Shown here: positions 1 to 63,683 of the stretch, piece by piece
Numbering within the stretch: the stretch's first letter is position 1
Layout of the letters: each line of letters opens with the position of its first letter
IMG/VR virus record: IMGVR_UViG_3300045988_129598
From: a virus
Length of the DNA: 63,683 nt
Direction: 5' to 3' (one strand)
Program-made: the position numbers and the translations under genes
Notes under the pieces: generated by a model
What the model was told of the DNA's origin: nothing
The model's database searches: none
What the model saw: only the letters and a program-made list of their open reading frames with translations

Positions 1-99
1 AACTCCCGGATAATCGGCATATCCGTCACTGTATCTCTTTTTAAACAAAGAAATCACTCCTTTCACTATACAGCATGTAATTTCTGCGAAAAAAAAAAG
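1..99. repeat. 99-bp terminal overlap identical to 63585..63683
   Basis: Both ends read aactcccggataatcgg...tttctgcgaaaaaaaaaag with no mismatch. This implies a circularly closed 63,584-bp unit (assembly overlap or short direct terminal repeat). Confidence 0.9.
65..89 (-). promoter_or_regulatory. TCGCA-N14-TATAGT motif (same copy as 63649..63673)
   Basis: Minus strand reads TTCGCAGAAATTACATGCTG-TATAGT-GAAAGGAG directly upstream of gene 63426..63632. It follows the T-run of terminator 90..127. Confidence 0.45.
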
Positions 100-127
100 A
101 GATGCCGTGTTTTCACAGCGATCTCTT
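90..127 (-). terminator. intrinsic terminator after gene 164..502
   Basis: Minus strand hairpin AAGAGATCGCTGTG-AAAA-CACGGCATCTCTT followed by T10. Confidence 0.65.
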
Positions 128-163
128 TCGAGAGTTCCGTCCAAAATATCTCCATAGAATTGT

Positions 164-502
164 TCAATCACGGCCCAATCTGTTTTTGAGCACAGAATGA
201 ACCGGTCCGACAATATCCTCGTAGCGAAGGACCAACACTGTTGATAAAATTGAGCATCCGCATTTCAGAATCGTTTCACCATATTTCTGAAAAAACGTCT
301 CCGGGACTGAATCGGTATCAAGTTTCTTGTCCTTGATTTCGTACAGTCCCTTCAAGCGTGTCGCCAGTTTCGGATAATTCTCCGAAAGCGGATCTTCCTC
401 TTTTAACTTTTCAGTCAGTCTTTCAATCTCCAAGTCGATATCGTCCCGTTCAGTTTCCTCTGGTTCATCAACTCGCAGTCCAATGATTTTCAGAATATCC
501 AC
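164..502 (-). CDS. hypothetical protein, acidic N-terminus, hydrophobic C-terminal segment
   Basis: 112-aa ORF with GTG start after GAAAGGAG. It is the last gene after the holin and is followed by a terminator. Confidence 0.6.
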   Translation of the reverse strand: MDILKIIGLRVDEPEETERDDIDLEIERLTEKLKEEDPLSENYPKLATRLKGLYEIKDKKLDTDSVPETFFQKYGETILKCGCSILSTVLVLRYEDIVGPVHSVLKNRLGRD

Positions 503-527
503 GATTTTCTCCTTTCATGAACTCTCT

Positions 528-552
528 ATCATAAGAAATGTTAATTCCGCGA
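528..552 (-). promoter_or_regulatory. TCGCG-N14-TATGAT motif copy
   Basis: Minus strand TTCGCGGAATTAACATTTCT-TATGAT-AGAGAG overlaps the holin stop codon, upstream of gene 164..502. Confidence 0.4.
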
Positions 553-870
553 ATCCTTATTGACTTTAAAGGTAACGGAATCACGATCTGCCAGCGACTC
601 CACCGGAACATTCAGCATGAGCTGATACACATCCTTATTCGTTTCCGCATCAGCGTGAATTTCAAGCGTACCTTCGCCCGAATAGTTTGCAGAAGAGATA
701 CCCAGAATTGCACCAAGGAAAATATCAATCGCGCTTAGCGTGCCGACAACCTCGCTGCCATATGGAAAGCCCCAAATCTTGGACAGTGCTGCATAGAGCG
801 TGCCCGCAGCCGGAATGAAATACTGTGCAATCCACTTGATCACATCGTAAGTTTTATTGTTCAGCGTCAT
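541..870 (-). CDS. holin, Dp-1-like family
   Basis: N-terminus KTYDVIKWIAQYFIPAAGTLYAALSKIWGFPYGSEVVGTLSAIDIFLGAILGIS matches the remembered Dp-1 holin pattern. RBS AAAGGAG lies 7 nt before the ATG. Confidence 0.7.
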   Translation of the reverse strand: MTLNNKTYDVIKWIAQYFIPAAGTLYAALSKIWGFPYGSEVVGTLSAIDIFLGAILGISSANYSGEGTLEIHADAETNKDVYQLMLNVPVESLADRDSVTFKVNKDSRN

Positions 871-1193
871 TTTGTTACTCCTTTCGTATAAGAAGATTTA
901 TGAATCGGCAGGTTGTTGACTGCCTGCATGATTCGCTTTGCTGAGCCATTGCCACCCATCTTCTCATATGGCTTATACAGGTATTCATACAAATTTTCGT
1001 ATTCATCCTGCGTAATCCATCCACGCTCGACATACTGCATGCCAAGCCAGACAATTCGATCGTGAGCCAGGCCGATCAGCATTTGCGTCTTTACATCTTT
1101 TTTATCCGTAATCTTTTGCATACACGTCCAGAATCCGGAAGATGCAATTACGGAGCAGATAATCGTGACAAAGATTTCCAATCGACTATCCAC
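867..1193 (-). CDS. membrane protein (one N-terminal TM), unknown function
   Basis: ORF 867..1247; preferred start is GTG at 1193 after GGAGGTGA. TM segment LEIFVTIICSVIASSGFW. ATGA overlap with the holin start. Confidence 0.55.
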   Translation of the reverse strand: MDSRLEIFVTIICSVIASSGFWTCMQKITDKKDVKTQMLIGLAHDRIVWLGMQYVERGWITQDEYENLYEYLYKPYEKMGGNGSAKRIMQAVNNLPIHKSSYTKGVTK

Positions 1194-1204
1194 GCCATCA
1201 CCTC

Positions 1205-1588
1205 CTATCCGATCATTCGTTCGAGTTCTCTTGGAATATATGTCCAAACTTCATCGCCAAGGATAAAGTACATGCTTTCAAATATCTTCATACCATAGTC
1301 GGCTATGAAGTTGCATATCCATTCTTCCGCTTCTGTGCGGTACTCCGGCTTTACCATGCGGTAGATGTCGTCGATCAGATGGAAGCTGAATAAAACGCAA
1401 TGTCCGATCTCATGAATCAAAACACGATTTTTAAAGTGGCCGGTTAAGCGATTCGAAATATAAATCGATCCCGTTCGAGGGTCTGTCGTTGCCACGCTGA
1501 ATCGTCCGTCTCGATCCATAAGAATCGGATCATCGGGGCTTACATGCTCAAGCTTCCATAAATATCCATTTAGTAGGAAGCTTTTCAT
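1205..1588 (-). CDS. ImmA/IrrE-like zinc metallopeptidase
   Basis: 127 aa with HEIGH zinc-binding motif in the context RVLIHEIGHCVLF. Size and layout are typical of DUF955/ImmA-type peptidases. Confidence 0.55.
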   Translation of the reverse strand: MKSFLLNGYLWKLEHVSPDDPILMDRDGRFSVATTDPRTGSIYISNRLTGHFKNRVLIHEIGHCVLFSFHLIDDIYRMVKPEYRTEAEEWICNFIADYGMKIFESMYFILGDEVWTYIPRELERMIG

Positions 1589-1593
1589 TGCTT

Positions 1594-2163
1594 TTAGCCC
1601 GGCATTTCGCTGATGAGTTTTGTCAGATCCGTCTTGATACGCTTTTTGAGATCAGGATCGGCACTCTTATAGATTTCCCGAACAGTCTCCATCGTATCTG
1701 CAACGTGTTCGTTAGCATGGCGAGTCATTTCGTCCTTATCCGTCTGCGAGTTGGTCATCGTGTAATGCCTCTTGGCAGACTGATACTCATTGTAGGCCTG
1801 ACCGTATCGAGGATGTTCGGTATGGCGGTCGCCCTCTCGAAGCATTTCCTCAAAACCACTTTCGCGATTCAGACGATCTTCGTAGTCATATGGATGAGGT
1901 TTTCTAAGCGGTCGCCTGTGATATCCACGCCGTCCGTATTCGTCTTCCTCCTCGAAATCGTCCATCGTCTCGATAAGCCTCGCATAATAACAGGCCTTCC
2001 AACAGTCTTTTTTCGCCTCGGCAAGGTCTTTGATCATGTCGATTGCTTCACCAAGCTCATGCGTATCAACCGTCTCGATCCCTTTAGCGAGCTCGCCCTT
2101 AACGGATTGAACAATATCATCATAGATACCGCAAAGTTCTCTTACCTTGTCGTTCTCATACAT
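1594..2163 (-). CDS. hypothetical protein (charged, helical)
   Basis: 189-aa ORF in the co-directional gene chain. No motif recognised. Confidence 0.6.
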   Translation of the reverse strand: MYENDKVRELCGIYDDIVQSVKGELAKGIETVDTHELGEAIDMIKDLAEAKKDCWKACYYARLIETMDDFEEEDEYGRRGYHRRPLRKPHPYDYEDRLNRESGFEEMLREGDRHTEHPRYGQAYNEYQSAKRHYTMTNSQTDKDEMTRHANEHVADTMETVREIYKSADPDLKKRIKTDLTKLISEMPG

Positions 2164-2178
2164 CGTTGTTCACCTCCA

Positions 2179-2586
2179 TTAGGATACTCGCGCAATACGA
2201 AGGTTCATGTTCGCAGCTAACAAGACCGGAACCGTACCTGTATTGACAATGCTCACGCGGTTGAGATCGCAGCACGTGTTCTTGACATATGTGCCGATGG
2301 CGATATTGTTGAAAGCATTTTCGGCAGCCGGAGTCGAAACGCCAACCGTTGCCGGAATTGCTACACCACCCAATGCAACTGCGAGCTGCACCGGCGTATT
2401 GGCAGCAGTACCGCTCACGTTACCTGTAAAGTCGATTTTGTATGTTCCACCGATAGCACGAAGTTTAACCGAAGGAATTCCCTTCGTGAAACATTCGCCG
2501 CAGCCAGTGTGCAGCATCACCGTATCGAAGGTAACAGCCGCTCCGGGTTGGACAGTCTGAGCGGCAGAATTAGTGAGTTCAATCAT
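2179..2586 (-). CDS. hypothetical beta-rich protein (tentatively BclA-C/C1q-like)
   Basis: 135-aa ORF with RBS TAGGAGG. The pattern GGTYKIDFTGNVSG...LAVALGGVAIP...LNRVSIVNTG is only loosely reminiscent of TNF/C1q-like jelly rolls. Confidence 0.55.
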   Translation of the reverse strand: MIELTNSAAQTVQPGAAVTFDTVMLHTGCGECFTKGIPSVKLRAIGGTYKIDFTGNVSGTAANTPVQLAVALGGVAIPATVGVSTPAAENAFNNIAIGTYVKNTCCDLNRVSIVNTGTVPVLLAANMNLRIARVS

Positions 2587-2603
2587 AAATATACCTCCTA
2601 AAA

Positions 2604-2640
2604 GAGATAGGGAGAGATCTCCGTATTAGAAATCTCTCCC
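2604..2640 (-). terminator. hairpin downstream of gene 2649..3431
   Basis: GGGAGAGAT-N13-ATCTCTCCC stem followed by a weak T-run (TATCTCTTTT). Confidence 0.4.
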
Positions 2641-2648
2641 ATTTTGAT

Positions 2649-3431
2649 TTAGCTGTAATTCCCGCAGCAGGTCTGTCCGTTGTAGTTATACGGATTGGGC
2701 ACAGTGTAAGCCGGAATCGGGCAAGGCTTCAGCTGAGCAATCAGATATTCGTTCTGATTCCGCTGAGATACCGCCAGATTCAGGCTATTGATAATCTGTG
2801 CCTGATCCGCGATCTTCTCGTCCTTACGAGCCAACTCGGAAGCCGTGAGACGATCCGAGATAGCACGGAAGTTCGCATTGTCGTTATCCATAATGTCTCG
2901 CGCCGCATTGGCAATACTGGTCGTGATCGCGCAGGTATCAGTCGCCATCCGGTACTGGATTTCGGCCTGACCCTGACGATTCTCGCAGCAGCAATCACCG
3001 AGCTGACGAGACAGTGCGTTTGTATCCTGCATCTGAGCGATGCCCATTTGTGTAATGCCGTTCTGGATGTTGTATCCGGTCTGCATGATGCTGGTGTTGA
3101 TACCATTCATCTGGGCAAGCTGATCGTATCCAAGGGAGCAGATGCCGTTGTTGATGCCATCGAGCTTCGTGATAACCGTACTGGTATCAAAACCTCTCTG
3201 GACTTCACCGCCAATCCCACTACCGGAGCCAACGCCGCGATCCATGTAAACCACGGAAGGCATACCGTTATTATTGCCGTTTCGATTACCCCAGCCGCCA
3301 AACAACGCGAACAGAATAATCCAAGCCCACCAACTGTTGTCGTTACCGCATCCATAACCGCCATTGAAGCCGCCCATCATGTTGCCAATCGGAGCAGTCA
3401 AAGGAATACTGGGAATAGAAGAACCAAACAT
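2649..3431 (-). CDS. Gly/Asn/Cys-rich membrane protein, unknown function
   Basis: 260-aa ORF with RBS GGAGG. TM segment WWAWIILFALFGGW. Has CCC and CC motifs (GDCCCENRQ, QTCCGNYS). Confidence 0.6.
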   Translation of the reverse strand: MFGSSIPSIPLTAPIGNMMGGFNGGYGCGNDNSWWAWIILFALFGGWGNRNGNNNGMPSVVYMDRGVGSGSGIGGEVQRGFDTSTVITKLDGINNGICSLGYDQLAQMNGINTSIMQTGYNIQNGITQMGIAQMQDTNALSRQLGDCCCENRQGQAEIQYRMATDTCAITTSIANAARDIMDNDNANFRAISDRLTASELARKDEKIADQAQIINSLNLAVSQRNQNEYLIAQLKPCPIPAYTVPNPYNYNGQTCCGNYS

Positions 3432-3454
3432 AGGATGACCTCCTAAAAATAAAT

Positions 3455-3505
3455 ATTAACAACAGAAAAGAGACCCTTCCGGCCGCGCGCTCCGTTAAAG
3501 TCTCT
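3455..3505 (-). terminator. GC-rich hairpin upstream of gene 2649..3431
   Basis: Minus strand AGAGAC...GGAGCGCGCGGCCGGAAG...GGTCTCT followed by TTTCTGTTGTT. Confidence 0.4.
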
Positions 3506-3544
3506 CTGCGTTGTCGCATTATTTCATTCGGTCTGTCATACCCC

Positions 3545-3766
3545 TTAGAGCGGGATATGAAGCTGATTCTTAAAGTATTCCGTGGCCATGCCGACCGCCT
3601 GTTCCTTTGAAACCCCATAAGTTTTACAAAGGTTCATGGCGATTTGCTGACCCTTTTGTGCATCTCCGCTCTGAATGACCTGAAGCATTTCCTGTGCTCT
3701 CGGGTTATTCGCGATATTCGAATTTTGCATTGCCATATTCAAAAGCATAGACATCGGATTATTCAT
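3545..3766 (-). CDS. hypothetical protein
   Basis: 73-aa ORF whose start overlaps the end of the upstream gene. Confidence 0.5.
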   Translation of the reverse strand: MNNPMSMLLNMAMQNSNIANNPRAQEMLQVIQSGDAQKGQQIAMNLCKTYGVSKEQAVGMATEYFKNQLHIPL

Positions 3767-4214
3767 GAGCTACATCCTCCTTCTTCGGACTTCCATTTTG
3801 ATGATTGGAACGGTTCGGGTTATAAGGTTTACCAAGCCGCTTTTCCAATCGAACAAGTCGTTCCAAAATATCGTCGAGCTTCTTTTCGGCATTAGAGCCC
3901 TCGACTTTATCGGATGTAGTGTCCGGTGCGGGAACAAAGACTCGACCTTCGATCAAGCCATTGCTACCCCACCATTTGACAAAAATTGCTTGCCCATCGT
4001 CTTTTGGAAAGAATGACACACCGCCATCCATAACGATATCGTTTGGACGAATATCATTTTCGCTCGCCACTGACCGCCCTCTCAAACTGAGCTGACGGTT
4101 TTGGGAAGCGGGCTCCATGTATGGATTGGCCGGAATCTGAATAGACTGTTGAGGCATCTGATAAGGATACATTCCTTGATACCCCACTGGTCTATTATCC
4201 GGATATCGCTGCAT
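3759..4214 (-). CDS. hypothetical protein, Pro/Gln-rich N-terminus
   Basis: ORF 3759..4232; ATG at 4214 follows TTGAAAGGAG. The MKGEHN extension in the track is the RBS read as codons. Confidence 0.6.
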   Translation of the reverse strand: MQRYPDNRPVGYQGMYPYQMPQQSIQIPANPYMEPASQNRQLSLRGRSVASENDIRPNDIVMDGGVSFFPKDDGQAIFVKWWGSNGLIEGRVFVPAPDTTSDKVEGSNAEKKLDDILERLVRLEKRLGKPYNPNRSNHQNGSPKKEDVAHE

Positions 4215-4249
4215 ATTGTGCTCTCCTTTCAAAGATTCAGTTCAGTCTA

Positions 4250-4381
4250 TTACTCCTCAGCCAGTTCCGGGAGACCGGATTCCACCAGCAGCTCCTTCAC
4301 CTGGGGCTTGAGCTTAGCCGGGACGTTCTTAAATTCGGTTTTGCCAAGGATTACGCGCTGTGCAAAAAACATTGCCATCAT
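4250..4381 (-). CDS. small hypothetical protein (43 aa)
   Basis: ATG at 4381 follows GAAGGAGGTGA. The upstream part of ORF 4250..4462 overlaps gene 4431..4820. Confidence 0.45.
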   Translation of the reverse strand: MMAMFFAQRVILGKTEFKNVPAKLKPQVKELLVESGLPELAEE

Positions 4382-4430
4382 GATCTCACCTCCTTCGCCC
4401 AAAAATAAAAGAAAGAGCCCCCATAAGACA

Positions 4431-4820
4431 TCATGCATAGATGATCGCCGCCATTTCTGCAATGCAATCTTCGAGGAACTCGTTTCTGTCCGTCAATGCC
4501 TGAATTCTGGCATTCGTTAGTGTTTTTTCTTTTTCTTCTTTGGATGGTTCCGGATCAGGTTGATTTGTATAATCGGTATCCATCTCAGCCTGCGTTCTCT
4601 GGACAATCACGCCGTCAACAAATTTGTAACGATATATGCCTCGATCGTCGATGAGCGGATATGTCAGATAATTGTTCTGGGCATGATGATATCGATCTCC
4701 AGTACCGACATCAACAACCGTCCAACCCGTTTCATCTGAAATGAATGCATCAGAATTGATGTCTGTTACTCGACTTGCATCGTCAACCCGCACCAGCACC
4801 TTATAAAGCCCTTCGTCCAT
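4431..4820 (-). CDS. hypothetical protein downstream of tail fibre (fibre accessory?)
   Basis: 129-aa ORF with RBS AAAGGAGGG, positioned directly after the fibre gene. Confidence 0.55.
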   Translation of the reverse strand: MDEGLYKVLVRVDDASRVTDINSDAFISDETGWTVVDVGTGDRYHHAQNNYLTYPLIDDRGIYRYKFVDGVIVQRTQAEMDTDYTNQPDPEPSKEEKEKTLTNARIQALTDRNEFLEDCIAEMAAIIYA

Positions 4821-4832
4821 GCCATCCCTCCT

Positions 4833-5789
4833 TTACAGATCGGCAGAAATATCAATGTCGCCCTGCGGAGTAATCGTGCCCGTGCATACGCCCGTTACAG
4901 ACACCGGGCACTTGACGATGACGCGTTCCGTCCCGGCTCTGTGCTGCGTGCCGGTTTCCACCGACGTTTGCTGTGTGCTGCCCAGCGTGTAGAAAAACTT
5001 CCCGCTGAACGTCACCGTCGGCACAATCCGCATCGCCTGAGTCAGCGGAATAAACGCGTAGGCGATGCCGCTCGCGGCGTATCCGACGAACGTCTGCGAA
5101 TCGCCCTTGATCTTCCGATAATACCGCAGACACTCGGCCAGTTCCTCCGCGTATCCTTTCGGCACATACGGCGGCAGGGTTTCCGCCGTGTATTCGCCCT
5201 CATACAGGGCTGCCCACTGAACGATTGCTGCCGTTCCCGTACTGTCGGTATCAGGTGAAATATAAATGTTCACCACTTCATCGCCAGTTAGACTGCTGGG
5301 CTTCGTCAACTTTAGAACCAGCGTGCGCTCTGCCGGATCACCTTGAAAATAGCCGGGATCGCCAAAATTTACAGTACCGCTGCCGATATATGCATATAAT
5401 CTGCATGCAACTGGAAAAATGCCATGCACCGCAAGCGTCATCGTATCAGCAAATCGTTTTGCTTCGATTCTCTGCTGGATACCAGCAACCCAGTCCGATT
5501 TGTCGGATACAACTTTCAAACCGTTCGAGACAAGGGAAACCGTAGCGCCCGTTGTTCTGTTCCAGCGATCGATTGCATATGCAGTCGAACCATGAAGGCC
5601 GCCGACTCCTGCTTGTGCAATCGGATTCAAAAAATCGCTGTTATTCAACAAATTCGCAGGCTGAATATAATATTCCGGCATCTTTCCTCCGAGTCTGGCT
5701 GAATCGTATGCTTTATCGTTTTTGCCAAGAAAAGCACCCTTGATTTTTGCCCAGAGGTAAGTCAAACCACCTCCATCCAAATAAGCCAT
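4833..5789 (-). CDS. tail fibre / receptor-binding protein
   Basis: N-terminus MAYLDGGGLTYLWAKIKGAF shares the G-L-x-YLW-x-KIK motif with fibre gene 6086..7732. RBS GAAGGAGG. Confidence 0.6.
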   Translation of the reverse strand: MAYLDGGGLTYLWAKIKGAFLGKNDKAYDSARLGGKMPEYYIQPANLLNNSDFLNPIAQAGVGGLHGSTAYAIDRWNRTTGATVSLVSNGLKVVSDKSDWVAGIQQRIEAKRFADTMTLAVHGIFPVACRLYAYIGSGTVNFGDPGYFQGDPAERTLVLKLTKPSSLTGDEVVNIYISPDTDSTGTAAIVQWAALYEGEYTAETLPPYVPKGYAEELAECLRYYRKIKGDSQTFVGYAASGIAYAFIPLTQAMRIVPTVTFSGKFFYTLGSTQQTSVETGTQHRAGTERVIVKCPVSVTGVCTGTITPQGDIDISADL

Positions 5790-5805
5790 TCAGATCCTCC
5801 TTCGG

Positions 5806-5907
5806 TTATCTGTCCCAGCTGCCACCGGCATGAATGAACTTGCCAATGGCAATTCCAACGGCAAGTATTACGAGTGCTCCGATGATGATTGTTGCAATAA
5901 CATTCAT
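5806..5907 (-). CDS. 33-aa single-TM micro-protein
   Basis: Below the ORF-track cutoff. TAAGGAG lies 8 nt before ATG. Product MNVIATIIIGALVILAVGIAIGKFIHAGGSWDR. Confidence 0.4.
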   Translation of the reverse strand: MNVIATIIIGALVILAVGIAIGKFIHAGGSWDR

Positions 5908-6085
5908 AGACCAGGCTCCTTAACCCGCCTTAGCAATCAGCGCATCGATGTCCGTCTGAGTATCACCAATGTTTACAAATTGAATATCCGTTCAAAATCA
6001 TCTCCTTGCTATATGGAATAACGCAGAACCGATTACGCGATCAATTATCGTTTTTGTTTAGTTAGAACTAGCAAACTTTAGTTAA

Positions 6086-7732
6086 TTAAATACCCTGTAA
6101 AAAAACTTCGTACTTGTGCATTGCTCTCTTATGCCCATCCTCGTTGAGGTGATAACTGTCTTTCATTGTCAATGCGTTTACCTGATAACTATTTGAAAAA
6201 TCTAACGCGCCATTAACAGTATTATCAAAAACAGGTATTCCACCAAATTTTTCACAAACTTCATGAATTGCAGTTACGTATTGTTTACATATCTCAGTAG
6301 TTGCAAATCCAGCATTTCTGATATATGGAGTAATAAAACAAATATTTCCTGACGGATATGTCTGTATTAGACGTTGACAAATCGCATTTAAAGCACCGTA
6401 AAAAGTTTGAGACGTTGCATCATCGATCGTTCCAAGAGGGCATTGGTCATTTCTTGCTATGTCGTTTGTTCCCCCAAAAACGATAATATAATCAGCCTCT
6501 ACAGGATTGTTAAGATTGTTCATTACTTTTGCATGAACACTGTCTGTATCTAAAAAAGTCGCGCCACTCATTGTCGTTGTTTTTCGAGTTATAGTAGTAC
6601 CATTTTGCGCAAAATTGGTTAAAATCATGCCGTGCTTTTCAGCAAGAAGCTTTGTCCAAACGCTTTCTGGAATCGTGTGACCATATGCCATACTGTCTCC
6701 AAATACAACCAATTTTTTTTCATGTAATACGTCAATCAAATTACTCTTTGGTGTTTTGCGTTTGACTGCTTTTTTTCGAAAAACCTCAGGTTTTCCCTTG
6801 GAACTCAGTCGAGAGACATACAGCTTAGTCGCCCCTTCGGGAACAGTAACCTCAATATTTGTTTTATCTACGAGACCCGATAAAGATTCGTCATAATAAT
6901 GATAAATGGTTTTATTTCTATCATCCGTAAAAGTAAATCCCCAAGAAGTTGTGGTATTCGCAACTGTTGACGAAATATATAAAGTCTCTCCAACTACTAC
7001 ATTTGTCAGTGTTGCAATGCTTGAATTAGATTGCTCTTGAATCGCAATATAAGTAGAAGTATATAATGTTTTTCCGTCCTCAACAATAGGATTCGTGTTG
7101 ACAAGTTCTTCTGTTGTGGTAGTGTCAAAAACCGCATTGTCTATCTCACCTAAATCGTCCCTTAACTGATTAAGCTCGCCAGCAGGGGCCGCATCAATGT
7201 TTGATCTTGCCTGCGCCTTTTGTGTATCATCAAGTATCTGTGGCGTATACAGCACGGATTCCTGTGGCGCATTCGTGTCCTTATAATAAGGAACGCCACC
7301 CACAATCGGAACCGGAGTATAGCCGTGCACGTCCGTAACTGAACTCGTCGTCTTTACGCCACCCAGAGAGCTTCCGGCAGTCGGCAGAGTATACTTATTT
7401 GCGCCTTCCGCAATACCAGCCAACTTTTCCTTTTCGGCTGTGGTGAAGTCGTTAGTCGAAAGCTGCTTGTCGGCTACTTTGTCAACTTTTGTCGAATCAT
7501 GCGGGTGAACGTGATCTCCACGGGCAAACGTGATTTCACTGCCTGCATTCGGAGTCCCGTTTTCCTTAGGTAGCGTATTACTGGCTACCGTGCCTTCCGG
7601 AACATCGTCGATCGTGATAAACTTACTGTCGTTTGTGAGCTGACTGACTTTGGTCGGAAGCACACTCCCCACATAAGTCTTGATCTTACCCCACAAATAA
7701 AGTACGCCATCGCCATTCAGAAATTTGCTCAT
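6086..7732 (-). CDS. tail fibre with C-terminal SGNH/GDSL hydrolase domain
   Basis: Fibre motifs LYLWGKIK, GDHVHPHD, STNDFTTAEKEKLAGI. C-terminal SGNH blocks VVFGDSMAYGH, FGGTNDI, DSYHLNEDGH. Confidence 0.8.
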   Translation of the reverse strand: MSKFLNGDGVLYLWGKIKTYVGSVLPTKVSQLTNDSKFITIDDVPEGTVASNTLPKENGTPNAGSEITFARGDHVHPHDSTKVDKVADKQLSTNDFTTAEKEKLAGIAEGANKYTLPTAGSSLGGVKTTSSVTDVHGYTPVPIVGGVPYYKDTNAPQESVLYTPQILDDTQKAQARSNIDAAPAGELNQLRDDLGEIDNAVFDTTTTEELVNTNPIVEDGKTLYTSTYIAIQEQSNSSIATLTNVVVGETLYISSTVANTTTSWGFTFTDDRNKTIYHYYDESLSGLVDKTNIEVTVPEGATKLYVSRLSSKGKPEVFRKKAVKRKTPKSNLIDVLHEKKLVVFGDSMAYGHTIPESVWTKLLAEKHGMILTNFAQNGTTITRKTTTMSGATFLDTDSVHAKVMNNLNNPVEADYIIVFGGTNDIARNDQCPLGTIDDATSQTFYGALNAICQRLIQTYPSGNICFITPYIRNAGFATTEICKQYVTAIHEVCEKFGGIPVFDNTVNGALDFSNSYQVNALTMKDSYHLNEDGHKRAMHKYEVFLQGI

Positions 7733-8247
7733 TTCAATAGCTCCTCCAAATCTTCATTCGTCAGAGCTTTGACGTTACCGACACTCTCGGCGGCATCTTC
7801 TGCTCTTTTAGCTGCATCAGTCGCTTTCGTCGCGGCCTCTTCCGCTTTTTTTCGAGCGACTTCTGCTTTTTCCATCCAGTTATCTATTCTGTCAGGTTTT
7901 TGCCCTCCGTCGGGTAGACTTCTGCTAATTTCCATAGCTGCTACTGCCGTCTTGATCTTACTTCCTGTCGGAGATATCAACGACAGTTGCAGCTCGCCTC
8001 GACCTTCCTTAGCTGTGTCGGAATCGCTAATAGACCAATGCAATTTGTCGTCTATCGTCTCGGTTACAGCCGGATATGCTGCTTTTTCATCCGGAGGCCG
8101 AACTTTTAAAACGGCAGTCGCGCCTGGAAATTCAAGTAGAATATCATGGAGATCGACGATCAAAGTGCTTCGATCCTCTTCTCCAGCGTAGCCGAGCCAT
8201 AAAACTCGTTTGCCAAATGTTTCAAAGGTCTCGTCTATGGATCGCAT
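7729..8247 (-). CDS. tail/baseplate-associated structural protein (hypothetical)
   Basis: 172-aa ORF between two fibre genes, with ATGA overlap to the next gene and an Ala/Glu-rich coiled C-terminus. Confidence 0.5.
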   Translation of the reverse strand: MRSIDETFETFGKRVLWLGYAGEEDRSTLIVDLHDILLEFPGATAVLKVRPPDEKAAYPAVTETIDDKLHWSISDSDTAKEGRGELQLSLISPTGSKIKTAVAAMEISRSLPDGGQKPDRIDNWMEKAEVARKKAEEAATKATDAAKRAEDAAESVGNVKALTNEDLEELLK

Positions 8248-8249
8248 AC

Positions 8250-9032
8250 TTATTCCCCCTCGGCAGATGCTATTGCAGAATCGATCAACTCATTAGTCAG
8301 GGGAACTATATCTCGATTCCGAAATTCGACGTCGAGCACCTCGTCAATATTTTCAAGACTTCCTGTGTCTCCGCGTGGGATCGTAAGCTTCAGTGCAATG
8401 CTTTTCCCCGTACCCGTTTGCTCAACTACAGCATTCGTTCCTGGTAAACCGGTTTCAACTGTGAATGTAATATTCGGAACAAAGTCATTATTGTCTAATT
8501 TTGTCTGAACTGTTTCAGCAGCAGTATTTGCCTTACTGGTCGCTGTATTGGCATTGTTGGTTGCGGTATCAGCATTTGACGCAGCAGTATTTGCTTTAGA
8601 AGTTGCTTCGTTAGCTTTGGTTGTTGCCGTATTAGCATTGCTCGTTGCAGTATCAGCATTCGACGCAGCAGTATTTGCTTTAGAAGCTGCTTCATTAGCT
8701 TTGGTCGTTGCGGTATTAGCATTCGAAGCCGCTGTATCAGCCTTGGTTGCGGCATTGTTGGCTTTCGTTGTCGCCGCATTTGCATTACTAGCTGCTGTGC
8801 CAGCTTTTGTCGCCGCATCGTTAGCCAGTTTTGCTTTGGTGTCAGCATTTGATGCAGCCGTATTTGCTTTACTGGTTACTGCATTGGCATTCGAAGCCGC
8901 TGTATCTGCTAAAGTTTTCGCATTACTGACATCCGTATAGCATTGCTCGATCGAATCGTGGATAGCATCGCGAACTTCTCGGCCATAAATAGCTGTCTTA
9001 ATTTGAGCGAGGTATTCACTGATCTTGCTCAC
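8250..9032 (-). CDS. fibre protein with Ala/Asn/Thr heptad repeats
   Basis: GTG start after GGAG. About 20 units of TAASNAN / TATTKAN / EAASKAN. N-terminus YLAQIKTAIYGREVRDAIHDSI. Confidence 0.6.
   Translation of the reverse strand: MSKISEYLAQIKTAIYGREVRDAIHDSIEQCYTDVSNAKTLADTAASNANAVTSKANTAASNADTKAKLANDAATKAGTAASNANAATTKANNAATKADTAASNANTATTKANEAASKANTAASNADTATSNANTATTKANEATSKANTAASNADTATNNANTATSKANTAAETVQTKLDNNDFVPNITFTVETGLPGTNAVVEQTGTGKSIALKLTIPRGDTGSLENIDEVLDVEFRNRDIVPLTNELIDSAIASAEGE
8500..8900 (-). repeat. 21-nt coding tandem repeats inside fibre gene
   Basis: Repeated gcagcagtatttgctttaga / gttgc(g/c)gtattagcatt units. They generate the spurious Ala-rich ORFs seen in other frames and on the other strand. 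Confidence 0.8.
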
Positions 9033-9036
9033 GGAA

Positions 9037-9360
9037 TCACTCCGTCCTGTTCCGACTCATCCAAGCGTCAAATCCATCAGGATAACGCTTTTTAAGCTTA
9101 TCAACATTCATCTGAAATACTTCTTGCATGGTAACGCCGAGTCCCTGACAGGCAAGTGCGATATACCATGCGACGTCACCGAGTTCTTTCATGATGGCAT
9201 CTTTATCAAGAATATGTCCCTGATAATTGGCTTTCTTTACGAGATCTGCCACTTCACCAGCCTCTCCAGTCAAACCGAGAGCAGCATCGATAAGCATCTG
9301 CTGGCGGTCCAGTTCCGGAGCAGTTCGCATAGCGGCACGATGATAATCATTTACAGTCAT
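9037..9360 (-). CDS. mazG: MazG-like nucleoside triphosphate pyrophosphohydrolase
   Basis: YHRAAMRTA...GLTGEAGEVADLVKK...KELGDVAWYIA is the typical MazG EExxE/D core. RBS GAAAGGAG. Confidence 0.8.
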   Translation of the reverse strand: MTVNDYHRAAMRTAPELDRQQMLIDAALGLTGEAGEVADLVKKANYQGHILDKDAIMKELGDVAWYIALACQGLGVTMQEVFQMNVDKLKKRYPDGFDAWMSRNRTE

Positions 9361-9431
9361 TTACGGCTCCTTTCATTCTTCCATTTTGAATACGTCGATC
9401 AATACCATTGAGACGATTAAAACCAACATGA

Positions 9432-10163
9432 TTAACTCAAAAGTTTGTTCCACGTTTTCTTTCCTACAATGCCATCCGCTTTAAGTCCGTTAGCTTCTTG
9501 AAAGGCTGTGATGGCTTTAAGCGTTCGACTGGCATACTTTCCGGTAGCAGACAGGACGTAGCCTCGATTGATGAGCATCTGCTGCATAAGCTTTACATCG
9601 TCACCCTGCATACCCCATTTAATGACTCTATAATTTCCAACCGTAGATGGAGTGTCAATGTCGTCTTCGATCGGGTCAGGCACCGCCCCAACAGTAGGAT
9701 AATCGACACCTTTGAGTTCACCCCAGCAATGCCATTGACTGAGTTTGCTCGTAGTCACGCCGTAAAGGGTGCTCTTGGCTTCGATAATAGTTTTATCTCC
9801 GATATACAGACCGGTATGATAATAATCATCGTCTCTGACTTTGAATACAGCGGTTCCAGGAAGAATCTTTGCCATGGCCTCTTCGGTGAGTGTGCCTTTT
9901 GTCGTACACCACTTTTTCCACATCGTATTGCTTCCGTGATACATCTTTCCGCCAAGTTGTTTAAATGCCCAAGAAAACAACCCACTGCAATCGGCTACTT
10001 TATGGCCAACCCACTGCTGGCCGTATTTGATAGCCATCTCATTCTTGGTATTATCTTGATCTTTTTGTGTCCATTCGCCGCCAGCTTTTCCAAGAATGTA
10101 TCCCCAATTATTGTCAAGAGCATATTGAAACTTTTCGATAAGCTGCTCCGGTGTAATACTCAT
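9432..10163 (-). CDS. endolysin: NlpC/P60 peptidase + PG_binding_1 domain
   Basis: Catalytic context VADCSGLFSWAF...YHTGLYIG. C-terminal GDDVKLMQQMLINRGY...FQEANGLKADGIVGKKTW. RBS AAAGGAGG. Confidence 0.85.
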   Translation of the reverse strand: MSITPEQLIEKFQYALDNNWGYILGKAGGEWTQKDQDNTKNEMAIKYGQQWVGHKVADCSGLFSWAFKQLGGKMYHGSNTMWKKWCTTKGTLTEEAMAKILPGTAVFKVRDDDYYHTGLYIGDKTIIEAKSTLYGVTTSKLSQWHCWGELKGVDYPTVGAVPDPIEDDIDTPSTVGNYRVIKWGMQGDDVKLMQQMLINRGYVLSATGKYASRTLKAITAFQEANGLKADGIVGKKTWNKLLS

Positions 10164-10185
10164 GAGTATTCCTCCTTTTTTTTAG

Positions 10186-10220
10186 ATATAAAAATAAGAG
10201 ACCATGCTTTCATGGTCTCT
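10186..10220 (-). terminator. strong intrinsic terminator between promoter-like motif and endolysin
   Basis: Minus strand AGAGACCATG-AAAG-CATGGTCTCT (10-bp stem) followed by TATTTTTAT. It lies downstream of motif 10243..10267 and upstream of the lysin RBS. Confidence 0.7.
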
Positions 10221-10225
10221 CGAGA

Positions 10226-10269
10226 CGTATTCTATCTCCTCTATTATAGCATATGTTCTTGACGCGAGG
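10226..10269 (-). promoter_or_regulatory. extended promoter/leader element (44 nt, copy of 36867..36910)
   Basis: Minus strand CCTCGCGTCAAGAACATATGC-TATAAT-AGAGGAGATAGAATACG. It matches 36867..36910 at 41 of 44 nt and contains TGn-TATAAT. Confidence 0.55.
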
Positions 10270-10377
10270 CTATTCTTCCATTTTGAATTTTGATAAGCAC
10301 CTGCCGTCAGTTTGCTTATGAAAATTAAACAGAATATTCGGCGCAAAATTGGTCGATTTTGTTCCTTGGTAAGGATG

Positions 10378-10410
10378 AGGTCGCCGGTTCGAATCCGGCC
10401 ATCAGCTCCA
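10378..10410 (+). other. tRNA 3'-end fragment: candidate attP core
   Basis: AGGTC-GCCGG-TTCGAAT-CCGGC-CATCAGC-T-CCA gives a variable loop, T-arm, 3' acceptor strand and CCA. No matching 5' half (GCTGATG) lies upstream. It sits 67 nt from the integrase stop. Confidence 0.6.
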
Positions 10411-10412
10411 CG

Positions 10413-10455
10413 AAAAACCCTTAAGTTTCTTAGAAAACTTGAGGGTTTTCTTTTT
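10413..10455 (+). terminator. terminator following the tRNA fragment (also usable for int on the minus strand)
   Basis: AAAACCCTTAAGTT...AACTTGAGGGTTTT then TTTTCTTTTT. The single non-Watson-Crick pair is U-G in plus sense. Confidence 0.65.
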
Positions 10456-10476
10456 ATACTTCGACAAGGTTAGACC

Positions 10477-11655
10477 TCATCCGTCAGCTTTTGTTCCGTT
10501 TCGTGTTCCATAGACGTTCATTTTTTCCTTTGCCTGCCTATACAATTCGGGTCGATATTTGACGTATCTTTGTTCCGTAACTTCTGTTTTCTGATGCCCA
10601 AGCAGCCTGGCGATCATATCGATCGAAATGCCAGATTCACGCCACTCAGTTGCACAAGTGTCTCGGAAGTCATGCGCAGAGTATTCCTTTACATCGCACA
10701 TATCGCGAATTCGATCGAAAGCCTTCTTTGCTTCTGTATAGCTCATGGGCGTCTCCCGTTTTAAGTCTTTGTAGCTATACAGTATAAATCCGGTTTGTTC
10801 TCGTGGCGCTAACTCTGCCATGAGATTATTTGGAATTGGAATATAGCGATCATGCCCGTTCTTTGTAGACTTCACTTCCGGCAGATTTCGCTTTGGGTGT
10901 ACGACCGCCCGTCGAATGTGGATATAGTCTCGCCCTACATCGATATCTTCCCAGCGTAGTCCAAGAACTTCTTCCATTCGCATACCCGTAGAGCATAACA
11001 GCGCCGCCATGCGACGTTCTCGCACGTCCATAATGGGGATACGTTCACGGACGGCAGCGATCTTCTCCGGCGGCAAAGCCTTATGATGCACGGTCGCTTT
11101 TCCTTCAATTTTAAGTCTGGAAGAATGCAGCGGATTCCTTTCAATATATCCGTCTTCTACAGCGCTGTCAAAAGCTGGAGACATGATGTTTTTAATCTTC
11201 AAGATAGTTTCTTTCGAGTATTCTTTCGCCAGTTCATTGAACCAAAGTTGAATATCCCCTGTGCTGATTGCATCGATAGGTACATCTCCAAATTTGGGCA
11301 TGATGTGATTCTTGATCATCCGATCCCGATTGACCATCGTTGAAGAGCACTGGTTCGACTTATAAGTACGAATATATTCCTTCAGATAATCTCCGAACTT
11401 TACTGTCTTTTCTCTTCCATTTTGATTTTCCGGTTCAGAGGACTCGAACAACTTTCTGTAGTTCTCCAGCATATCTCCGATGTTTGCACCTGTTACCCAG
11501 CGTTCTTTTCCGTGGACTGTTACAAGTTGCTTCAGTCGTTTAGCCATATCATTTTCTCCTTGATCTGCGTCGAATATTCCGTTTTCAAGGAGCATAACGG
11601 TTAGCATCAGTGCCTGATATACCTCATCCATAGTGTACAGTCTAGCATTGCTCAT
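10477..11655 (-). CDS. int: tyrosine integrase
   Basis: 392 aa. Catalytic signature: R in STGMRMEEVLGLRW, HDFRDTCAT (H-x-x-R), LLGHQKTEVTEQRYVKY (H...Y). Confidence 0.9.
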   Translation of the reverse strand: MSNARLYTMDEVYQALMLTVMLLENGIFDADQGENDMAKRLKQLVTVHGKERWVTGANIGDMLENYRKLFESSEPENQNGREKTVKFGDYLKEYIRTYKSNQCSSTMVNRDRMIKNHIMPKFGDVPIDAISTGDIQLWFNELAKEYSKETILKIKNIMSPAFDSAVEDGYIERNPLHSSRLKIEGKATVHHKALPPEKIAAVRERIPIMDVRERRMAALLCSTGMRMEEVLGLRWEDIDVGRDYIHIRRAVVHPKRNLPEVKSTKNGHDRYIPIPNNLMAELAPREQTGFILYSYKDLKRETPMSYTEAKKAFDRIRDMCDVKEYSAHDFRDTCATEWRESGISIDMIARLLGHQKTEVTEQRYVKYRPELYRQAKEKMNVYGTRNGTKADG

Positions 11656-11684
11656 GTCAACCTCCTCTATTTTTTAGATTTTCC

Positions 11685-11713
11685 TTGACATTTACTGTGG
11701 CTGCGAGTATATT
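11685..11713 (+). promoter_or_regulatory. canonical sigma-70-type promoter
   Basis: TTGACA (11685-11690), 17-nt spacer, TATATT (11708-11713). Divergent from int and drives micro-gene 11773..11937. Confidence 0.65.
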
Positions 11714-11721
11714 ATCTCCGC

Positions 11722-11744
11722 TCTCATACAGAAGCCGCTCAAGG
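11722..11744. repeat. left arm of 23-nt inverted repeat
   Basis: TCTCATACAGAAGCCGCTCAAGG. Its reverse complement occurs at 11952..11975 with one extra T. Confidence 0.85.
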
Positions 11745-11772
11745 CTATCTTTCACAGAAAGGAGGTGATGCC

Positions 11773-11937
11773 ATGAATGTGGGCTTCTCTTGCCCCGGTA
11801 AAAAGGGCAATACTGTCTACGGTACCGCAGCGTTGCTTCGGAAGATGACCGTCGATCTTGATACCGCTAAAAAGGTTCAGGAGGTAATGGACAATGAACA
11901 GAAGAAAGTTCACAAAACTTCATCTAAAGTCCAGTAA
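11773..11937 (+). CDS. 54-aa protein of unknown function (plus strand)
   Basis: Below track cutoff. GGAGGTG lies 6 nt before ATG. Product MNVGFSCPGKKGNTVYGTAALLRKMTVDLDTAKKVQEVMDNEQKKVHKTSSKVQ. Has its own promoter. Confidence 0.5.
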   Translation: MNVGFSCPGKKGNTVYGTAALLRKMTVDLDTAKKVQEVMDNEQKKVHKTSSKVQ

Positions 11938-11951
11938 TTTACTCGGATTCA

Positions 11952-11975
11952 ACCTTTGAGCGGCTTCTGTATGAG
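11952..11975. repeat. right arm of inverted repeat
   Basis: CCTTTGAGCGGCTTCTGTATGAGA, 15 nt after the micro-gene stop. Confidence 0.85.
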
Positions 11976-12030
11976 AACGAAAAATATCCGGCTGTCACGG
12001 TCTATTGCTAGGCTTGAATTCCACACTCGA

Positions 12031-12192
12031 TCATTTCGTTTCGCCGACTTCCGAAGAAGCGGTTTCTTTAGAAATCATATTGTTCAGAAACGTGATTGAT
12101 GCGTAAAGCATGCTTAGATTCTGCTCACCATGTACTTCGATATTGTTTAAAGTCTTAATGACTTTCAGAATATCATTTTTTTCGACTTGCAT
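12031..12192 (-). CDS. 53-aa hypothetical protein
   Basis: Below track cutoff. ATG overlaps the stop region of gene 12194..12559 (TGATATG). Product MQVEKNDILKVIKTLNNIEVHGEQNLSMLYASITFLNNMISKE... Confidence 0.35.
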   Translation of the reverse strand: MQVEKNDILKVIKTLNNIEVHGEQNLSMLYASITFLNNMISKETASSEVGETK

Positions 12193-12193
12193 A

Positions 12194-12559
12194 TCAGTTC
12201 TCCCTCACAATCGCAATAGGCTCATAAACAAATTCGTGGAGATTGTCTGCATCCACTCCAAAGTCCAGATACATCCGTTTTACGCCGTAAACCTGAGCCA
12301 TATGGTCTTCAAGGCGACAACCCGCCGACTGATAGTAGCATGGTAGGAAGAAACAGACGTCTGCCTGACTCATGATTTCCGTGCATTTCGCCATATACTC
12401 AAGCGGCGTAAATTTAGAGGTATCATAATCTTCAAAGTATGTCGGCAAAATCTCACAGTCGGGATAGTAAATCTGAGCGACTTTAATGCCGTTTTCCCGA
12501 TCGATCTCGATCTGTTCTTTAGTCAGTCCTGCCATCGGCTGAGAAATATAAACCTTCAT
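12194..12559 (-). CDS. DUF4406-like (nucleoside 2-deoxyribosyltransferase-like) protein
   Basis: MKVYISQPMAG... and ...QADVCFFLPCYYQSAGCRLEDHMAQVYGV match the remembered DUF4406 pattern (MKIYIAGPMTG; W-x-x-S-x-G-x-x-x-E). Confidence 0.55.
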   Translation of the reverse strand: MKVYISQPMAGLTKEQIEIDRENGIKVAQIYYPDCEILPTYFEDYDTSKFTPLEYMAKCTEIMSQADVCFFLPCYYQSAGCRLEDHMAQVYGVKRMYLDFGVDADNLHEFVYEPIAIVREN

Positions 12560-12572
12560 TGCACTTCTCCTA

Positions 12573-13148
12573 TCAAATCTTTAATACGGTAGCAGTTGCC
12601 GTTGTGAGCGTTGCTTTTTTTAGACTCACTCTGGTTGCTTTGGAAGTATTGTAGAATCTCGGATTCGCGCTTGATGGTGCGTATACCACTTGCTTGCCAA
12701 CAGTCGTTACCGAGCTTCCCTCTTGGTACAAAACATCATCGTATTCGACCGCCGATACGGACTCTCCCCTTGGATAAACCGTTGTAGAGCTCGCCGTGTA
12801 GTATACCATTTTACGTGTTGCCGTTCGTTGATAAGTTCCACTGGATGAGGCTTCCAAATAGGTTTTTGTATCAGATGCGCCTTGCTTTGTAACACCGCTG
12901 GTGTTTCCTCTATAAAACGTATCGGGCCAATGTGCCACGCCTATCTTCTTCTCCGACGTTCCCGCCAAATAGACATTGCTGTTCGCTGCATTGTTTCCGT
13001 CAGAATCCGTAAGACTGGACGCAGTATAGTCCATCCAAACCTGGGACGGCGTGTATCCAGTCCCATTCATATCCGTGATGGACGATGCGACGTAATTGGT
13101 ATATAGGGTCGGCAGTTTATCGTAACCTTCGATTGCTCTATGTGCCAT
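12573..13148 (-). CDS. Ser/Thr/Tyr-rich repeat protein, unknown function
   Basis: 191-aa ORF with five Y-x-A-S-S-like repeats (NYVASSITD, DYTASSLTD, YLEASSSGT, YYTASSTTV, VYAPSSANP). Weak RBS. Confidence 0.55.
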   Translation of the reverse strand: MAHRAIEGYDKLPTLYTNYVASSITDMNGTGYTPSQVWMDYTASSLTDSDGNNAANSNVYLAGTSEKKIGVAHWPDTFYRGNTSGVTKQGASDTKTYLEASSSGTYQRTATRKMVYYTASSTTVYPRGESVSAVEYDDVLYQEGSSVTTVGKQVVYAPSSANPRFYNTSKATRVSLKKATLTTATATVLKI

Positions 13149-13406
13149 ACCTTTCGGTGTGGCGAGGACTATCTCACCAAGAAAATACTTCCATTTTGAA
13201 TTTTCTCAGGCCTGCCGCTTTGGCCGAAGCCTACTCCCCCGCCGGGGATAGTCTCTGAACATTACCCTGTTCGGGTCTTAGCTGCGCTGATTGTCCAATC
13301 CTTATCGATTTTTAGAGCATTCGCACTCAGGCTTCTTTCATCCTCATGCTGTAGCTGATAAGGCTCTAAGGAGTTCCCCGCAATTCAACAGGTCCGCGCC
13401 GAGAAT
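13149..13406 (-). other. 258-nt GC-rich structured non-coding region
   Basis: No ORF. Minus sense contains GGC-UUCG-GCC, CCCC-GGC-GGGG, ACCC-GAACA-GGGU, and long-range stems UUAGAGC/GCUCUAA and GAGACUAUC/GAUAGUCCUC. Confidence 0.4.
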
Positions 13407-15287
13407 TTAGTTGAAGGTGATTGTGTCTCCATAAGCTGGCGTGTATGTTGTTGGGACAAATGCCTCACTCGTTCGAAGAAACGTAACATACTTGTCACCT
13501 TCAAGATGAATCCCATAAGTTGACGCCTGCGTAAAATCGGTTACGACTTTGACTTGACCTTTAGTTACTGTGCTGCCGCCAAAGGTCATCGTTTTGACTT
13601 CCAAATATCCAATGTCCGCGCTGTTCGTGGTGAGAGCAGCCGTCTTGACGTAGCCGCCATCAAGCAATTTGATAATCGCGCTTGAAGTGACAAGACTATC
13701 CACATATGCTTTTTTAGCATAAAGATTTTCGATATTGGTGATCTCACTGTTGATGTTGGTGATGTCCGTATCAATATCGAGAACGCTTTTCTTCAAGCCG
13801 TCAATATCTTTAATCGACAGCTCGATGCTTCCGCGAACATCGTTAATTTCATCGGACACGTCGGCTCGAATGGAACTGTCCGTCTGAGAGATTTTAGTCT
13901 CCAGACCTTCTTTGGTGTTCTTGATCTCAGATGTTAGAGATCCTTCCATCTGTGTAATCGTCGAAGACAGCGTGTTCAATTTGTTATGAACGTTTTCGAT
14001 GATCTTGCCGTCGCCAACCGTTAAAGCGGCAGTGATCTGCCCAAGCGTGCCCCCGGGCAGACTTTCGAGATTGACCACCTTGTCCTTGATCGTAAGAACG
14101 CCGTTCACCTCGGTGATAAACTTCTCAAGCAAACTTGCCGCCGCAGCACCGCCTGCACCGCTTCTCTTTGCAGAGCTCGCTGTTGAGGATGTACTTGCAC
14201 TGCTGCCGGTGAGCGTTCGATCTTTCCGAAGCGTGATCTGGTTCGGATCAGTCAACGTATATTGGGTTTTGGAAGGGTCTTTGATGTTGACCTCGATTGC
14301 AGTGCAGATCAGAATCCTCTCGACACCATGAATGGGAGATTTTACTGTGATGGAATCGCCCAGATTAAATGGCCGAACCGTCGGATAGAATCGGTGCAGA
14401 TCGATTGCTTTGATGCTCAATTTAGGAGGAATGCCTTTATAGTTATCGGTCATGTACTTCTCGGCTTTTTCCATCAAAGTTCCCGCATCTGTAATGTCAC
14501 CGAAATCTTCAGTCTTTACAATTCGTCCATAGATAGCAATCGCTTCTGCATTTTCAAGATACTTCCCATTATGCGTGTACTTTTGGGAATCTCCGGCGGC
14601 TTCAATCGTAAGCTTGTCTTTTCCGATCGGAAGTAAAACTGTGAACAGATCTTCTCCTGTCTGCTCATTCATCAAGTCAATCAGGTTCTGTCCAAATTCG
14701 ATCGTTTGTGAAGATGTTGCATTGTAAGACTTCAAATAGTCGATGCATCGAATTCCATTTTCGTATCGAATTCGCAAATATCCGCCAAAGGAGTCGATCA
14801 AGTCAGACTGAATTGCGGAGAATGTTTCTCGATAATTGTCTTCGCCAAAGATATGTGACTCGGCCTTCTCGTCAATCTCAATACTGCCAACTGTGAACTT
14901 TTTCGTATCTTCGACTTGAGCATTGTGGGAATCAATGAGAAGCCGAAAATGCTCCTCGGCGGTCCTTGTCCCTTTTGACGGACCAAAAATGGAATCAACC
15001 AAATAGGCAAGTGTTCCTTCACAATAAACCTTGCGCTGCTTATACGTATCGGCATTATTTCTTAGAACACGACTTGAAAAAATCAGCTCTTCATCACGAT
15101 ATACGTCAATCCACGTCTTCATGGCTGGAAGCATATCGTAAAATAAATGTCTTGGAAGCATGGTAAATTCAACACTTCCGGCCTTGTTGACTTCCATTTT
15201 GATAATCGGACTGATCAGTTGATAATCGGGGTCGGCCCAATCGCTCGCGAAAATAAGCTCGTCGTTTGCATAGAGTCGATAATTCAT
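13407..15287 (-). CDS. tail-associated lysin/Tal-type distal tail protein
   Basis: 626 aa directly after Dit. N-terminus MNYRLYANDELIF...MEVNKAGSVEFTM is typical of siphovirus Tal/prophage-tail-endopeptidase N-domains. Coiled C-terminal part. Confidence 0.65.
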   Translation of the reverse strand: MNYRLYANDELIFASDWADPDYQLISPIIKMEVNKAGSVEFTMLPRHLFYDMLPAMKTWIDVYRDEELIFSSRVLRNNADTYKQRKVYCEGTLAYLVDSIFGPSKGTRTAEEHFRLLIDSHNAQVEDTKKFTVGSIEIDEKAESHIFGEDNYRETFSAIQSDLIDSFGGYLRIRYENGIRCIDYLKSYNATSSQTIEFGQNLIDLMNEQTGEDLFTVLLPIGKDKLTIEAAGDSQKYTHNGKYLENAEAIAIYGRIVKTEDFGDITDAGTLMEKAEKYMTDNYKGIPPKLSIKAIDLHRFYPTVRPFNLGDSITVKSPIHGVERILICTAIEVNIKDPSKTQYTLTDPNQITLRKDRTLTGSSASTSSTASSAKRSGAGGAAAASLLEKFITEVNGVLTIKDKVVNLESLPGGTLGQITAALTVGDGKIIENVHNKLNTLSSTITQMEGSLTSEIKNTKEGLETKISQTDSSIRADVSDEINDVRGSIELSIKDIDGLKKSVLDIDTDITNINSEITNIENLYAKKAYVDSLVTSSAIIKLLDGGYVKTAALTTNSADIGYLEVKTMTFGGSTVTKGQVKVVTDFTQASTYGIHLEGDKYVTFLRTSEAFVPTTYTPAYGDTITFN

Positions 15288-16009
15288 TACAAACTACCTC
15301 CTCTATAATCGATGCTGAGCGTTCCACTTCCGGAAATCGTAATTCTGTTTTCTCCGCTTCCGAATGTGATGCCATAGATCTTATGCGTCCCCTTCTTGAT
15401 GGGAAACGTTGATCCATTAAACACCGCAGTCATATCCGAAGTCGCCGTAAAGATGGGCGAAATACGGGCTTGCTCACCAACGATTGTAAACGTATACGTG
15501 CCGTCGATTTGAAGGAGCTTGTAGTTCTGGATAATGCCCGTTTCGAAATTGAACGTATCCCATATCCATTCATCCAACGTTCCGATGACATTGTACTTGT
15601 ATGGATCAACGTCGTAGTTGATTACTATGGAAGAATGTTTTTCTGAAGACTTCCATGCATCAACTGAGAAACGCCCTTCGTAGAAATAGGTGGGGTCATC
15701 CGTAAGAATTGCCCGTAAGAACTGCCCATGCAGATAATTTGATATCTCGGAATAAACCGTAGCCCAGTTCTTCCAGTCCGGGTCAACCACAAATTCAAAG
15801 GAACCGTTTCGATTTTTAAAAAGAGGATACCCGGAAAGAATTTCTGAAATGTCGATTCCGCCATTCATTCCGGGTATGTCGATGAAGTTGGTCTTCACTT
15901 CTGGTGGATTAAAAACGGGGCGGGAAGCGGGAATAAGGTGCCAATCTTTCCAGCTATCCTTATTCCCGAAGATAACCGAGTGTTCTCCATCGTATTGACT
16001 TACGTACAT
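15287..16009 (-). CDS. distal tail protein (Dit)
   Basis: 240 aa between tape measure and Tal, with TGATG/TAATG coupled starts. This is the position typical of Dit. Confidence 0.6.
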   Translation of the reverse strand: MYVSQYDGEHSVIFGNKDSWKDWHLIPASRPVFNPPEVKTNFIDIPGMNGGIDISEILSGYPLFKNRNGSFEFVVDPDWKNWATVYSEISNYLHGQFLRAILTDDPTYFYEGRFSVDAWKSSEKHSSIVINYDVDPYKYNVIGTLDEWIWDTFNFETGIIQNYKLLQIDGTYTFTIVGEQARISPIFTATSDMTAVFNGSTFPIKKGTHKIYGITFGSGENRITISGSGTLSIDYRGGSL

Positions 16010-19000
16010 CAGTTACCCCTTCCTTTCATAATCGTTCTTTCTCCCAAAGTTTTGTCTATATCACCAGCGATTTGACCCACGAGCGCTCCACTGTCGAGTA
16101 CAACCTGCATCCTCGCAATTCTTTGGCCTAGTTCTTCGATCTGATTATTCACGTTGCCGATCGCGTTCACGATGGATGCATAGTCACTTCCATTTTGATT
16201 CGGAATGGACTGCTCGGTCCGATCGGCGAGTTGAACTGTACTGACGCCATTAAGCGTAATCACTCTGCCTCCGAAAAGGCTGTTGATTCCACCGATTCCG
16301 GACTGAATATTGCTTGCATCGAGCACAGGCGTGATCGTTGGCGCAAAACTCATATCTGAAGACATAACTTCGCTGACTTTGGCAACAATTCCCTTAGCGG
16401 TGTCAACGGCATTCTGACTAGACTCTCTTGCAGCATCGCTTACAAGACTGGCATAATGGTTCAAACCGTTAGCCATGCCCATATCCCAATACATGCCGAG
16501 TTCCGCGCCAATTCGAGAAGGACTGTTGATCGCCAAAGTTTGCCGTGAAGCTTTGACGGCAACGGAAGCAACGTATCTGGCAGCATTTGCCACACGCCAG
16601 TCTCCACTAAGAATGCCATTAGCCAACCCCATGTCAAGGTATTCGCCTGCCGAATGGAAATCCGTATAGTAGTTTCGCAGTTCGGTTGTCATGGAAGAAA
16701 CCAAAGAAGTAATTCCCGTTGTAATACTTGTCATGACGCTGGACGTAAAGATCCCATCTTTGAATTTCTTTCCGAGCGATTCGAGCGAATTGGAATCGAC
16801 CAGCGAAAGATCCTTCAAAGCGTTTGTAGCAGATCCGACGATTCCGGAATCGAACCCCGCGAGATCGTCAGAGAATAGTTTAAGCTTTTCGCCAATACCT
16901 CCGCCTTTACCGTCATGAAGACTATTTGCGAATGTTTGAAGCTGAAGTACGTTACCGGCAAGATTCAAGTTGGTGTCGGCGACGGCCAGCTTTTGCAGGA
17001 TTGTCGCCGCCTGGGAAGCAACTGTTGTGTTCTTTACGCCGTCGAGCGCTTTGCAGAAAGCCGCAAGGCCTGTTCCGAGCGGTTCAAGGTTATTGCCAAG
17101 ATCGGAGAGATTTTGATCGCCTGTAAACCATGCCAGAACGCCTCCATGATTGGTAAGTCCTCGATCAATAGCTGCAAAGATCGAAAGCGCATTTGCTGCG
17201 GATGTTACCTTTCCTGAATCGACATTCTTCGTTTTTTCGGAGAAATTGTAAAGTCCTTCGCCTATGGCATTAACACCAGTTGCAAAGCTGGTAAGCGAAG
17301 AATCGCCTGTGAAAAAGCCGAACAGGCTCCCATGATTGCGAAGCCCCCACTCAAGCGTGCTCAGCAACCGAAGTGAACCGATGGCGTTTGTTACCTTGTT
17401 CGAATCAATACCGCTTGTTTTTTCAGCAAAAGCAGCAAGACCGCCGCCGATATCGGCCACAGAAACTGAGAAGGTATCGAGACTAGAAATACCTGTAACG
17501 GTCTCGAAAATACCGCCATGATTCTTAAGCGTCGTCTCCAGTTCACTGAGCATTCCTAAAGACACGATGGCATTGTTCACGTCGTCTCGATTAACTCCGG
17601 ATGCGCTGTTACCGAAAGAAACCAACGCTCCTCCAAGTGAAACCAGTCGCGCAGAGAATATACTCATGGAGTTTTCTTCAGGCAAAGCACTGAGTCTTGT
17701 CGTCAGATTATCTGGAAGATTCTCTATAAGAGAAGACAGCAACGCGGTCGCGTTTTGAACTCGCGCATCGGCTTCCTTTCCGTTTAATCCGGAATCGGCG
17801 GAAGCAAAGAGTGTAAGCGCGCCGCCCAGATCGGTAATATAGCCGATAAAATCCTGAATATTGGCGAATTCTGTTGTGCTGACTTGTGTGAGAATATCAA
17901 GCAGGCTCTGGATCGCTTCAACCCTCGGTGCAATCGATTCGCTCGTCACGCCGTCTGAATTGGCGATAAACAAACCAAGTGCTGCGCCCATCTGGCTCAA
18001 ATTGCCGGAGAAGGTGATAAGCGCCGTGCCATCAGAAGCGGGAACGGACGCCACAAGGCTGAACAGCGTCTCAAATATCTGTTTTAGTTCGTCAACGCGA
18101 TCGCTGTCCACGCCGTCCATCGAACTCACAAATCCGGATATCATGCCGCCTGCCAATTCAAGAGCGCTGGAAAGTTGTACCAAGGCACTTGAGATGCTAT
18201 CGGACACCAAATCAAGAACCAGTCCAAAGACAGCCCCTAAAGCAAGAATAGCAGCTGATAGAAGTCCAATGGCTTTAAGGCCGGACGCGAACGGCATATT
18301 GGCTAGAATGGTCATAACGCCTGTAAGCGTCAGAGCGATAGCGGATAACCCTACACTGAATGCCGCAATGGTTTGCCATGGAACATCTTTGATATAATCA
18401 ATGCAGCCTGCAAAAACAACCATGACAGCAGCCATGGCAATAATTGCTGGAAGGGCTTTCTTCGGATCAGTTTTTTCTGTCAGCTTCAAGAATGCGCCCA
18501 AACTGAGCATGATGGCGACCAGACCGCCGACACCCTTTATAAGGGTCCCTGTATCAAGACTTCCGAGTATGGCAATAGACGCAACGAGAACAAGTATTCC
18601 GATGGCCAGGCCTTTGATATCGCCAGCAGATTTTTCGAGGTCGAGAGTTTTGACTGCGAACAAGAACGCTGCTATTCCGCCAAGAATGACCGCCATAAAT
18701 CCCATACCTTGCCAAATTTTTCTAGCATCTAAGTAGCCCAAAATGGCAATAGAGGCAGTCAACATCAAGATTCCCTTCGCGAGATTTTCGATCTCACCAG
18801 CAGATTTATCGAGACCGAGGGTTTTAACTGCAAATAAGAAACCCGTTATACCTCCAATAATGGCCGCCATAAATCCCATACCTTGCCAAATCTTTCCAGC
18901 ATCTAAGTAGCCTAAGATCAGAATCGATCCAGCCAGCATTAGAATGGCTTCACCGATGCCCTTAATCTGGTCACCAACCTTAGCGGTATCAGGGAACTTT

Positions 19001-22000
19001 TTACTCAAAACGCCAAACGCCGCAGCAATTCCGATCAAGGCAGCTGCAATCGCCGCTGTGACAATTCCTCCCTGTGCCAGAGCGCCAGCATCCATAGTGC
19101 CGATTAGGTAGATCGCTCCAGCAACCATCAGAATCGCTCCTGCCATCTTGAGGAAGGTGTCACCAATCGAATCGGCGTTCTCCATCTTCTTGGCCTGTGC
19201 GAGCTTCTTAAATCCCTTGGCTATGTTATCGGCTGCACTAGTCAAGCCAAGAATTGCTTTCGCCATCGTGATACCTTTATACAGACGCATGACGGTCAGC
19301 CCCGTATCGATTGCATAAGTGAATGCAGGTGTGACGTAATCAGCAATCTTCTGAAATATATTTGCGACAGCTTCGCCAAATCGTTTGATGTAATCCCCGA
19401 TAGTATCCAACGTGCTGGCTGCTTTTTCGAGTGCATCCCCCTCATTTTGAAGCTCGGCGGTATCCTCCTCAGCCAGGGCTTTCGGAAACAGCCAATCGAT
19501 AATCGGATCGAAGAGACCTTTTGTCGTTTCTGTTTCGGCAGGCTTGATAAGCTCGCTGATCGTAGTCTTTATGGTTTCGATGAAACCGAGAACGGACTCC
19601 TTAACGCGTGCAAATTCTTCAGACTGAGCGATAGAATCGATTCCGTCGGCGATTCCATTAAAAAGATTGGCAAAAAATATCTTGATTCGATCGAAATAGC
19701 TGCGTTTGCCATCCGCACCAGACACGGCATCCAGATCGTCTTGCCCTATAAAGATTCCTTCGATCCATGTAAAGATATCGAGAAAAGGCTGCAAACGCTT
19801 GAATAGCTTCTCTTTAAATCCGGAGACATCACTCGTATCAATCAGGAAGAATTGCTCTATAGCATCGACAAACTTTTTCGCAAATTCGCGAATTACCCCA
19901 ACGATTCCATATCCATCCGTGCTCTTGAGTTCTTCCCCAAACCCTTTAAGCCAAACCCATCCGGCAAAGATCTTCTCAACAAAAGCAGCGAATAGACTGG
20001 ATTCTTTGACAGCACTCCGAATCCCCTTAAAGCTTTCCCACAGGAATTGAATCGTGTCAGCCAGTCCCCGAATGATGGGCGTAAGGAATCCGACGACAGC
20101 ATCCATACCATTCTTAAATGTCTCACCCTGTTTGAGCGCTTCATCCTGCCCGACAATCCAATCTGCAATCTCTGCCAGAATATCAGTAAAGACGTCGGCA
20201 AGTGGCTTCATAGCTGGAATCAGCTTCGTTATGCCATACCCGATCGCCGAAAGAGCTTGTTTCACAACATCAACAACCGCCGCGAATCCTTGAACGATCT
20301 TCGTCAGCTTTTCGTAGATTGTTAAAGTCGAATATACGGACTCGCCAGCCTCTTCTGCTGCATCCCCGGTTTCTTTAAGCCCCTCGCCAGCCTCATCTGT
20401 TGCCTCTTTGGTTCCGCTAATCGCGGCTTCTACCGCATCCGCTGCATCCCAATAGGCATTCCATGCCGCCAAATATCCGGCGCTCCATTTTTTGCCGTCT
20501 GCCCAATCGCGTTTTTTGCCTTCCTGGAGTCGAGCTTGAGCGGTAGAATTCAACTTGTTATACGCGTCGTATTGCTTCTTAATCAGATCGACCGGAATTC
20601 CGAGCTTTGCAGCTTGATATTTCGCCCAGGTGTCGAAGTTACTTTTTCTACTCCATGCTCGAATAAGCGGAAGCGCAACGTCACTGTTTTTATCTGCCCA
20701 CTTTTTCATCCAATCGGGCATGGCGTCGTATATCTTTTTGGCTTCCTCGGCATCTGCCTCTGCTGCCCCTGATACGAGATTGGTTTCCGATACTCCGCTG
20801 TCGGCTCCGGTTATCGCGTCGATCGTTTCCTGAACCGTATCTTTGAAGCCCTCGATAAAACCGATTGCATTCTTGATTTGAAGCGTAAAGTTTTCAAATC
20901 TTCGGGTCAATTCGACCAATCGCTCTCCCGTCATGGGAGGAATAATTGATTTGAAAGCCTGGTCGGCAATATCGGCAATCGCAGAAATAACGTCATAAAG
21001 ATTCTGAAATGCGCTGAGCAGGCTGGATCGTCCGCCGTTTTCATACCAGAATTTCAAAATTTCGTTTCGGGCTTTGCCACCCGCAGCAAACACATCCCAG
21101 AGAATTTCGGTGACTTGCGTCCAAAGTTCAATGGACTCGTCCAAATTACCAAAAACGTACTTGAATGTTTGCATCCATTGACTGCTCACAGCATCCTTGG
21201 TGGCATCTAGAGAATCTTTAAATGACTTGGACTGTTGACCCGCCTCAAAAGATTTCTTACCTAGTTCATCGGTGCTGTCTGCCAGTCGATCCATGGCTTC
21301 GGAAGCTAAAATGCCCTCTGTCTGGCACATCTGGTATACTTCGTCCGTATAGTTGGAATATTTCTTTAAGGTTTCCAACATTACCTCAGTAGTAAACCAG
21401 CCTTTGTTCAATGTGTTCGCAAACGTACCTGTTGTCACGGCCAACTTTTTATCTTTGGTCATGACTTTTCCCTGCACGTCAGAAAGGGTTCCCAATGCTA
21501 CAGCAGTATCGATAGCTGTCTGCATGAACTCCTGTGTGTTCATGTTTGCATTTTGAATGCTTCGCCAGTCAAGCAGCTGCATTTTGCCAGCAGCAATGGC
21601 CTGACTCATATTGTACATAGCTCGTGCTGCGGTCGTTGCATTTTGACCCGAGACAGCCGCCCAGTTTGCAATGCCAATCATTGCGTCAATGGAGGTATCG
21701 AGTTCGACGCCTGCGTTTACAAATTTTGAAACGTTGTCCGTCATATCAGACAGATTATAGCTTGTCTCGTCTGAAAACCAGTTCATTTTGGAAAGCGCCT
21801 GATCGACTTCATTAGCCGTCTTGCCAGTTGCCGCCATGATGGTTTTGGTCGAAGTCATGATCGATTCATACTTCGAAAAACCTTCACTAATCTGGTCGAT
21901 GCTGAGGGATTTTGCAATGCTCGTCGCATAGGAGGTGATTTGGCTCGTCACCGTAGCCAGTGCGGAAGTCGCCATCGTTTCAAACGCATTGAATCCTCGT

Positions 22001-22236
22001 CCCGCCGTCTGCAAGGCCGTATCAAGGCTGGAAAGACTGACGCTTGAAAGATCATCAAATGCCTTACCTAGTTTCCGGGTACTCTCTGCGGAGTCATCCA
22101 GTTTCAAACTTTCCTTGAGATTCTTGAGCGACTTGGTACTCTGTTTAATGCCTCGCTCGAACTGATCATTTTGAAATTGCATCTCAACGACGCGTTCGTC
22201 GATTGCTCTGCTCAAGCCGAGATTACCTCCTTCCAT
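16009..22236 (-). CDS. tail tape measure protein
   Basis: 2075 aa with long helical regions, internal TM-hairpin repeats and position after the chaperones. The start may be TTG at 22215 (GGAGG 10 nt upstream). Confidence 0.9.
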   Translation of the reverse strand: MEGGNLGLSRAIDERVVEMQFQNDQFERGIKQSTKSLKNLKESLKLDDSAESTRKLGKAFDDLSSVSLSSLDTALQTAGRGFNAFETMATSALATVTSQITSYATSIAKSLSIDQISEGFSKYESIMTSTKTIMAATGKTANEVDQALSKMNWFSDETSYNLSDMTDNVSKFVNAGVELDTSIDAMIGIANWAAVSGQNATTAARAMYNMSQAIAAGKMQLLDWRSIQNANMNTQEFMQTAIDTAVALGTLSDVQGKVMTKDKKLAVTTGTFANTLNKGWFTTEVMLETLKKYSNYTDEVYQMCQTEGILASEAMDRLADSTDELGKKSFEAGQQSKSFKDSLDATKDAVSSQWMQTFKYVFGNLDESIELWTQVTEILWDVFAAGGKARNEILKFWYENGGRSSLLSAFQNLYDVISAIADIADQAFKSIIPPMTGERLVELTRRFENFTLQIKNAIGFIEGFKDTVQETIDAITGADSGVSETNLVSGAAEADAEEAKKIYDAMPDWMKKWADKNSDVALPLIRAWSRKSNFDTWAKYQAAKLGIPVDLIKKQYDAYNKLNSTAQARLQEGKKRDWADGKKWSAGYLAAWNAYWDAADAVEAAISGTKEATDEAGEGLKETGDAAEEAGESVYSTLTIYEKLTKIVQGFAAVVDVVKQALSAIGYGITKLIPAMKPLADVFTDILAEIADWIVGQDEALKQGETFKNGMDAVVGFLTPIIRGLADTIQFLWESFKGIRSAVKESSLFAAFVEKIFAGWVWLKGFGEELKSTDGYGIVGVIREFAKKFVDAIEQFFLIDTSDVSGFKEKLFKRLQPFLDIFTWIEGIFIGQDDLDAVSGADGKRSYFDRIKIFFANLFNGIADGIDSIAQSEEFARVKESVLGFIETIKTTISELIKPAETETTKGLFDPIIDWLFPKALAEEDTAELQNEGDALEKAASTLDTIGDYIKRFGEAVANIFQKIADYVTPAFTYAIDTGLTVMRLYKGITMAKAILGLTSAADNIAKGFKKLAQAKKMENADSIGDTFLKMAGAILMVAGAIYLIGTMDAGALAQGGIVTAAIAAALIGIAAAFGVLSKKFPDTAKVGDQIKGIGEAILMLAGSILILGYLDAGKIWQGMGFMAAIIGGITGFLFAVKTLGLDKSAGEIENLAKGILMLTASIAILGYLDARKIWQGMGFMAVILGGIAAFLFAVKTLDLEKSAGDIKGLAIGILVLVASIAILGSLDTGTLIKGVGGLVAIMLSLGAFLKLTEKTDPKKALPAIIAMAAVMVVFAGCIDYIKDVPWQTIAAFSVGLSAIALTLTGVMTILANMPFASGLKAIGLLSAAILALGAVFGLVLDLVSDSISSALVQLSSALELAGGMISGFVSSMDGVDSDRVDELKQIFETLFSLVASVPASDGTALITFSGNLSQMGAALGLFIANSDGVTSESIAPRVEAIQSLLDILTQVSTTEFANIQDFIGYITDLGGALTLFASADSGLNGKEADARVQNATALLSSLIENLPDNLTTRLSALPEENSMSIFSARLVSLGGALVSFGNSASGVNRDDVNNAIVSLGMLSELETTLKNHGGIFETVTGISSLDTFSVSVADIGGGLAAFAEKTSGIDSNKVTNAIGSLRLLSTLEWGLRNHGSLFGFFTGDSSLTSFATGVNAIGEGLYNFSEKTKNVDSGKVTSAANALSIFAAIDRGLTNHGGVLAWFTGDQNLSDLGNNLEPLGTGLAAFCKALDGVKNTTVASQAATILQKLAVADTNLNLAGNVLQLQTFANSLHDGKGGGIGEKLKLFSDDLAGFDSGIVGSATNALKDLSLVDSNSLESLGKKFKDGIFTSSVMTSITTGITSLVSSMTTELRNYYTDFHSAGEYLDMGLANGILSGDWRVANAARYVASVAVKASRQTLAINSPSRIGAELGMYWDMGMANGLNHYASLVSDAARESSQNAVDTAKGIVAKVSEVMSSDMSFAPTITPVLDASNIQSGIGGINSLFGGRVITLNGVSTVQLADRTEQSIPNQNGSDYASIVNAIGNVNNQIEELGQRIARMQVVLDSGALVGQIAGDIDKTLGERTIMKGRGN
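16950..17720 (-). repeat. about 62-aa coding repeats in tape measure
   Basis: Four or five units of the form NHGG..(F/W)(F/V)TG.SSL..F...IG.GL..F..K...(V/I)DS.KV..A. Confidence 0.7.
18540..19080 (-). repeat. 57-aa TM-hairpin repeats in tape measure
   Basis: GILMLTASIAILGYLDARKIWQGMGFMAVILGGIAAFLFAVKTLDLEKSAG and close copies. Nucleotide period is about 171. Confidence 0.8.
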
Positions 22237-22598
22237 GCGCTGTTCGCGATTTCATCAAAAACGGGTTTCAGCGCAGGATTGATGTAATCGATTCCCTTAA
22301 CGTATCCTCCGTTTCTGGTTCCGTGCCCATATTGCAGGATCACGGCGATGTTCACGTTCTTGTTGACGTTGCTGTTCTTCCAAGAAATAACGACGTTACC
22401 GGATTCCTCTCGAATTTCGTAGCTCCAGCTTTCGGATGTCTTTCCCGTATCTTTGGGCGTCGCATTCCGAAGAGCTTCTACGCCCTGTTCGCCATATTGG
22501 GCAAGTTTCTTCATCCAGACCCGCTTGGTCATAGCCTTGAGAAACTTATCCAAATGATCGAAATTGCCCTTATGTCGAATTTTGATTACGGTTGCCAC
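22212..22598 (-). CDS. HK97 gp10-like tail component
   Basis: NATPKDTGKTSESWSYEI matches the remembered gp10-family P-x-D-T-G motif. GTG start at 22598 avoids overlap with gene 22603..23142. Confidence 0.5.
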   Translation of the reverse strand: MATVIKIRHKGNFDHLDKFLKAMTKRVWMKKLAQYGEQGVEALRNATPKDTGKTSESWSYEIREESGNVVISWKNSNVNKNVNIAVILQYGHGTRNGGYVKGIDYINPALKPVFDEIANSAWKEVISA

Positions 22599-22602
22599 GT
22601 CA

Positions 22603-23142
22603 TCATCCTCTTGATCCGAAGCGCTTTTTATTCGCCGCATTGATGGATGCATTGCGTTTTGCAGCTTCTTTTTTGCTCATCTTTTTGGGCGGCTGGCTCT
22701 TAATTGCGCAGACATGAATTAACGTAAGCAGCCGATTGAGGTGCCACTTTTCGCATTCGAACGGAATGTTCAGCGCCGTCATCTGATAATATAAAATTTC
22801 AGCCGTAGTTTTTTTGGATTGCCGTCCTGTCTGCTTCTCCGGGCCGAATGTGGTAGCCGTCATCGGGTCATCGATGTAGGCATTTACCTGTTCGAGCATC
22901 TTCGTATCGATAGCCAGATAAACGAGAGGATCGACCTTTCCGATTGTCATGCAGCGAATATAATCGACACTTTCCTCATAGGTTTTGGGCGTCTTACTGA
23001 TGAAGGGTTTCTTCCATTTGCTCTCCCATTTTGAAAGAGAAATGAGCGAGTGCTCAAGCTGCAAGACCGTAGGCTTCACCGAAATGAACTCGCTCGTCGC
23101 TTCGTTGAAAAATTCCCTTCCGGGTATTGTCAGTTCAAGCAT
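22603..23142 (-). CDS. tail assembly chaperone-like protein
   Basis: 179 aa between the tail tube and tape measure genes, with its own RBS AAGGGTGA. Confidence 0.45.
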   Translation of the reverse strand: MLELTIPGREFFNEATSEFISVKPTVLQLEHSLISLSKWESKWKKPFISKTPKTYEESVDYIRCMTIGKVDPLVYLAIDTKMLEQVNAYIDDPMTATTFGPEKQTGRQSKKTTAEILYYQMTALNIPFECEKWHLNRLLTLIHVCAIKSQPPKKMSKKEAAKRNASINAANKKRFGSRG

Positions 23143-23154
23143 CTCGCGTCACCC

Positions 23155-23565
23155 TTACTTGAGAACAGCAGGCGGAACGGGAGAACCCTCGTTCTTCTGA
23201 ACCTGCGGCACAATCGCGTTGACGAAATCGATCTGCTTCTGCGGATCGGTAAAGAGCGACATCATGAAATCGCTATACACCTGCGTCTGGGCGAAATCTT
23301 CGGAAACCCTATGGCCGTCAATGACCTTGACAAACCGCTTACCATCCGCACTCTTAACGCCATACGCCTTTAGGATAATAGTTCTGAACATCTCTGCCAG
23401 CTTTACCTTATCCTTTTCAGCGACGATCTTTTCAAGCAGCTTCTGCATGCCGCCCTCGGTCGTCAGTTCCCATTCAAGCAGTTCTGCCTGCGTCAGATTA
23501 AAGCGGAGCTCTTCCTCGTGCTCGTTGCCGTCAAAATCGGTATACGTCATTTTTTCGCAATACAT
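23155..23565 (-). CDS. tail assembly chaperone
   Basis: ATG at 23565 follows TTGAAAGGAG. Acidic 136-aa protein immediately after the tail tube gene. Confidence 0.5.
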   Translation of the reverse strand: MYCEKMTYTDFDGNEHEEELRFNLTQAELLEWELTTEGGMQKLLEKIVAEKDKVKLAEMFRTIILKAYGVKSADGKRFVKVIDGHRVSEDFAQTQVYSDFMMSLFTDPQKQIDFVNAIVPQVQKNEGSPVPPAVLK

Positions 23566-23602
23566 AAAATTGGTCTCTCCTTTCAAATCGTGGCGTTAAG
23601 CC

Positions 23603-24268
23603 TTATACTTCCTTAAACATCTCCATGATCTCATTCGGAAGCGGCAGCTCCGGTTCGGTGCTTTCAGTGCCATAAAGCTTCTCAAGCAGGGTTGCCAGTG
23701 CGGTCTTACCCTTCTCGCTCAGCTTGGTCGTATCAATCGTAATCTTGGAGGTTGGTTTATGACCCGTGCAGGAAACCGGAGTTGTATCAAAATCCCAGTT
23801 CATCGTTCCAGCGTCCGGGCTATCGTTGATTGTGTCATGCGACTTCTCACTCGGAGAAACCGTCGCGTTGTACACCAGATGCAGCTTATATTCGTCGTCG
23901 TTTACGCCCAGTTCATCGCTGCCGATCATCGTTCGATAGCAGAGGGAGAACGGCTTGCGAATCTGCTGGCCGATATAGACACCCTTCGCCGAAGTATACG
24001 CGCCGTCGCATTCCTCAAATTCGGGCGGATACATATAGGCCTCGATCGAACCGCCATAGGTTTCAGCGCTTCGCATGGATGCATACTTGATGTCATCCGC
24101 ATAAATATCATTGGCTTCTGCGCCATCCGGGCTCTCCGTGATGTTTGAGATGCCGTTCCAGGCAACGCCGTTCGTCCACTTATTCTCGGCTTTCTTGTAC
24201 AACACGCAGTTGCGAACGCCAGCTTCAAAAAACCGCTGACCGTCAGCGTCAAAAACAATTTTGCTCAC
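23603..24268 (-). CDS. major tail (tube) protein
   Basis: 221 aa. The context FEAGVRNCVLYKK...GVAWNGISNITESPDGAE...IEAYMYPPEF and the gene position are typical of a tail tube protein. Confidence 0.65.
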   Translation of the reverse strand: MSKIVFDADGQRFFEAGVRNCVLYKKAENKWTNGVAWNGISNITESPDGAEANDIYADDIKYASMRSAETYGGSIEAYMYPPEFEECDGAYTSAKGVYIGQQIRKPFSLCYRTMIGSDELGVNDDEYKLHLVYNATVSPSEKSHDTINDSPDAGTMNWDFDTTPVSCTGHKPTSKITIDTTKLSEKGKTALATLLEKLYGTESTEPELPLPNEIMEMFKEV

Positions 24269-24329
24269 TATTATTCCTCCTTACAAAGGATATAAAAATA
24301 TCCGTAGAGGGTGTGCAGTCCCCTACGGA

Positions 24330-24635
24330 TCAGTAGTAGATGGTGAATGGATAATGGTTGAGGTTGTCTGCCGGATATGGCTTTTGAAACGCGCAAAATG
24401 GCAGCCTTCGGAGCTTATCCAGCAGAACCGTATCCGGATTGGTGTCGATCAGAATGCCGTCGTATCCTCTCCCTGTCAGATAAGCTTTGTCATCCGCATG
24501 CTGTACAGGCAGCTTTGCCAGCTCATAGATGATGCAAGGGTATTTCAGCTTAACCGATTCGGGCGGCTGAAAATAGACATTCTTTGACTCGAGAATCGTT
24601 TCGAAAATCCGATGAAGATCAACTCTCCGGCCCAT
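24330..24635 (-). CDS. head-tail joining / tail completion protein (hypothetical)
   Basis: ATG at 24635 follows GGAGGGG. 101 aa, positioned between the head-closure and tube genes. Confidence 0.45.
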   Translation of the reverse strand: MGRRVDLHRIFETILESKNVYFQPPESVKLKYPCIIYELAKLPVQHADDKAYLTGRGYDGILIDTNPDTVLLDKLRRLPFCAFQKPYPADNLNHYPFTIYY

Positions 24636-24948
24636 TGTATACCCCTCCAATCGTTAAAATCAGTCGGGGCGTCTTATCCTCAACATTCGTGACCTGCCAC
24701 TTCCGTCCACGCCACTGGACATATCGAATTTCGGAAAAGTGATCGTAGGCGTATCCATCGGCGACAATACTGATGGAATTGTTCACATTCAGATTGTCAT
24801 TCACCTGTCCGCTTACCGTCTCCCAACGACGGGTATTCCGAAGAACATCACCGTAGTAGCTTCGTTCAGTGATCTTCTCTACCCATACACCGGGGGAGTC
24901 CGTTTCTACAGTCTCAGCGTAGCCTACGATGCCATAGAATTTGTTCAT
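24619..24948 (-). CDS. head closure / head-tail adaptor
   Basis: ATG at 24948 overlaps the upstream stop (TGATG). C-terminal IRYVQWRGRKWQVTNVE resembles head-closure family ends. Confidence 0.5.
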   Translation of the reverse strand: MNKFYGIVGYAETVETDSPGVWVEKITERSYYGDVLRNTRRWETVSGQVNDNLNVNNSISIVADGYAYDHFSEIRYVQWRGRKWQVTNVEDKTPRLILTIGGVYNGPES

Positions 24949-25406
24949 CAGGAAGCCGTATAGAGCTCCTTGGTGTGGCATTCGACGACTTCAAGTAGAT
25001 CTTCTGCGCCATCCGTGGCAGTAACGGACTTTGCCTTACCATAGGTAATGACAATCGGGGAATGGCCATTTTTGTCGGCCTTAGTCAGGTCAAACGCCAT
25101 GTTCGTCGGCTTGTAGAAAGCGGGTGCATCTTCATTGTTCTCGCAGATCAGCATCGTACCGGAAATAAAATCGCCGTAGACTTCCTCAGCCGGGGCCGCC
25201 AGCTCCTGATAATTCGGCGTACCGGCAGACGGAGCCTTATACAGACCCTTGACCAGAATTACGGCGCTCTTCGTGTTGTCCTCAACGGCAGTATACACGG
25301 ACGCGCTGACGTACTTATGGACGAGATCACCGTAAATCTTGTGCTTGTCCATGCTGCCCGGAACGAGCTTGTTATACCATTCTGGATTCTTCGCAGTCAT
25401 AATCAT
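24948..25406 (-). CDS. hypothetical head protein (decoration?)
   Basis: 152-aa ORF directly after the capsid gene. RBS GGGAGG. Confidence 0.5.
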   Translation of the reverse strand: MIMTAKNPEWYNKLVPGSMDKHKIYGDLVHKYVSASVYTAVEDNTKSAVILVKGLYKAPSAGTPNYQELAAPAEEVYGDFISGTMLICENNEDAPAFYKPTNMAFDLTKADKNGHSPIVITYGKAKSVTATDGAEDLLEVVECHTKELYTAS

Positions 25407-25424
25407 TTACCTCCCATTTTGATT

Positions 25425-27122
25425 TCAGCCAGCAGATTCGACGGACTCAATCGCCATAGCGGAGTACGGCTTAATCAGCGCACCGGAGAAACGGGTTTCA
25501 ATCAGATACTTCATGGCATTGAAATCGATGTCAAAGCCGTCGAACATCCTCACCGAACCGCCATTGTCAGCGCCTACATTGTAGTCGTTTAGGTTGACAA
25601 TTAGGCCGAGCAGATTATGCATTTCGACCTTGCCGCCATTGTTGACCTCACGGGACAGACCTTCCATCGTCGGAACAGTCACGATCTCCTTAACGCGCAG
25701 AACCGTCCTCAGCTTCTCCATCGTATCGTAAATCACGCGGCCGGTGGTGTCCTCAATCAGCAGCATGTCCGTCACAACATCCTCGGTCGTATAGAAAGTC
25801 GGATCGCCGGAACCACGATAGTTCTTGCGGCTCTTGATGATGGCGCGAATGGTCGCCTTGGCGCGATCGGAATCGGAAGCGTTCTGCGCAACCGTCACCG
25901 GAACTTTGATGGTAAACAGATCGGAATCCTTCCAGACAGGGCGGACATGATCCTCGGCGATCTTGTCGTCGCTGGAAGACAGACGGCCATCACCCGTCAG
26001 AATTGCACGGGCGCACTCCTCGTCGAGCATCATTCGCATCTCGATCTTGAGCCATGCGATTACATCAAAGTCGGTAATGTCCAGCACGTCGTCTCGATCC
26101 ATCTTCTGCTTCTTGTAGATGGTCGTCGGATCAGTCGTACGCTTCAGCAGGCTGAAGACTTCTTCCTTCTTAAACTTGCCTTTAATGTAGCCCTTCGCGC
26201 GAGCCTCATCCTCGGTCAGGTCGGCAAACATCGACTTGACACGAGAGAACGGAGTGCGATGAACGGCGTTCATAACCTTCGCCACCCAGTCATCCTTGCG
26301 CTTGATGAACTCAGGCGGGGTATTCAGGTTGTGCGGTTCCGGGAACAACATGCCGACATCCTCAATGCCATGTGCCAAAGCAGCTTCCTTGAGCGAACCG
26401 CAGCGCTTGCCATCGCCGAGAATTTCGGCAAACTCAGCATGAGTCGGGGTGTTTTTTGGGGTATCATTTTCAAAGACATTATGCTTCACTTCTTCGTCCT
26501 CCTTGTTGTCGTCGGCCCCGTCTTCTCCCTTGGAGTCCATAGCCTGACCGACCAAATAGTACACGACGTCCTTCTGTTCCTCATTGAGGGTATTGAAGAC
26601 ATCCTTAACCGTCTTTTCCTTATTGCTGTCTGCCATTTTCTTCTCTTCTTTTTCCGGCTCGTCGGCGTGCTCGAGCGAAATATCCATGTTCGTATAAATA
26701 AGCGCTTCGGTCGCTGCGTCCTCGCCGTGCTGAATGTCCATGTAGTCAATCAAAGCGCCAGGATTCGCACCAGCAAGCACAAGGCTGACTTCCTTAATCG
26801 ATCCATGGAGAACGTCGCCATGATCCTGCTTGAGACCATTGGCATAAATAGAAAGCGCACAAATATCGCCATGCCGGATCAGCTCCTTAGCATGGCGTGC
26901 ACTATCGGTGTTGTTGAACGTGCAGTAGGCGTACACACCTTCATCCTTATTTTGAAGGAGCGCGTGTCCGAGCACGTTTTCGGGGTTACTGTGGCTGTGC
27001 TGCCAAACCAGCGGAACAGTGTGGCCGTCATCACCTGCAAAAGCATTGCGTCGAATCGTTCGGCCATCACTGCATCGGAGGTCGTTCTTGGTTGCCCAGC
27101 CGCTAAAGTCGTATTTACTCAT
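25425..27122 (-). CDS. prohead protease (HK97/S78-like) - linker - major capsid protein fusion
   Basis: N-terminus VPLVWQHS...LSIYANG...IKEVSLVLAGANPGA gives the protease motifs. An acidic/Lys-rich linker and a capsid-sized C-terminal part follow. ATG at 27122 follows AAAGGAGA. Confidence 0.75.
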   Translation of the reverse strand: MSKYDFSGWATKNDLRCSDGRTIRRNAFAGDDGHTVPLVWQHSHSNPENVLGHALLQNKDEGVYAYCTFNNTDSARHAKELIRHGDICALSIYANGLKQDHGDVLHGSIKEVSLVLAGANPGALIDYMDIQHGEDAATEALIYTNMDISLEHADEPEKEEKKMADSNKEKTVKDVFNTLNEEQKDVVYYLVGQAMDSKGEDGADDNKEDEEVKHNVFENDTPKNTPTHAEFAEILGDGKRCGSLKEAALAHGIEDVGMLFPEPHNLNTPPEFIKRKDDWVAKVMNAVHRTPFSRVKSMFADLTEDEARAKGYIKGKFKKEEVFSLLKRTTDPTTIYKKQKMDRDDVLDITDFDVIAWLKIEMRMMLDEECARAILTGDGRLSSSDDKIAEDHVRPVWKDSDLFTIKVPVTVAQNASDSDRAKATIRAIIKSRKNYRGSGDPTFYTTEDVVTDMLLIEDTTGRVIYDTMEKLRTVLRVKEIVTVPTMEGLSREVNNGGKVEMHNLLGLIVNLNDYNVGADNGGSVRMFDGFDIDFNAMKYLIETRFSGALIKPYSAMAIESVESAG

Positions 27123-28359
27123 TGGGTCTCCTTTCTTGAGTTTGAATCTGTTCGTTTGCTTCTTCCTCAATCACCTGATCGGAAGCGTTGAGGTTTTTGT
27201 TGCGCAGCTTGTCCGCATCCGGGTCTTCCGAAGGCTTGAAGCCGATAATCTGCCGGATTTCATTCGAGCTGAGAATTGCATTGCGCGTGAGCTTGTCTGC
27301 CGTCTCCGCGATCTGATCCGCAGGCATGAGTTTGAATGGCTCACGGAAGAATGCAATAACCTGCCCTTGAGATCGGGCAGTTTTGGTCAGGAATTTTCGC
27401 TTCATCTCATCTGCAATCGCAGAAAGAATCGGCTCAATGGTTCGGTTATAGTAGTTAAGCATGGTCTTTTCATCGGCCGTTCCATCGAGAACCGTCGTTG
27501 TCATGCTCAACTGGCTATAAACCATGTTTGTCAGATACTCGATTTGACTCATCAGGTTATTCTCAAGCGAACGGTTGAGCTGAACGACTTTTTCCGTACC
27601 GTCCGTATAAGCGATTCCATACTTACTTCCAGCCAGCTGCATTTCGATGTCTTTTCGCCGCTGCTCCGCCTGAGCTTTGCGAGCCTCGGATTTTACGACG
27701 TAGGGCAGCTGAATAATTAGGTCCAGCTTTCCAGCGCCGTTCTGTTCATCGATCTGATCAAGTAGATTAAGCTTTCGAACAAGCCGCTGCATGGTTGAGT
27801 TGGGTTCATTCATCACGGCAAAGAATGGATTCTCGATAATGGCGACGGACTTTTTGGGGAGTATAATATCTTCCTTGATGCCTGTCTGTTCATTGTAAAG
27901 ATTCACTCTGACGTGCTGGGGGAACCAATCCACAATCTTGCCAACTCGCATCGAATTGACGTCAAATACATTGCTTCCGGTCTTCGTAATATCATTCGTG
28001 GTATCGACTGGAACAATCGCAACGCAGCCCTCGTCCAACATCGACTGAATCACATCCTGCATGAAAGCACGTCCTGTCTGGTCGATGTTGGCAGAAACGG
28101 TCAGACACTCATTCAGACCGCTTTTTCGGGCAAATAAAAAACGGCCATCGTCGTCGAGCTGTACATGCTCAAACAACGTGGCCGCCGCATCGATTGAAAT
28201 TCTGGTGTAGATGGCGGAGACAATCGATCGCTCATTGCCTCTCGTATATCGAGGTCGATCTGGTCGAGTTCCGCCGTAATACCCTCCGTATTGAACCTTC
28301 GGAGGGTCTTTGTTCAGGAATGCATTCCATCCATGCTGTAGTTTGTCTAAGAAGTTCAT
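27115..28359 (-). CDS. portal protein
   Basis: 414 aa between the terL region and the protease-capsid gene. ATGA-type overlap with the next gene. Confidence 0.7.
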   Translation of the reverse strand: MNFLDKLQHGWNAFLNKDPPKVQYGGYYGGTRPDRPRYTRGNERSIVSAIYTRISIDAAATLFEHVQLDDDGRFLFARKSGLNECLTVSANIDQTGRAFMQDVIQSMLDEGCVAIVPVDTTNDITKTGSNVFDVNSMRVGKIVDWFPQHVRVNLYNEQTGIKEDIILPKKSVAIIENPFFAVMNEPNSTMQRLVRKLNLLDQIDEQNGAGKLDLIIQLPYVVKSEARKAQAEQRRKDIEMQLAGSKYGIAYTDGTEKVVQLNRSLENNLMSQIEYLTNMVYSQLSMTTTVLDGTADEKTMLNYYNRTIEPILSAIADEMKRKFLTKTARSQGQVIAFFREPFKLMPADQIAETADKLTRNAILSSNEIRQIIGFKPSEDPDADKLRNKNLNASDQVIEEEANEQIQTQERRPNE

Positions 28360-28574
28360 TTATCTTTTTCGTCAGAGACAACTTCGATGCTGAGAATATC
28401 GGATTCGTCGAAATCAAAAACTCGCCCATCAGGAAAATCGACAACGATTGAGTTTTCACCGTTCTCGTTTTCATCCCCAGGACTGAAATAGTAGACGGAG
28501 CCAAAAAATTCTTCGCCATCAATCGTGACGATCCGAACGTTTTTTCCGTCATACTTCTCCAGATGCACAATCAA
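28356..28574 (-). CDS. small acidic protein (candidate immunity to the upstream toxin-like domain)
   Basis: 72 aa, very acidic (DGEEFF, GDENENGEN, FDFDESD, SDEKDK). Its start abuts the stop of gene 28575..29060. Confidence 0.55.
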   Translation of the reverse strand: MIVHLEKYDGKNVRIVTIDGEEFFGSVYYFSPGDENENGENSIVVDFPDGRVFDFDESDILSIEVVSDEKDK

Positions 28575-29060
28575 TCACTCCTTATTTCTCGCCGGAATAA
28601 TATGCGCTCCGGCTTTTCCATAATGGATGATTCCATATCGAGTCTTGGATTCCTGCCTGGTTTCTTCATCGACATATATTCCGAATACTCTGGAAGCTCT
28701 GACCCTTTCTTTGTTATTAAATTCGCCATGTCTATTCGTGAGTGCCTTCCCAGTTCCATATAGATCAGAAATCAGGGTCTGGCAGTCCTTAAGATTGCCC
28801 AGTATATAGCTCTTTCCCTCTTCGAAATTGTGACTGCCCTTTATATGCTTCGTCTGATTACTGACATTCACTTTAACCGAAATCTTTCCGGCTTCAAGGG
28901 CTTGCATTACCTCTGAATTGGGATTGCGTTTATGATGGGTTTCTCGATTATCCCTGCATCGTTCTCGGCCTTTAGCTGTAAGCGTTCCATCTGCATTTTG
29001 AAATCGGCGAACTCCCCACTTCATGCCTAGAATACCATGATGATAGAGTTCGTTTTCCAC
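28575..29060 (-). CDS. protein with polymorphic-toxin-type-50-like C-terminal domain
   Basis: GTG start after GAAGGTGA. C-terminus QTKHIKGSHNF..GKSYILG...LYGTGKAL...KERV...TRYGIIHYGKAGAHIIPAR matches the remembered PT50/Ntox50 pattern (..IIHYSKKGAHIVPARP). Confidence 0.6.
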   Translation of the reverse strand: MENELYHHGILGMKWGVRRFQNADGTLTAKGRERCRDNRETHHKRNPNSEVMQALEAGKISVKVNVSNQTKHIKGSHNFEEGKSYILGNLKDCQTLISDLYGTGKALTNRHGEFNNKERVRASRVFGIYVDEETRQESKTRYGIIHYGKAGAHIIPARNKE

Positions 29061-29073
29061 TTCTTCACCTTCT
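28987..29073. repeat. 87-nt direct repeat (copy 1) flanking terL
   Basis: 85 of 87 nt identical to 31348..31434. Encodes the shared N-terminus VENELYHHGILGMKWGVRRFQNADG plus the RBS. Confidence 0.9.
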
Positions 29074-30825
29074 TTATTCAAAAGAATCCTTATTTGCTTT
29101 ATAGGCCACATAAGCATCTATAAGAGCTGCCACAACGTCAATCTTAGCCTCGTGGCGCTTCTTCATCAGCTTTCGGTTGCCATTCGTGTCCTCAAGGGTA
29201 ATTGCGTTTCCCAAACAAAATGTCGTGATTCCCTGATCAAAGATGAGCAGTCTCTCCTCGGCAAACAACTTAATCTCCCCAAGCGGAACAGTCTCTGTCT
29301 TCGCGCCCTGAATGACCTTCTCGATGCCGTAAACACCATTCTCTCTGGCCCAGCGTTCAACAAACTCCTTCGCATTGTACGGGTCGTAACCAAACGCTCG
29401 AACGTCATAAGCCACTTCATTTGTCAGCCATTGATCAAGATCGTCGTATACGGCTTCCATGGTAATAACCGTCCCCTCAAGAACAATCAGGCTGCCATCC
29501 TCGATGAATTGATCATACTTAAACCTCAATGCACTCGGCAGCTTCGCAAGTGTAATTGAACTGATGTAGCATCTGGCCTTCACACCAAAAGCGCCGCCGC
29601 GCAGCGGAAACAGAAATGTAAAAGCGCAGAAGTCATCACCCTGCGAAAGATCAGCGCCCATCGCGCACGGCATGCCGTCAAAGCTCTGATGCGGATGCGG
29701 TATCGTTTCCTCGTATGTGAAGAAGTAGGTATATCCCTCCATCGGGATACCGAATCGCTTGGCGAGAATATCATTTCGGGTTGCAGGGGCTTTTTCCGCT
29801 CTCTCTACATCCAGCTGGTAGGTCTCGTAAGTTACGGTCTTTCCAATGTTGGGATTCGCTTTCATCCACATTGCCGGGTTGGAGACTTCTTTTACATCAT
29901 CGAGTCGGTAATACCAGATTGACACACCCGGGTTATAATACTCTCCTTTGAGAATACTCAACAGTTCCATTTTGATTGTGTCGCCGCTGCCGTTACGCAC
30001 TGTACCCTCAGAACTTGTTGCAATAATCAAGTAGTCGTCCAGTTTACTCGCACCCTGCTCAATCGCGCCAACAACGTCCTCTCGGACATCGCCACTCAGC
30101 CATTCATCAACAGTTGACACCTTAGGTCGATAGCCTTGAAGCTTGTCAATGTCCATTGGCAGAACCTCAAGAACTGAGTTGGTCAGAAAGTTCTCAATAC
30201 CTTTCTTGGTCGAAGCCAACTTGACACGATTGGCCTTTGAGCCTGTCGTGTTCTGAAGACTGCCTTCCGTCAAAAACTTGAACATCGGCCCTCTGGCACG
30301 AGTAATAGCCGACTTGAACGGCTTGAGAATTTCCTCCGCCTGTCTCATCGTGGGTGCTGTCGCAATCTGACTAGTCGTCGAATTGTTTGCCGTCAACGAA
30401 TACGACTGATGACAGGTATCGTAAAGCGTTTTTGCCGCGCCTCGTCCGACGATAAGATACTGCTTCTTTGTCAGGCGCCTTTTGATAAGCTTATGAACAT
30501 ATTGTCCGCCATGCCCATCAGGATTTGGCTCATAGACTTCCCGCTCAACATAGTAATACCAGCAGAAAACCTGCTCTGCCCATAGCTTGAAGCTGTCGAG
30601 CATGTGAAAGTCCGAACCGTCTGTCAGCACCAACTCGTTTTCGCAAAAGTCAATAAAATGCTCTACGGGCAGCGGGTCGTAATAAATTCCCGGATTCGCA
30701 ATCAGCGCGTCGATTCGGTTCATCTCCATTGAAATTGTCTGACAGACTGGAATTTCACCTCGAAGAACCGCATCCCGAAACAGACCATAATACTTAGGAA
30801 CAGCGGTGTTGGAAAGCCTACTCAA
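29074..30825 (-). CDS. terL: terminase large subunit
   Basis: 583 aa. Walker A context YLIVGRGAAKT, with a nuclease-sized C-terminal half. TTG start per the track (TTGA overlap with the upstream stop). Confidence 0.85.
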   Translation of the reverse strand: MSRLSNTAVPKYYGLFRDAVLRGEIPVCQTISMEMNRIDALIANPGIYYDPLPVEHFIDFCENELVLTDGSDFHMLDSFKLWAEQVFCWYYYVEREVYEPNPDGHGGQYVHKLIKRRLTKKQYLIVGRGAAKTLYDTCHQSYSLTANNSTTSQIATAPTMRQAEEILKPFKSAITRARGPMFKFLTEGSLQNTTGSKANRVKLASTKKGIENFLTNSVLEVLPMDIDKLQGYRPKVSTVDEWLSGDVREDVVGAIEQGASKLDDYLIIATSSEGTVRNGSGDTIKMELLSILKGEYYNPGVSIWYYRLDDVKEVSNPAMWMKANPNIGKTVTYETYQLDVERAEKAPATRNDILAKRFGIPMEGYTYFFTYEETIPHPHQSFDGMPCAMGADLSQGDDFCAFTFLFPLRGGAFGVKARCYISSITLAKLPSALRFKYDQFIEDGSLIVLEGTVITMEAVYDDLDQWLTNEVAYDVRAFGYDPYNAKEFVERWARENGVYGIEKVIQGAKTETVPLGEIKLFAEERLLIFDQGITTFCLGNAITLEDTNGNRKLMKKRHEAKIDVVAALIDAYVAYKANKDSFE

Positions 30826-31421
30826 ATATAACCAGACCGATTAAGCATCGATCGTCCTTTCAGCCATGCGTCATATCGAGCCTGCTCTCTCTGAGCCTCT
30901 CGTTCCTCATTCTGCTTGGCGTCGTAAGCCGAAGTAAGGGTATAGGCGGCCGTCTCTTTTTTGATTCGGTCATTATAGAGCTGTAAATCTTTGGAGCTCA
31001 TTCGCTTCGGGTCGGCATGGGAATCGATCAAGTCCCTCGCTCGCTTGTCATCTGCTTTGGTTTTCTCCTTAGCCTGCTCTTCTTTGAAGTTATCGACTAT
31101 TCGGGAAACCAACCACTTCCCACTTGCCTCTATTGCGCCTAGAACGGCTTTTTTCCCAGCCTGAACAAGTCGATTGGGCTTTGGGGCAGTTAGCTGCTTG
31201 TATAGCTGCTCATTTCTCAATCGGTTGATTGTATCCTGAAGCTCTTTGTCTGACATCTCGGAAACTTTCTTTTTTCGAGGCGCATCGGCAGAGCCTGTAC
31301 TCGTTCCCGAATCTCTATACCGAGACTTTCCGGCTTCAGTCAGACTTCCATCCGCATTTTGAAATCGGCGAACGCCCCACTTCATGCCTAGAATACCATG
31401 ATGATAGAGTTCGTTTTCCAC
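30822..31421 (-). CDS. paralogue of 28575..29060 N-terminus with unrelated charged helical C-terminus
   Basis: GTG start. The first ~29 aa are identical except one residue to gene 28575..29060. The remainder is Lys/Glu-rich. Confidence 0.6.
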   Translation of the reverse strand: MENELYHHGILGMKWGVRRFQNADGSLTEAGKSRYRDSGTSTGSADAPRKKKVSEMSDKELQDTINRLRNEQLYKQLTAPKPNRLVQAGKKAVLGAIEASGKWLVSRIVDNFKEEQAKEKTKADDKRARDLIDSHADPKRMSSKDLQLYNDRIKKETAAYTLTSAYDAKQNEEREAQREQARYDAWLKGRSMLNRSGYI

Positions 31422-31434
31422 TTCTTCACCTTCT
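31348..31434. repeat. 87-nt direct repeat (copy 2)
   Basis: See 28987..29073. Confidence 0.9.
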
Positions 31435-31439
31435 CTCGT

Positions 31440-31748
31440 TTAATACTCCTTTTGGCAATGCCTATATAGTCGCCAAGCGCTCTCGTCGATCTGTTTATTG
31501 AGTGCATCCAAAACATATGAACTCGACGGCGGGTCGAAAAGTTTCTGAGTACGCAAAGAAATATACTCCTTGCTGCCCTCGACGACGAACGGGTCTTCCG
31601 ACCATTCGCTCCATACAGCGCCGGAATCGTGAATTCGGAACGGAACCTCCGGTCCAACACCCATATCTTGCAGCGTGGCGAATGCTCCATTGATGTATGT
31701 AATGATCCTTAAATCGAATGATCTATCCTCGGCCACCACGCCGACCAT
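31440..31748 (-). CDS. hypothetical protein (packaging/head module)
   Basis: 102-aa ORF between HNH and terL. Function not recognised. Confidence 0.55.
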   Translation of the reverse strand: MVGVVAEDRSFDLRIITYINGAFATLQDMGVGPEVPFRIHDSGAVWSEWSEDPFVVEGSKEYISLRTQKLFDPPSSSYVLDALNKQIDESAWRLYRHCQKEY

Positions 31749-31793
31749 CTGTTTAATGTAATCGAGAATACTATCTATGGAAACTCACCATCC

Positions 31794-32201
31794 CTACCAT
31801 AATTTTGTGTCGCCCGGTGTCCGCTCAATCGGAGGTAAAATTAAAAGCGACTCATCGCCATAATGAATCGCTTTGTGGGTTCTGTCCGAGACACAGATCA
31901 GATACTCGGGGTCATAAATCCAGTCTCGGTCTTCAAGAATATCATCAAGCGTAATCGGATTCATATGATGGATCACTAGACCTTTTCCAATTTCGCGGTC
32001 CTCCATTCCAAGATCGCACCCCTTATCCCGTAATATCACTTTGCTTCGCGCTGACTGCCATTGTTTCGACTGATAGAACGTCTGATTGAAATGCCGGTTA
32101 AAGCCAAACATTGCCGCTCCAACTTGTCCGGCCAGTTTCAAATATTGATAACGTTCCTCGAATGTCTCCAATCTCCGAAGTTCTCTATAGCATCGAATCA
32201 T
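31794..32201 (-). CDS. HNH endonuclease (terminase-associated type)
   Basis: CDLGMEDREIGKGLVIHHMNPIT...THKAIHYG gives the H-N-H core. Position next to the packaging genes. Confidence 0.8.
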   Translation of the reverse strand: MIRCYRELRRLETFEERYQYLKLAGQVGAAMFGFNRHFNQTFYQSKQWQSARSKVILRDKGCDLGMEDREIGKGLVIHHMNPITLDDILEDRDWIYDPEYLICVSDRTHKAIHYGDESLLILPPIERTPGDTKLW

Positions 32202-32551
32202 CGACCGTCGTCTCCGATTTCGTCAACCACACAGGCACCCGAAATATCAGCATAACTCTGGAATGCCTTGATAGCGTTTGCGTAAAGCTCCTCCGTCCTC
32301 CTCTGAGACTCGAGCGCCTCCGTCTTCGCCCTAAGCATCGCATTCTCGCTAATCAGGCGATCTCTCTCAAGCTGTTCTCTTGTCGATCCCAGCTTCAAGT
32401 AGAACGATATCACCTGAGAGGAAGCTGTCCCCTCTCTTAGTTGGCGTTCTGCCAAGTCAACCGCAAGATCGATCAACTCGTTCTCACGCTGCTCTGGTGT
32501 AAGAGCAGGTGGTCGCGCACGTGCCACCGGTTTGCTAACTCTTTCTGACAC
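32198..32551 (-). CDS. hypothetical; candidate small terminase subunit
   Basis: 117 aa, first gene after the candidate cos region, coiled-coil C-terminus. Assignment is by position only. Confidence 0.4.
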   Translation of the reverse strand: MSERVSKPVARARPPALTPEQRENELIDLAVDLAERQLREGTASSQVISFYLKLGSTREQLERDRLISENAMLRAKTEALESQRRTEELYANAIKAFQSYADISGACVVDEIGDDGR

Positions 32552-32797
32552 TTTCGGTTCCCTCTTTCTATGTTAAATATCACTTTAAGAGGGCTTTGCT
32601 TGAGATACCGACCAGCTTCCTCCGTCCCTGAAAGGAGAGAAACCACGAACGGCTCTACCACGAGCATGAACTCTGGCCAGTATCTCGAGCAAAACCCTCC
32701 GGCAAAATATCCACCGGAGAATTTTTAAAGAGACGGGCGATTTGAGAGGGGGTGCTGTTTTTGGAGACCCCTCCCCCCTGTCGCTCATGGGAATGTT
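32552..32797 (-). other. 246-nt GC-rich non-coding region: candidate cos/pac site or structured RNA
   Basis: No ORF. G/C runs (CCCCTCCCCCCTG). 18-nt long-range pairing GCUCGAGAUACUGGCCAG / CUGGUCGGUAUCUCAAGC with 17 pairs, 2 of them G-U, in minus sense only. Confidence 0.45.
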
Positions 32798-33055
32798 TTA
32801 GACTTCCCGGACCACTCTCTTGTAATTGTCGGTGGGATCGAGCTCAAGAATCCATCGAATTGCTTCATCAAGATCACTTTCTTGATCCGCTTGACTGAGT
32901 TCTTGAGATGTAACAAGATGACGATCAATAAGCTGGCAAGTATTGTAGCCATGATCTTCATCAAAGCGAATCCAATCATCGAATTGCGTAAATGGATCAA
33001 ATGGATTGTCTTTAGTTGTTACCCAAACTTCTTTTGTTTTTGTAATTTCCGCCAT
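32798..33055 (-). CDS. hypothetical acidic protein
   Basis: 85-aa ORF with a good ATG context after gene 33071..35881. Confidence 0.55.
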   Translation of the reverse strand: MAEITKTKEVWVTTKDNPFDPFTQFDDWIRFDEDHGYNTCQLIDRHLVTSQELSQADQESDLDEAIRWILELDPTDNYKRVVREV

Positions 33056-33070
33056 CTTGAGCTCCTTTCT

Positions 33071-35881
33071 TTAAGATTTAGGTAAGTTATCGTTAAGAGC
33101 ACGAATAACAGTGCTTGCTGAGACACCTAAAAAACTGGCAATTTCATCATTTGTGTAGCCGTTTGCACTCAATCGTTTAGCTCTTGCAATTTTAGCAGCA
33201 GGCATGACCGAACTATTTCTCGGCATCGCATAGGATTTTACGACATCCATGTCTGCATTCTTTAGAATTTGGGTGAGTTTGTTGTGTGTAATTGCGCCAG
33301 CTTGAATGGCTTCCCATTCTTTTGGCGTAATCTTAATACGCGTTTTCTTTGCGCCTACTCGAAGACGCGCTTCTGTCAAAGATTGTCCTTTGATCTTCTT
33401 TACTTTATCGGCATCCTGCCTGTATTCAGGATTTGCATCCATCTTGGCTTTAAAGTTGTAATTGGCAAGAAGCTGGGCTTGACGTTCTAGTGGCGCGTTC
33501 TTTAGTGCTTCGTTGAGTTGGGCGTTAAGACTTGCTACTTCCTGAGCATAGGCTTGCTTTGCGGAGGGATTGTATTTTAAAGGCTTTACGCTCAAACTTT
33601 CTTTTCTAGCTTCATTTGCGAGTGCTTTCAATTTATTCGCATGTACTGCATACGCGCTTTCCATGACGGTTCCAGAAGATAAAGAAAAGGCGTCCTTCGT
33701 CTCGTACATCTTAGTGCTTTCGAGAGTCTTGGGCGTCTCTTTGTATATTGGTTTTCCATCTGCGTCGCGCTTGACTTCGCCAGTCTTTGTATTTTTAACT
33801 GGCTTGTTATACGTTTCTCCTGTTTCGGTGTAAAGCTTTTCGCCGGTTTCGGAATCGATGTAGATTTTCTTCTTCTTTCCGGTTTCTTTATCTTTTACAA
33901 CGATTCCGTCTTTGCGATCTGGCACTCGTTCTGTGCTACTCGCTTTTGAAAGTAATGTAGAAGCTCCCGATTTAGCTTTGCCTTGGTACTTAATCTTTAG
34001 CTCTGCGATGTCGTTATCTTTATACGACTGTTGATAATTCAGCTCGTGCTTTTTTGCATCAATAACGACCATTGAATGCCGAACAGCTCTAGCTAATTCA
34101 TCAGGAGTAGGGTTCTGAAGGCTCATATCTGTGATGAGATTGGTAATCATTCCCATCTCTCGTCCTTTTTCCTGATCTGTCATGACGTGCATTCCAGGAT
34201 ACTTAGGATAGGCTTCCTTAGGATCGAAATTTTTTAAGCCTTGCAGAGCAGGAGCGGTCTTCATTTTTCCGTCATTATTCGGAATGACCAGAACACTATC
34301 TCCATCAAAATCCGCGCCACTTAGCTTTTCTGCTGTCTTCGCGTTAATGACAACAGCGTCAATGGGATTGTTTCCTATGATCTTTCTGCCTGCACTCGAT
34401 TCGCTATTATTGACTACACATTCTGGAATCTCGAACCTTCCCGCATGTGGAAATCTGATTAAAACAACGCTCTCGCCATCATGAAAATTAGGCGCATAGA
34501 TCTCTTTTTCCGGAATGTCCGGAGATGGAAGAATGACCTGTGTTCTTTGTCTCGGTAAAGCGGCAGCCTTTAAGTGTACAGCGGCAGCATCACAATCGTC
34601 GGCAAAACTATCGAGCAACTGTTTCTTAACTGCGGGGTTCGTGGTAGCAAGAATATCTTTGAATTCTTCTGCCTTGGCATCATACGCGAGCCCAAGTTGT
34701 TTTTTAGCTAATGCGTATGTCTGTTTAGAAAGTACCTGCGACGAAAGGGATTTGCTCCATTCATTCCAGTTTCCTTCTTCATTGACAATATTAAGCGCCG
34801 ATAATTTCTCTTCTCCTGTTTTGGGATCGATATAATGCCGTTGAGCACGAACGAGCTGGTCATCCATTTTGATAGTTGCACCAAATGGATTTACCGGGTC
34901 CTTTTCCATCTTTTTGAAGACTTTTTCCGATTTATCTCTCGTTTTGTTTGTATTATAGATTATATCATAGCCATCGGGAATATCGTCTGAGTAGACAGCC
35001 ATGCCCTTCATATACTTATTTCCGTCAACAGCAATTCGAACCTGAGCATAATTAGCATTACCAAGAGAAATATCAGGCACTCCTCTGCGAAGCTCAATTA
35101 GGCCGTCTTTTTGGGCACCACCCGTTCCGTCATCATTTGTATAGTTCACATAGACTCGCTTGCTGTCAATAGAGACTGGCGGTTCAAGAGCTCTAGCTCT
35201 AGTACCATTATCCTCCATATAAAAATTTGTCGGGAGACTGATTTTTTCTTTGTTATCAACAAGTTCTTTATACCCGACATCATTTTTAGTTAGGACTTTG
35301 ATACTTGTTTTGTTATTCGTGCCCATCTGATCGACCTGAACGTATTGGATTTTATATCCTTGCTGCTCAAGTAGAGCGATGGCTGTTCGCATTCTTGTAG
35401 AGCTTACCGGCATAGCAAACTGATGCTCTGTTCCGCTGCCGACATCGATATATTTTTTCTCATCTACCGCAGCTTTAAGTTGGTCAGCCAGTGCGTTTGT
35501 CATGTTGTTCCGCTCTTTGAGATGCGGATCGAGCAATGCACGAACAGAACTTTCATTCTTACCCATGCGTTGGCCAATGGCGACATTGGAATATCCTTTT
35601 TCTTTCAACTTCCAAGCCATTGCCGATTCTTCTTTTCGGATTTCGGCTTTTGCAATGGATAGCTTGGCGCGAAGCTGACTGGTGGTCATTTCCATGCTAT
35701 CCGCGATCTGTTTCTCACTGAGTCCGTTTTTCCGCAACTTCGTAACATGCGAAACAAAGTTTCCGTTTCTCTGATAGGGATTCTCGCCAGATCCCCAAGG
35801 ATATCTTCCGCTATGTCGAGGGGTTCCGTAGTGTTCGAGCTCATCGGTTTCTTCTTGCCCAATAAGTTTTCGATCGTCCAT
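33071..35881 (-). CDS. two-barrel (YonO/RdRP-like) RNA polymerase candidate with N- and C-terminal HTH domains
   Basis: SGADFDGDSVLVIP (DFDGD codons 34298-34312) preceded by VVLIRFPHAGRFEIPECVV. Upstream YAQVRIAVDGNKYMKGMAVY (34994-35008 = KGMAV). HTH-like segments at both ends. ATG at 35881 follows GGAGGG. Confidence 0.6.
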   Translation of the reverse strand: MDDRKLIGQEETDELEHYGTPRHSGRYPWGSGENPYQRNGNFVSHVTKLRKNGLSEKQIADSMEMTTSQLRAKLSIAKAEIRKEESAMAWKLKEKGYSNVAIGQRMGKNESSVRALLDPHLKERNNMTNALADQLKAAVDEKKYIDVGSGTEHQFAMPVSSTRMRTAIALLEQQGYKIQYVQVDQMGTNNKTSIKVLTKNDVGYKELVDNKEKISLPTNFYMEDNGTRARALEPPVSIDSKRVYVNYTNDDGTGGAQKDGLIELRRGVPDISLGNANYAQVRIAVDGNKYMKGMAVYSDDIPDGYDIIYNTNKTRDKSEKVFKKMEKDPVNPFGATIKMDDQLVRAQRHYIDPKTGEEKLSALNIVNEEGNWNEWSKSLSSQVLSKQTYALAKKQLGLAYDAKAEEFKDILATTNPAVKKQLLDSFADDCDAAAVHLKAAALPRQRTQVILPSPDIPEKEIYAPNFHDGESVVLIRFPHAGRFEIPECVVNNSESSAGRKIIGNNPIDAVVINAKTAEKLSGADFDGDSVLVIPNNDGKMKTAPALQGLKNFDPKEAYPKYPGMHVMTDQEKGREMGMITNLITDMSLQNPTPDELARAVRHSMVVIDAKKHELNYQQSYKDNDIAELKIKYQGKAKSGASTLLSKASSTERVPDRKDGIVVKDKETGKKKKIYIDSETGEKLYTETGETYNKPVKNTKTGEVKRDADGKPIYKETPKTLESTKMYETKDAFSLSSGTVMESAYAVHANKLKALANEARKESLSVKPLKYNPSAKQAYAQEVASLNAQLNEALKNAPLERQAQLLANYNFKAKMDANPEYRQDADKVKKIKGQSLTEARLRVGAKKTRIKITPKEWEAIQAGAITHNKLTQILKNADMDVVKSYAMPRNSSVMPAAKIARAKRLSANGYTNDEIASFLGVSASTVIRALNDNLPKS

Positions 35882-35885
35882 AACT

Positions 35886-36533
35886 TTAACCCTCCATAAG
35901 TTGCTTCTGGACAAAATCGCTTGCGTATACGATCTGGTCCATTACTGATAGTATTCTGTCGGGCTCTGGTTGTAGAACCTGAACATCATTGTTTTGATAG
36001 ATCCGCAATTCGACTTGCGTATGCTCCGGGTGCGCATCTTCGATTTCGCCGTACTCCAAGAAGAACAGCGCAGCATATTGCTCAAGCTGCTTCATAGATA
36101 CAGGACTAAGACCTGTTTTGAGATCATGGATGCGAAGAATATCATTTTCAAACTTGATCGTATCTGCTGTTCCAAAAGCCACCGAACTGTAAGCCAGCAC
36201 AATTTCGGGGTCCATTCTTAGAGCAATGGCATCATTTACATAATTCATCAAATTCGGAAAAATATAATCGATGTCAATCGCTCGACGGGGAATCCGCTGA
36301 TCTCGAATTAAAGAAAACAACACGCCATTCTTTTCAGATTTAGTCAGCTTAATATGGGCTTGAATCCGATCCTTTGCATACAAATGGACGGCTGTTCCAA
36401 GTTCGGTTGCATAGTAGGCTTTCAGCTTGGCTGTCAGAATATCATTGAGATTATCTTTGTCTACCCAATGATAATTACTTGGGCTAATGATGGCATGTTT
36501 GCCTTCAATCGCCAAATGCTGCTTGTAATGCAC
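35886..36533 (-). CDS. PD-(D/E)xK-like nuclease (hypothetical)
   Basis: GTG at 36533 follows AGAGGAGG. The ILRIHDLKTG context resembles RecB/Cas4-type D-x-K cores. Assignment is weak. Confidence 0.45.
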   Translation of the reverse strand: MHYKQHLAIEGKHAIISPSNYHWVDKDNLNDILTAKLKAYYATELGTAVHLYAKDRIQAHIKLTKSEKNGVLFSLIRDQRIPRRAIDIDYIFPNLMNYVNDAIALRMDPEIVLAYSSVAFGTADTIKFENDILRIHDLKTGLSPVSMKQLEQYAALFFLEYGEIEDAHPEHTQVELRIYQNNDVQVLQPEPDRILSVMDQIVYASDFVQKQLMEG

Positions 36534-36801
36534 AAAGTACCTCCTCTTTGTTTTCGGGATAGATAAAACGAGCAAAGCTCAAATTATCCATTTTTGAAAC
36601 ATAATAGTCTTGGTTCGGTTGATGACCCGCTTTGGCATCTTTTTTGCATTCGAGAAGCGCCCACTTGTCGTTATAAAGAATAAGGAGATCGGGAAAGCCC
36701 TGAATATAAGTTGCATCAGTCTTCAGGACAACGCTTCCAGGGAACATGCTTTTCAGCTCTCGGATCAGACTGCTCTGAAACGCGCTCTCTTTGGGAGACA
36801 T
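36505..36801 (-). CDS. VRR-NUC-type nuclease
   Basis: ATG at 36801 follows AAAGGAGG. GFPDLLILYNDKWALLECKK gives the PD...E-x-K motif. The track's N-terminal extension covers the terminator. Confidence 0.6.
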   Translation of the reverse strand: MSPKESAFQSSLIRELKSMFPGSVVLKTDATYIQGFPDLLILYNDKWALLECKKDAKAGHQPNQDYYVSKMDNLSFARFIYPENKEEVLCALQAAFGD

Positions 36802-36817
36802 CCGATCTCCTCCTTTG

Positions 36818-36847
36818 CGAAAAATAAAAGGAGATGTTTCCATCTCC
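36818..36847 (-). terminator. intrinsic terminator inside the leader, upstream of the nuclease/packaging genes
   Basis: Minus strand GGAGATG-GAAA-CATCTCC followed by TTTTATTTTT, 17 nt before the RBS of gene 36505..36801. Confidence 0.65.
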
Positions 36848-36866
36848 AACGATAGAATATAAAAGT

Positions 36867-36910
36867 CGTATTCTATCTCCTCTATTATAGCATATGTTTT
36901 CTACGCGAGG
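36867..36910 (-). promoter_or_regulatory. extended promoter/leader element (copy of 10226..10269)
   Basis: Minus strand CCTCGCGTAGAAAACATATGC-TATAAT-AGAGGAGATAGAATACG, directly after the helicase stop. Followed by hairpin GATAGAATA/TATTCTATC (36851-36877). Confidence 0.55.
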
Positions 36911-36911
36911 G

Positions 36912-38189
36912 TTATGCTCCAACAAAAGCCTTTTCGTTAAAGTTCTTCTTCATTTTCAGCGTGTTGGCAATCGCTGTATCGATCTTGGCTCGGCTTCTCA
37001 AATGGTAATAGTACAGGTCTTTGTACGGGGTATTCATTCGGTCAATTCTTCCGGCTGCCTGAATCATAGTTTTATAGCTATAGTTCTGACTATAGAATAT
37101 CATTGTGTTCGTCTGCGTACAGTTCCATCCTTCCGCACCCGCAGTATATTGGACAAGATACGCCCATCTTTTTCCGAGAGGGATTTTCTCATGCTTGTGC
37201 CCATTCCATTCTCGAACTTCGACCTCATCGCTAAGGGTAGCCTTGAGTAATTCCAATTCATAGTCAAAGTTGTAAAATATAATGGCAGAGCCACGGGCGG
37301 ACAATATCTCCTGTACAGTATGTATCCGATCCATGTCTTCGTTGACCACTCTTCGAAGCAAATAGCAAAGGGCAGCGACCTCTTGGATTGGCTCGTTCTC
37401 ATACGGATTCCATCTCCTTTTTATAATCATGTTGTACTTCTGAATATCATACCCCGTATAAATTACTTCATGATGCTGGATGGTATTCCTCTCAAAAGGC
37501 ATTTCAACGATCAGTCGTTTGCGCAGTTGCTCAAGCCGCTTTGTTCCAACGTAACGATCAATCTGTGGATATTTGGCGAATCTCTTATAGATGATGTGCT
37601 CATTGATAAACTCCGTTCGATTCTTATAAAAGCCGTTAGCAATAAAAACTGGAATATAATCTGTCCAAGTATCACCGGGTGTAGCAGACAGCAAAATCCA
37701 AAAGTTCTTCTTAGCAATTTTGAGGAATGCTTTGACCCATGCGCCACTTCCAACAACTCGCTGTTCGTCAAATATGAAGAATGCGTCCTCGACATTGGCG
37801 TATTTCCCGATGTTGTTCCAGCTGTCTACGGTTACTTTTATGCCAGCTCTGCTCTCCTGAGGCAAAAAAGAAAGGCCGAAGAATCGGCACTCATCATCCC
37901 ACTCGTGCGTATCGCGCTTCCGAGCAGTAGTGATGATATACAGATCCTTCGGCTTTACCGGATGCTCAAGATTCTCGTCAAACCCGCAGCTTTTCCACAT
38001 AAAATATCCAAGAGAGGTCCTACTCTTTCCTGAACCTACGCCTCCGCAAAGAATACAGCCGTCTCTCAATTCCTCAATCGCTTTTTGCTGATGCGGATAT
38101 AAATCAGAATACGTCGTCATCTTCCTGATAATCGGCGTAGTCATCGTCAAAGGTGGTTCGTTCGGCTCTCTGAACCGCTTGGAACTCAT
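36912..38189 (-). CDS. SNF2/DEAD-box-like helicase
   Basis: Motif I CGGVGSGKS, motif II FFIFDEQ, motif III LLSATP, motif VI QAAGRIDR. Start uncertain because the ORF overlaps the SSB gene by 86 nt. Confidence 0.8.
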   Translation of the reverse strand: MSSKRFREPNEPPLTMTTPIIRKMTTYSDLYPHQQKAIEELRDGCILCGGVGSGKSRTSLGYFMWKSCGFDENLEHPVKPKDLYIITTARKRDTHEWDDECRFFGLSFLPQESRAGIKVTVDSWNNIGKYANVEDAFFIFDEQRVVGSGAWVKAFLKIAKKNFWILLSATPGDTWTDYIPVFIANGFYKNRTEFINEHIIYKRFAKYPQIDRYVGTKRLEQLRKRLIVEMPFERNTIQHHEVIYTGYDIQKYNMIIKRRWNPYENEPIQEVAALCYLLRRVVNEDMDRIHTVQEILSARGSAIIFYNFDYELELLKATLSDEVEVREWNGHKHEKIPLGKRWAYLVQYTAGAEGWNCTQTNTMIFYSQNYSYKTMIQAAGRIDRMNTPYKDLYYYHLRSRAKIDTAIANTLKMKKNFNEKAFVGA

Positions 38190-38664
38190 GCAGATATCCC
38201 TTCATGGTGTAACGATCCCCGTTGTAATTAAAGCTACCAATGCGAAGGTTAATCCGTTCAAGCCGAATAGCGTCTAGCTTACTTACCGTTTCAGCAGTCA
38301 GACGGCGACACACTTTCTTACCGTCAAGAGAGGAATAGAGCTTAATCGTCGGATCGCGACGTCCATCATCCGAAAACGATACGTTAATATTTGTCATGTA
38401 AGTCGGTTCTTCGCCTTCCTCGCGACCAGGCATAACACGGATGTTCCATCCATCAGCGCGAAGATCATCTGCCGCTTCCTTAGACAAAACTAGATTGAAT
38501 TGCGGTCTTCCAGCAAGACCGAAACGATCCGGTTCTCCCGCAAAATTCGTAAACATGATACAGGCATTCTTCACTACAACATTTGTATACGGTCTGCCTT
38601 GATACATACTATGTTCGATCTCGATTGTGCTCTCATTGACATTGTTGCCATTAAACGTTCTCAT
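38104..38664 (-). CDS. single-stranded DNA-binding protein (gp2.5/DUF2815-like)
   Basis: ATG at 38664 follows AAAGGAGAAG. Acidic C-terminal tail DDDYADYQEDDDVF ends in an aromatic residue, as in phage and bacterial SSBs. Confidence 0.55.
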   Translation of the reverse strand: MRTFNGNNVNESTIEIEHSMYQGRPYTNVVVKNACIMFTNFAGEPDRFGLAGRPQFNLVLSKEAADDLRADGWNIRVMPGREEGEEPTYMTNINVSFSDDGRRDPTIKLYSSLDGKKVCRRLTAETVSKLDAIRLERINLRIGSFNYNGDRYTMKGYLHEFQAVQRAERTTFDDDYADYQEDDDVF

Positions 38665-38911
38665 GCTTCTTCTCCTTTTCAAGCTCAAGGTACTTATTCA
38701 GATACCAGATTGCCTTTGAAATATCTTCTGTTCCGTTCTTCTTTTTATGACGGTAGAGGTACTTAAATGCATTACAGACGCAGAAACTTTGCACGGCATC
38801 GATACCCTGCGTCTCCGCCATAATATCAATGCACTCAAACTTCCCTGTCTTGTAGTGTTCGGGGTGGTTTACATGCTCTTTAGCTCGGGGCAAATCTGAA
38901 AGCTTATTCAT
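38651..38911 (-). CDS. DUF3310-like protein
   Basis: VNHPEHYKTGKFECIDIM...FCVCNAFKYLYRHKKKNG..DISKAIWYL matches the remembered DUF3310 pattern. ATG at 38911 follows GGAGGG. Confidence 0.6.
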   Translation of the reverse strand: MNKLSDLPRAKEHVNHPEHYKTGKFECIDIMAETQGIDAVQSFCVCNAFKYLYRHKKKNGTEDISKAIWYLNKYLELEKEKKHENV

Positions 38912-41900
38912 CCCTTGGCCCTCCGATGCTTTCTCCAAGGAACCATTCGATGTCACCAAATCTTGATAAGCTTGCAACTGCCTCATCGACCAGTTTTCGG
39001 TAATAGGATTCATCTACCGTGTCCTCCTTTTTCAGTTCCCGCAGAAATTCGGCTTCTCGCCATCTATAACCCTTGGTTCCCGTTACAGAATCAAACTTTT
39101 CGCCGGAATCCCTAACCAGTCTCGCACCGCCTGTTCCCGGAAGAACAGGACAGAATTGGCCACATTTACCGATGAATATCCGATTATGCTCGTCCTCTCC
39201 AAGATTCTCGTCAAAATCCAGATAGATAGCGGTCTTGACGCTCTTGGTCTGACAATAATCATTGAACACAATGGGTTCTTTCGAGAACAGGGTCTTGAAC
39301 ACATACGGTTCCGCAAACTGCTTACCGGTCGCCGTCCACTGTCCAGGCGCTTCAGGATCATCCTCAGCCAATTTAGCAATATAAACTGCATTATTGACCA
39401 AACAGATTTTCTCGAAGATGTGCTCAATCTCGAAATCGTACCCATACCGTTTACCGAAAGCGATAATCTCTTTCTGCAATTCCGGAGACGGATTAAGCAC
39501 TTTAATCGAATCGGTCTTGATATGGATAACTTCTCCGCCACGCTCATGAACATAATTCAACAGGTCGATCATGAACAACGCGCCGCGCTTGGCAACGATG
39601 TTATCGATATTGCGTGGATCGTGGAACGCATTGTCGAAGTGCGCAGCGGTCAAACCGTATACCGAATTGATCGCAATCTTGAGCGCCTGCGACAGCTGCT
39701 TAGCTTTGGCCGGGTCAGTCAAATACTTGGCCAGCTTTCCACCAAACATCTTTCCGGCCTTCTCGAAATCTTTATGTTTGATCGCGATTCGTGTATTAAG
39801 CAAGTCGTTGAATACCACGGTGTATTGGCCAAATAGATACTCGCTCGTAATACTATGCGGGTGCATACTGGCCACGTCAAATGTAATTGTTCGACCATAC
39901 ATTCCGGGTTTGGCCCATACGAATCCTCCTTCACCAGGGTCAAAGCCGCCATACGAGGATGTTGGTTTCTTCACAATATCAGGTTCTATGCTTTCAGGAT
40001 CGCGTCCATCCCAATTAAACCCTACGAGCTTATATAGTTCATGCCCTGAGCCTTTCTTGAAATCGTATCCTGGAAAATACGGAAGATCACTTTTTGCTTC
40101 GCCGAAAGGCTCCCTCATCATCTCAGAAAAGTTTGCTTTAAGAAAATCCTTTTCCGGAGAATCATCCGGCAGTTGAATAGGATCTGCCAGATTGCGATAA
40201 ACGAAAGAACTCTGAGGATTTTTAACATTTCCGAATATCAATCGGGCAGTCAGCTGATTTGTCGTGTCATTCACTGTTCCACCTGCGATATCTGCAAGGA
40301 TCTCTCTAGCCACGAAATCCGCCTGCCGAGCATTCCAAACAGCCTCCGTTGCAATAACGTCGTTGTCACAATACTCAGCAACCAACTGCCATTTGTCTTC
40401 GGGCACAGGCTGATCCCAAGGTAAGCCAAGCTCTTGATGGTGAATTCCAAGATCAATCTCGAATTTCTTCAAACTCTGCTTCGTGCTCGAAAAGTCATAG
40501 ACATCCGTGTAACTCACATTGTATGCTTGCCCAAACATCGCATTTCGATCGCCAGAAATGATTGCCTGACTGATATCATAAAGTTCTTCGATGCTCTTTC
40601 CGAGATATCTGGCATAAAGGATATGATTATCATATCGACGACAGTTAAAACCGATCAGCTTCTTTTGCATCAGTTCCCCAACATCTTGCGGACTTGGGTT
40701 AATCATCCGAACACATTTGCATTCTTTGCCCGGATACTTCCAGTTGACAAGGAAAAGATTCGGAAATACCTCGATATCAAAAAACACGAGCGGCTCTTCG
40801 GCGTAAGTGCCGGGCTCACTCGTGTCTTCACTCTTGTATTTCATTTTCATTGCAATCTTCGTGCATCGTTCGCTCTGATGCGTGCTTCCCGCAGCAAAGG
40901 CCAGGACAGCAGGTTTCATGTCGCTCACGTCGTAGGCCATCCCGCTTTCGTAAGCCTTATCGAGAATATCATTGATAAGACCAATCGAGGAAGCGGTCGA
41001 GCCTACGATTTCTTTACGAAGATGGCGGTTAATCAATCGCCTTAGTCCTTTTTCGCTTTTGACAGCTTTTTCATTGACCATTGGCTTCTCCTCTTTCAAC
41101 GGAAGTCCGCTCGTAATCGTGGCAATCGGAATATCATTGCACTTCGTTAGCCTACGTCGGCAGCTGCTCTTGCCTGTGAACACTTTGACTTCAATGTTCG
41201 GCGCATAAAGCCGTTGAAGCTGCTTCGGGTCGCCTCCCTCATAAATATAATGCAGATGAATGCCCGCTCCACCCTTACTGAACTCGGCATACGTTTTTGG
41301 CCACTTTGATGCCGCTTCGAGATTTCGCTCAACGGATTTCTCGCCTGAATCGTCTTTCAGGTCAAAGTCAATCACGATATGATTCTCAGGCAGCATGACA
41401 TAATGCAGCTTATCTGTGCAAATATCAGCCAGAGTTGTCGTCACCTTGTCCCATGCGATAAGCGGCGTGCCATCCTCAGTTGCGTATTGGGCAGGATAGT
41501 TCGCATAAATATCATCCAGCAAAGATTCGGTGCAATCGAGTTTCAGCCACGATCCTTTTTCCTTTGGCGCTTCCTCCTTGGCTTGCTCTTCCGGTCGAAA
41601 CTTCTTTCGGATAAACCCTGAATAATATTTCCGTACTTGCTTTCCATCGATACGCTCCATGTCGGCATAATGCTCGAAATAGTTCTTCAGCTCCTCTCGA
41701 AATTTGTACATCGGCAGCTTGGCTTCGGTTCCACTATCTTCGCAATATTCCTTGTACATCGCATAGGCAATTTTCAGAGTCGTGCAATCCTGCTTATCGA
41801 AGATATCATACTTATCCTCGACAAAGTTGAAGAAGAAGTCGGTCTTGTACATCATGTCCATCGGCCGATAGGCATTGTAATAGTCTTTTCCCATCTCCTT

Positions 41901-42896
41901 ATAAACTTCGAGACAATGATGTGCAATCGCTCCCAGCTCAAAATCAATCTTGCCCATCAAGTCTTGATAGCGGCTGAATGGGAGTTTTCGTCCGCTTGGC
42001 CGTACATCGATCAAACGACGGATGATACCCGATTTCGCGTCGGTAATCTTGACCGGGCGGTTCGTTGCCATGAAGAGAAAACAATTCGCTCGCGCCGTGT
42101 AAGCGGACTTGTATTTTTCATTCATGGTCATCATCTCATGAGACACGATTGAATTCAACTTGGTATTGTCTTCGATTCGACTCAGATCGCCATCATGCTG
42201 AATCGCAACAAGCGGGTTGTCTCGAAAAGCTTCTGTGGCAAACTGGTTGTTATTGCTCGCAAGAGACTTGGCATCGAAACTTACGTAATATCCCTCAAAG
42301 AGTTTCTGGATAATGTTAAGGATCGTGCTTTTGCCTGCACCCGCATCGCCATAGAAGACCAAGAATTTCTGAATCGTAACACTGTCACCCGAAACAATCG
42401 CTCCAATCGCCCATTCAATCTTTGCTCGTTCATCAGGATCATAGAGCGTTGAGACGATCTCATCAAACGCATCATAGTTTCCGGGTTCAAGCGGATAGGA
42501 TAGTGACTTCGAAATGTAATCGGTCTTCTTGATTGGCGTATTCGCAAAGGTCAGCTTGCTGTCGAGTTGATGGCTATTATCAGACAGGTTCCCCACATAG
42601 CTCTGAAATATCTTCCACGAATTTGTGGAGTAGTCCATCATCGTTCGGAGTCGTAATGTGGCCTCAGGGAATATCTTTCTGGTTTCGTCAACCTTAGCTT
42701 CGATATCCTTGTCAATAAGACGCTGCACGTCGTAACTATCCGTAGTCCATAGCCCACGCTCTTCATCCCAAATTGCGTAGAAGTCTTTACCTCGGATCAT
42801 GAGGTCTTTGCTTTTGCAGATTTTAAACTCCGGATAGATCTCGACGACGTTCTTTTCTTTCGGAACAGTACGCGTCCTAATTTGACAAAAGTCCAT
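38904..42896 (-). CDS. fused SF3 (D5/P4-like) helicase - primase-polymerase (AEP) - family B DNA polymerase
   Basis: Walker A FYGDAGAGKST. AEP motifs HIVIDFDLKD and GGAGIHLHYIY. PolB exo motifs FFDIEVFPN, NCRRYDNHIL, YCDNDVIAT. PolB pol motifs FDVASMHPHSI, KIAINSVYG, IHIKTDSI. Confidence 0.8.
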   Translation of the reverse strand: MDFCQIRTRTVPKEKNVVEIYPEFKICKSKDLMIRGKDFYAIWDEERGLWTTDSYDVQRLIDKDIEAKVDETRKIFPEATLRLRTMMDYSTNSWKIFQSYVGNLSDNSHQLDSKLTFANTPIKKTDYISKSLSYPLEPGNYDAFDEIVSTLYDPDERAKIEWAIGAIVSGDSVTIQKFLVFYGDAGAGKSTILNIIQKLFEGYYVSFDAKSLASNNNQFATEAFRDNPLVAIQHDGDLSRIEDNTKLNSIVSHEMMTMNEKYKSAYTARANCFLFMATNRPVKITDAKSGIIRRLIDVRPSGRKLPFSRYQDLMGKIDFELGAIAHHCLEVYKEMGKDYYNAYRPMDMMYKTDFFFNFVEDKYDIFDKQDCTTLKIAYAMYKEYCEDSGTEAKLPMYKFREELKNYFEHYADMERIDGKQVRKYYSGFIRKKFRPEEQAKEEAPKEKGSWLKLDCTESLLDDIYANYPAQYATEDGTPLIAWDKVTTTLADICTDKLHYVMLPENHIVIDFDLKDDSGEKSVERNLEAASKWPKTYAEFSKGGAGIHLHYIYEGGDPKQLQRLYAPNIEVKVFTGKSSCRRRLTKCNDIPIATITSGLPLKEEKPMVNEKAVKSEKGLRRLINRHLRKEIVGSTASSIGLINDILDKAYESGMAYDVSDMKPAVLAFAAGSTHQSERCTKIAMKMKYKSEDTSEPGTYAEEPLVFFDIEVFPNLFLVNWKYPGKECKCVRMINPSPQDVGELMQKKLIGFNCRRYDNHILYARYLGKSIEELYDISQAIISGDRNAMFGQAYNVSYTDVYDFSSTKQSLKKFEIDLGIHHQELGLPWDQPVPEDKWQLVAEYCDNDVIATEAVWNARQADFVAREILADIAGGTVNDTTNQLTARLIFGNVKNPQSSFVYRNLADPIQLPDDSPEKDFLKANFSEMMREPFGEAKSDLPYFPGYDFKKGSGHELYKLVGFNWDGRDPESIEPDIVKKPTSSYGGFDPGEGGFVWAKPGMYGRTITFDVASMHPHSITSEYLFGQYTVVFNDLLNTRIAIKHKDFEKAGKMFGGKLAKYLTDPAKAKQLSQALKIAINSVYGLTAAHFDNAFHDPRNIDNIVAKRGALFMIDLLNYVHERGGEVIHIKTDSIKVLNPSPELQKEIIAFGKRYGYDFEIEHIFEKICLVNNAVYIAKLAEDDPEAPGQWTATGKQFAEPYVFKTLFSKEPIVFNDYCQTKSVKTAIYLDFDENLGEDEHNRIFIGKCGQFCPVLPGTGGARLVRDSGEKFDSVTGTKGYRWREAEFLRELKKEDTVDESYYRKLVDEAVASLSRFGDIEWFLGESIGGPRDE

Positions 42897-42934
42897 GCCG
42901 TAACCTCCTTTCTCGGCTCACTCTTTTGTGATTA

Positions 42935-43240
42935 GCGTTGTGACAGTTGTGCAGTTTTTTACACAGTTTATAAACTTTTATATAAAAACACTATTCCCCA
43001 AAAAACTTTTTAGTAGTAAAAAACTGTAAAACTGTAACAGACCCCTATTTTTTCTAATAATATCTAGAAAAATGCTGTTACAGTTTTGGATTTTTGGGCT
43101 TTCAAAACTGTCACACTGTTACAGTTTTCTGTAACACTTTTTCTCTTTTCCGTTAAGATTTCTTAATGCGAACAGCAAAATTTTTTCAAAGCATCGAAAA
43201 CGCATTTCAAAACTGTCACAACTGTTACAGTTTTGCTGAA
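42935..43240. repeat. iteron array with AT-rich spacer: putative replication origin / operator cluster
   Basis: At least 8 copies of AAAACTGT(A/C)ACA in both orientations, including palindromic pairs at 43103-43137 and 43208-43236. AT-rich stretch at 42963-43020. No ORF. Confidence 0.6.
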
Positions 43241-43247
43241 GAAAATA

Positions 43248-43547
43248 TCAGTGAAAATCACTCAAAAACGCCTCCAAATCAGCCTTCTGTCCATCCTTAT
43301 AAGTCACCGAAATCGAGCATTTAAATAACTCAATATCAGGTATCAGGACAACATTTTTGAACGCTGGGGCACTTCTCGAATCAGTCGTAAAGCAGTCCTT
43401 TTTATAGTTATTTTTCAGCGTATGCGTCCTCAAAACTTGACACGCGCGATCGTTCAAGGGCTCAATATCAACCCTCTGAATGCCAGCATGAAGTTCGATC
43501 GGAAGCTGGCTCAGCCATGTCCAAAGTTGCTTATCTCTGTTATCCAT
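43248..43547 (-). CDS. hypothetical protein
   Basis: 99-aa ORF. ATG at 43547 follows AAGGAG. Confidence 0.55.
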   Translation of the reverse strand: MDNRDKQLWTWLSQLPIELHAGIQRVDIEPLNDRACQVLRTHTLKNNYKKDCFTTDSRSAPAFKNVVLIPDIELFKCSISVTYKDGQKADLEAFLSDFH

Positions 43548-43550
43548 CAC

Positions 43551-43751
43551 TCAAATCTCCTTCGTAATACTATCTCCATTTTTACCTGAAACCCGAATCA
43601 GAACACCTGGAACATCCTCTCCCTCGGCAACTCTGATTGTAATAATCGCCATGCTGGGCTCTGCTACGGAACTGTTAAACATGTCAGTTGCAGATGCTTT
43701 AAGGCGTTCCTCCACGCCGCTCATCTTATCCAAAACATTAGTAAGATTCAT
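43551..43751 (-). CDS. hypothetical protein
   Basis: ATG at 43751 follows TTGAAAGGAG. 66 aa. Confidence 0.5.
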   Translation of the reverse strand: MNLTNVLDKMSGVEERLKASATDMFNSSVAEPSMAIITIRVAEGEDVPGVLIRVSGKNGDSITKEI

Positions 43752-43783
43752 GAGTTTGTCTCTCCTTTCAAAGTACCCAAATA

Positions 43784-44317
43784 TCACAGGCAATCAAACG
43801 TCTCCATCAGCCACGCTTGCGCCTGATACCAAATCTCCACTCTTCGCTGATCTTCTCGCGGTCGTTTAAGCGGAAACAGTCCGCCTCGCCCGTTGTACTC
43901 GTACAGCCGTTCAAGTAAGACATTCAGGATATCCTCCACTAGGTCTTCCGTCCGCCAATCCTCAAAAGCTTCATCATCAAACTGAATCAATCCAAGATTA
44001 TCGAGCATTCGCCAGAAGAAATATCCATCGGTGAAGTTCGGTTCATCGTCCACCATAATATCCGTAATCCGCTGACTAAGCGCGACCAGCATTTCCAAAA
44101 CGGAGCACGGCCCTAAGTCTGCCCAGCGTACCCCGAAGTACATGCCGCGCAGCTCAAGGCCATGCTCTTCCAAGTTTTCATCATGCGGAACGATTCCGAT
44201 AAACTCCCGATTCATCAAAATATCAAAGAGCCTATCGTAGGTTCGTCCGGCAGGGATTTCTCGTTCAATGAAACGACGAAGCCATCTTACATACGCTTCA
44301 CGCTCCTTTTCCGTCAT
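43784..44317 (-). CDS. hypothetical protein
   Basis: 177-aa ORF in the co-directional chain. Confidence 0.6.
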   Translation of the reverse strand: MTEKEREAYVRWLRRFIEREIPAGRTYDRLFDILMNREFIGIVPHDENLEEHGLELRGMYFGVRWADLGPCSVLEMLVALSQRITDIMVDDEPNFTDGYFFWRMLDNLGLIQFDDEAFEDWRTEDLVEDILNVLLERLYEYNGRGGLFPLKRPREDQRRVEIWYQAQAWLMETFDCL

Positions 44318-44326
44318 CGTAAAATA

Positions 44327-44689
44327 TCACTCCTTTTCGTCTAAATTAGAATTCCTCAAAAACTCTTCGTATAGTATTCGATTGCCAGGAATAACGATTT
44401 CGTTTCCCAAATCCACATGGATCGTGTTCGTTGGCCACATATTGATAAGACTACGATTATAATACTGGTCAATCAGGACTGCACGTATGCGCTTCCCCAA
44501 ATATACTTCGATTGTTCGATTATATGAAGGCCCAAGTTTTCGGTGCTTCTTTGCCCAATATTGTCGTTTGTCTTCCCTCATCATCGCTTTGGCATACCGT
44601 CTGGGAAATGACGGGTCTCGGGAATTCACCATATATCCAAGACGAAGGCCTTCACACCATCTTCTTCGATATTCCACTTTAGATTTCAT
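44327..44689 (-). CDS. basic hypothetical protein (MKSKVEYRRR N-terminus)
   Basis: ATG at 44689 follows TAAAGGAG. The longer track ORF overlaps gene 44703..44945 out of frame. Confidence 0.5.
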   Translation of the reverse strand: MKSKVEYRRRWCEGLRLGYMVNSRDPSFPRRYAKAMMREDKRQYWAKKHRKLGPSYNRTIEVYLGKRIRAVLIDQYYNRSLINMWPTNTIHVDLGNEIVIPGNRILYEEFLRNSNLDEKE

Positions 44690-44702
44690 AGCTAATGCTC
44701 CT

Positions 44703-44945
44703 TTATTCAGGCAATTCGCCTCTCCTGATTCTTTTACCATTGACAATAATGCCATGCTTTTTAATATACTGATACGAGCGATCCAATCGGCGAATACTTC
44801 GCGAACATTTTCGGATATATGCATCCTTTGGTATACCTCTTCTGGCGTACCATGCTCGTTCTTCTGCCGACAGTCTCGCCCATGAGAAACATGCGTCAAT
44901 TATGTATTTCATTTTGCGCTTCCGATATTCTGTTCTGGATTTCAT
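44703..44945 (-). CDS. basic hypothetical protein (MKSRTEYRKR N-terminus)
   Basis: 80 aa, Arg/Lys-rich. N-terminal decapeptide resembles that of the next gene. Confidence 0.5.
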   Translation of the reverse strand: MKSRTEYRKRKMKYIIDACFSWARLSAEERAWYARRGIPKDAYIRKCSRSIRRLDRSYQYIKKHGIIVNGKRIRRGELPE

Positions 44946-44958
44946 AAACTGGCACTCC

Positions 44959-45345
44959 TTACGGTCTGACTTCGACAGTCGGCAGAACCTCCGTGTGGAA
45001 ATAGAGCTTATAATGGTAGGGATCAGTATACATTCCTGTAATATCTTCTACCACGTACATAGTATACGTATTCAGATAGATATAATTCTTTTTATACGAG
45101 TTCGGTCCAATTTTTATAGTCACAACGAGTTCGTTGCTCGAGTTGTTCGAGATGGACATCGCGCCTTCGCACTCAAGGATGACCTTGTCTGTTCGAGCAT
45201 TATAGACCGTAATTTTTCGCTGCGACTCAAAGTAGTCGGCCTGCTTGCTGATGTTGGCATTAACCTTGTCTGCTTCACTGCATCCCGTCGTAAGGAGCAG
45301 TGCACCAGTCAGCATACCCGCAAGAACGAAATTTTTAATTTTCAT
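44959..45345 (-). CDS. lipoprotein (candidate superinfection exclusion)
   Basis: Signal peptide plus lipobox MKIKNFVLAGMLTGALLLTTGC. 128 aa with a beta-rich mature part. Confidence 0.6.
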   Translation of the reverse strand: MKIKNFVLAGMLTGALLLTTGCSEADKVNANISKQADYFESQRKITVYNARTDKVILECEGAMSISNNSSNELVVTIKIGPNSYKKNYIYLNTYTMYVVEDITGMYTDPYHYKLYFHTEVLPTVEVRP

Positions 45346-45351
45346 GAATTA

Positions 45352-46011
45352 TCACTTAACCTTTCTTTGTTCCGAGAAATAATATTCTACAAGATCATAG
45401 CCTTTAGGCCTTATGCCGGTAAGTTCAATTTCGCAGAATGCCCAACTGCCAACGTTATTGTAATTCGGAAAGCAGTCATAATAGTCTCCACCACCGCGTC
45501 CGTTACCGCAGGCGGTCAAAAGCGGCAGAGGATGAACGCACGCGTCATATTCATAAGTTTTATTATTGACAACCCGATTGTTTGCATACGTCTTCCATTC
45601 TGATTTTCCATGCCATTTGTTCTCTTCGATATAACTTTCGAGATCAATGTATTCCTTTGTTGTATGATTGATAAGATACCGACGACAATTTTTCAGAGTT
45701 AAATATCCATAGGGTTTAGAATGAATATCAAATCGATCTCGCTTATCACCCCACACATTCTCATAGATTTCATTAAAGTCATCTTGAGAAATATATCTTG
45801 TATAGGCTCCTTCCCACGGATCATTAGAATAATCACCAATCCACGCAAGCTTCGTCGGTTTCTTCCAAATTTGCGTACATACAGCGCTTACAAACTTATT
45901 CCCAATATAAGAGTGTTCCATCAATTTCAAGCCATTATCATAGTCATGCGAGTACAACGTAGAAATCGTTCCGTCTTTTGCGATTAGCGTCGGCATATAA
46001 TACTGGCCCAT
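45352..46011 (-). CDS. hypothetical protein
   Basis: 219-aa ORF with RBS TAGGAGG. Conserved-looking PLPLLTACGNGRGGGDYY segment. Confidence 0.6.
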   Translation of the reverse strand: MGQYYMPTLIAKDGTISTLYSHDYDNGLKLMEHSYIGNKFVSAVCTQIWKKPTKLAWIGDYSNDPWEGAYTRYISQDDFNEIYENVWGDKRDRFDIHSKPYGYLTLKNCRRYLINHTTKEYIDLESYIEENKWHGKSEWKTYANNRVVNNKTYEYDACVHPLPLLTACGNGRGGGDYYDCFPNYNNVGSWAFCEIELTGIRPKGYDLVEYYFSEQRKVK

Positions 46012-46042
46012 AATGTCCTCCTATATGGTCCTTATGTATTGC

Positions 46043-46639
46043 TTACTCTCCCAACACAACCTGATGATAGCTCTGGTGAATTCTCGTCACCTCATAGTCG
46101 CAATGCAGCTTCTCATTGCGGATATACATCGTTTCACTATCCCCGCTCAATTCGGCCGCCTCTGCTCCAAAGTGATCCAAAGCATCTGCACCGATCAAAG
46201 ACTCTACATCGTTGACCATTTCGTCTTCGTTGTTCGCCAGAATATCATCCACCGCATAATAGGTCAGTGATTCGGTGCCATACCTTTCTGGATATCCGGC
46301 ATCAAAATCATCGATCGAGATCATATGAGGTTCTTTAAGCTCCTCCAGGAACTCCTGGTCAATATCTTCTTCTTCCTCAAGAGGTCTGATCGGCGTAATT
46401 TTGCTATAGTCAACCGTTTGCGTCTCATAAGTGCCCTCTACAGGCGTTTGAAGGGGGCTAGGAGCGTTCTGAATATCATTCGTGATCGTTCGTTCACCTC
46501 GGCTCTCAATCGCATTACAGGCGCTATTATTTGCTTCTGTGAGCATCACCTGACGATGCTTGTAAAGTCGATTTCCAAGGTATGCAAGTCCAATGCTTCC
46601 ACCAATAATAGCTGCCAACTTCAAGATTTTAGTCTTCAT
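46043..46639 (-). CDS. membrane-anchored hypothetical protein
   Basis: N-terminal TM LKLAAIIGGSIGLAYLG. RBS TAAGGAG. Confidence 0.6.
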   Translation of the reverse strand: MKTKILKLAAIIGGSIGLAYLGNRLYKHRQVMLTEANNSACNAIESRGERTITNDIQNAPSPLQTPVEGTYETQTVDYSKITPIRPLEEEEDIDQEFLEELKEPHMISIDDFDAGYPERYGTESLTYYAVDDILANNEDEMVNDVESLIGADALDHFGAEAAELSGDSETMYIRNEKLHCDYEVTRIHQSYHQVVLGE

Positions 46640-46651
46640 AGCAATTTCTCC

Positions 46652-47623
46652 TTAGTCTTCCATTAGATCAAAGATACTGCCTCTTACGTTAAAGTCCAGA
46701 ATAATCGAATCCTCCTGACCATTGATAAAACGATACGAGCCATCTTTGGTGAACAGACCGAAGTCCACATAGTAGTCAGCATCATCCTGATCCGCAGCGC
46801 CTTCAGCCGGAATATACCAGCCAACCACAGCGCCAGCTTTTGTTGCATCAAAACCAAGAGCCTCGTAGACTTCGTTCAGGAACAAATATCCGCCGTGCTC
46901 ATGGTTGCGCCTGGCAAGAAGCTTGTCGTTCATCTGATTCTGAACCTTTTTAAGGAACCACATATTATAGGAAGATTCTCCCTGCCAATAGTCGTTCCCC
47001 TTCTCAAATACCTTCGCGTACATTGAGTAGTCGTTAGGATTTCTGCCAATATCATTCCGTTTTACAACAGTAATTTCTTTGGCCTCGCCCTTCTCATCCG
47101 TAGCCGTCTCTTTGATCAGTTCCTCCGCTTTAATACCGTGCAGGAATCGCCAATCCGCTTCTTCACCGAGTTCTTCCCGGACGTTTCCGCGATAACCGCC
47201 AAACGCCTTCGTTGTCGCAGTCAAAGCAGCTGCCGTAGCCGCATAGCGCTGAGCTAACATGTGATGACCACCCAAGAAGCAGGCCATACTCGCAGCGTAC
47301 AATCCCGCAGCCGGAGCATATACCTTAGCCAAATCAACGCACATAATCGCCTTGGCTTTCAGAATGTCATTCCTCTTGTCGTCCTCGGTATAAGTCTGAC
47401 CGTCAACGACACAGTTATTGATCCTCGCCAGATGCGTTTCTTTCTTGGCGAAAATATCATCCACCTTCGTAGTGCTCTTCGCCGTTTCATATAGAGCTGC
47501 TGCACCAGTAACCATACCCGCACCCATCAGGATTTGTGGCATATGCTTATAAATAATAAGACCGGCTCGAGAACCGAACCGGCGAACAACCTTCATTCCA
47601 TTTTTGACAAAACTGAGATTCAT
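46652..47623 (-). CDS. two-TM paralogue family member 1
   Basis: ATG at 47623 follows TTGAAAGGAG. The N-terminal architecture is shared with genes 54922..55707 and 59654..60418. Confidence 0.6.
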   Translation of the reverse strand: MNLSFVKNGMKVVRRFGSRAGLIIYKHMPQILMGAGMVTGAAALYETAKSTTKVDDIFAKKETHLARINNCVVDGQTYTEDDKRNDILKAKAIMCVDLAKVYAPAAGLYAASMACFLGGHHMLAQRYAATAAALTATTKAFGGYRGNVREELGEEADWRFLHGIKAEELIKETATDEKGEAKEITVVKRNDIGRNPNDYSMYAKVFEKGNDYWQGESSYNMWFLKKVQNQMNDKLLARRNHEHGGYLFLNEVYEALGFDATKAGAVVGWYIPAEGAADQDDADYYVDFGLFTKDGSYRFINGQEDSIILDFNVRGSIFDLMED

Positions 47624-47644
47624 ATAGTGCTCTCCTTTCAAATA

Positions 47645-47875
47645 TTATGCCGAAGCATAGTAGTTCCATTTACGTACAGTTTCGGGATAGCCGTCTTTGA
47701 TCTTTATGATAGAACATCTGGTGAGTTTACACAAAGACGACCCTTTTATATACACATTACAGCGCATACACCCAACTCGATAGTCCTCAAAATATGTTCT
47801 TTTAAGAGGCTCCGCATCTCGAGTTGTGATGATTACAGCAGCCCTTCCGCCACAAAACGGACACGGAGCTAACAT
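47645..47875 (-). CDS. Lar-like restriction alleviation protein (zinc ribbon)
   Basis: MLAPCPFCGGRAAV... plus a second Cys pair GCMRCN. The pattern is remembered from the Lar family. Confidence 0.5.
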   Translation of the reverse strand: MLAPCPFCGGRAAVIITTRDAEPLKRTYFEDYRVGCMRCNVYIKGSSLCKLTRCSIIKIKDGYPETVRKWNYYASA

Positions 47876-47892
47876 AATGCTCCCCTTTCAAC

Positions 47893-48372
47893 TCAAAAAC
47901 ATTCCGGTACATCAGCATGCTTACGTGAAATGGGCATTTCCGTGTAAATGAGCGCTTCAGTTGTCACATCGTCGCCATGCTGAACATCTATGCAATCAAT
48001 AAAAGCGCCGGGATTTGCACCGGTGAGAACCAAACTTACTTCCTTGATAGAGCCACGAAGAATAATACCATGATCTTGTTCTATGTCAGTGGCGTAGACT
48101 GAAAGGGCCCAAATATCACCACGACGAATCAGCTCTTTAACGTATCGTACGCTATTAGTGTTGTTGAACGTGCAGTAGGCGTACACACCTTCATCCTTAT
48201 TTTGAAGGAGCGCATAGCCTAGCATATTTTCGCGAGTATAGTCGCCGTGTGTCCAGAGCAGTGGGACAATATTCCCGCCATCTTTCGCAAACGCATTTTG
48301 ATGGATAATTTGCTCGCCTGCATATTCGAGGTCAGTCTTGATTACCCATCCGCTAAAGTCACATTTATTCAT
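47893..48372 (-). CDS. stand-alone paralogue of the prohead protease domain
   Basis: Aligns along its whole length with the N-terminal ~160 aa of gene 25425..27122 (PLLWTHGD, LSVYATD, IKEVSLVLTGANPGA). 56 nt are identical (48158-48213 = 26908-26963). Confidence 0.7.
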   Translation of the reverse strand: MNKCDFSGWVIKTDLEYAGEQIIHQNAFAKDGGNIVPLLWTHGDYTRENMLGYALLQNKDEGVYAYCTFNNTNSVRYVKELIRRGDIWALSVYATDIEQDHGIILRGSIKEVSLVLTGANPGAFIDCIDVQHGDDVTTEALIYTEMPISRKHADVPECF

Positions 48373-48390
48373 CGGGACTCCTTTCAAATA

Positions 48391-48609
48391 TCAGTCATAA
48401 AACCCGCAAGCCTTTTTTGTTTCGATGATTCGAGCTCGCTGAGCCATATTGATACGTGAAACTTCTGTGGCAGCTTCTCTCTTAACTCGGATGCTCTCCG
48501 CCCAATTCAGATAAGCTTCACAGGTCATGTGGCAGTTCGGTTCGACGCAACGGTCTGCGCAATCTCTCGTGCAAGGACTTACCGGATAACTCGAACGGGG
48601 TGAGGTCAT
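48391..48609 (-). CDS. Cys-rich hypothetical protein
   Basis: 72-aa ORF with RBS AAAGGAG. Seven Cys residues. Confidence 0.5.
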   Translation of the reverse strand: MTSPRSSYPVSPCTRDCADRCVEPNCHMTCEAYLNWAESIRVKREAATEVSRINMAQRARIIETKKACGFYD

Positions 48610-48834
48610 TTATTTATTCTCCTTTGCTACATGATAATGAGAAACGGAATAGACCACGTGTCCGCATTTGGGGCAATTACATACTGCATAGAAGCAACCC
48701 GCGTTTGCGGAAAAGAATTCTTCGTAAGAGTATTTGCCCCTGTCCTCGGGTGTGGTTCCGGCTGTAAACTGTGTCCCGCATCTTCGACATATAAATTCAT
48801 AAAACACGATCTGACGGTCGTGTTCAATCTTCAT
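48610..48834 (-). CDS. zinc-ribbon protein (paralogue of 49430..49690)
   Basis: ATG at 48834 follows GGGAGGAA. CRRCG...CNCPKCG motifs. Confidence 0.5.
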   Translation of the reverse strand: MKIEHDRQIVFYEFICRRCGTQFTAGTTPEDRGKYSYEEFFSANAGCFYAVCNCPKCGHVVYSVSHYHVAKENK

Positions 48835-49126
48835 GCGATTGTTCCTCCCAAATGCTTTCCAGGAATCGCTTCGTGAGTGTGTCTTTATGGAATGCAGAAT
48901 CACCTAATTCATCAACCACGTTATTCCAAGCAACGCACATTTCAAGCGCCGTGATCAGCGCTGCCTCTCTGCTTTTGTTATCAGAAGATTTGTATTTTTT
49001 CCCCCATGCATCCCCTAGTATACTGAGTACGGCATCCTCAGAACCTCCGATAAGTCGCATTGCTTTTATCAAAGCGCTCACTGTTTCACGTAACGCATCG
49101 ATATTCGCTTTCATCTCAGCATTCAT
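48824..49126 (-). CDS. helical hypothetical protein (paralogue of 49130..49426)
   Basis: C-terminus AFHKDTLTKRFLESIWEE versus AFHKDALTKRFLKIILEE in the neighbouring gene. Confidence 0.55.
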   Translation of the reverse strand: MNAEMKANIDALRETVSALIKAMRLIGGSEDAVLSILGDAWGKKYKSSDNKSREAALITALEMCVAWNNVVDELGDSAFHKDTLTKRFLESIWEEQSHED

Positions 49127-49129
49127 GCT

Positions 49130-49426
49130 TTATTCCTCCAAAATGATTTTCAGGAATCGTTTCGTCAGTGCATCCTTATGGAATGCGGGATCGCCCAGTT
49201 TGTCGACTGCTTTATTCCAAGCGAGTCCTAGTATTATATCCATAGCCGCCACTTCCTCCATGCATTTCTCGTCAGAAGATTTATAATATTCTGCAAACAT
49301 CCGTTCTAACTTATCCAGCAGGGCATCCTCGGATCTCCCAATAAGCGAAAAAATTCGCATCGCAGAGTACACCATTTCATTTATTGCATCGATAGCATTT
49401 TTCGTCTTTTCAAGTGCGGCATTCAC
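49130..49426 (-). CDS. helical hypothetical protein
   Basis: GTG start after GGAGGAA. Tandem paralogue of gene 48824..49126. Confidence 0.55.
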   Translation of the reverse strand: MNAALEKTKNAIDAINEMVYSAMRIFSLIGRSEDALLDKLERMFAEYYKSSDEKCMEEVAAMDIILGLAWNKAVDKLGDPAFHKDALTKRFLKIILEE

Positions 49427-49429
49427 AAT

Positions 49430-49690
49430 TCATTCCTCCGTCAGTTTGTATTCCATACTCGTGATAAAGCGCACAGTCGGCTGATCTTTTCGGAACATTC
49501 CTTTCTGGGTACTGTATACTCGGTCTCCGCATTCAGGACAGTTACAGGATGCCATCGGTTTGCCGCATTGAACGTTGAACTCTTCCACAAAATCATAGCA
49601 GCCGTCGAATTGAGACGCATAGAAAAGTGTTCCGCAGTTGATGCAGTGAAACAAATACTCGCTGAGATACTTGTGGGAATCCGTTTTCAT
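49430..49690 (-). CDS. zinc-ribbon protein
   Basis: CINCG...CNCPECG motifs. RBS GGAGGAA. Confidence 0.55.
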   Translation of the reverse strand: MKTDSHKYLSEYLFHCINCGTLFYASQFDGCYDFVEEFNVQCGKPMASCNCPECGDRVYSTQKGMFRKDQPTVRFITSMEYKLTEE

Positions 49691-49694
49691 ATGC

Positions 49695-50315
49695 TTATTC
49701 CTCCACTTTAATATCGTCGAAGATAACCGGAATCGTCTCCTGAAGTTCTTCCAGCAGCGGAATCATCAGCGCTCGCATCTGAGGATGAGCGCCCTTAGCC
49801 GTTCTGAGTTTGAGAATATGTCGCCATTCAGCATAGTTCGTTGTCATCACCAGTTTTGTAGCGAGACATAAGGGGAGAACGCAGCGAGCATCTTCGGGTT
49901 TGAGGCCATTTGTGAGAAGCGCCTTATAATAACGTTCCGCCATGTTACAGGTACTCAGCCATAAGTTAGACCCGAACATGCAATCACTCACCCATTCTGG
50001 TTTCACGAAAGCTAATTCATTGCCGAACTTATTCTTGCTATAATTACAATATCTTGTAGACTCCTGAGCGAAGCTGCACAACCTGTGGCGTTCCAGCTCA
50101 TTCGCAATAGCTCGGTCCGTTGTGAATTCGACGCTCAAGGCAGAGTGCTCGAGCATAGCAGTGTGATCACGAGCTACCAGCAGATCTTTGATCAGTTTGT
50201 CACTTGATCCGCCGTCGGTGATTTTGTCTTCGCTGCGATAGCACGTTCGGGCAGCTTTTTCGATGACGTCACCGGGATTCCAGAGAATACGATAAGATTG
50301 CTCAATGATTTTCAT
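49695..50315 (-). CDS. thyX: FAD-dependent thymidylate synthase ThyX
   Basis: ThyX signature RHRLCSFAQESTRY (RHR-x7-S-x-R-Y). 206 aa. Confidence 0.9.
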   Translation of the reverse strand: MKIIEQSYRILWNPGDVIEKAARTCYRSEDKITDGGSSDKLIKDLLVARDHTAMLEHSALSVEFTTDRAIANELERHRLCSFAQESTRYCNYSKNKFGNELAFVKPEWVSDCMFGSNLWLSTCNMAERYYKALLTNGLKPEDARCVLPLCLATKLVMTTNYAEWRHILKLRTAKGAHPQMRALMIPLLEELQETIPVIFDDIKVEE

Positions 50316-50653
50316 TTAAACACCTCGCCAAGCATAGACTTGATACCCACATAATCGATAATCGCTTCAGACTCGGACCGCGTAAGTAGAGCATATCCTT
50401 TTACATTTAGGATCAGTTTTACATCATCGATGCTCATTTCCTCAATAAGTTCCTTAAGCATTTTTTGCTTATTGAATCGTTCTTTGCTCGACTTGATATA
50501 AGGATCATAATCATCGATGATAGCTTTCTTTCTGCAATTATATTCTGCCTCAATCTTAGCGAGTTCCACTTGCATTGTGGTACGAAGTTCACCTTCAGTC
50601 ATACTAGACAGCTTCTCATGGGAAATAGCGATAACATGTGCATCTTTATTCAT
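50312..50653 (-). CDS. hypothetical protein
   Basis: 113-aa ORF overlapping neighbours by 4 nt on both sides. Confidence 0.55.
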   Translation of the reverse strand: MNKDAHVIAISHEKLSSMTEGELRTTMQVELAKIEAEYNCRKKAIIDDYDPYIKSSKERFNKQKMLKELIEEMSIDDVKLILNVKGYALLTRSESEAIIDYVGIKSMLGEVFK

Positions 50654-50991
50654 TTCGAGTTATCTCCATTCTTTTTATTCAGAATCTCATCAAAATAGAT
50701 TGTGAACACAGCGATCACATCTTCTTCCGGCATTCGGCGAATCATCAGAGCAAGCGCTCTTTTATCAACTTCTTTTTCTTTTCGGATGTCCGCTTTTCTA
50801 ATATAAGGTTTGAAAGCATTATAAAGGGCATCTTTTCGTTCGGAAAACTCATCTTGAAGTTTAAGGAACATCCTGTCTCGAATTTTGCACAGATCATCCA
50901 CAGACAAGTTATCAAAGTCTTCTCGAGAATATCCCTGTCCATCAATAAAGATTTGTTCTCCATTGCATACTTCAATAATAATCGAATTCAT
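50650..50991 (-). CDS. hypothetical protein
   Basis: ATG at 50991 overlaps the upstream stop (TAATG). Confidence 0.5.
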   Translation of the reverse strand: MNSIIIEVCNGEQIFIDGQGYSREDFDNLSVDDLCKIRDRMFLKLQDEFSERKDALYNAFKPYIRKADIRKEKEVDKRALALMIRRMPEEDVIAVFTIYFDEILNKKNGDNSK

Positions 50992-51197
50992 TACCACTCA
51001 ACTTCCTTTCCGAGCAGCACCTGCTCACACGCCATCTGAATTGAAATATCACGAGAAATCCCCTCGTCCAGCCAGCGCGAGGTCAAAGCAATCGCTTCCT
51101 TAATATATTGCTTATCCTCAACACTCTCCGGATCGAGGGGAACATGATTCAGTTTTGCCCATTTGCAAATGTCTTTTGTTTTAACTGGTTTGGCCAT
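50991..51197 (-). CDS. hypothetical protein
   Basis: ATG at 51197 follows AAGAGG. Confidence 0.45.
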   Translation of the reverse strand: MAKPVKTKDICKWAKLNHVPLDPESVEDKQYIKEAIALTSRWLDEGISRDISIQMACEQVLLGKEVEW

Positions 51198-51417
51198 CGG
51201 CATGCCTCTTATCATATTCGATTAAATCGCGAAAATCAGTCTCTCTGGGATTGATCGCCATGAACTTCTTAAAGTCCGTCGCGCATGTGCAACAAAGGTC
51301 TAGCTCCTCTCTTATTAGGCCGCATACCCCTGATGTGCTAATATGGAAATTATTTTCTGCCGCAATACCTAATGTTTCATATATGCGACCGCATCGATCA
51401 CATTTGGTCACCGTCAT
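51181..51417 (-). CDS. zinc-ribbon hypothetical protein
   Basis: CDRCG...CCTC motifs. RBS GAAGGAGG. Confidence 0.5.
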   Translation of the reverse strand: MTVTKCDRCGRIYETLGIAAENNFHISTSGVCGLIREELDLCCTCATDFKKFMAINPRETDFRDLIEYDKRHADGQTS

Positions 51418-51628
51418 CTTTTTGGTCCTCCTTCAGCTCATCCCAGCCAGCAGCCCAACCGGGATAATTACGACTGAAACGCTTTGCATTGCGAGTAAAA
51501 AGTGCAAAAAACCCTCCTCCAAGCATCAAAGTAATACCTCCAACCGCAAGAGCACCTAATCCTGCTCCATAAAAAGCTCCAACGTTCATTGCCTTAGCAA
51601 CCATTTTGGTGAGTTCCTTCTTGTCCAT
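51398..51628 (-). CDS. Gly-rich membrane protein
   Basis: GAFYGAGLGALAVGGITLMLGGGFFALF. RBS GAAGGAGG. Confidence 0.55.
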   Translation of the reverse strand: MDKKELTKMVAKAMNVGAFYGAGLGALAVGGITLMLGGGFFALFTRNAKRFSRNYPGWAAGWDELKEDQKDDGDQM

Positions 51629-51630
51629 AT

Positions 51631-51942
51631 TTAGTCCTCCTTCTTGCTCGGATACTTTTCTTCCAGTTCATCGATCCCGTTGCCGAGATAGCAAGCTTTA
51701 TAATCAAGCCCGCGTTCGAAGCAATCCATGCAGACCAGTGCATACTCGGCAGCTCGTTTAAGTTCTTCTTCAGTAGCGCCCATTTTAGACATACGTTCAA
51801 ATAAATGGATAGCCCTACCAATGAGAATCTTGTGATAGTGCTCGGTCATCATTTCAATGTGGCCAGCCCATTTGTTCCTATAGTCATCAGAGCCAACGAT
51901 ATCAATGATCCTTTGAAGATTCATACTGATCGAAATATTCAT
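51631..51942 (-). CDS. hypothetical protein
   Basis: ATG at 51942 follows AAGGAGG. Confidence 0.5.
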   Translation of the reverse strand: MNISISMNLQRIIDIVGSDDYRNKWAGHIEMMTEHYHKILIGRAIHLFERMSKMGATEEELKRAAEYALVCMDCFERGLDYKACYLGNGIDELEEKYPSKKED

Positions 51943-51955
51943 ACGCGCATCCTCC

Positions 51956-52606
51956 TTACATAGCTTCAACTCTAGGCATCAGAATCCGATATCCGCCGGG
52001 GACAGATTCGTAATTCGGATAGCCACCGCCAAAGGACTTCCAGCCCCATTTACGATCAGTGTACTGACTGGGAACGCCAACAGTGCAATAGAAGTCATCG
52101 ACCGTTACGTACTCATACATCTGCATAAGGTCTTCAAGTTTTCGACAGACACTTTCCGCCTCTTCTCGAGTGCCGACAACGATTTCATCAGGCGTGACTC
52201 GTCTCGGTCGCTCTCCAACGTTTCCCCGTGTGCCATAATCATACATGGAGTTATATGGCATGTTATTATTTCGTACTGTCGTGCTACCTGTCTGGCCTCT
52301 TCCACGGGTTCGCACAGGCTGCCCTGTAAGCAGCGTTGAAACCAGATCGATCACGCTATCCGCAAACATTTTCTTCGCTGATGGAATGAAAATATCAAAG
52401 ACCGCATTCGTCAATCGCTCCTCGATGCTACCGTCAAAGATATTATCCATAATGCGCTGGCCGAGTCCCGGCTTTTTGACTGTTACATTGCCAGTCGTAA
52501 CCGGTTCGACCTTTTTAGGTTCGGCCGGAAGATTAGTCTGCTGATTGTTTTCTTTGGCGGCATTCGAATTATTCGGGTACATAGGAACGCCACGGTTCTC
52601 ACTCAT
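51956..52606 (-). CDS. hypothetical protein with shared ~90-aa C-terminal module
   Basis: ATG at 52606 follows GGAGGAAG. The C-terminus ERPRRVTPDEIVVGTREEAESV...YTDRKWGWKSFGGG...GGYRILMPRVEA is shared with gene 55775..56320. Confidence 0.55.
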   Translation of the reverse strand: MSENRGVPMYPNNSNAAKENNQQTNLPAEPKKVEPVTTGNVTVKKPGLGQRIMDNIFDGSIEERLTNAVFDIFIPSAKKMFADSVIDLVSTLLTGQPVRTRGRGQTGSTTVRNNNMPYNSMYDYGTRGNVGERPRRVTPDEIVVGTREEAESVCRKLEDLMQMYEYVTVDDFYCTVGVPSQYTDRKWGWKSFGGGYPNYESVPGGYRILMPRVEAM

Positions 52607-52859
52607 TCTCTTCCTCCGTTCCGGCAAAGGCGGTCTGGAGAATATTGATCGCATTCGCCGCTTCGTCAACCACATTGTCTGTCGTGGATTGGGTTGCTTC
52701 TGTAATCGCCGCAACGATAGCCAAGCTCGCGATGCTTACGCAAGCCTTCGATAATCCCTTCGAGTTGGGCAGAACCATTTTGATTGCGCCGCAGATGATT
52801 GTCTCGATGCCGATTCCAACCACGAGATTGACGATGCTTTTCACGTCCTCAAGTTTCAT
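52599..52859 (-). CDS. membrane protein
   Basis: 86 aa with two hydrophobic segments. RBS GAAAGGAG. Confidence 0.55.
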   Translation of the reverse strand: MKLEDVKSIVNLVVGIGIETIICGAIKMVLPNSKGLSKACVSIASLAIVAAITEATQSTTDNVVDEAANAINILQTAFAGTEEENE

Positions 52860-52886
52860 TTGGTGCTCTCCTTTCCAATATAAATC

Positions 52887-53126
52887 TCAGTGCTCATGGC
52901 GACCGGGATCGATGTAGTTGTTAATCACGATGGGCGCATTCTTACCAGATGAAATATCTTCTTTTTTTCGCTGACCCATCTCAAATGCAAAAACAACGCC
53001 AAGAATAACGATCTCGATCAAAGGCATGAAATCATCGAGCGTCTTTTTTCCGCTTTCCTTGGCGGTTTCGATCGCGGTCTCAGTGGCCTTAGCCGCGAAT
53101 TTCTGCGCCACCTTCTCAAAGAACAA
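52887..53126 (-). CDS. membrane protein
   Basis: TTG start after GAAAGGAGG. One TM, LIEIVILGVVFAF. Confidence 0.5.
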   Translation of the reverse strand: MFFEKVAQKFAAKATETAIETAKESGKKTLDDFMPLIEIVILGVVFAFEMGQRKKEDISSGKNAPIVINNYIDPGRHEH

Positions 53127-53149
53127 GAATATCCTCCTTTCGTAAACGG

Positions 53150-53192
53150 CGAAAAGAAAGGGAAGATGCTAAGTAATTCTTAACATCCTCCC
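53150..53192 (-). terminator. intrinsic terminator
   Basis: Minus strand GGGAGGATGTTAAG-N6-CTTAGCATCTTCCC (two G-U pairs, minus sense only) followed by TTTCTTTT. Confidence 0.6.
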
Positions 53193-53219
53193 ATTGAGCA
53201 GAATCTCAAATATCATTTG

Positions 53220-53444
53220 TCAGCTGACCGTGTAGTCGTCATCGTTGCTGTCCCCATGATCCTTGCCGCCGAGCAGAGCAGCACCTAATACAGCAGCACC
53301 GACTCCAGCAGCGAACGGAAGTACGCGGTTGCAAATAAAGTTTTTCACACCGGCCTTCGTAGGCTTCTGGATGCGCTGCTTCTTAGTATCCTGAACCTGT
53401 TCGGTCTTGGTTTCCTGAGCAACAGTCTGATTCGTCTTTTCCAT
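53220..53444 (-). CDS. C-terminally TM-anchored small protein
   Basis: 74-aa ORF with RBS TGGAGGA. TM segment LPFAAGVGAAVLGAALLGG. Confidence 0.55.
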   Translation of the reverse strand: MEKTNQTVAQETKTEQVQDTKKQRIQKPTKAGVKNFICNRVLPFAAGVGAAVLGAALLGGKDHGDSNDDDYTVS

Positions 53445-53487
53445 AAGTTAAATCCTCCAATAAATTTTATTTAAGAGTTTCCTCTCT

Positions 53488-53512
53488 ACTATAAGCCTTG
53501 CAATTTTCGCGA
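53488..53512 (-). promoter_or_regulatory. TCGCG-N14-TATAGT motif copy
   Basis: Minus strand TCTCGCGAAAATTGCAAGGCT-TATAGT-AGAGAGG upstream of gene 53220..53444. Confidence 0.45.
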
Positions 53513-53513
53513 G

Positions 53514-53547
53514 AGAAAAATATAAGAGCCCACGTTTCCATAGACTC
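53514..53547 (-). terminator. intrinsic terminator
   Basis: Minus strand GAGTCTAT-GGAAAC-GTGGGCTC (three G-U pairs, minus sense only) followed by TTATATTTTT. Confidence 0.55.
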
Positions 53548-53561
53548 TCATACAGGATAGA

Positions 53562-53723
53562 TTAGTCGATTCTCTCATAAGTTCGAGGATCAAATTTTAC
53601 ACTGCAATTTTTAAAAAGGAATTTCGTTGCCCGGCTTTTTGGAAATGCTATTGTTATAATACTAGTCAACATATCCACAACACCAATAATAGCAAAGAAT
53701 CCGATAATAATTTTAGCGATCAT
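53562..53723 (-). CDS. 53-aa membrane micro-protein
   Basis: Below track cutoff. TTGAAAGGAG lies 8 nt before ATG. Product MIAKIIIGFFAIIGVVDMLTSIITIAF... Has its own motif copy upstream and a terminator downstream. Confidence 0.5.
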   Translation of the reverse strand: MIAKIIIGFFAIIGVVDMLTSIITIAFPKSRATKFLFKNCSVKFDPRTYERID

Positions 53724-53760
53724 AAATCATTTCTCCTTTCAAGTGTAGACTAATCCGTCT

Positions 53761-53785
53761 ATTATACGCTTTGCATTTTTTGCGA
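53761..53785 (-). promoter_or_regulatory. TCGCA-N14-TATAAT motif copy
   Basis: Minus strand CTTCGCAAAAAATGCAAAGCG-TATAAT-AGACGG overlaps the 3' end of gene 53762..54133. Confidence 0.45.
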
Positions 53786-54133
53786 AGTACACGAACTTGT
53801 AGGAACATATACCTCATCAAAGAAGCTCAACAGAATATTAAGAATCCCTTTTTTATAAGTTTCGAAATGCCGGGCAGCCAAGCCATCTGTTACACCGTCA
53901 TCTTTGCTGCTGAGGAATACAGCGATCGTATGCTCGTTATCGGCAATACCAATGTAGAAGAGGCTATTCGCCAGCAGAACATGGGAATCTCGACGAATCC
54001 ACTTATTCTGTTTATGAAAAAAGGGAAATCGTTCTTCGATCTCTCGAAACGCTTCTTCCAGAATATCAGGTTCATATTCAACGTACCATTGGGCAGCATA
54101 ATCGCCCGAAGCATAGTAATTACCTCGTCCCAT
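53762..54133 (-). CDS. hypothetical protein
   Basis: ATG at 54133 follows GGGAGG. The upstream part of the track ORF overlaps gene 54187..54381. Confidence 0.5.
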   Translation of the reverse strand: MGRGNYYASGDYAAQWYVEYEPDILEEAFREIEERFPFFHKQNKWIRRDSHVLLANSLFYIGIADNEHTIAVFLSSKDDGVTDGLAARHFETYKKGILNILLSFFDEVYVPTSSCTSQKMQSV

Positions 54134-54186
54134 AACGCCTCCCGAAAAACGAAAGAGGCCGTGAAGACCTCCTTCTGTCGATAGGT

Positions 54187-54381
54187 TTAGAACATTGCTG
54201 GATAGAGCGCAATCATTCCCCACAGGATCACATTGATGAGCAGCGTCCCGATCAGTGCTCCGACATTGGCACCCATCCAGAAATAATTCTTTTCTTTTTG
54301 CGTGCAAGTCAGGTCGTTCTCATCAGCTTCCCTTTCCCTGTAGAAGAATTTGTAAAGTTTCTCCATCATGGCAAACACCAT
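54187..54381 (-). CDS. small membrane protein
   Basis: 64 aa with C-terminal TM pair GANVGALIGTLLINVILWGMIALY. Confidence 0.5.
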   Translation of the reverse strand: MVFAMMEKLYKFFYREREADENDLTCTQKEKNYFWMGANVGALIGTLLINVILWGMIALYPAMF

Positions 54382-54400
54382 CCTTTCATTATAGGTCGTG

Positions 54401-54925
54401 TTATTTCAGCGAGCCGTAAAGGACTAGGCTACCTGCTTCGAAGGATTTTCGCACATCAATAATGCGCTGATTTGAGCTACCACGCCACAAAAGCGAAATA
54501 TCTTTCTTTTCTTCGATAAACGGACCATCTACGAGGACGTCAATGTCCCTCAGTAGCATGTGCATACGACCGTGATCGCAATCATCCATTAGCTCTTCCC
54601 ATGTATACCCAGTCCAGCACCAAATATCCTGCGTAGGCGACTGTCTATGCTTTTTAATGTCATGCGCTATAACGCAAAGCATAGGTTCGTTTTCTTTCTC
54701 GAAAGGTTCTCCTCCAAGAAAGCTGAATCCGTCGTAATTTTGAGATTTCGAATAGGCTATGATGGCGTCCAGCATTCCATCGGTGACCGGCTGCCCATAC
54801 TCAAAATCCTGCGCTTCTGGGTTAAAACATCCGGGGCATCGCCTTCTGCACCCGCTGACCCAAATGCTCATCCGGATTCCCGGTCCATTAGCAACATCAT
54901 AGGGAACGATCTTTGCGATTTTCAT
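54401..54925 (-). CDS. nrdG: anaerobic ribonucleotide reductase activating protein
   Basis: N-terminus VANGPGIRMSIWVSGCRRRCPGCFN (radical-SAM Cys cluster of the NrdG type). 174 aa. Confidence 0.9.
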   Translation of the reverse strand: MKIAKIVPYDVANGPGIRMSIWVSGCRRRCPGCFNPEAQDFEYGQPVTDGMLDAIIAYSKSQNYDGFSFLGGEPFEKENEPMLCVIAHDIKKHRQSPTQDIWCWTGYTWEELMDDCDHGRMHMLLRDIDVLVDGPFIEEKKDISLLWRGSSNQRIIDVRKSFEAGSLVLYGSLK

Positions 54926-55707
54926 TCTACACCGCTTTCCGCCAGCTCAACCGGCATACCGTCTTTATACACGCCATCTGTATACCATCCATCGAGAAAT
55001 TCCGCACTCGGCTCAATATCATAGGTGATCTGGTAGAGACTCTTACCATTCACGTCAACATCCAGCAATTCATGCGAAATATCAATCCAACAGAATCCTT
55101 CCGTGACCGACCATCCGATCATTTGGGATTCCGGTGTTATCGGGATTCCCAAGAAATATAAGAATTCGCTTAAAGAGGCATATCCGCGCAATACAAAGTT
55201 TCGGTTAAAATGGTACTCGGCATCCATGATTTCCCGCTCATACCTCTCAAATGTCTGATGGGTCATGGGCTCGACAAACATAAATTTCCCATCTGGGCAA
55301 TCCAATGCTTGACGATGATACCCCGGATCATTCCTTGTAATCTCCGCCCGAACCTCTTTATCGAATTCTATGCCTTTTTTCTCAATGACTTTCGCTCGAT
55401 AATCGGAATATGTCTTAGTTGCTCCAGCGTACAGTGCAGCCATGGCAGCAGTCTGTTTCGCACTTATCGCATTACCACTCATAATGCATCCAATCGTCAC
55501 GCCAGCAGTAACAGCGGTCGGAATATAAGTCTTGGCGATGTCGAGTCCTGTTGGGTCAAGCCCGTCGGCATACATGTCCGCCACATCCATCGTTGCTTTT
55601 GCGCTGGCTACGGCTGTTCCGATCACACCGACGCTACCGAGCACACTCAAGATCGTAGGGGCATGCCGTTTGGTGAAGCGGACCAGATTCCAAAACGTTT
55701 TAGACAT
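54922..55707 (-). CDS. two-TM paralogue family member 2
   Basis: RBS TTGAAAGGAG. The N-terminal basic segment, TM1, A-x-x-A-T motif, TM2 and Y-R-x-K-V-I-E region are shared with 46652..47623 and 59654..60418. Confidence 0.6.
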   Translation of the reverse strand: MSKTFWNLVRFTKRHAPTILSVLGSVGVIGTAVASAKATMDVADMYADGLDPTGLDIAKTYIPTAVTAGVTIGCIMSGNAISAKQTAAMAALYAGATKTYSDYRAKVIEKKGIEFDKEVRAEITRNDPGYHRQALDCPDGKFMFVEPMTHQTFERYEREIMDAEYHFNRNFVLRGYASLSEFLYFLGIPITPESQMIGWSVTEGFCWIDISHELLDVDVNGKSLYQITYDIEPSAEFLDGWYTDGVYKDGMPVELAESGVE

Positions 55708-55774
55708 AGAAGCTCTCCTTTCAAAATGTGGCTTAAAATTACTCGCTTACGTCAAAATCACTATGAAGTTCTGG

Positions 55775-56320
55775 TCAATCCCAAACTGACGCCGACACAG
55801 CTTCAATTCTAGGCATTAGAATTCGATATCCACCAGGAACAGATTCATAGCTTGGACAGCCGTCACCGAAAGACTTCCAGCCCCACTTTCGGTCAGTGTA
55901 CTGACTGTGAACGCCAACGATACAATGGAAGTCATCGACTGTCACGTACCCATACCTCTGCATAGTATCCTTAAGTGCTTGGCAGACGCTCTCCGCTTCT
56001 TCTCGAGTATTGACGATGATTTCATTGGGCGTAACTCGTCTCGGACGCTCTTCGACGTCTCTCCGCGTATCATAATCGCACCTGCAATGATTCAATTTGG
56101 TATACGCGTCAAAATACATCGCCTGTGCATCTCCATCATAGGTAACCTCGAACATAAGTTCGTCCGGTGTCGGTGCGGCGAGAATAATTTTATGGTTTTG
56201 GAGCGTCTTGCATTGCCATATAACGAAAATATCCGTCCATTCGATAGGCTTTTGATGATACTCGGCAAGATAGTCAGCAACCTTTTTCTTCGCTTCAACC
56301 ATAAAATCGTAACTAGTCAT
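55775..56320 (-). CDS. hypothetical protein with shared ~90-aa C-terminal module
   Basis: ATG at 56320 follows AAAGGAGGG. The C-terminus is alignable with gene 51956..52606 (nucleotides 55801-56072 versus 51964-52235). Confidence 0.55.
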   Translation of the reverse strand: MTSYDFMVEAKKKVADYLAEYHQKPIEWTDIFVIWQCKTLQNHKIILAAPTPDELMFEVTYDGDAQAMYFDAYTKLNHCRCDYDTRRDVEERPRRVTPNEIIVNTREEAESVCQALKDTMQRYGYVTVDDFHCIVGVHSQYTDRKWGWKSFGDGCPSYESVPGGYRILMPRIEAVSASVWD

Positions 56321-56662
56321 GTTTTTATACCCTCCTTTTAAATATGGCTTTTTATAAATCACTTATGCATGCGATAACGCCGATGAGCCATGCGATGACG
56401 AATGAAGTAACGAATATTACAGGATCAAACTTCATGAATATGTCACCTCACAGTTTTAATTTTGGAATCGTTATTTTGAATAACAAGAACATTGTCGCCA
56501 TCAAAGTCTGATCCATAGTCCAGCGACCATTCCAAATATACAACCAGCAAGATATGCTACCATAACGACTACTTCCAAAGTAGTATCGTCAATCATCACT
56601 AAAAATCGCCTCCCAAATCGCCATACATATCCATGCTAAAACAAATGCCTCAATCCAGTTCA

Positions 56663-58804
56663 TTATAAGTGCATCACCCGATCTCTAATTTCAGCCGTTC
56701 GTCCCTGATTCCAGAACTGTGTACCGATATAACCACAGGTTCGTCTGGCGACATTCATCGTTTTCTGATCTCTGTTGCCGCACTTCGGGCACTCCCAAAT
56801 CAATTTTCCATCCTCCTCTACAATCTGGATTTCGCCATCGTACCCGCATTTCTGGCAATAGTCTGATTTCGTGTTAATTTCAGCATACATGATATGGTCA
56901 TACATATACTGAATCAGTCGAATAACAGCCTGAACATTTCCAATCAGATTTGGAACTTCGACATAGCTGATGGCCCCGCCCGGACTCATTTTCTGGAACC
57001 GACTTTCGAAATCAAGCTTTGTAAAAGCGTCAATCGGCTCGCGTACATTAACGTGATACGAATTGGTAATATAAGTGTGGTCGGTTACTTCTTTAATAAT
57101 GCCAAATCGTTTGCGCAAGCACTTAGCGAATTTGTACGTCGTGGACTCAAGCGGGGTTCCATACACACTATAGTCGATATGCTCCGCTTCGCGCCACTCC
57201 TTACATTTATCGTTCAATCGCCTCATGACAGCAATCGCAAATGATTCACCTCTGGGCTCAGTATGGCTAACATGCATGAAAGCCTGGCAACATTCGTACA
57301 ATCCTGCATATCCGAGCGAAATTGTCGAATATCCATTATAAAGAAGTTTGTCGATTGTTTCGCCATGCTTTAGTCTGGCCAGAGCACCGTGCTGCCAAAG
57401 GATCGGAGCAACATCAGACACTGTTCCCTTCAACCGCTCATGCCTGCATCGCAAAGCACGATGACAGAGCTCAAGTCGTTCGTCAAGGACGGTGAAGAAA
57501 TCTCTTTCTTCTTTAATAGCAGTGAGCGCAACATCTGGAAGATTGATCGTAACGACGCCTTGGTTGAAACGCCCATAGTATTTCGGCTTTCCGTTCTCAT
57601 CCTTATAAGGCGTGAGGAAGCTTCGGCAACCCATACACGGATAGCAGTCACCCTTCAGTTCCAGCATCAATTTCTCGGAAATATAATCTGGAACCATTCG
57701 TTTAGCCGTGCACTTGGCTGCCAATTTCGTCAGATAGAAATACGGAGAATCTTCATGGATGTTGTCTTCTTCAGTTACATAAAGAAGCTTCGGAAATGCA
57801 GGAGTGATCCAAACGCCGGACTCGTTCTTTACTCCCTGAATACGCTGATTCAGCATCTCCTCGATAAGCATAGCGAGGTCCTCTTTTTCTCGTGGATTCT
57901 CAGCTTCATTCAGATACATCATGACCGACAGGAAAGGTGCCTGCCCATTCGTTGTCATCAATGTAATGACTTGGTACTGAATAGTCTGAATACCCTTCTG
58001 AATTTCTTTTCGGAGACGACGTTCCACGATATTATCGATATACAACTCACCACCCGGAATGTCATAGTCGAGCATCTCCTGCATAACTTCTTTACGAATC
58101 GCCTGTCTCGAAACATCCACGAACGGTGCAAGGTGTGCAAGGCTGATCGTCTGACCGCCGTACTGACTTGAGGCTACCTGTGCGACGATCTGCATGGCAA
58201 TGTTGCAGGCTGTGGAGAAGCTATGTGGCTTATCGATCTTCACGCCGCTGATAACCGTCCCGTTTTGCAGCATATCCTTGAGATTCACGAGACAGCAGTT
58301 GTGCATATGCTGAGCAAAGTAGTCCTTGTCATGCACATGGATAATGCCCTGTCTATCCGCCTCCACAATGTCCTGAGGCAGAAAATATCTTTCTGTCAGA
58401 TCTTTAGAGACGTATCCGGCCATATAGTCTCTCTGAACACTGTTGATGACCGGATCTTTGTTGCTGTTTTCCTGAAGCGCTTCTTCGTTTGCCTGATCGA
58501 TCAACGACAGAATCTCAGCATCCGTGCTGTTTCCTTTACGGATTTTCTCTCGATCATAGCGATAACGAATATAATCTCTAGCTACGGTCGCATAGCCGTT
58601 TTCCATCAAGGCATCTTCAACCATGTCTTGAATTTCTTCGACATGGGGCGCTCGACCAAGCAACGCGCATTGATCCCCTACACTGTCTGTAATCTTGGCA
58701 ATATTATCGAATGGTATTCTGTCTTTGCCCGCCCGAGTAATTGCTCCAGCGATCTTTGTTGCGTCGAACTCGACTTCAGTTCCGTTTCGTTTGATGACTT
58801 TCAT
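56663..58804 (-). CDS. nrdD: anaerobic ribonucleoside-triphosphate reductase
   Basis: ATP-cone start MKVIKRNGTEVEFD. C-terminal Zn site CQKCG...CPKCG and glycyl-radical motif RRTCGYIG. 713 aa. Confidence 0.95.
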   Translation of the reverse strand: MKVIKRNGTEVEFDATKIAGAITRAGKDRIPFDNIAKITDSVGDQCALLGRAPHVEEIQDMVEDALMENGYATVARDYIRYRYDREKIRKGNSTDAEILSLIDQANEEALQENSNKDPVINSVQRDYMAGYVSKDLTERYFLPQDIVEADRQGIIHVHDKDYFAQHMHNCCLVNLKDMLQNGTVISGVKIDKPHSFSTACNIAMQIVAQVASSQYGGQTISLAHLAPFVDVSRQAIRKEVMQEMLDYDIPGGELYIDNIVERRLRKEIQKGIQTIQYQVITLMTTNGQAPFLSVMMYLNEAENPREKEDLAMLIEEMLNQRIQGVKNESGVWITPAFPKLLYVTEEDNIHEDSPYFYLTKLAAKCTAKRMVPDYISEKLMLELKGDCYPCMGCRSFLTPYKDENGKPKYYGRFNQGVVTINLPDVALTAIKEERDFFTVLDERLELCHRALRCRHERLKGTVSDVAPILWQHGALARLKHGETIDKLLYNGYSTISLGYAGLYECCQAFMHVSHTEPRGESFAIAVMRRLNDKCKEWREAEHIDYSVYGTPLESTTYKFAKCLRKRFGIIKEVTDHTYITNSYHVNVREPIDAFTKLDFESRFQKMSPGGAISYVEVPNLIGNVQAVIRLIQYMYDHIMYAEINTKSDYCQKCGYDGEIQIVEEDGKLIWECPKCGNRDQKTMNVARRTCGYIGTQFWNQGRTAEIRDRVMHL

Positions 58805-59235
58805 TTAAAATACCCCTCCCGCATATTTGTAACTCGGCCGCCTGTAATTTCATACAAAGTAGCTCTCTTAACGTGATCTTTCCAACTCTTTGGAGCTTCT
58901 TTTTCCCGAATATCGAAGTCTACCTTTTCCGCTTTACTCCACTCTTTGAGCGTATCGATAATCTGGACGTAGCCCATGCCCGGTCCCGCGTATTCCATAT
59001 AAATTCTGGGATAACTGTCATCAGGATCGATGCTGCTGTAAAGCCTCATCGTATTGTCGAAATCTCCGAACCGCTTCAGAAAAGAAGAAAGGGGGATGAA
59101 CTGTTTCGGATCATCCGCCCAAGCCTGAATTTCGAATTCCCTTTGCACGTTTACTCGACACCTCCACGCATACACCATATAAACACAGAACAGTACAAGC
59201 CATACAATCATAAGTGCCACCATTGCTGCATCCAT
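58801..59235 (-). CDS. membrane-anchored hypothetical protein
   Basis: N-terminal TM MVALMIVWLVLFCVYMVYAW. ATGA overlap with the nrdD start. Confidence 0.55.
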   Translation of the reverse strand: MDAAMVALMIVWLVLFCVYMVYAWRCRVNVQREFEIQAWADDPKQFIPLSSFLKRFGDFDNTMRLYSSIDPDDSYPRIYMEYAGPGMGYVQIIDTLKEWSKAEKVDFDIREKEAPKSWKDHVKRATLYEITGGRVTNMREGYFK

Positions 59236-59237
59236 GA

Positions 59238-59468
59238 TCAATTAACCTCGCTTTCCAGAATCGCTTCATAATATCGCAGTGCCGTTCGAAGAACCGCCGT
59301 TTTACTCATTGTTCCCAGCTCCATGCAGTGGGTAAGAATATCTGCATCCTTTTCGGTCAGATAAAAACTTTCCCAGCCTGCTGTAACAGGGTTGATGTAG
59401 TCATTCTTTCCAGCGGTGGAAGAGACGATAGAACCATGAGTGCTCATTCTCCCATCTCGCTTTCTCAA
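59238..59468 (-). CDS. possible ribbon-helix-helix DNA-binding protein
   Basis: C-terminal FYLTEKDADILTHCMELGTMSKTAVLRTALRYYEAI has a strand-helix-helix layout. The start is uncertain because the ORF overlaps the upstream gene. Confidence 0.4.
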   Translation of the reverse strand: MRKRDGRMSTHGSIVSSTAGKNDYINPVTAGWESFYLTEKDADILTHCMELGTMSKTAVLRTALRYYEAILESEVN

Positions 59469-59646
59469 TCAGTTTGTCGAGTTCTGTTTTAGGTCTTCTG
59501 AAGGGAGCGCTCTGCACCATACCGGGAGCCACGTATTTTTCATAATACTCCCAATACTCTTTTGTTCCGTAGAATTGCTCATATGCCTCCCTGATCTTTG
59601 CAATGCTGTTTTCCTTCAGCAAGCCATTAACTCGAAAGATCACCAT
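59401..59646 (-). CDS. hypothetical protein
   Basis: ATG at 59646 just after the stop of gene 59654..60418. 81 aa. Confidence 0.45.
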   Translation of the reverse strand: MVIFRVNGLLKENSIAKIREAYEQFYGTKEYWEYYEKYVAPGMVQSAPFRRPKTELDKLIEKARWENEHSWFYRLFHRWKE

Positions 59647-59653
59647 AGCGCCA

Positions 59654-60418
59654 TCAAAGGACACTAAATCCACTTCGGGGCTTACTATCCAAATCGAAGT
59701 CCACGATTCCATAAGGAATACCATCCTCCCTCATGCCGGTCGTGATGTACGGTTCAACCCTTGTCGGGCTTCCCCAGCCTACTTCGTCGCCCATATTGTT
59801 CGGCGTCAATTTAGGATTGTCCAGCGCTTCATAGTAATCGTTCAGCGAAGCATAATAGCTTCCGAGGATTTTGTAGTTGACATCGTTAAACGCTTTCATA
59901 ATCCGCTCATAGGTAGACCAGAAATATCTTCCGCTGTACGCATCGAAGAACAAAGACTCTCCGTCATGACTTTCTTTGGTCATCGCGGCAAGCTGATTGT
60001 TTTGCCTTTCTGCCCGCTCTTTCGCCACTTCATCCCGAATCTCTCGTTCCTTCTTTTCGCCGATTGTCTCGATTACTTTCGAACGATAATCTTTTGCCAT
60101 GTTCTCAGAAAGGTTCAGGAGCGTTGTCAGCGCGGCAGTCCGCTTCTTTGAAATATCATTGGACTTAAAACCACAGGCAATGCTCAGAGCAGTTGCCGCT
60201 ACAGTCGGAGCATACTCCGGTACGACAGTCTTGATCATCTCGACCGTACCTTCCGGCTTCTTTTCATCTACCAGCCGAACCGCTTTGACCGTTGCTTCGC
60301 CGCAAAGCACAACAGCAGCGATAGTTCCAATCGAGCTTGCCACTGAAAGAATCGTGGAGGCGTGAGTCTTTCCGAAATGCCTGAGAACTTGAATACCAGT
60401 AGCGAACAAGTTTTTCAT
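59654..60418 (-). CDS. two-TM paralogue family member 3
   Basis: ATG at 60418 follows TTGAAAGGAG. Architecture shared with genes 46652..47623 and 54922..55707. Confidence 0.6.
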   Translation of the reverse strand: MKNLFATGIQVLRHFGKTHASTILSVASSIGTIAAVVLCGEATVKAVRLVDEKKPEGTVEMIKTVVPEYAPTVAATALSIACGFKSNDISKKRTAALTTLLNLSENMAKDYRSKVIETIGEKKEREIRDEVAKERAERQNNQLAAMTKESHDGESLFFDAYSGRYFWSTYERIMKAFNDVNYKILGSYYASLNDYYEALDNPKLTPNNMGDEVGWGSPTRVEPYITTGMREDGIPYGIVDFDLDSKPRSGFSVL

Positions 60419-60433
60419 AGAGATTTCTCCTTT

Positions 60434-60468
60434 CAAAAATAAAAAAAGAAAGAGCCGAAGCTCCCTCT
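60434..60468 (-). terminator. intrinsic terminator with UUCG loop
   Basis: Minus strand AGAGGGAGC-TTCG-GCTCTTTCT (two G-U pairs) followed by TTTTTTTATTTTT. Confidence 0.65.
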
Positions 60469-60698
60469 TACAGATAGCGAACCGTGTAATCCGTGACGCT
60501 CACTCTATGACCGTTAAACGTGTCCGCCGCAGTATAATTCATTGCGCCGTCATCTTCTCGGCTGATAAAGTGGAAATCAACATAGTTACCGTTGGCTACC
60601 TCAAAAGGTACAGTCTTCGGACAATCTTCCTTTGTCATAACAGAATTTCCAAACAACACAGTCATCATTAAAGCAGCACAAATAACCAATTTCTTCAT
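60468..60698 (-). CDS. small secreted protein
   Basis: Signal-peptide-like MKKLVICAALMMTVLFGNSV. RBS AAAGGAG. Confidence 0.55.
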   Translation of the reverse strand: MKKLVICAALMMTVLFGNSVMTKEDCPKTVPFEVANGNYVDFHFISREDDGAMNYTAADTFNGHRVSVTDYTVRYL

Positions 60699-60742
60699 AG
60701 TCTTGTTCTCCTTTTAATATCATAATTGTGATTATGGTTTCT

Positions 60743-60767
60743 ATTATAACCCTTGTGTTTTCTGCGA
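60743..60767 (-). promoter_or_regulatory. TCGCA-N14-TATAAT motif copy
   Basis: Minus strand GCTCGCAGAAAACACAAGGGT-TATAAT-AGAAACC. Confidence 0.45.
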
Positions 60768-60768
60768 G

Positions 60769-60803
60769 CAAAAAGAAAAGAGCCCACGTTTTCGTGAGCC
60801 CTC
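60769..60803 (-). terminator. intrinsic terminator
   Basis: Minus strand GAGGGCTCACG-AAAA-CGTGGGCTCTT (11 pairs, 3 G-U, minus sense only) followed by TTCTTTTT. Confidence 0.65.
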
Positions 60804-60806
60804 GTC

Positions 60807-60947
60807 TTAAAATATACTTTCGAGCCAATCTCCAAATTCGTCGAACATTTTTCCTACGAGTTTTAGCGCGAGCTTAAAGCCTTTCCAGCAGATAACAATA
60901 CCAATACATCCTACCATCAGGCTCAAGGCTGCTGTCGCAATTCCCAT
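60807..60947 (-). CDS. 46-aa membrane micro-protein
   Basis: Below track cutoff. GAAAGGAG lies 8 nt before ATG. Product MGIATAALSLMVGCIGIVICWKGFKLALKL... Flanked by a motif copy and a terminator. Confidence 0.5.
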   Translation of the reverse strand: MGIATAALSLMVGCIGIVICWKGFKLALKLVGKMFDEFGDWLESIF

Positions 60948-60982
60948 AATAAAATCTCCTTTCGATTTTGAACAATGATTCT

Positions 60983-61007
60983 ATTATAAGAATTGTAGAT
61001 TTTGCGA
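60983..61007 (-). promoter_or_regulatory. TCGCA-N14-TATAAT motif copy
   Basis: Minus strand ATTCGCAAAATCTACAATTCT-TATAAT-AGAATC. Confidence 0.45.
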
Positions 61008-61013
61008 ATATGT

Positions 61014-61313
61014 TTACCACATTCCCGCCTGATGTCCGCAAAACGCAATCATAGCGATAAGTATTCCGATTCCCACAAACGCCATACCGGTATCATTATT
61101 CATCTTCTTTTCTTGGAACTTAATCTCCTGAATCTTAGCCTCATCAATGATCCGTTTCGTCTTACATGAGTTTTCATTGACATTCAGTGTAACGGTAACG
61201 TTGTTCTTCTTATCAACTGAGATTTTGGAGCCGCAGTAGGTACAGAAAAAGACGTCGGCGTTATTTTCAACCATGACACTCTTTTTACAGTTTGGACAGA
61301 TTATAGTTCTCAT
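61014..61313 (-). CDS. zinc-ribbon + C-terminal TM protein (tandem copy B)
   Basis: CPNCKK...CTYCGS, then NENSCKTKRIIDEAKIQEIKFQEKKMNNDTGMAFVGIGIL, which is shared with gene 61329..61637. Confidence 0.6.
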   Translation of the reverse strand: MRTIICPNCKKSVMVENNADVFFCTYCGSKISVDKKNNVTVTLNVNENSCKTKRIIDEAKIQEIKFQEKKMNNDTGMAFVGIGILIAMIAFCGHQAGMW

Positions 61314-61328
61314 AACATTATTTCTTAT

Positions 61329-61637
61329 TTATAACAGTCCCGCTTTATAGAAACTGAATAAAGCTATTGCGAACAATATTCCAATTCCCACAAACGCCAT
61401 ACCGGTATCATTATTCATCTTCTTTTCTTGGAACTTAATCTCCTGAATCTTAGCCTCATCGATGATCCGTTTCGTCTTACATGAGTTTTCATTGACGTTC
61501 ACAGTTACCGTGACTTTATTACTTTTATCTATGGAGATTTTGGAGCCGCAGTAGGTACAGAAAAACGAATCGATGTTTTCGTCCACGGTAAGAACGGCTC
61601 CACAGTTCGGGCAGGTTACGGATTTTGTTTTAGTCAT
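61329..61637 (-). CDS. zinc-ribbon + C-terminal TM protein (tandem copy A)
   Basis: ATG at 61637 follows GGAGGGGAA. About 117 nt (61384-61501) match 61069-61186 with 2 mismatches. Confidence 0.6.
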   Translation of the reverse strand: MTKTKSVTCPNCGAVLTVDENIDSFFCTYCGSKISIDKSNKVTVTVNVNENSCKTKRIIDEAKIQEIKFQEKKMNNDTGMAFVGIGILFAIALFSFYKAGLL

Positions 61638-61788
61638 ATCGTTCCCCTCCAAGTCGAAAAATAAAAAACCCTTGTATGCTTCTAACATACGTCTCCGGTA
61701 TTCCGGTGTCCTCCAATTAGACGATTATTGCGGGCTAACTTAGGACCCAATGCCTAAGCCTCCCACGGGTAAACTCCCAAAGTTCTCT

Positions 61789-61813
61789 ATTATAGCCCTT
61801 GCTTTTTTTGCGA
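61789..61813 (-). promoter_or_regulatory. TCGCA-N14-TATAAT motif copy
   Basis: Minus strand GCTCGCAAAAAAAGCAAGGGC-TATAAT-AGAGAAC, about 150 nt upstream of the ATG at 61637. Confidence 0.45.
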
Positions 61814-61814
61814 G

Positions 61815-61904
61815 CTAGTCTATATAGAATGTTTCAAGAATATATACCGTTGCTAGAATCCCTGTTACAAATCCTATGAATAAGCATACTGCATCCGAAC
61901 TCAT
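61815..61904 (-). CDS. 29-aa hydrophobic micro-protein
   Basis: Below track cutoff. TAAGGAGG lies 9 nt before ATG. Product MSSDAVCLFIGFVTGILATVYILETFYID. Confidence 0.35.
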   Translation of the reverse strand: MSSDAVCLFIGFVTGILATVYILETFYID

Positions 61905-61921
61905 CCGTCAAGACCTCCTTA

Positions 61922-61956
61922 CGAAAAATAAAAAAGAAAGAGACCATGTAGGTCTC
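61922..61956 (-). terminator. intrinsic terminator
   Basis: Minus strand GAGACC-TACAT-GGTCTC followed by TTTCTTTTTTATTTTT. Confidence 0.55.
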
Positions 61957-61970
61957 CTTTAAAAAAGCAT

Positions 61971-62219
61971 TCATAACCTAAGAATTGAACGCCCGTTGAA
62001 TAGTCCTCTATAGGCTTCCATACACAGATTCAGCATGCGAGTCTTTTCACAATCTGGCATCGTACCAAATTTAATCGACTTTACATACTGATGTAACGCC
62101 TCGCAAATTTTACAATATGTATCCCGATCAATGCAATACAGAGGGTAGTCATCATGGTCATGAATTTCTCTATCTGTTAATACATAATATCTCTTTCCCA
62201 AAATTTCGATCTTTTTCAT
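61971..62219 (-). CDS. hypothetical protein
   Basis: ATG at 62219 follows TAGGAGGTG. 82 aa. Confidence 0.55.
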   Translation of the reverse strand: MKKIEILGKRYYVLTDREIHDHDDYPLYCIDRDTYCKICEALHQYVKSIKFGTMPDCEKTRMLNLCMEAYRGLFNGRSILRL

Positions 62220-62233
62220 AAAGATCACCTCCT

Positions 62234-62258
62234 ATAATAGAAGATGCTTTTCCTGCGA
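62234..62258 (-). promoter_or_regulatory. TCGCA-N14-TATTAT motif copy
   Basis: Minus strand TTTCGCAGGAAAAGCATCTTC-TATTAT-AGGAGG. The RBS abuts the hexamer. Confidence 0.4.
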
Positions 62259-62291
62259 AAAAATAAAAAGAAAGAGCCCTTGTTAGAGCTC
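62259..62291 (-). terminator. intrinsic terminator
   Basis: Minus strand GAGCTC-TAACAA-GGGCTC followed by TTTCTTTTTATTTTTT. Confidence 0.55.
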
Positions 62292-62305
62292 AATCTCTCA
62301 AATCA

Positions 62306-62560
62306 TCAGGCATAGACCATTTCTGCGATTCTTGTGCCAAAGTAGTAGCTCACGTTCGTCTTTGAAGCATCGATATCATAATGCGTAACACCAATCGGTC
62401 TTCCTTTTCGAATGTTGACACGATTATATTTCCGAATTAACTTCGAAAACATTCTTCGCTGATCCATCGTTTCAAAATAGAATCTGATCGGAGCATTAAA
62501 TCCTTCCAACTCCACATCACAAGCGTATCCTACCGTATGGCAGATAATAATAACTTCCAT
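62306..62560 (-). CDS. hypothetical protein
   Basis: 84-aa ORF with RBS TAGGAGGAA. Confidence 0.55.
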   Translation of the reverse strand: MEVIIICHTVGYACDVELEGFNAPIRFYFETMDQRRMFSKLIRKYNRVNIRKGRPIGVTHYDIDASKTNVSYYFGTRIAEMVYA

Positions 62561-62586
62561 AATAGTTTCCTCCTAATAATATTTCT

Positions 62587-62611
62587 ATTATAGGAGCTGC
62601 AATTTTTGCGA
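62587..62611 (-). promoter_or_regulatory. TCGCA-N14-TATAAT motif copy
   Basis: Minus strand ATTCGCAAAAATTGCAGCTCC-TATAAT-AGAAA, 1 nt after the stop of gene 62613..62855. Confidence 0.45.
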
Positions 62612-62612
62612 A

Positions 62613-62855
62613 TTATGAAAAGTGTTTCTTGCTGCTATAGTCTCGAATATCCGCCTTATAAAGTGGTTCTGGAGAATCTTCTGGTCCGCTCTTCACAACA
62701 ATATCAGTCAGCTCAGCAAATTCTTTGACGCCCGAAAATTGATCGGTCATGATTTCGAGAAAAGCGTCCAGAAATTTGTCACAGGACTTTTGCGAGCAAA
62801 CCTTTTCGTCCACCATATCGAATCCGATCACCACTTCAAAATGCGCCTTTCTCAT
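62613..62855 (-). CDS. hypothetical protein (first gene leftward of the divergent promoter region)
   Basis: 80-aa ORF with RBS AAAGAGG. Confidence 0.55.
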   Translation of the reverse strand: MRKAHFEVVIGFDMVDEKVCSQKSCDKFLDAFLEIMTDQFSGVKEFAELTDIVVKSGPEDSPEPLYKADIRDYSSKKHFS

Positions 62856-62889
62856 AGAATATACCTCTTTTCTTTCTAATTAGTAAAGC

Positions 62890-62918
62890 TTTACAAATAT
62901 TACGCGTTGTGCTATAAT
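62890..62918 (+). promoter_or_regulatory. canonical sigma-70-type promoter with extended -10
   Basis: TTTACA (62890-62895), 17-nt spacer ending in TGC, TATAAT (62913-62918). A weaker opposing TTGATT-N18-TAATAT (62926-62897, minus) overlaps it. Confidence 0.6.
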
Positions 62919-62945
62919 ATAATCAACAATTACGGGCCGTCCCCT

Positions 62946-63389
62946 TTGCCAGACAAATATGCGATAACAGTTGATTTTATACCGCATAAAACTCGTTGGG
63001 ACCCCAATCCAGACCTCGACGGCTATACTCCGCATTATCGTGATATCATCAGTTTTTGTTTAGCCGTTGACGTACCAGACGAGCTTGGCATTGTTCATGA
63101 TTTTTCTGACGCTATGATCCGAAAAGGGCATAAGACAACTGACGGCAATGGAGAATATTGCTACATTATTGCACCTCAACTTTCGTGGAACATCATGCCG
63201 GGGCAAAGTACCGATTCGCTTCTGAATGACGCCATAAAGCAGATATCTTCCCTTCGCGCAGTCAACTTGGCTTATCCCGATAATGGTGAACGCAAAGTCA
63301 TTCCGCTTTCGGTTACAAACTGGTGGGTGACACACGGAAGTTTCCCGATAGAAGATAAATACAAATACGATGCCCGACATCAAGCATAA
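62946..63389 (+). CDS. plus-strand protein of unknown function (moron / lysogeny-expressed candidate)
   Basis: Open frame 62907..63389, the only long plus-strand ORF not shadowing a minus gene. The promoter overlaps the track start, so TTG at 62946 is the first in-frame start. No clear RBS. A terminator follows the stop. Confidence 0.45.
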   Translation: MPDKYAITVDFIPHKTRWDPNPDLDGYTPHYRDIISFCLAVDVPDELGIVHDFSDAMIRKGHKTTDGNGEYCYIIAPQLSWNIMPGQSTDSLLNDAIKQISSLRAVNLAYPDNGERKVIPLSVTNWWVTHGSFPIEDKYKYDARHQA

Positions 63390-63427
63390 AAAGAAAGAGG
63401 GATTGTTAAAACCCCTCTTTTTTTTTT
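63388..63427. terminator. bidirectional terminator between convergent genes
   Basis: AAGAGGG-N11-CCCTCTT flanked by an A-run upstream and T10 downstream. Confidence 0.65.
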
Positions 63428-63632
63428 AGAAAAACCAGCGTTTCTTTTTAGGTTTTTCGATATAGCCTGCCAACATGCCAAATGCCGCGATGGTTGCATC
63501 ACTGATTTTATGATAGTCAAGTCTGTCCCACCAATGTGTATGGTTTCGAACATACTTAGCTACCATTTCGTCTGTGATTTTTCCAACTCCCGGATAATCG
63601 GCATATCCGTCACTGTATCTCTTTTTAAACAA
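63426..63632 (-). CDS. hypothetical protein
   Basis: ORF 63426..63650; the preferred start is TTG at 63632, 8 nt after AAAGGAG. The start is uncertain. Confidence 0.5.
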   Translation of the reverse strand: MFKKRYSDGYADYPGVGKITDEMVAKYVRNHTHWWDRLDYHKISDATIAAFGMLAGYIEKPKKKRWFF

Positions 63633-63683
63633 AGAAATCACTCCTTTCACTATACAGCATGTAATTTCTGCGAAAAAAAAAAG
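63585..63683. repeat. 99-bp terminal overlap (copy of 1..99)
   Basis: Identical to 1..99. Confidence 0.9.

Follow-up and report, generated by a model that had tools for sequence, protein, structure and literature searches.

Twelve copies of a 29-nt motif lie upstream of minus-strand genes in this phage and are most likely so far undescribed promoters of the phage's own polymerase. Judging from sequence comparison, we put at about 0.6 the probability that each copy is a phage-specific promoter read by the 936-aa two-barrel RNA polymerase (RNAP) that the phage encodes, and not by the host sigma-A holoenzyme. The window, the whole stretch of 63,683 nt that was analysed, is a complete circular temperate phage; circular assembly left a 99-nt terminal overlap at its ends, and an integrase gene lies at 10477-11655. 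It belongs to the "1706 / FP_oengus / actinophage AM-DJ-BI" supercluster, of which the two-barrel RNAP is the signature gene, and many of its relatives are integrated prophages.

Motif copies and consensus

The eleven sites of an earlier note are all present at the coordinates it gave, on the minus strand, with a gap of exactly 14 nt between TCGCR and a TATAAT-like hexamer; 63649-63673 and 65-89 are indeed one site, owing to the terminal overlap. A twelfth copy had been missed. All 12 lie on the minus strand, 14-100 nt 5' of a start codon with a Shine-Dalgarno (SD) sequence. The copies and associated features are as follows.

62..90 (-), equal to 63646..63674 (-) through the overlap: early-type copy TTCGCAGAAATTACATGCTGTATAGTGAA, upstream of the ORF at about 63426-63632; hairpin and T10 terminator directly 5', SD beginning 2 nt past the hexamer
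525..553 (-): early-type copy TTCGCGGAATTAACATTTCTTATGATAGA, upstream of ORF 164-502 (112 aa)
10240..10268 (-): late-type copy CTCGCGTCAAGAACATATGCTATAATAGA, then GGAGATAGAATACG; past the integrase gene, upstream of endolysin (9432-10163) and tail-fibre-like genes
10190..10221 (-): terminator-like leader hairpin GAGAGACCATG-AAAG-CATGGTCTCTT with T-run, 22-53 nt past the hexamer of the 10243 copy
33071..35881 (-): RNA polymerase, 936 aa, single-chain two-barrel, ADFDGD catalytic loop
36881..36909 (-): late-type copy CTCGCGTAGAAAACATATGCTATAATAGA, right behind the helicase stop codon; upstream of a VRR-Nuc-like endonuclease (36505-36801), an exonuclease (35886-36575), the RNAP gene and packaging/structural genes
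36851-36877: hairpin GATAGAATA/TATTCTATC, preceding the leader terminator
36820..36847 (-): leader terminator GGAGATG-gaaa-CATCTCC then TTTTATTTTT, between the putative late-type promoter and the first late gene
53485..53513 (-): early-type copy CTCGCGAAAATTGCAAGGCTTATAGTAGA, directly after terminator 53520-53553, upstream of ORF 53220-53444
53758..53786 (-): early-type copy TTCGCAAAAAATGCAAAGCGTATAATAGA, upstream of ORF 53562-53723
54385..54413 (-): twelfth, weaker copy CTCGCTGAAATAACACGACCTATAATGAA, upstream of ORF 54187-54369, overlapping the final codons of ORF 54401-54925; SD beginning 2 nt past the hexamer
60740..60768 (-): early-type copy CTCGCAGAAAACACAAGGGTTATAATAGA, directly after terminator 60778-60803, upstream of ORF 60468-60698
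60980..61008 (-): early-type copy TTCGCAAAATCTACAATTCTTATAATAGA, upstream of ORF 60807-60947
61786..61814 (-): early-type copy CTCGCAAAAAAAGCAAGGGCTATAATAGA, upstream of ORF 61329-61688
62231..62259 (-): early-type copy TTCGCAGGAAAAGCATCTTCTATTATAGG, directly after terminator 62274-62291; SD AGGAGG immediately past the hexamer, ATG at 62219
62584..62612 (-): early-type copy TTCGCAAAAATTGCAGCTCCTATAATAGA, upstream of ORF 62306-62560

Exact matches to TCGCR-N14-TATAAT number seven and all fall on the minus strand; shuffled sequence would yield 0.10. The scan with a shuffled control that had been proposed, run with a 29-nt weight matrix, returned 12 distinct sites scoring 18.9-41.4 bits, whereas 50 shuffled genomes reached no more than 15.7 bits and about 0.2 matches were expected by chance (0.24 above 10 bits). 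All 12 copies are co-oriented, intergenic and upstream of genes; the lone plus-strand match (62213-62241, 14 bits) is a palindromic shadow of site 62234.

The full consensus reads YTCGCR-rAAAww-RCA-N5-TATAAT-AGA. It contains the TCGCR, hexamer and AG already noticed, together with conserved positions that had been overlooked, namely an A-tract at motif positions 7-9, an invariant CA at positions 13-14 and AGA after the hexamer. Eight of the 12 copies have TATAAT as their hexamer; the others, contrary to the invariant hexamer first described, carry TATGAT (528), TATAGT (53488, 63649) or TATTAT (62234). The AG said to follow every hexamer is found at 10 of the 11 sites first listed, the 63649/65 copy having GA. 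The statement that most copies start at an intrinsic terminator does not hold, as only four of the 12 (63674/90, 53513, 60768, 62259) directly follow a hairpin and T-run. Other observations were borne out: no canonical -35 element lies 16-18 nt from the hexamer, TGn precedes it at two sites only, and the ribosome-binding site abuts it at two of the listed sites (three including the 54385 copy). Both plus-strand ORFs have textbook promoters (44740, TTGACA-16-TAATAT; 62890, TTTACA-17-TGn-TATAAT), and no minus-strand canonical sigma-A promoter with at least 10/12 matches was found in 50-63.6 kb.

Two subclasses of the motif can be told apart, early-type and late-type, the latter with a leader terminator behind it; both display a common core and identical spacing. 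The late-type copies (36884, 10243) read TCGCG-N6-AACAT-ATGC-TATAAT-AGAGGAGATAGAATACG and are followed within 30-65 nt by a hairpin and U-run, ahead of a long late operon. The early-type copies, ten in all, are located at 0.5 kb and over about 53.4-63.6 kb; intrinsic terminators bound four of the short gene units behind them. The replication genes, spanning about 16 kb (53.2-36.9 kb), contain no motif copy; hence at least one further promoter type exists.

The polymerase and its co-occurrence with the motif

The RNAP is a single chain of 936 aa with two barrels, to which sigma-4-like helix-turn-helix (HTH) domains are fused. It matches phrog_4291 (E=0), its ADFDGD catalytic loop and fold class are YonO/RdRP-like two-barrel, and the best structural match of its AlphaFold (AF2) model (pLDDT 78) is Arabidopsis RDR2, followed by beta-prime subunits. 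Two sigma-4-like HTH modules are N-terminal and one is C-terminal (Sigma70_r4 / HTH_23 domains). Apart from the RNAP-HTH, no transcription or DNA-binding protein is shared by the whole supercluster (bioRxiv 10.1101/842583).

Comparison with related phages, which the earlier note had suggested, revealed that the motif is family-wide, recurring with unchanged spacing and gene orientation in phages that infect Arthrobacter, Gordonia, Streptomyces, Lactococcus and Faecalibacterium. There are seven copies in Arthrobacter phage Mudcat, at least six in Gordonia phage Duffington, 13 in Streptomyces phage FrodoSwaggins, 15 in Faecalibacterium FP_oengus and nine in Lactococcus P118. Over 840 kb of related loci, 63 matches fall on the gene strand vs 2 on the opposite strand. 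The motif accompanies the polymerase gene in phages of both Firmicutes and Actinobacteria: beyond the phages just named, roughly 130 further loci have it about 1 kb 5' of the polymerase gene, and most of 158 loci have a late-type copy 940-1100 nt 5' of that gene. Among 50,697 phage records, a 53-nt actinophage version matches only in genera that also hold the RNAP, with identical counts for motif and RNAP in Gordonia (55) and Rhodococcus (4). The link between motif and polymerase rests on this co-occurrence, which common descent alone could also yield, and variation in the HTH recognition helices did not clearly follow variation in the TCGCR element.

Hexamer and predicted start site

In the relatives the hexamer is T-W-T-W-A-T, followed by a strict purine run. 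Among 110 unique late copies, T1, T3, A5 and T6 are 95-98% conserved, while position 2 is A in 48% and T in 47%; only purines occur at +1 to +8 past the hexamer, even at positions that the search matrix did not cover. TTTTAT is found in 43 of 65 Clostridia prophage loci. The early copies of FP_oengus have CTTTAT, and early-type hexamers in FP_oengus, L019, L021 and L102 comprise CTTTAT, CTTAAT and TCTAAT. Since position 2 of a sigma-70 -10 element has to be A, the hexamer of many relatives is not sigma-A compatible.

At 62234, 63649 and 54385 the SD starts 0-2 nt past the hexamer and, as two of these three sites lie directly after terminators, transcription probably begins right after the hexamer. 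The start 5-9 nt downstream that the earlier note expected presupposes sigma-70 geometry. Non-sigma-A hexamers, purine run and abutting ribosome-binding sites together suggest that the hexamer belongs to a phage-polymerase promoter rather than serving as a sigma-A -10 element. The comparison with relatives thus supports the original proposal of a phage-specific promoter or operator class distinct from normal sigma-A promoters.

Proposed mechanism and alternative explanations

In the mechanism we favour, the three sigma-4-like HTH modules would dock on duplex upstream elements, namely CGCR (about -24 to -21), the A-tract and CA (about -13/-12). At about -6 to -1, the T-W-T-W-A-T hexamer (TATAAT here) would be the AT-rich melting region, with initiation in the conserved purine run (AGA...) immediately past it. 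The ten early-type copies would drive short units of small genes, while late-type copy 36884 would head a late operon of nucleases, RNAP, packaging and structural genes, and copy 10243 one of endolysin and tail fibres. Plus-strand ORFs on the lysogeny side would use canonical host promoters. The polymerase gene, lying behind a late-type copy, would be under its own promoter type; as a leader terminator also intervenes and many relatives are prophages, host-driven or read-through expression would first have to make the polymerase.

Dual or divided use of the motif is possible although unlikely. Early-type copies would then be sigma-A promoters without a -35, from which host RNAP initiates as infection or induction begins, and the phage polymerase would act on the late-type copies only or additionally, the shared CGCR and CA letting its HTH modules bind early promoters later, leading to takeover or shut-off. 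Host RNAP could use the copies of this phage, since all 12 hexamers are sigma-A-compatible, position 2 being always A and position 6 always T. Some polymerase has to transcribe the early genes before phage proteins exist, and a virion enzyme is no option for relatives, which are often prophages. The intrinsic terminators bounding early units are typical of host RNAP, a fit that counts against reading by the phage polymerase. In addition, the late subclass is distinct in sequence and has its leader terminator, and the RNAP gene is in a late-type operon, as yonO is beside the SPbeta late operon transcribed by YonO. However, promoters lacking a -35, only two of 12 with TGn, would be weak sigma-A promoters in Firmicutes, a sigma-70-type start about 7 nt downstream would strip the SD from the mRNA at three early copies, the early hexamers of FP_oengus, L019, L021 and L102 cannot be sigma-A promoters, and early and late copies have core and spacing in common.

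It is improbable that host RNAP reads the copies with a phage co-factor, as in sigma appropriation at T4 middle promoters, sigma-A recognizing the hexamer while a phage protein at TCGCR/CA replaces the -35 contact. Were the hexamer at -12 to -7, TCGCR would fall at -31 to -27, the location of the T4 MotA box; a fixed-spacing conserved box without a -35 is exactly the T4 middle-promoter architecture, and the hexamer of this phage is TATAAT. Yet when about 30 window ORFs were compared with Pfam and PHROG, nothing like MotA, AsiA or a sigma factor came up other than the polymerase HTH modules, and the polymerase is the one transcription or DNA-binding protein conserved across the supercluster. 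Moreover, most Clostridia relatives have a hexamer that does not qualify as a sigma-70 -10 element, the SD abuts the hexamer at three sites, and a factor not yet made could not serve the first early promoter. Of the two enzymes named in the earlier note, co-occurrence and relatives' hexamers thus favour the 936-aa polymerase over host RNAP with a phage factor. Very improbable, finally, are operator or "stoperator" sites at which a prophage repressor, overlapping weak promoters, would silence lytic genes in the lysogen. The phage is temperate, and its many asymmetric sites, which share one orientation and lie in short gaps between genes, do recall the stoperator arrangement of the asymmetric gp71 sites of mycobacteriophage L5. 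This reading is unlikely because lytic relatives (Mudcat, Duffington and FrodoSwaggins, with no annotated integrase or repressor) carry equal or larger motif numbers; no repressor-like protein was identified among the scanned window ORFs, and a conserved block including an AT-rich hexamer and purine run at fixed SD distance suggests transcription initiation rather than protein binding alone.

Comparison with known systems

Promoters of the phage's own polymerase, as favoured here, share features with several systems. T4 middle promoters likewise lack a -35 and combine a TATAAT-like hexamer with a conserved box at constant spacing 5' of it, but MotA/AsiA homologues were not found among the scanned ORFs, relatives do not keep the hexamer as a -10, and the ribosome-binding site abuts it in several copies. 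The hairpin and U-run behind the late-type copies recall lambda PR'/tR' (Q antitermination), as does a late operon that crosses the genome ends in linear relatives, with lysis genes upstream of terminase; in contrast with lambda, no Q-like protein was identified and the polymerase is probably the phage's own. As with the virion RNAPs of N4 and crAss-like phages (the crAss-like enzyme being two-barrel), the phage polymerase would transcribe early genes without host-type promoters, and its gene would be expressed with late genes. The 105-kDa protein here, however, is not known to be packaged, and prophages, which many relatives are, have no virion enzyme with which to begin.

YonO of Bacillus prophage SPbeta, described together with its late promoter, the sequence of which was left undefined (Forrest et al. 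2017, PMC5467207), is also a single-chain two-barrel RNAP with a DxDGD loop. Its gene adjoins a late operon forming one long transcription unit, an exonuclease gene lies behind the late start in both phages, and the YonO start precedes a non-coding RNA as the late-type copies precede a structured leader. Here, unlike in SPbeta, early-type genes also have the motif in front of them. A tblastn search with the 936-aa protein does not reach YonO, which is too distant, and the yonN-yonK gap/promoter region of SPbeta has no match to the motif.

One version of the motif has been described: Gordonia phage Vardy (cluster DJ) has a 50-bp intergenic motif, five copies in one genome, proposed as a possible regulator containing a sigma-70 -10 element (PMC9671010). 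It is the actinophage version, …TACA-N5-TATAATGAGACCCCTA…GAAAGGA…ATG, in the central block of small genes, and is also present in Duffington; that report did not link it to the polymerase, other phyla, the late-type copy upstream of the polymerase gene or relatives' non-sigma-A hexamers.

Compared with T7, T3 and SP6, the motif sequence is unrelated and the polymerase gene lies in a late-type operon, not in a host-transcribed early region; unlike that of T7, the enzyme is two-barrel (YonO / QDE-1 / RDR-like) with fused HTH modules, not Pol I-fold. The organization nonetheless resembles their class II and III promoters, with many near-identical long contiguous copies (about 29 nt here, 23 nt in T7) co-oriented with genes, an AT-rich block directly 5' of a purine-rich start (here a predicted one), promoter subclasses for different gene sets and a phage-encoded polymerase.

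A 29-nucleotide motif on the gene strand

The earlier note had listed eleven copies of a TCGCR-N14-TATAAT-AG signal upstream of minus-strand genes. All eleven are present on that strand, and in each of them exactly 14 nt separate TCGCR from the TATAAT-like hexamer, by whose start each site is named here. A scan against dinucleotide-preserving shuffles returned seven exact TCGCR-N14-TATAAT matches, all on the minus strand, where 0.10 were expected. Alignment of the sites revealed a longer motif, YTCGCR-rAAAww-RCA-N5-TATAAT-AGA. With the corresponding 29-mer weight matrix the eleven sites score 28-41 bits and a twelfth 18.9 bits, compared with a maximum of 15.7 bits in 50 shuffled genomes. The only plus-strand match in the window is the palindromic shadow of site 62234. 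The motif copies are thus real and highly non-random: 12 co-oriented, intergenic copies of a conserved 29-nt element lie on the gene strand, each followed after 14-100 nt by a start codon that has a Shine-Dalgarno (SD) sequence. The features to which the text refers are as follows.

Features of the window (plus-strand coordinates)
10243, minus strand: late-type motif copy, after the integrase gene, heading endolysin and tail-fibre-like genes
33071-35881, minus strand: gene of the 936-aa protein (the polymerase)
36884, minus strand: late-type motif copy, just after the helicase gene, heading VRR-Nuc-like endonuclease, exonuclease and polymerase, then packaging and structural genes
36912-53220, minus strand: about 16 kb of replication genes (primase-polymerase, helicase and others)
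44740-44767, plus strand: sigma-A promoter, TTGACA-16-TAATAT, preceding ORF 44902-45603 (plus)
53.4-63.6 kb and 0.5 kb, minus strand: ten early-type motif copies (TCGCR-AAAAww-GCA/ACA…) before small ORFs without assigned function
54385-54413, minus strand: the twelfth motif copy
56663-58804, minus strand: full-length NrdD (ATP-cone and glycyl-radical domain), among the early units
62890-62918, plus strand: sigma-A promoter, TTTACA-17-TATAAT with TG, preceding ORF 62907-63389 (plus)

Three elements are invariant in the 12 copies: TCGC, CA (motif positions 13-14) and, within the hexamer, the T..A.T frame; in most copies AGA follows the hexamer. The hexamer reads TATAAT in eight copies and differs in the other four, and the AG said to follow it holds for all listed copies but one, which has GA. 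The statement that most copies start at the T-run of a terminator does not stand, as only 4 of the 12 directly follow a hairpin and T-run. The copies at 63649 and 65 are, as had been recognised, a single site duplicated by the 99-nt terminal overlap of the circular assembly.

The phage genome and its polymerase

The genome is that of a complete temperate siphovirus of ~63.6 kb, with almost all genes on the minus strand, and encodes an integrase, TerL, a portal protein, a primase-polymerase, a helicase and NrdD, the last of which suggests an anaerobic host. Nucleotides 1-99 are identical to 63585-63683, so that the assembly is circularly closed and the whole phage measures ~63,584 bp. Megablast of 50000-63683 against phage records gave no match, leaving the phage without a close relative among deposited phages, and a search of bacterial genomes for close relatives found none and hence no host. 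A group I intron (Rfam RF00028, 58 bits, full-length model) lies at 13145-13468 on the minus strand, reaching into the 3' end of tail-protein ORF 13407-15287 and bordering ORF 12573-13148, so that a self-splicing element seems to interrupt the tail gene.

The 936-aa protein matches PHROG 4291 (phrog_4291; E=0), carries the universal catalytic loop, ADFDGD, at residues 523-528 and contains three helix-turn-helix (HTH) modules of the sigma-4/HTH_23 type, two N-terminal and one C-terminal. The best match of its AlphaFold (AF2) model (pLDDT 78) is Arabidopsis RDR2 (E 3e-5), followed by the beta-prime subunits of cellular RNA polymerases. In a PDB sequence search with the polymerase profile only the HTH parts were matched, the core being seen by fold search alone. 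On the strength of the PHROG match, the ADFDGD loop, the HTH modules and the model, the protein is predicted to be a YonO/QDE-1-like two-barrel polymerase with fused DNA-binding modules, and the phage would accordingly encode its own DNA-dependent RNA polymerase (RNAP). There is no T7 RNA_pol Pfam match, and with its two-barrel fold this proposed reader of the motif is not a T7-like (Pol I-fold) enzyme.

A homologue with 37-53% identity is encoded by 251 deposited phages, whose hosts belong to Arthrobacter, Gordonia, Streptomyces, Rhodococcus, Microbacterium, Curtobacterium, Bifidobacterium, Lactococcus and Faecalibacterium. The family comprises at least 8000 protein clusters and is frequent in prophages of Lachnospiraceae, Ruminococcus, Blautia and some Actinobacteria. 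Among the genome contigs collected here (loci L114-L193), relatives reside mainly in Clostridia, with some in Actinobacteria, and the isolates include Blautia faecis DFI.3.66, Lachnospira hominis NSJ-43 and Cuneatibacter caecimuris DSM 29486; the Bacteroidales, Prevotella, Proteobacteria or Bathyarchaeum labels of a few metagenome-assembled contigs may be binning errors. The polymerase has been named the signature gene of the supercluster that unites 1706, FP_oengus and actinophages of clusters AM, DJ and BI, and is the sole transcription or DNA-binding protein kept across it; promoters were not discussed there (bioRxiv 10.1101/842583). A literature search found no virion proteomics bearing on packaging of the enzyme.

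The motif accompanies the polymerase across host phyla

Comparison with related phages, as the earlier note had proposed, revealed that the motif is conserved on the gene strand in Arthrobacter, Gordonia, Streptomyces, Lactococcus and Faecalibacterium phages. Every IMG/VR relative scanned with the window matrix, including those with polymerases only 40-53% identical, has one copy ~1 kb upstream of the polymerase gene, and whole genomes of relatives contain many more, all on the gene strand and in short intergenic regions. A generic matrix applied to 840 kb of further related loci gave 63 gene-strand versus 2 opposite-strand matches. An exact-pattern scan of IMG/VR (TCGCR-N7-RCA-N5-TATAATAGA) gave eight contigs with one match each, approximately the chance level.

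Table. Motif copies in whole genomes of phages that encode a homologue of the polymerase
Phage; copies; typical form of the motif; remarks
Arthrobacter phage Mudcat; 7; TTCGCGTAAATTACATGGGCTATAATAGA; 45% GC versus 63% GC in the host
Gordonia phage Duffington; at least 6; cTCGCA-N6-TACA-N5-TATAATGAGACCCCTA
Streptomyces phage FrodoSwaggins; 13; cTCGCA-N6-TACA-N5-TATAATGAGACCCCTA
Lactococcus phage P118; 9; TTTTACAYACCCTATAATGAR; without the upstream TCGCR
Faecalibacterium phage FP_oengus; 15; rACGCGAAAAAT-RCA-N5-CTTTATGGA

When a 53-nt actinophage copy was searched against 50,697 phage records, it was found at 755 places in 117 records, all belonging to genera whose phages hold the polymerase, with equal counts for Gordonia (55) and Rhodococcus (4). 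The motif is also present in RNAP-bearing Microbacterium phages and in prophages of Clostridia and Actinobacteria, while the other phage records had no match; motif and polymerase therefore co-occur across relatives, whatever the host. No promoter definition for the polymerase family was found in the literature, and the motif goes undescribed in papers on the Arthrobacter, Microbacterium and Rhodococcus clusters. The sole mention found is in the genome note of Gordonia phage Vardy, where a 50-bp intergenic motif "with a TATAAT -10 sigma-70 sequence" is reported in five copies (PMC9671010).

Comparison of the recognition helices of the three HTH modules with the TCGCR, ACA and hexamer variants over ~65 lineages gave no clean covariation: the second HTH helix and TCGCR are both changed in P118 and in loci L018 and L019, and TCGCA is kept in L090 and L109 where that helix is changed as well. 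One sub-lineage (L063, L072, L076, L085, L089) has, in its late-type copies ~950 nt upstream of the RNAP gene, a second TCGCR ~11 nt past the first in place of the CA element (e.g. ATCGCAGGATAATCGCAGTATATAATAGA), an arrangement suggestive of a pair of related half-sites for HTH binding, spaced by one helical turn.

FP_oengus (L028) presents further intergenic peculiarities. A large gap upstream of its polymerase operon (26895-27765), annotated as intergenic, contains repeats similar to TTTTGGCCAAAAACCCACTT together with an ORF of ~150 codons that lacks annotation, and could be an origin, a packaging region or a regulatory region. Stretches at ~2930-3010 and 18580-18660 resemble tRNA genes and lie beside motif copies (…GATAGCTCAGTTGGCAGAGCGC… and …GGGTCAGTAGCTTAGTCTGG…GGTTCAAATCC…), one of them apparently directly downstream of its copy.

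Early-type and late-type copies

Sites 36884 and 10243 share the form TCGCG-N6-AACATATGCTATAATAGAGGAGATAGAATACG. In every lineage, the copy that precedes the polymerase operon displays a purine-rich GGAGA…GAAT start region and, within 30-65 nt downstream, a hairpin followed by a U-run. Both window sites are read as putative late promoters with a leader terminator, their timing being deduced from gene content. Just past the T-run of the late leader terminator, at 36811-36829 on the minus strand (TTTTTCGCAAAGGAGG), the junction of T-run and TCGCA seen in early copies recurs and leads directly to the SD of the first late gene, the remainder of the motif being absent.

The matrix scan located no copy in the replication block, which must therefore be served by another promoter type or by read-through. 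A terminator (53160-53192) is located just upstream of the block, and CTGACA-16-TGn-TATTAT at 48089 (minus strand) is a candidate replication promoter.

Is the motif a sigma-A promoter?

As the earlier note had argued, a -35 element is lacking: the positions at 17-nt spacing read ggatTC, agccTC, ttgcTC, ttttTC and similar, TCGCR sits 14 nt from the hexamer, and a consensus promoter scan of the window reported none of the motif sites. An extended -10 does not substitute for it, since TGn is confined to 2 of the 12 copies (10243 and 36884). RCA and TTACA were discounted as -35 elements, being only 5 nt from the hexamer. A sigma-54 promoter (TGGCAC-N5-TTGCA), brought to mind by TCGCA-N5-TTGCA in some copies, was rejected because the GG is missing and the GCA-GCA spacing is 9 nt rather than 12.

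For the sigma-70 family, the A at position 2 and the T at position 6 matter most in recognition of the -10 element. All 12 window hexamers have both, but this is not maintained at orthologous late-type sites. In most of 158 loci the polymerase gene is preceded by a syntenic late-type copy, in most cases 940-1100 nt from the conserved SGRYP codon. Over 110 unique late-type copies, gathered within a search range of 850-1400 nt, the hexamer shows T1 in 97%, A or T at position 2 in 48% and 47%, T3 in 95%, A or T at position 4 in 47% and 51%, A5 in 96% and T6 in 98%, making position 2 the least constrained. The hexamer is TTTTAT in 43 of 65 Clostridia prophage loci, and early-type hexamers of FP_oengus, L019, L021 and L102 read CTTTAT, CTTAAT or TCTAAT, the first of these in 13 of the 15 FP_oengus copies.

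The eight positions after the hexamer are purine-only (0-1% pyrimidine), five of them outside the search matrix, and resemble the initially transcribed region of phage-polymerase promoters. The claim that the ribosome-binding site abuts the hexamer in two copies was borne out at 62234 and 63649, both directly after terminators, and extends to 54385: at these sites the SD starts 0-2 nt past the hexamer, as it likewise abuts the hexamer at FP_oengus site 2284. A sigma-70-type start 6-8 nt downstream would exclude the SD from the transcript, and hence the mRNA probably starts at the hexamer end rather than ~7 nt further on.

The two plus-strand ORFs, by comparison, do have the canonical sigma-A promoters attributed to them, and on the minus strand no canonical sigma-A promoter with at least 10 of 12 matches was found between 50 and 63.6 kb. 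These two are the only textbook sigma-A promoters near genes. The ORFs have no family matches, and host promoters may drive their expression in the lysogen, the lytic genes being served by the motif; gene calls around 62907-63389 are tentative, as it overlaps minus-strand ORFs 63060-63383 and 62880-63035. The lack of a -35, the paucity of TGn, the non-conserved -10, the purine run, the position of the SD, the conservation of the polymerase and the restriction of canonical promoters to the plus strand together indicate that the motif is probably not a sigma-A promoter.

Proposed reading and alternatives

We regard the motif as a conserved phage-specific promoter class and propose, with a probability of about 0.6, that it is read by the HTH-fused two-barrel polymerase. 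The HTH modules would bind the duplex CGCR and CA elements, with the A-tract between them, the T-W-T-W-A-T block would melt and synthesis would begin in the purine run. With the polymerase gene located behind a late-type copy, positive feedback would result. The source of the first polymerase molecules bears on a second account, in which the motif is used dually by, or split with, host sigma-A in the window lineage. Many relatives are integrated prophages, so that virion delivery alone cannot fully explain where the enzyme first comes from; the sigma-A-compatible hexamers of the window mean that host RNAP may fire these copies weakly, and read-through of upstream units is a possible source of the first polymerase. 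For these reasons dual or split use keeps substantial weight, although we regard it as a minority account.

Host RNAP redirected by a phage factor, similar to sigma appropriation at T4 middle promoters, would fit the geometry, as TCGCR would occupy -31 to -27 if the hexamer were a -10, matching a box near -30. We nevertheless consider it improbable, because the hexamer is not -10-like in many relatives and no MotA- or AsiA-like protein was matched with Pfam and PHROG among ~30 ORFs, including part of the early small ORFs. Scans of the early small ORFs and the two plus-strand ORFs with the same databases found no repressor, sigma factor, MotA or AsiA. An operator or stoperator role like that of the L5 gp71 sites is unlikely, since lytic relatives carry the motif: it is equally abundant in relatives without an annotated integrase or repressor and not confined to temperate members. 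The polymerase-read promoter class remains the preferred reading.

Significance and comparison with known systems

A promoter for a phage-encoded RNAP is a known kind of element; apart from the Vardy note, which took the motif for a sigma-70 promoter, neither the polymerase family nor the consensus nor its conservation across phyla has been described. A wider reading, which we advance only tentatively, is that this is the first promoter consensus for HTH-fused YonO-like two-barrel RNAPs, enzymes that would dispense with sigma through their sigma-4-like modules and transcribe essentially the whole lytic programme, early and late, in a family of at least 8000 protein clusters from siphoviruses and prophages of Firmicutes and Actinobacteria. 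If true, these phages would be largely independent of host promoter recognition, which could explain the lineage's moves between phyla and its tolerance of a 20-30% GC mismatch with hosts.

YonO and other single-chain two-barrel RNAPs are regarded as models for the ancestral RNA polymerase, and to the question of how they find promoters the motif offers a concrete, testable candidate answer. The candidate comprises a 29-nt consensus (CGC, A-tract, CA, T-W-T-W-A-T and purine run) that falls into two subclasses and has dozens of natural variants, together with a conserved leader terminator; each of these is paired with a polymerase whose sigma-4-like domains are fused to the catalytic core. Cultured systems are provided by Arthrobacter phage Mudcat, Gordonia cluster DJ, Streptomyces cluster BI, Lactococcus 1706 and P118, and the Blautia faecis and Cuneatibacter caecimuris prophages. 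Confirmation would reveal a new way in which a two-barrel polymerase recognises promoters, supply an orthogonal transcription system for Gram-positive synthetic biology and correct annotations of the motif as a sigma-70 promoter and of the enzyme as "HTH DNA-binding protein" or "RNA-dependent RNA polymerase".

One known system for comparison is that of SPbeta YonO, whose promoter was explicitly left undetermined in the YonO paper (PMC5467207). In the 1.68-kb yonN-yonK gap of SPbeta the best weight-matrix score is ~0 bits, the YonO promoter sequence itself not being defined. The predicted window polymerase is, like YonO, a two-barrel single-chain RNAP with a DxDGD loop, and its gene lies directly upstream of packaging and structural genes, as that of YonO lies next to the late operon. 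The late-type copies with their leaders resemble lambda PR'-tR' as well as the start site used by YonO, which lies ahead of a non-coding RNA.
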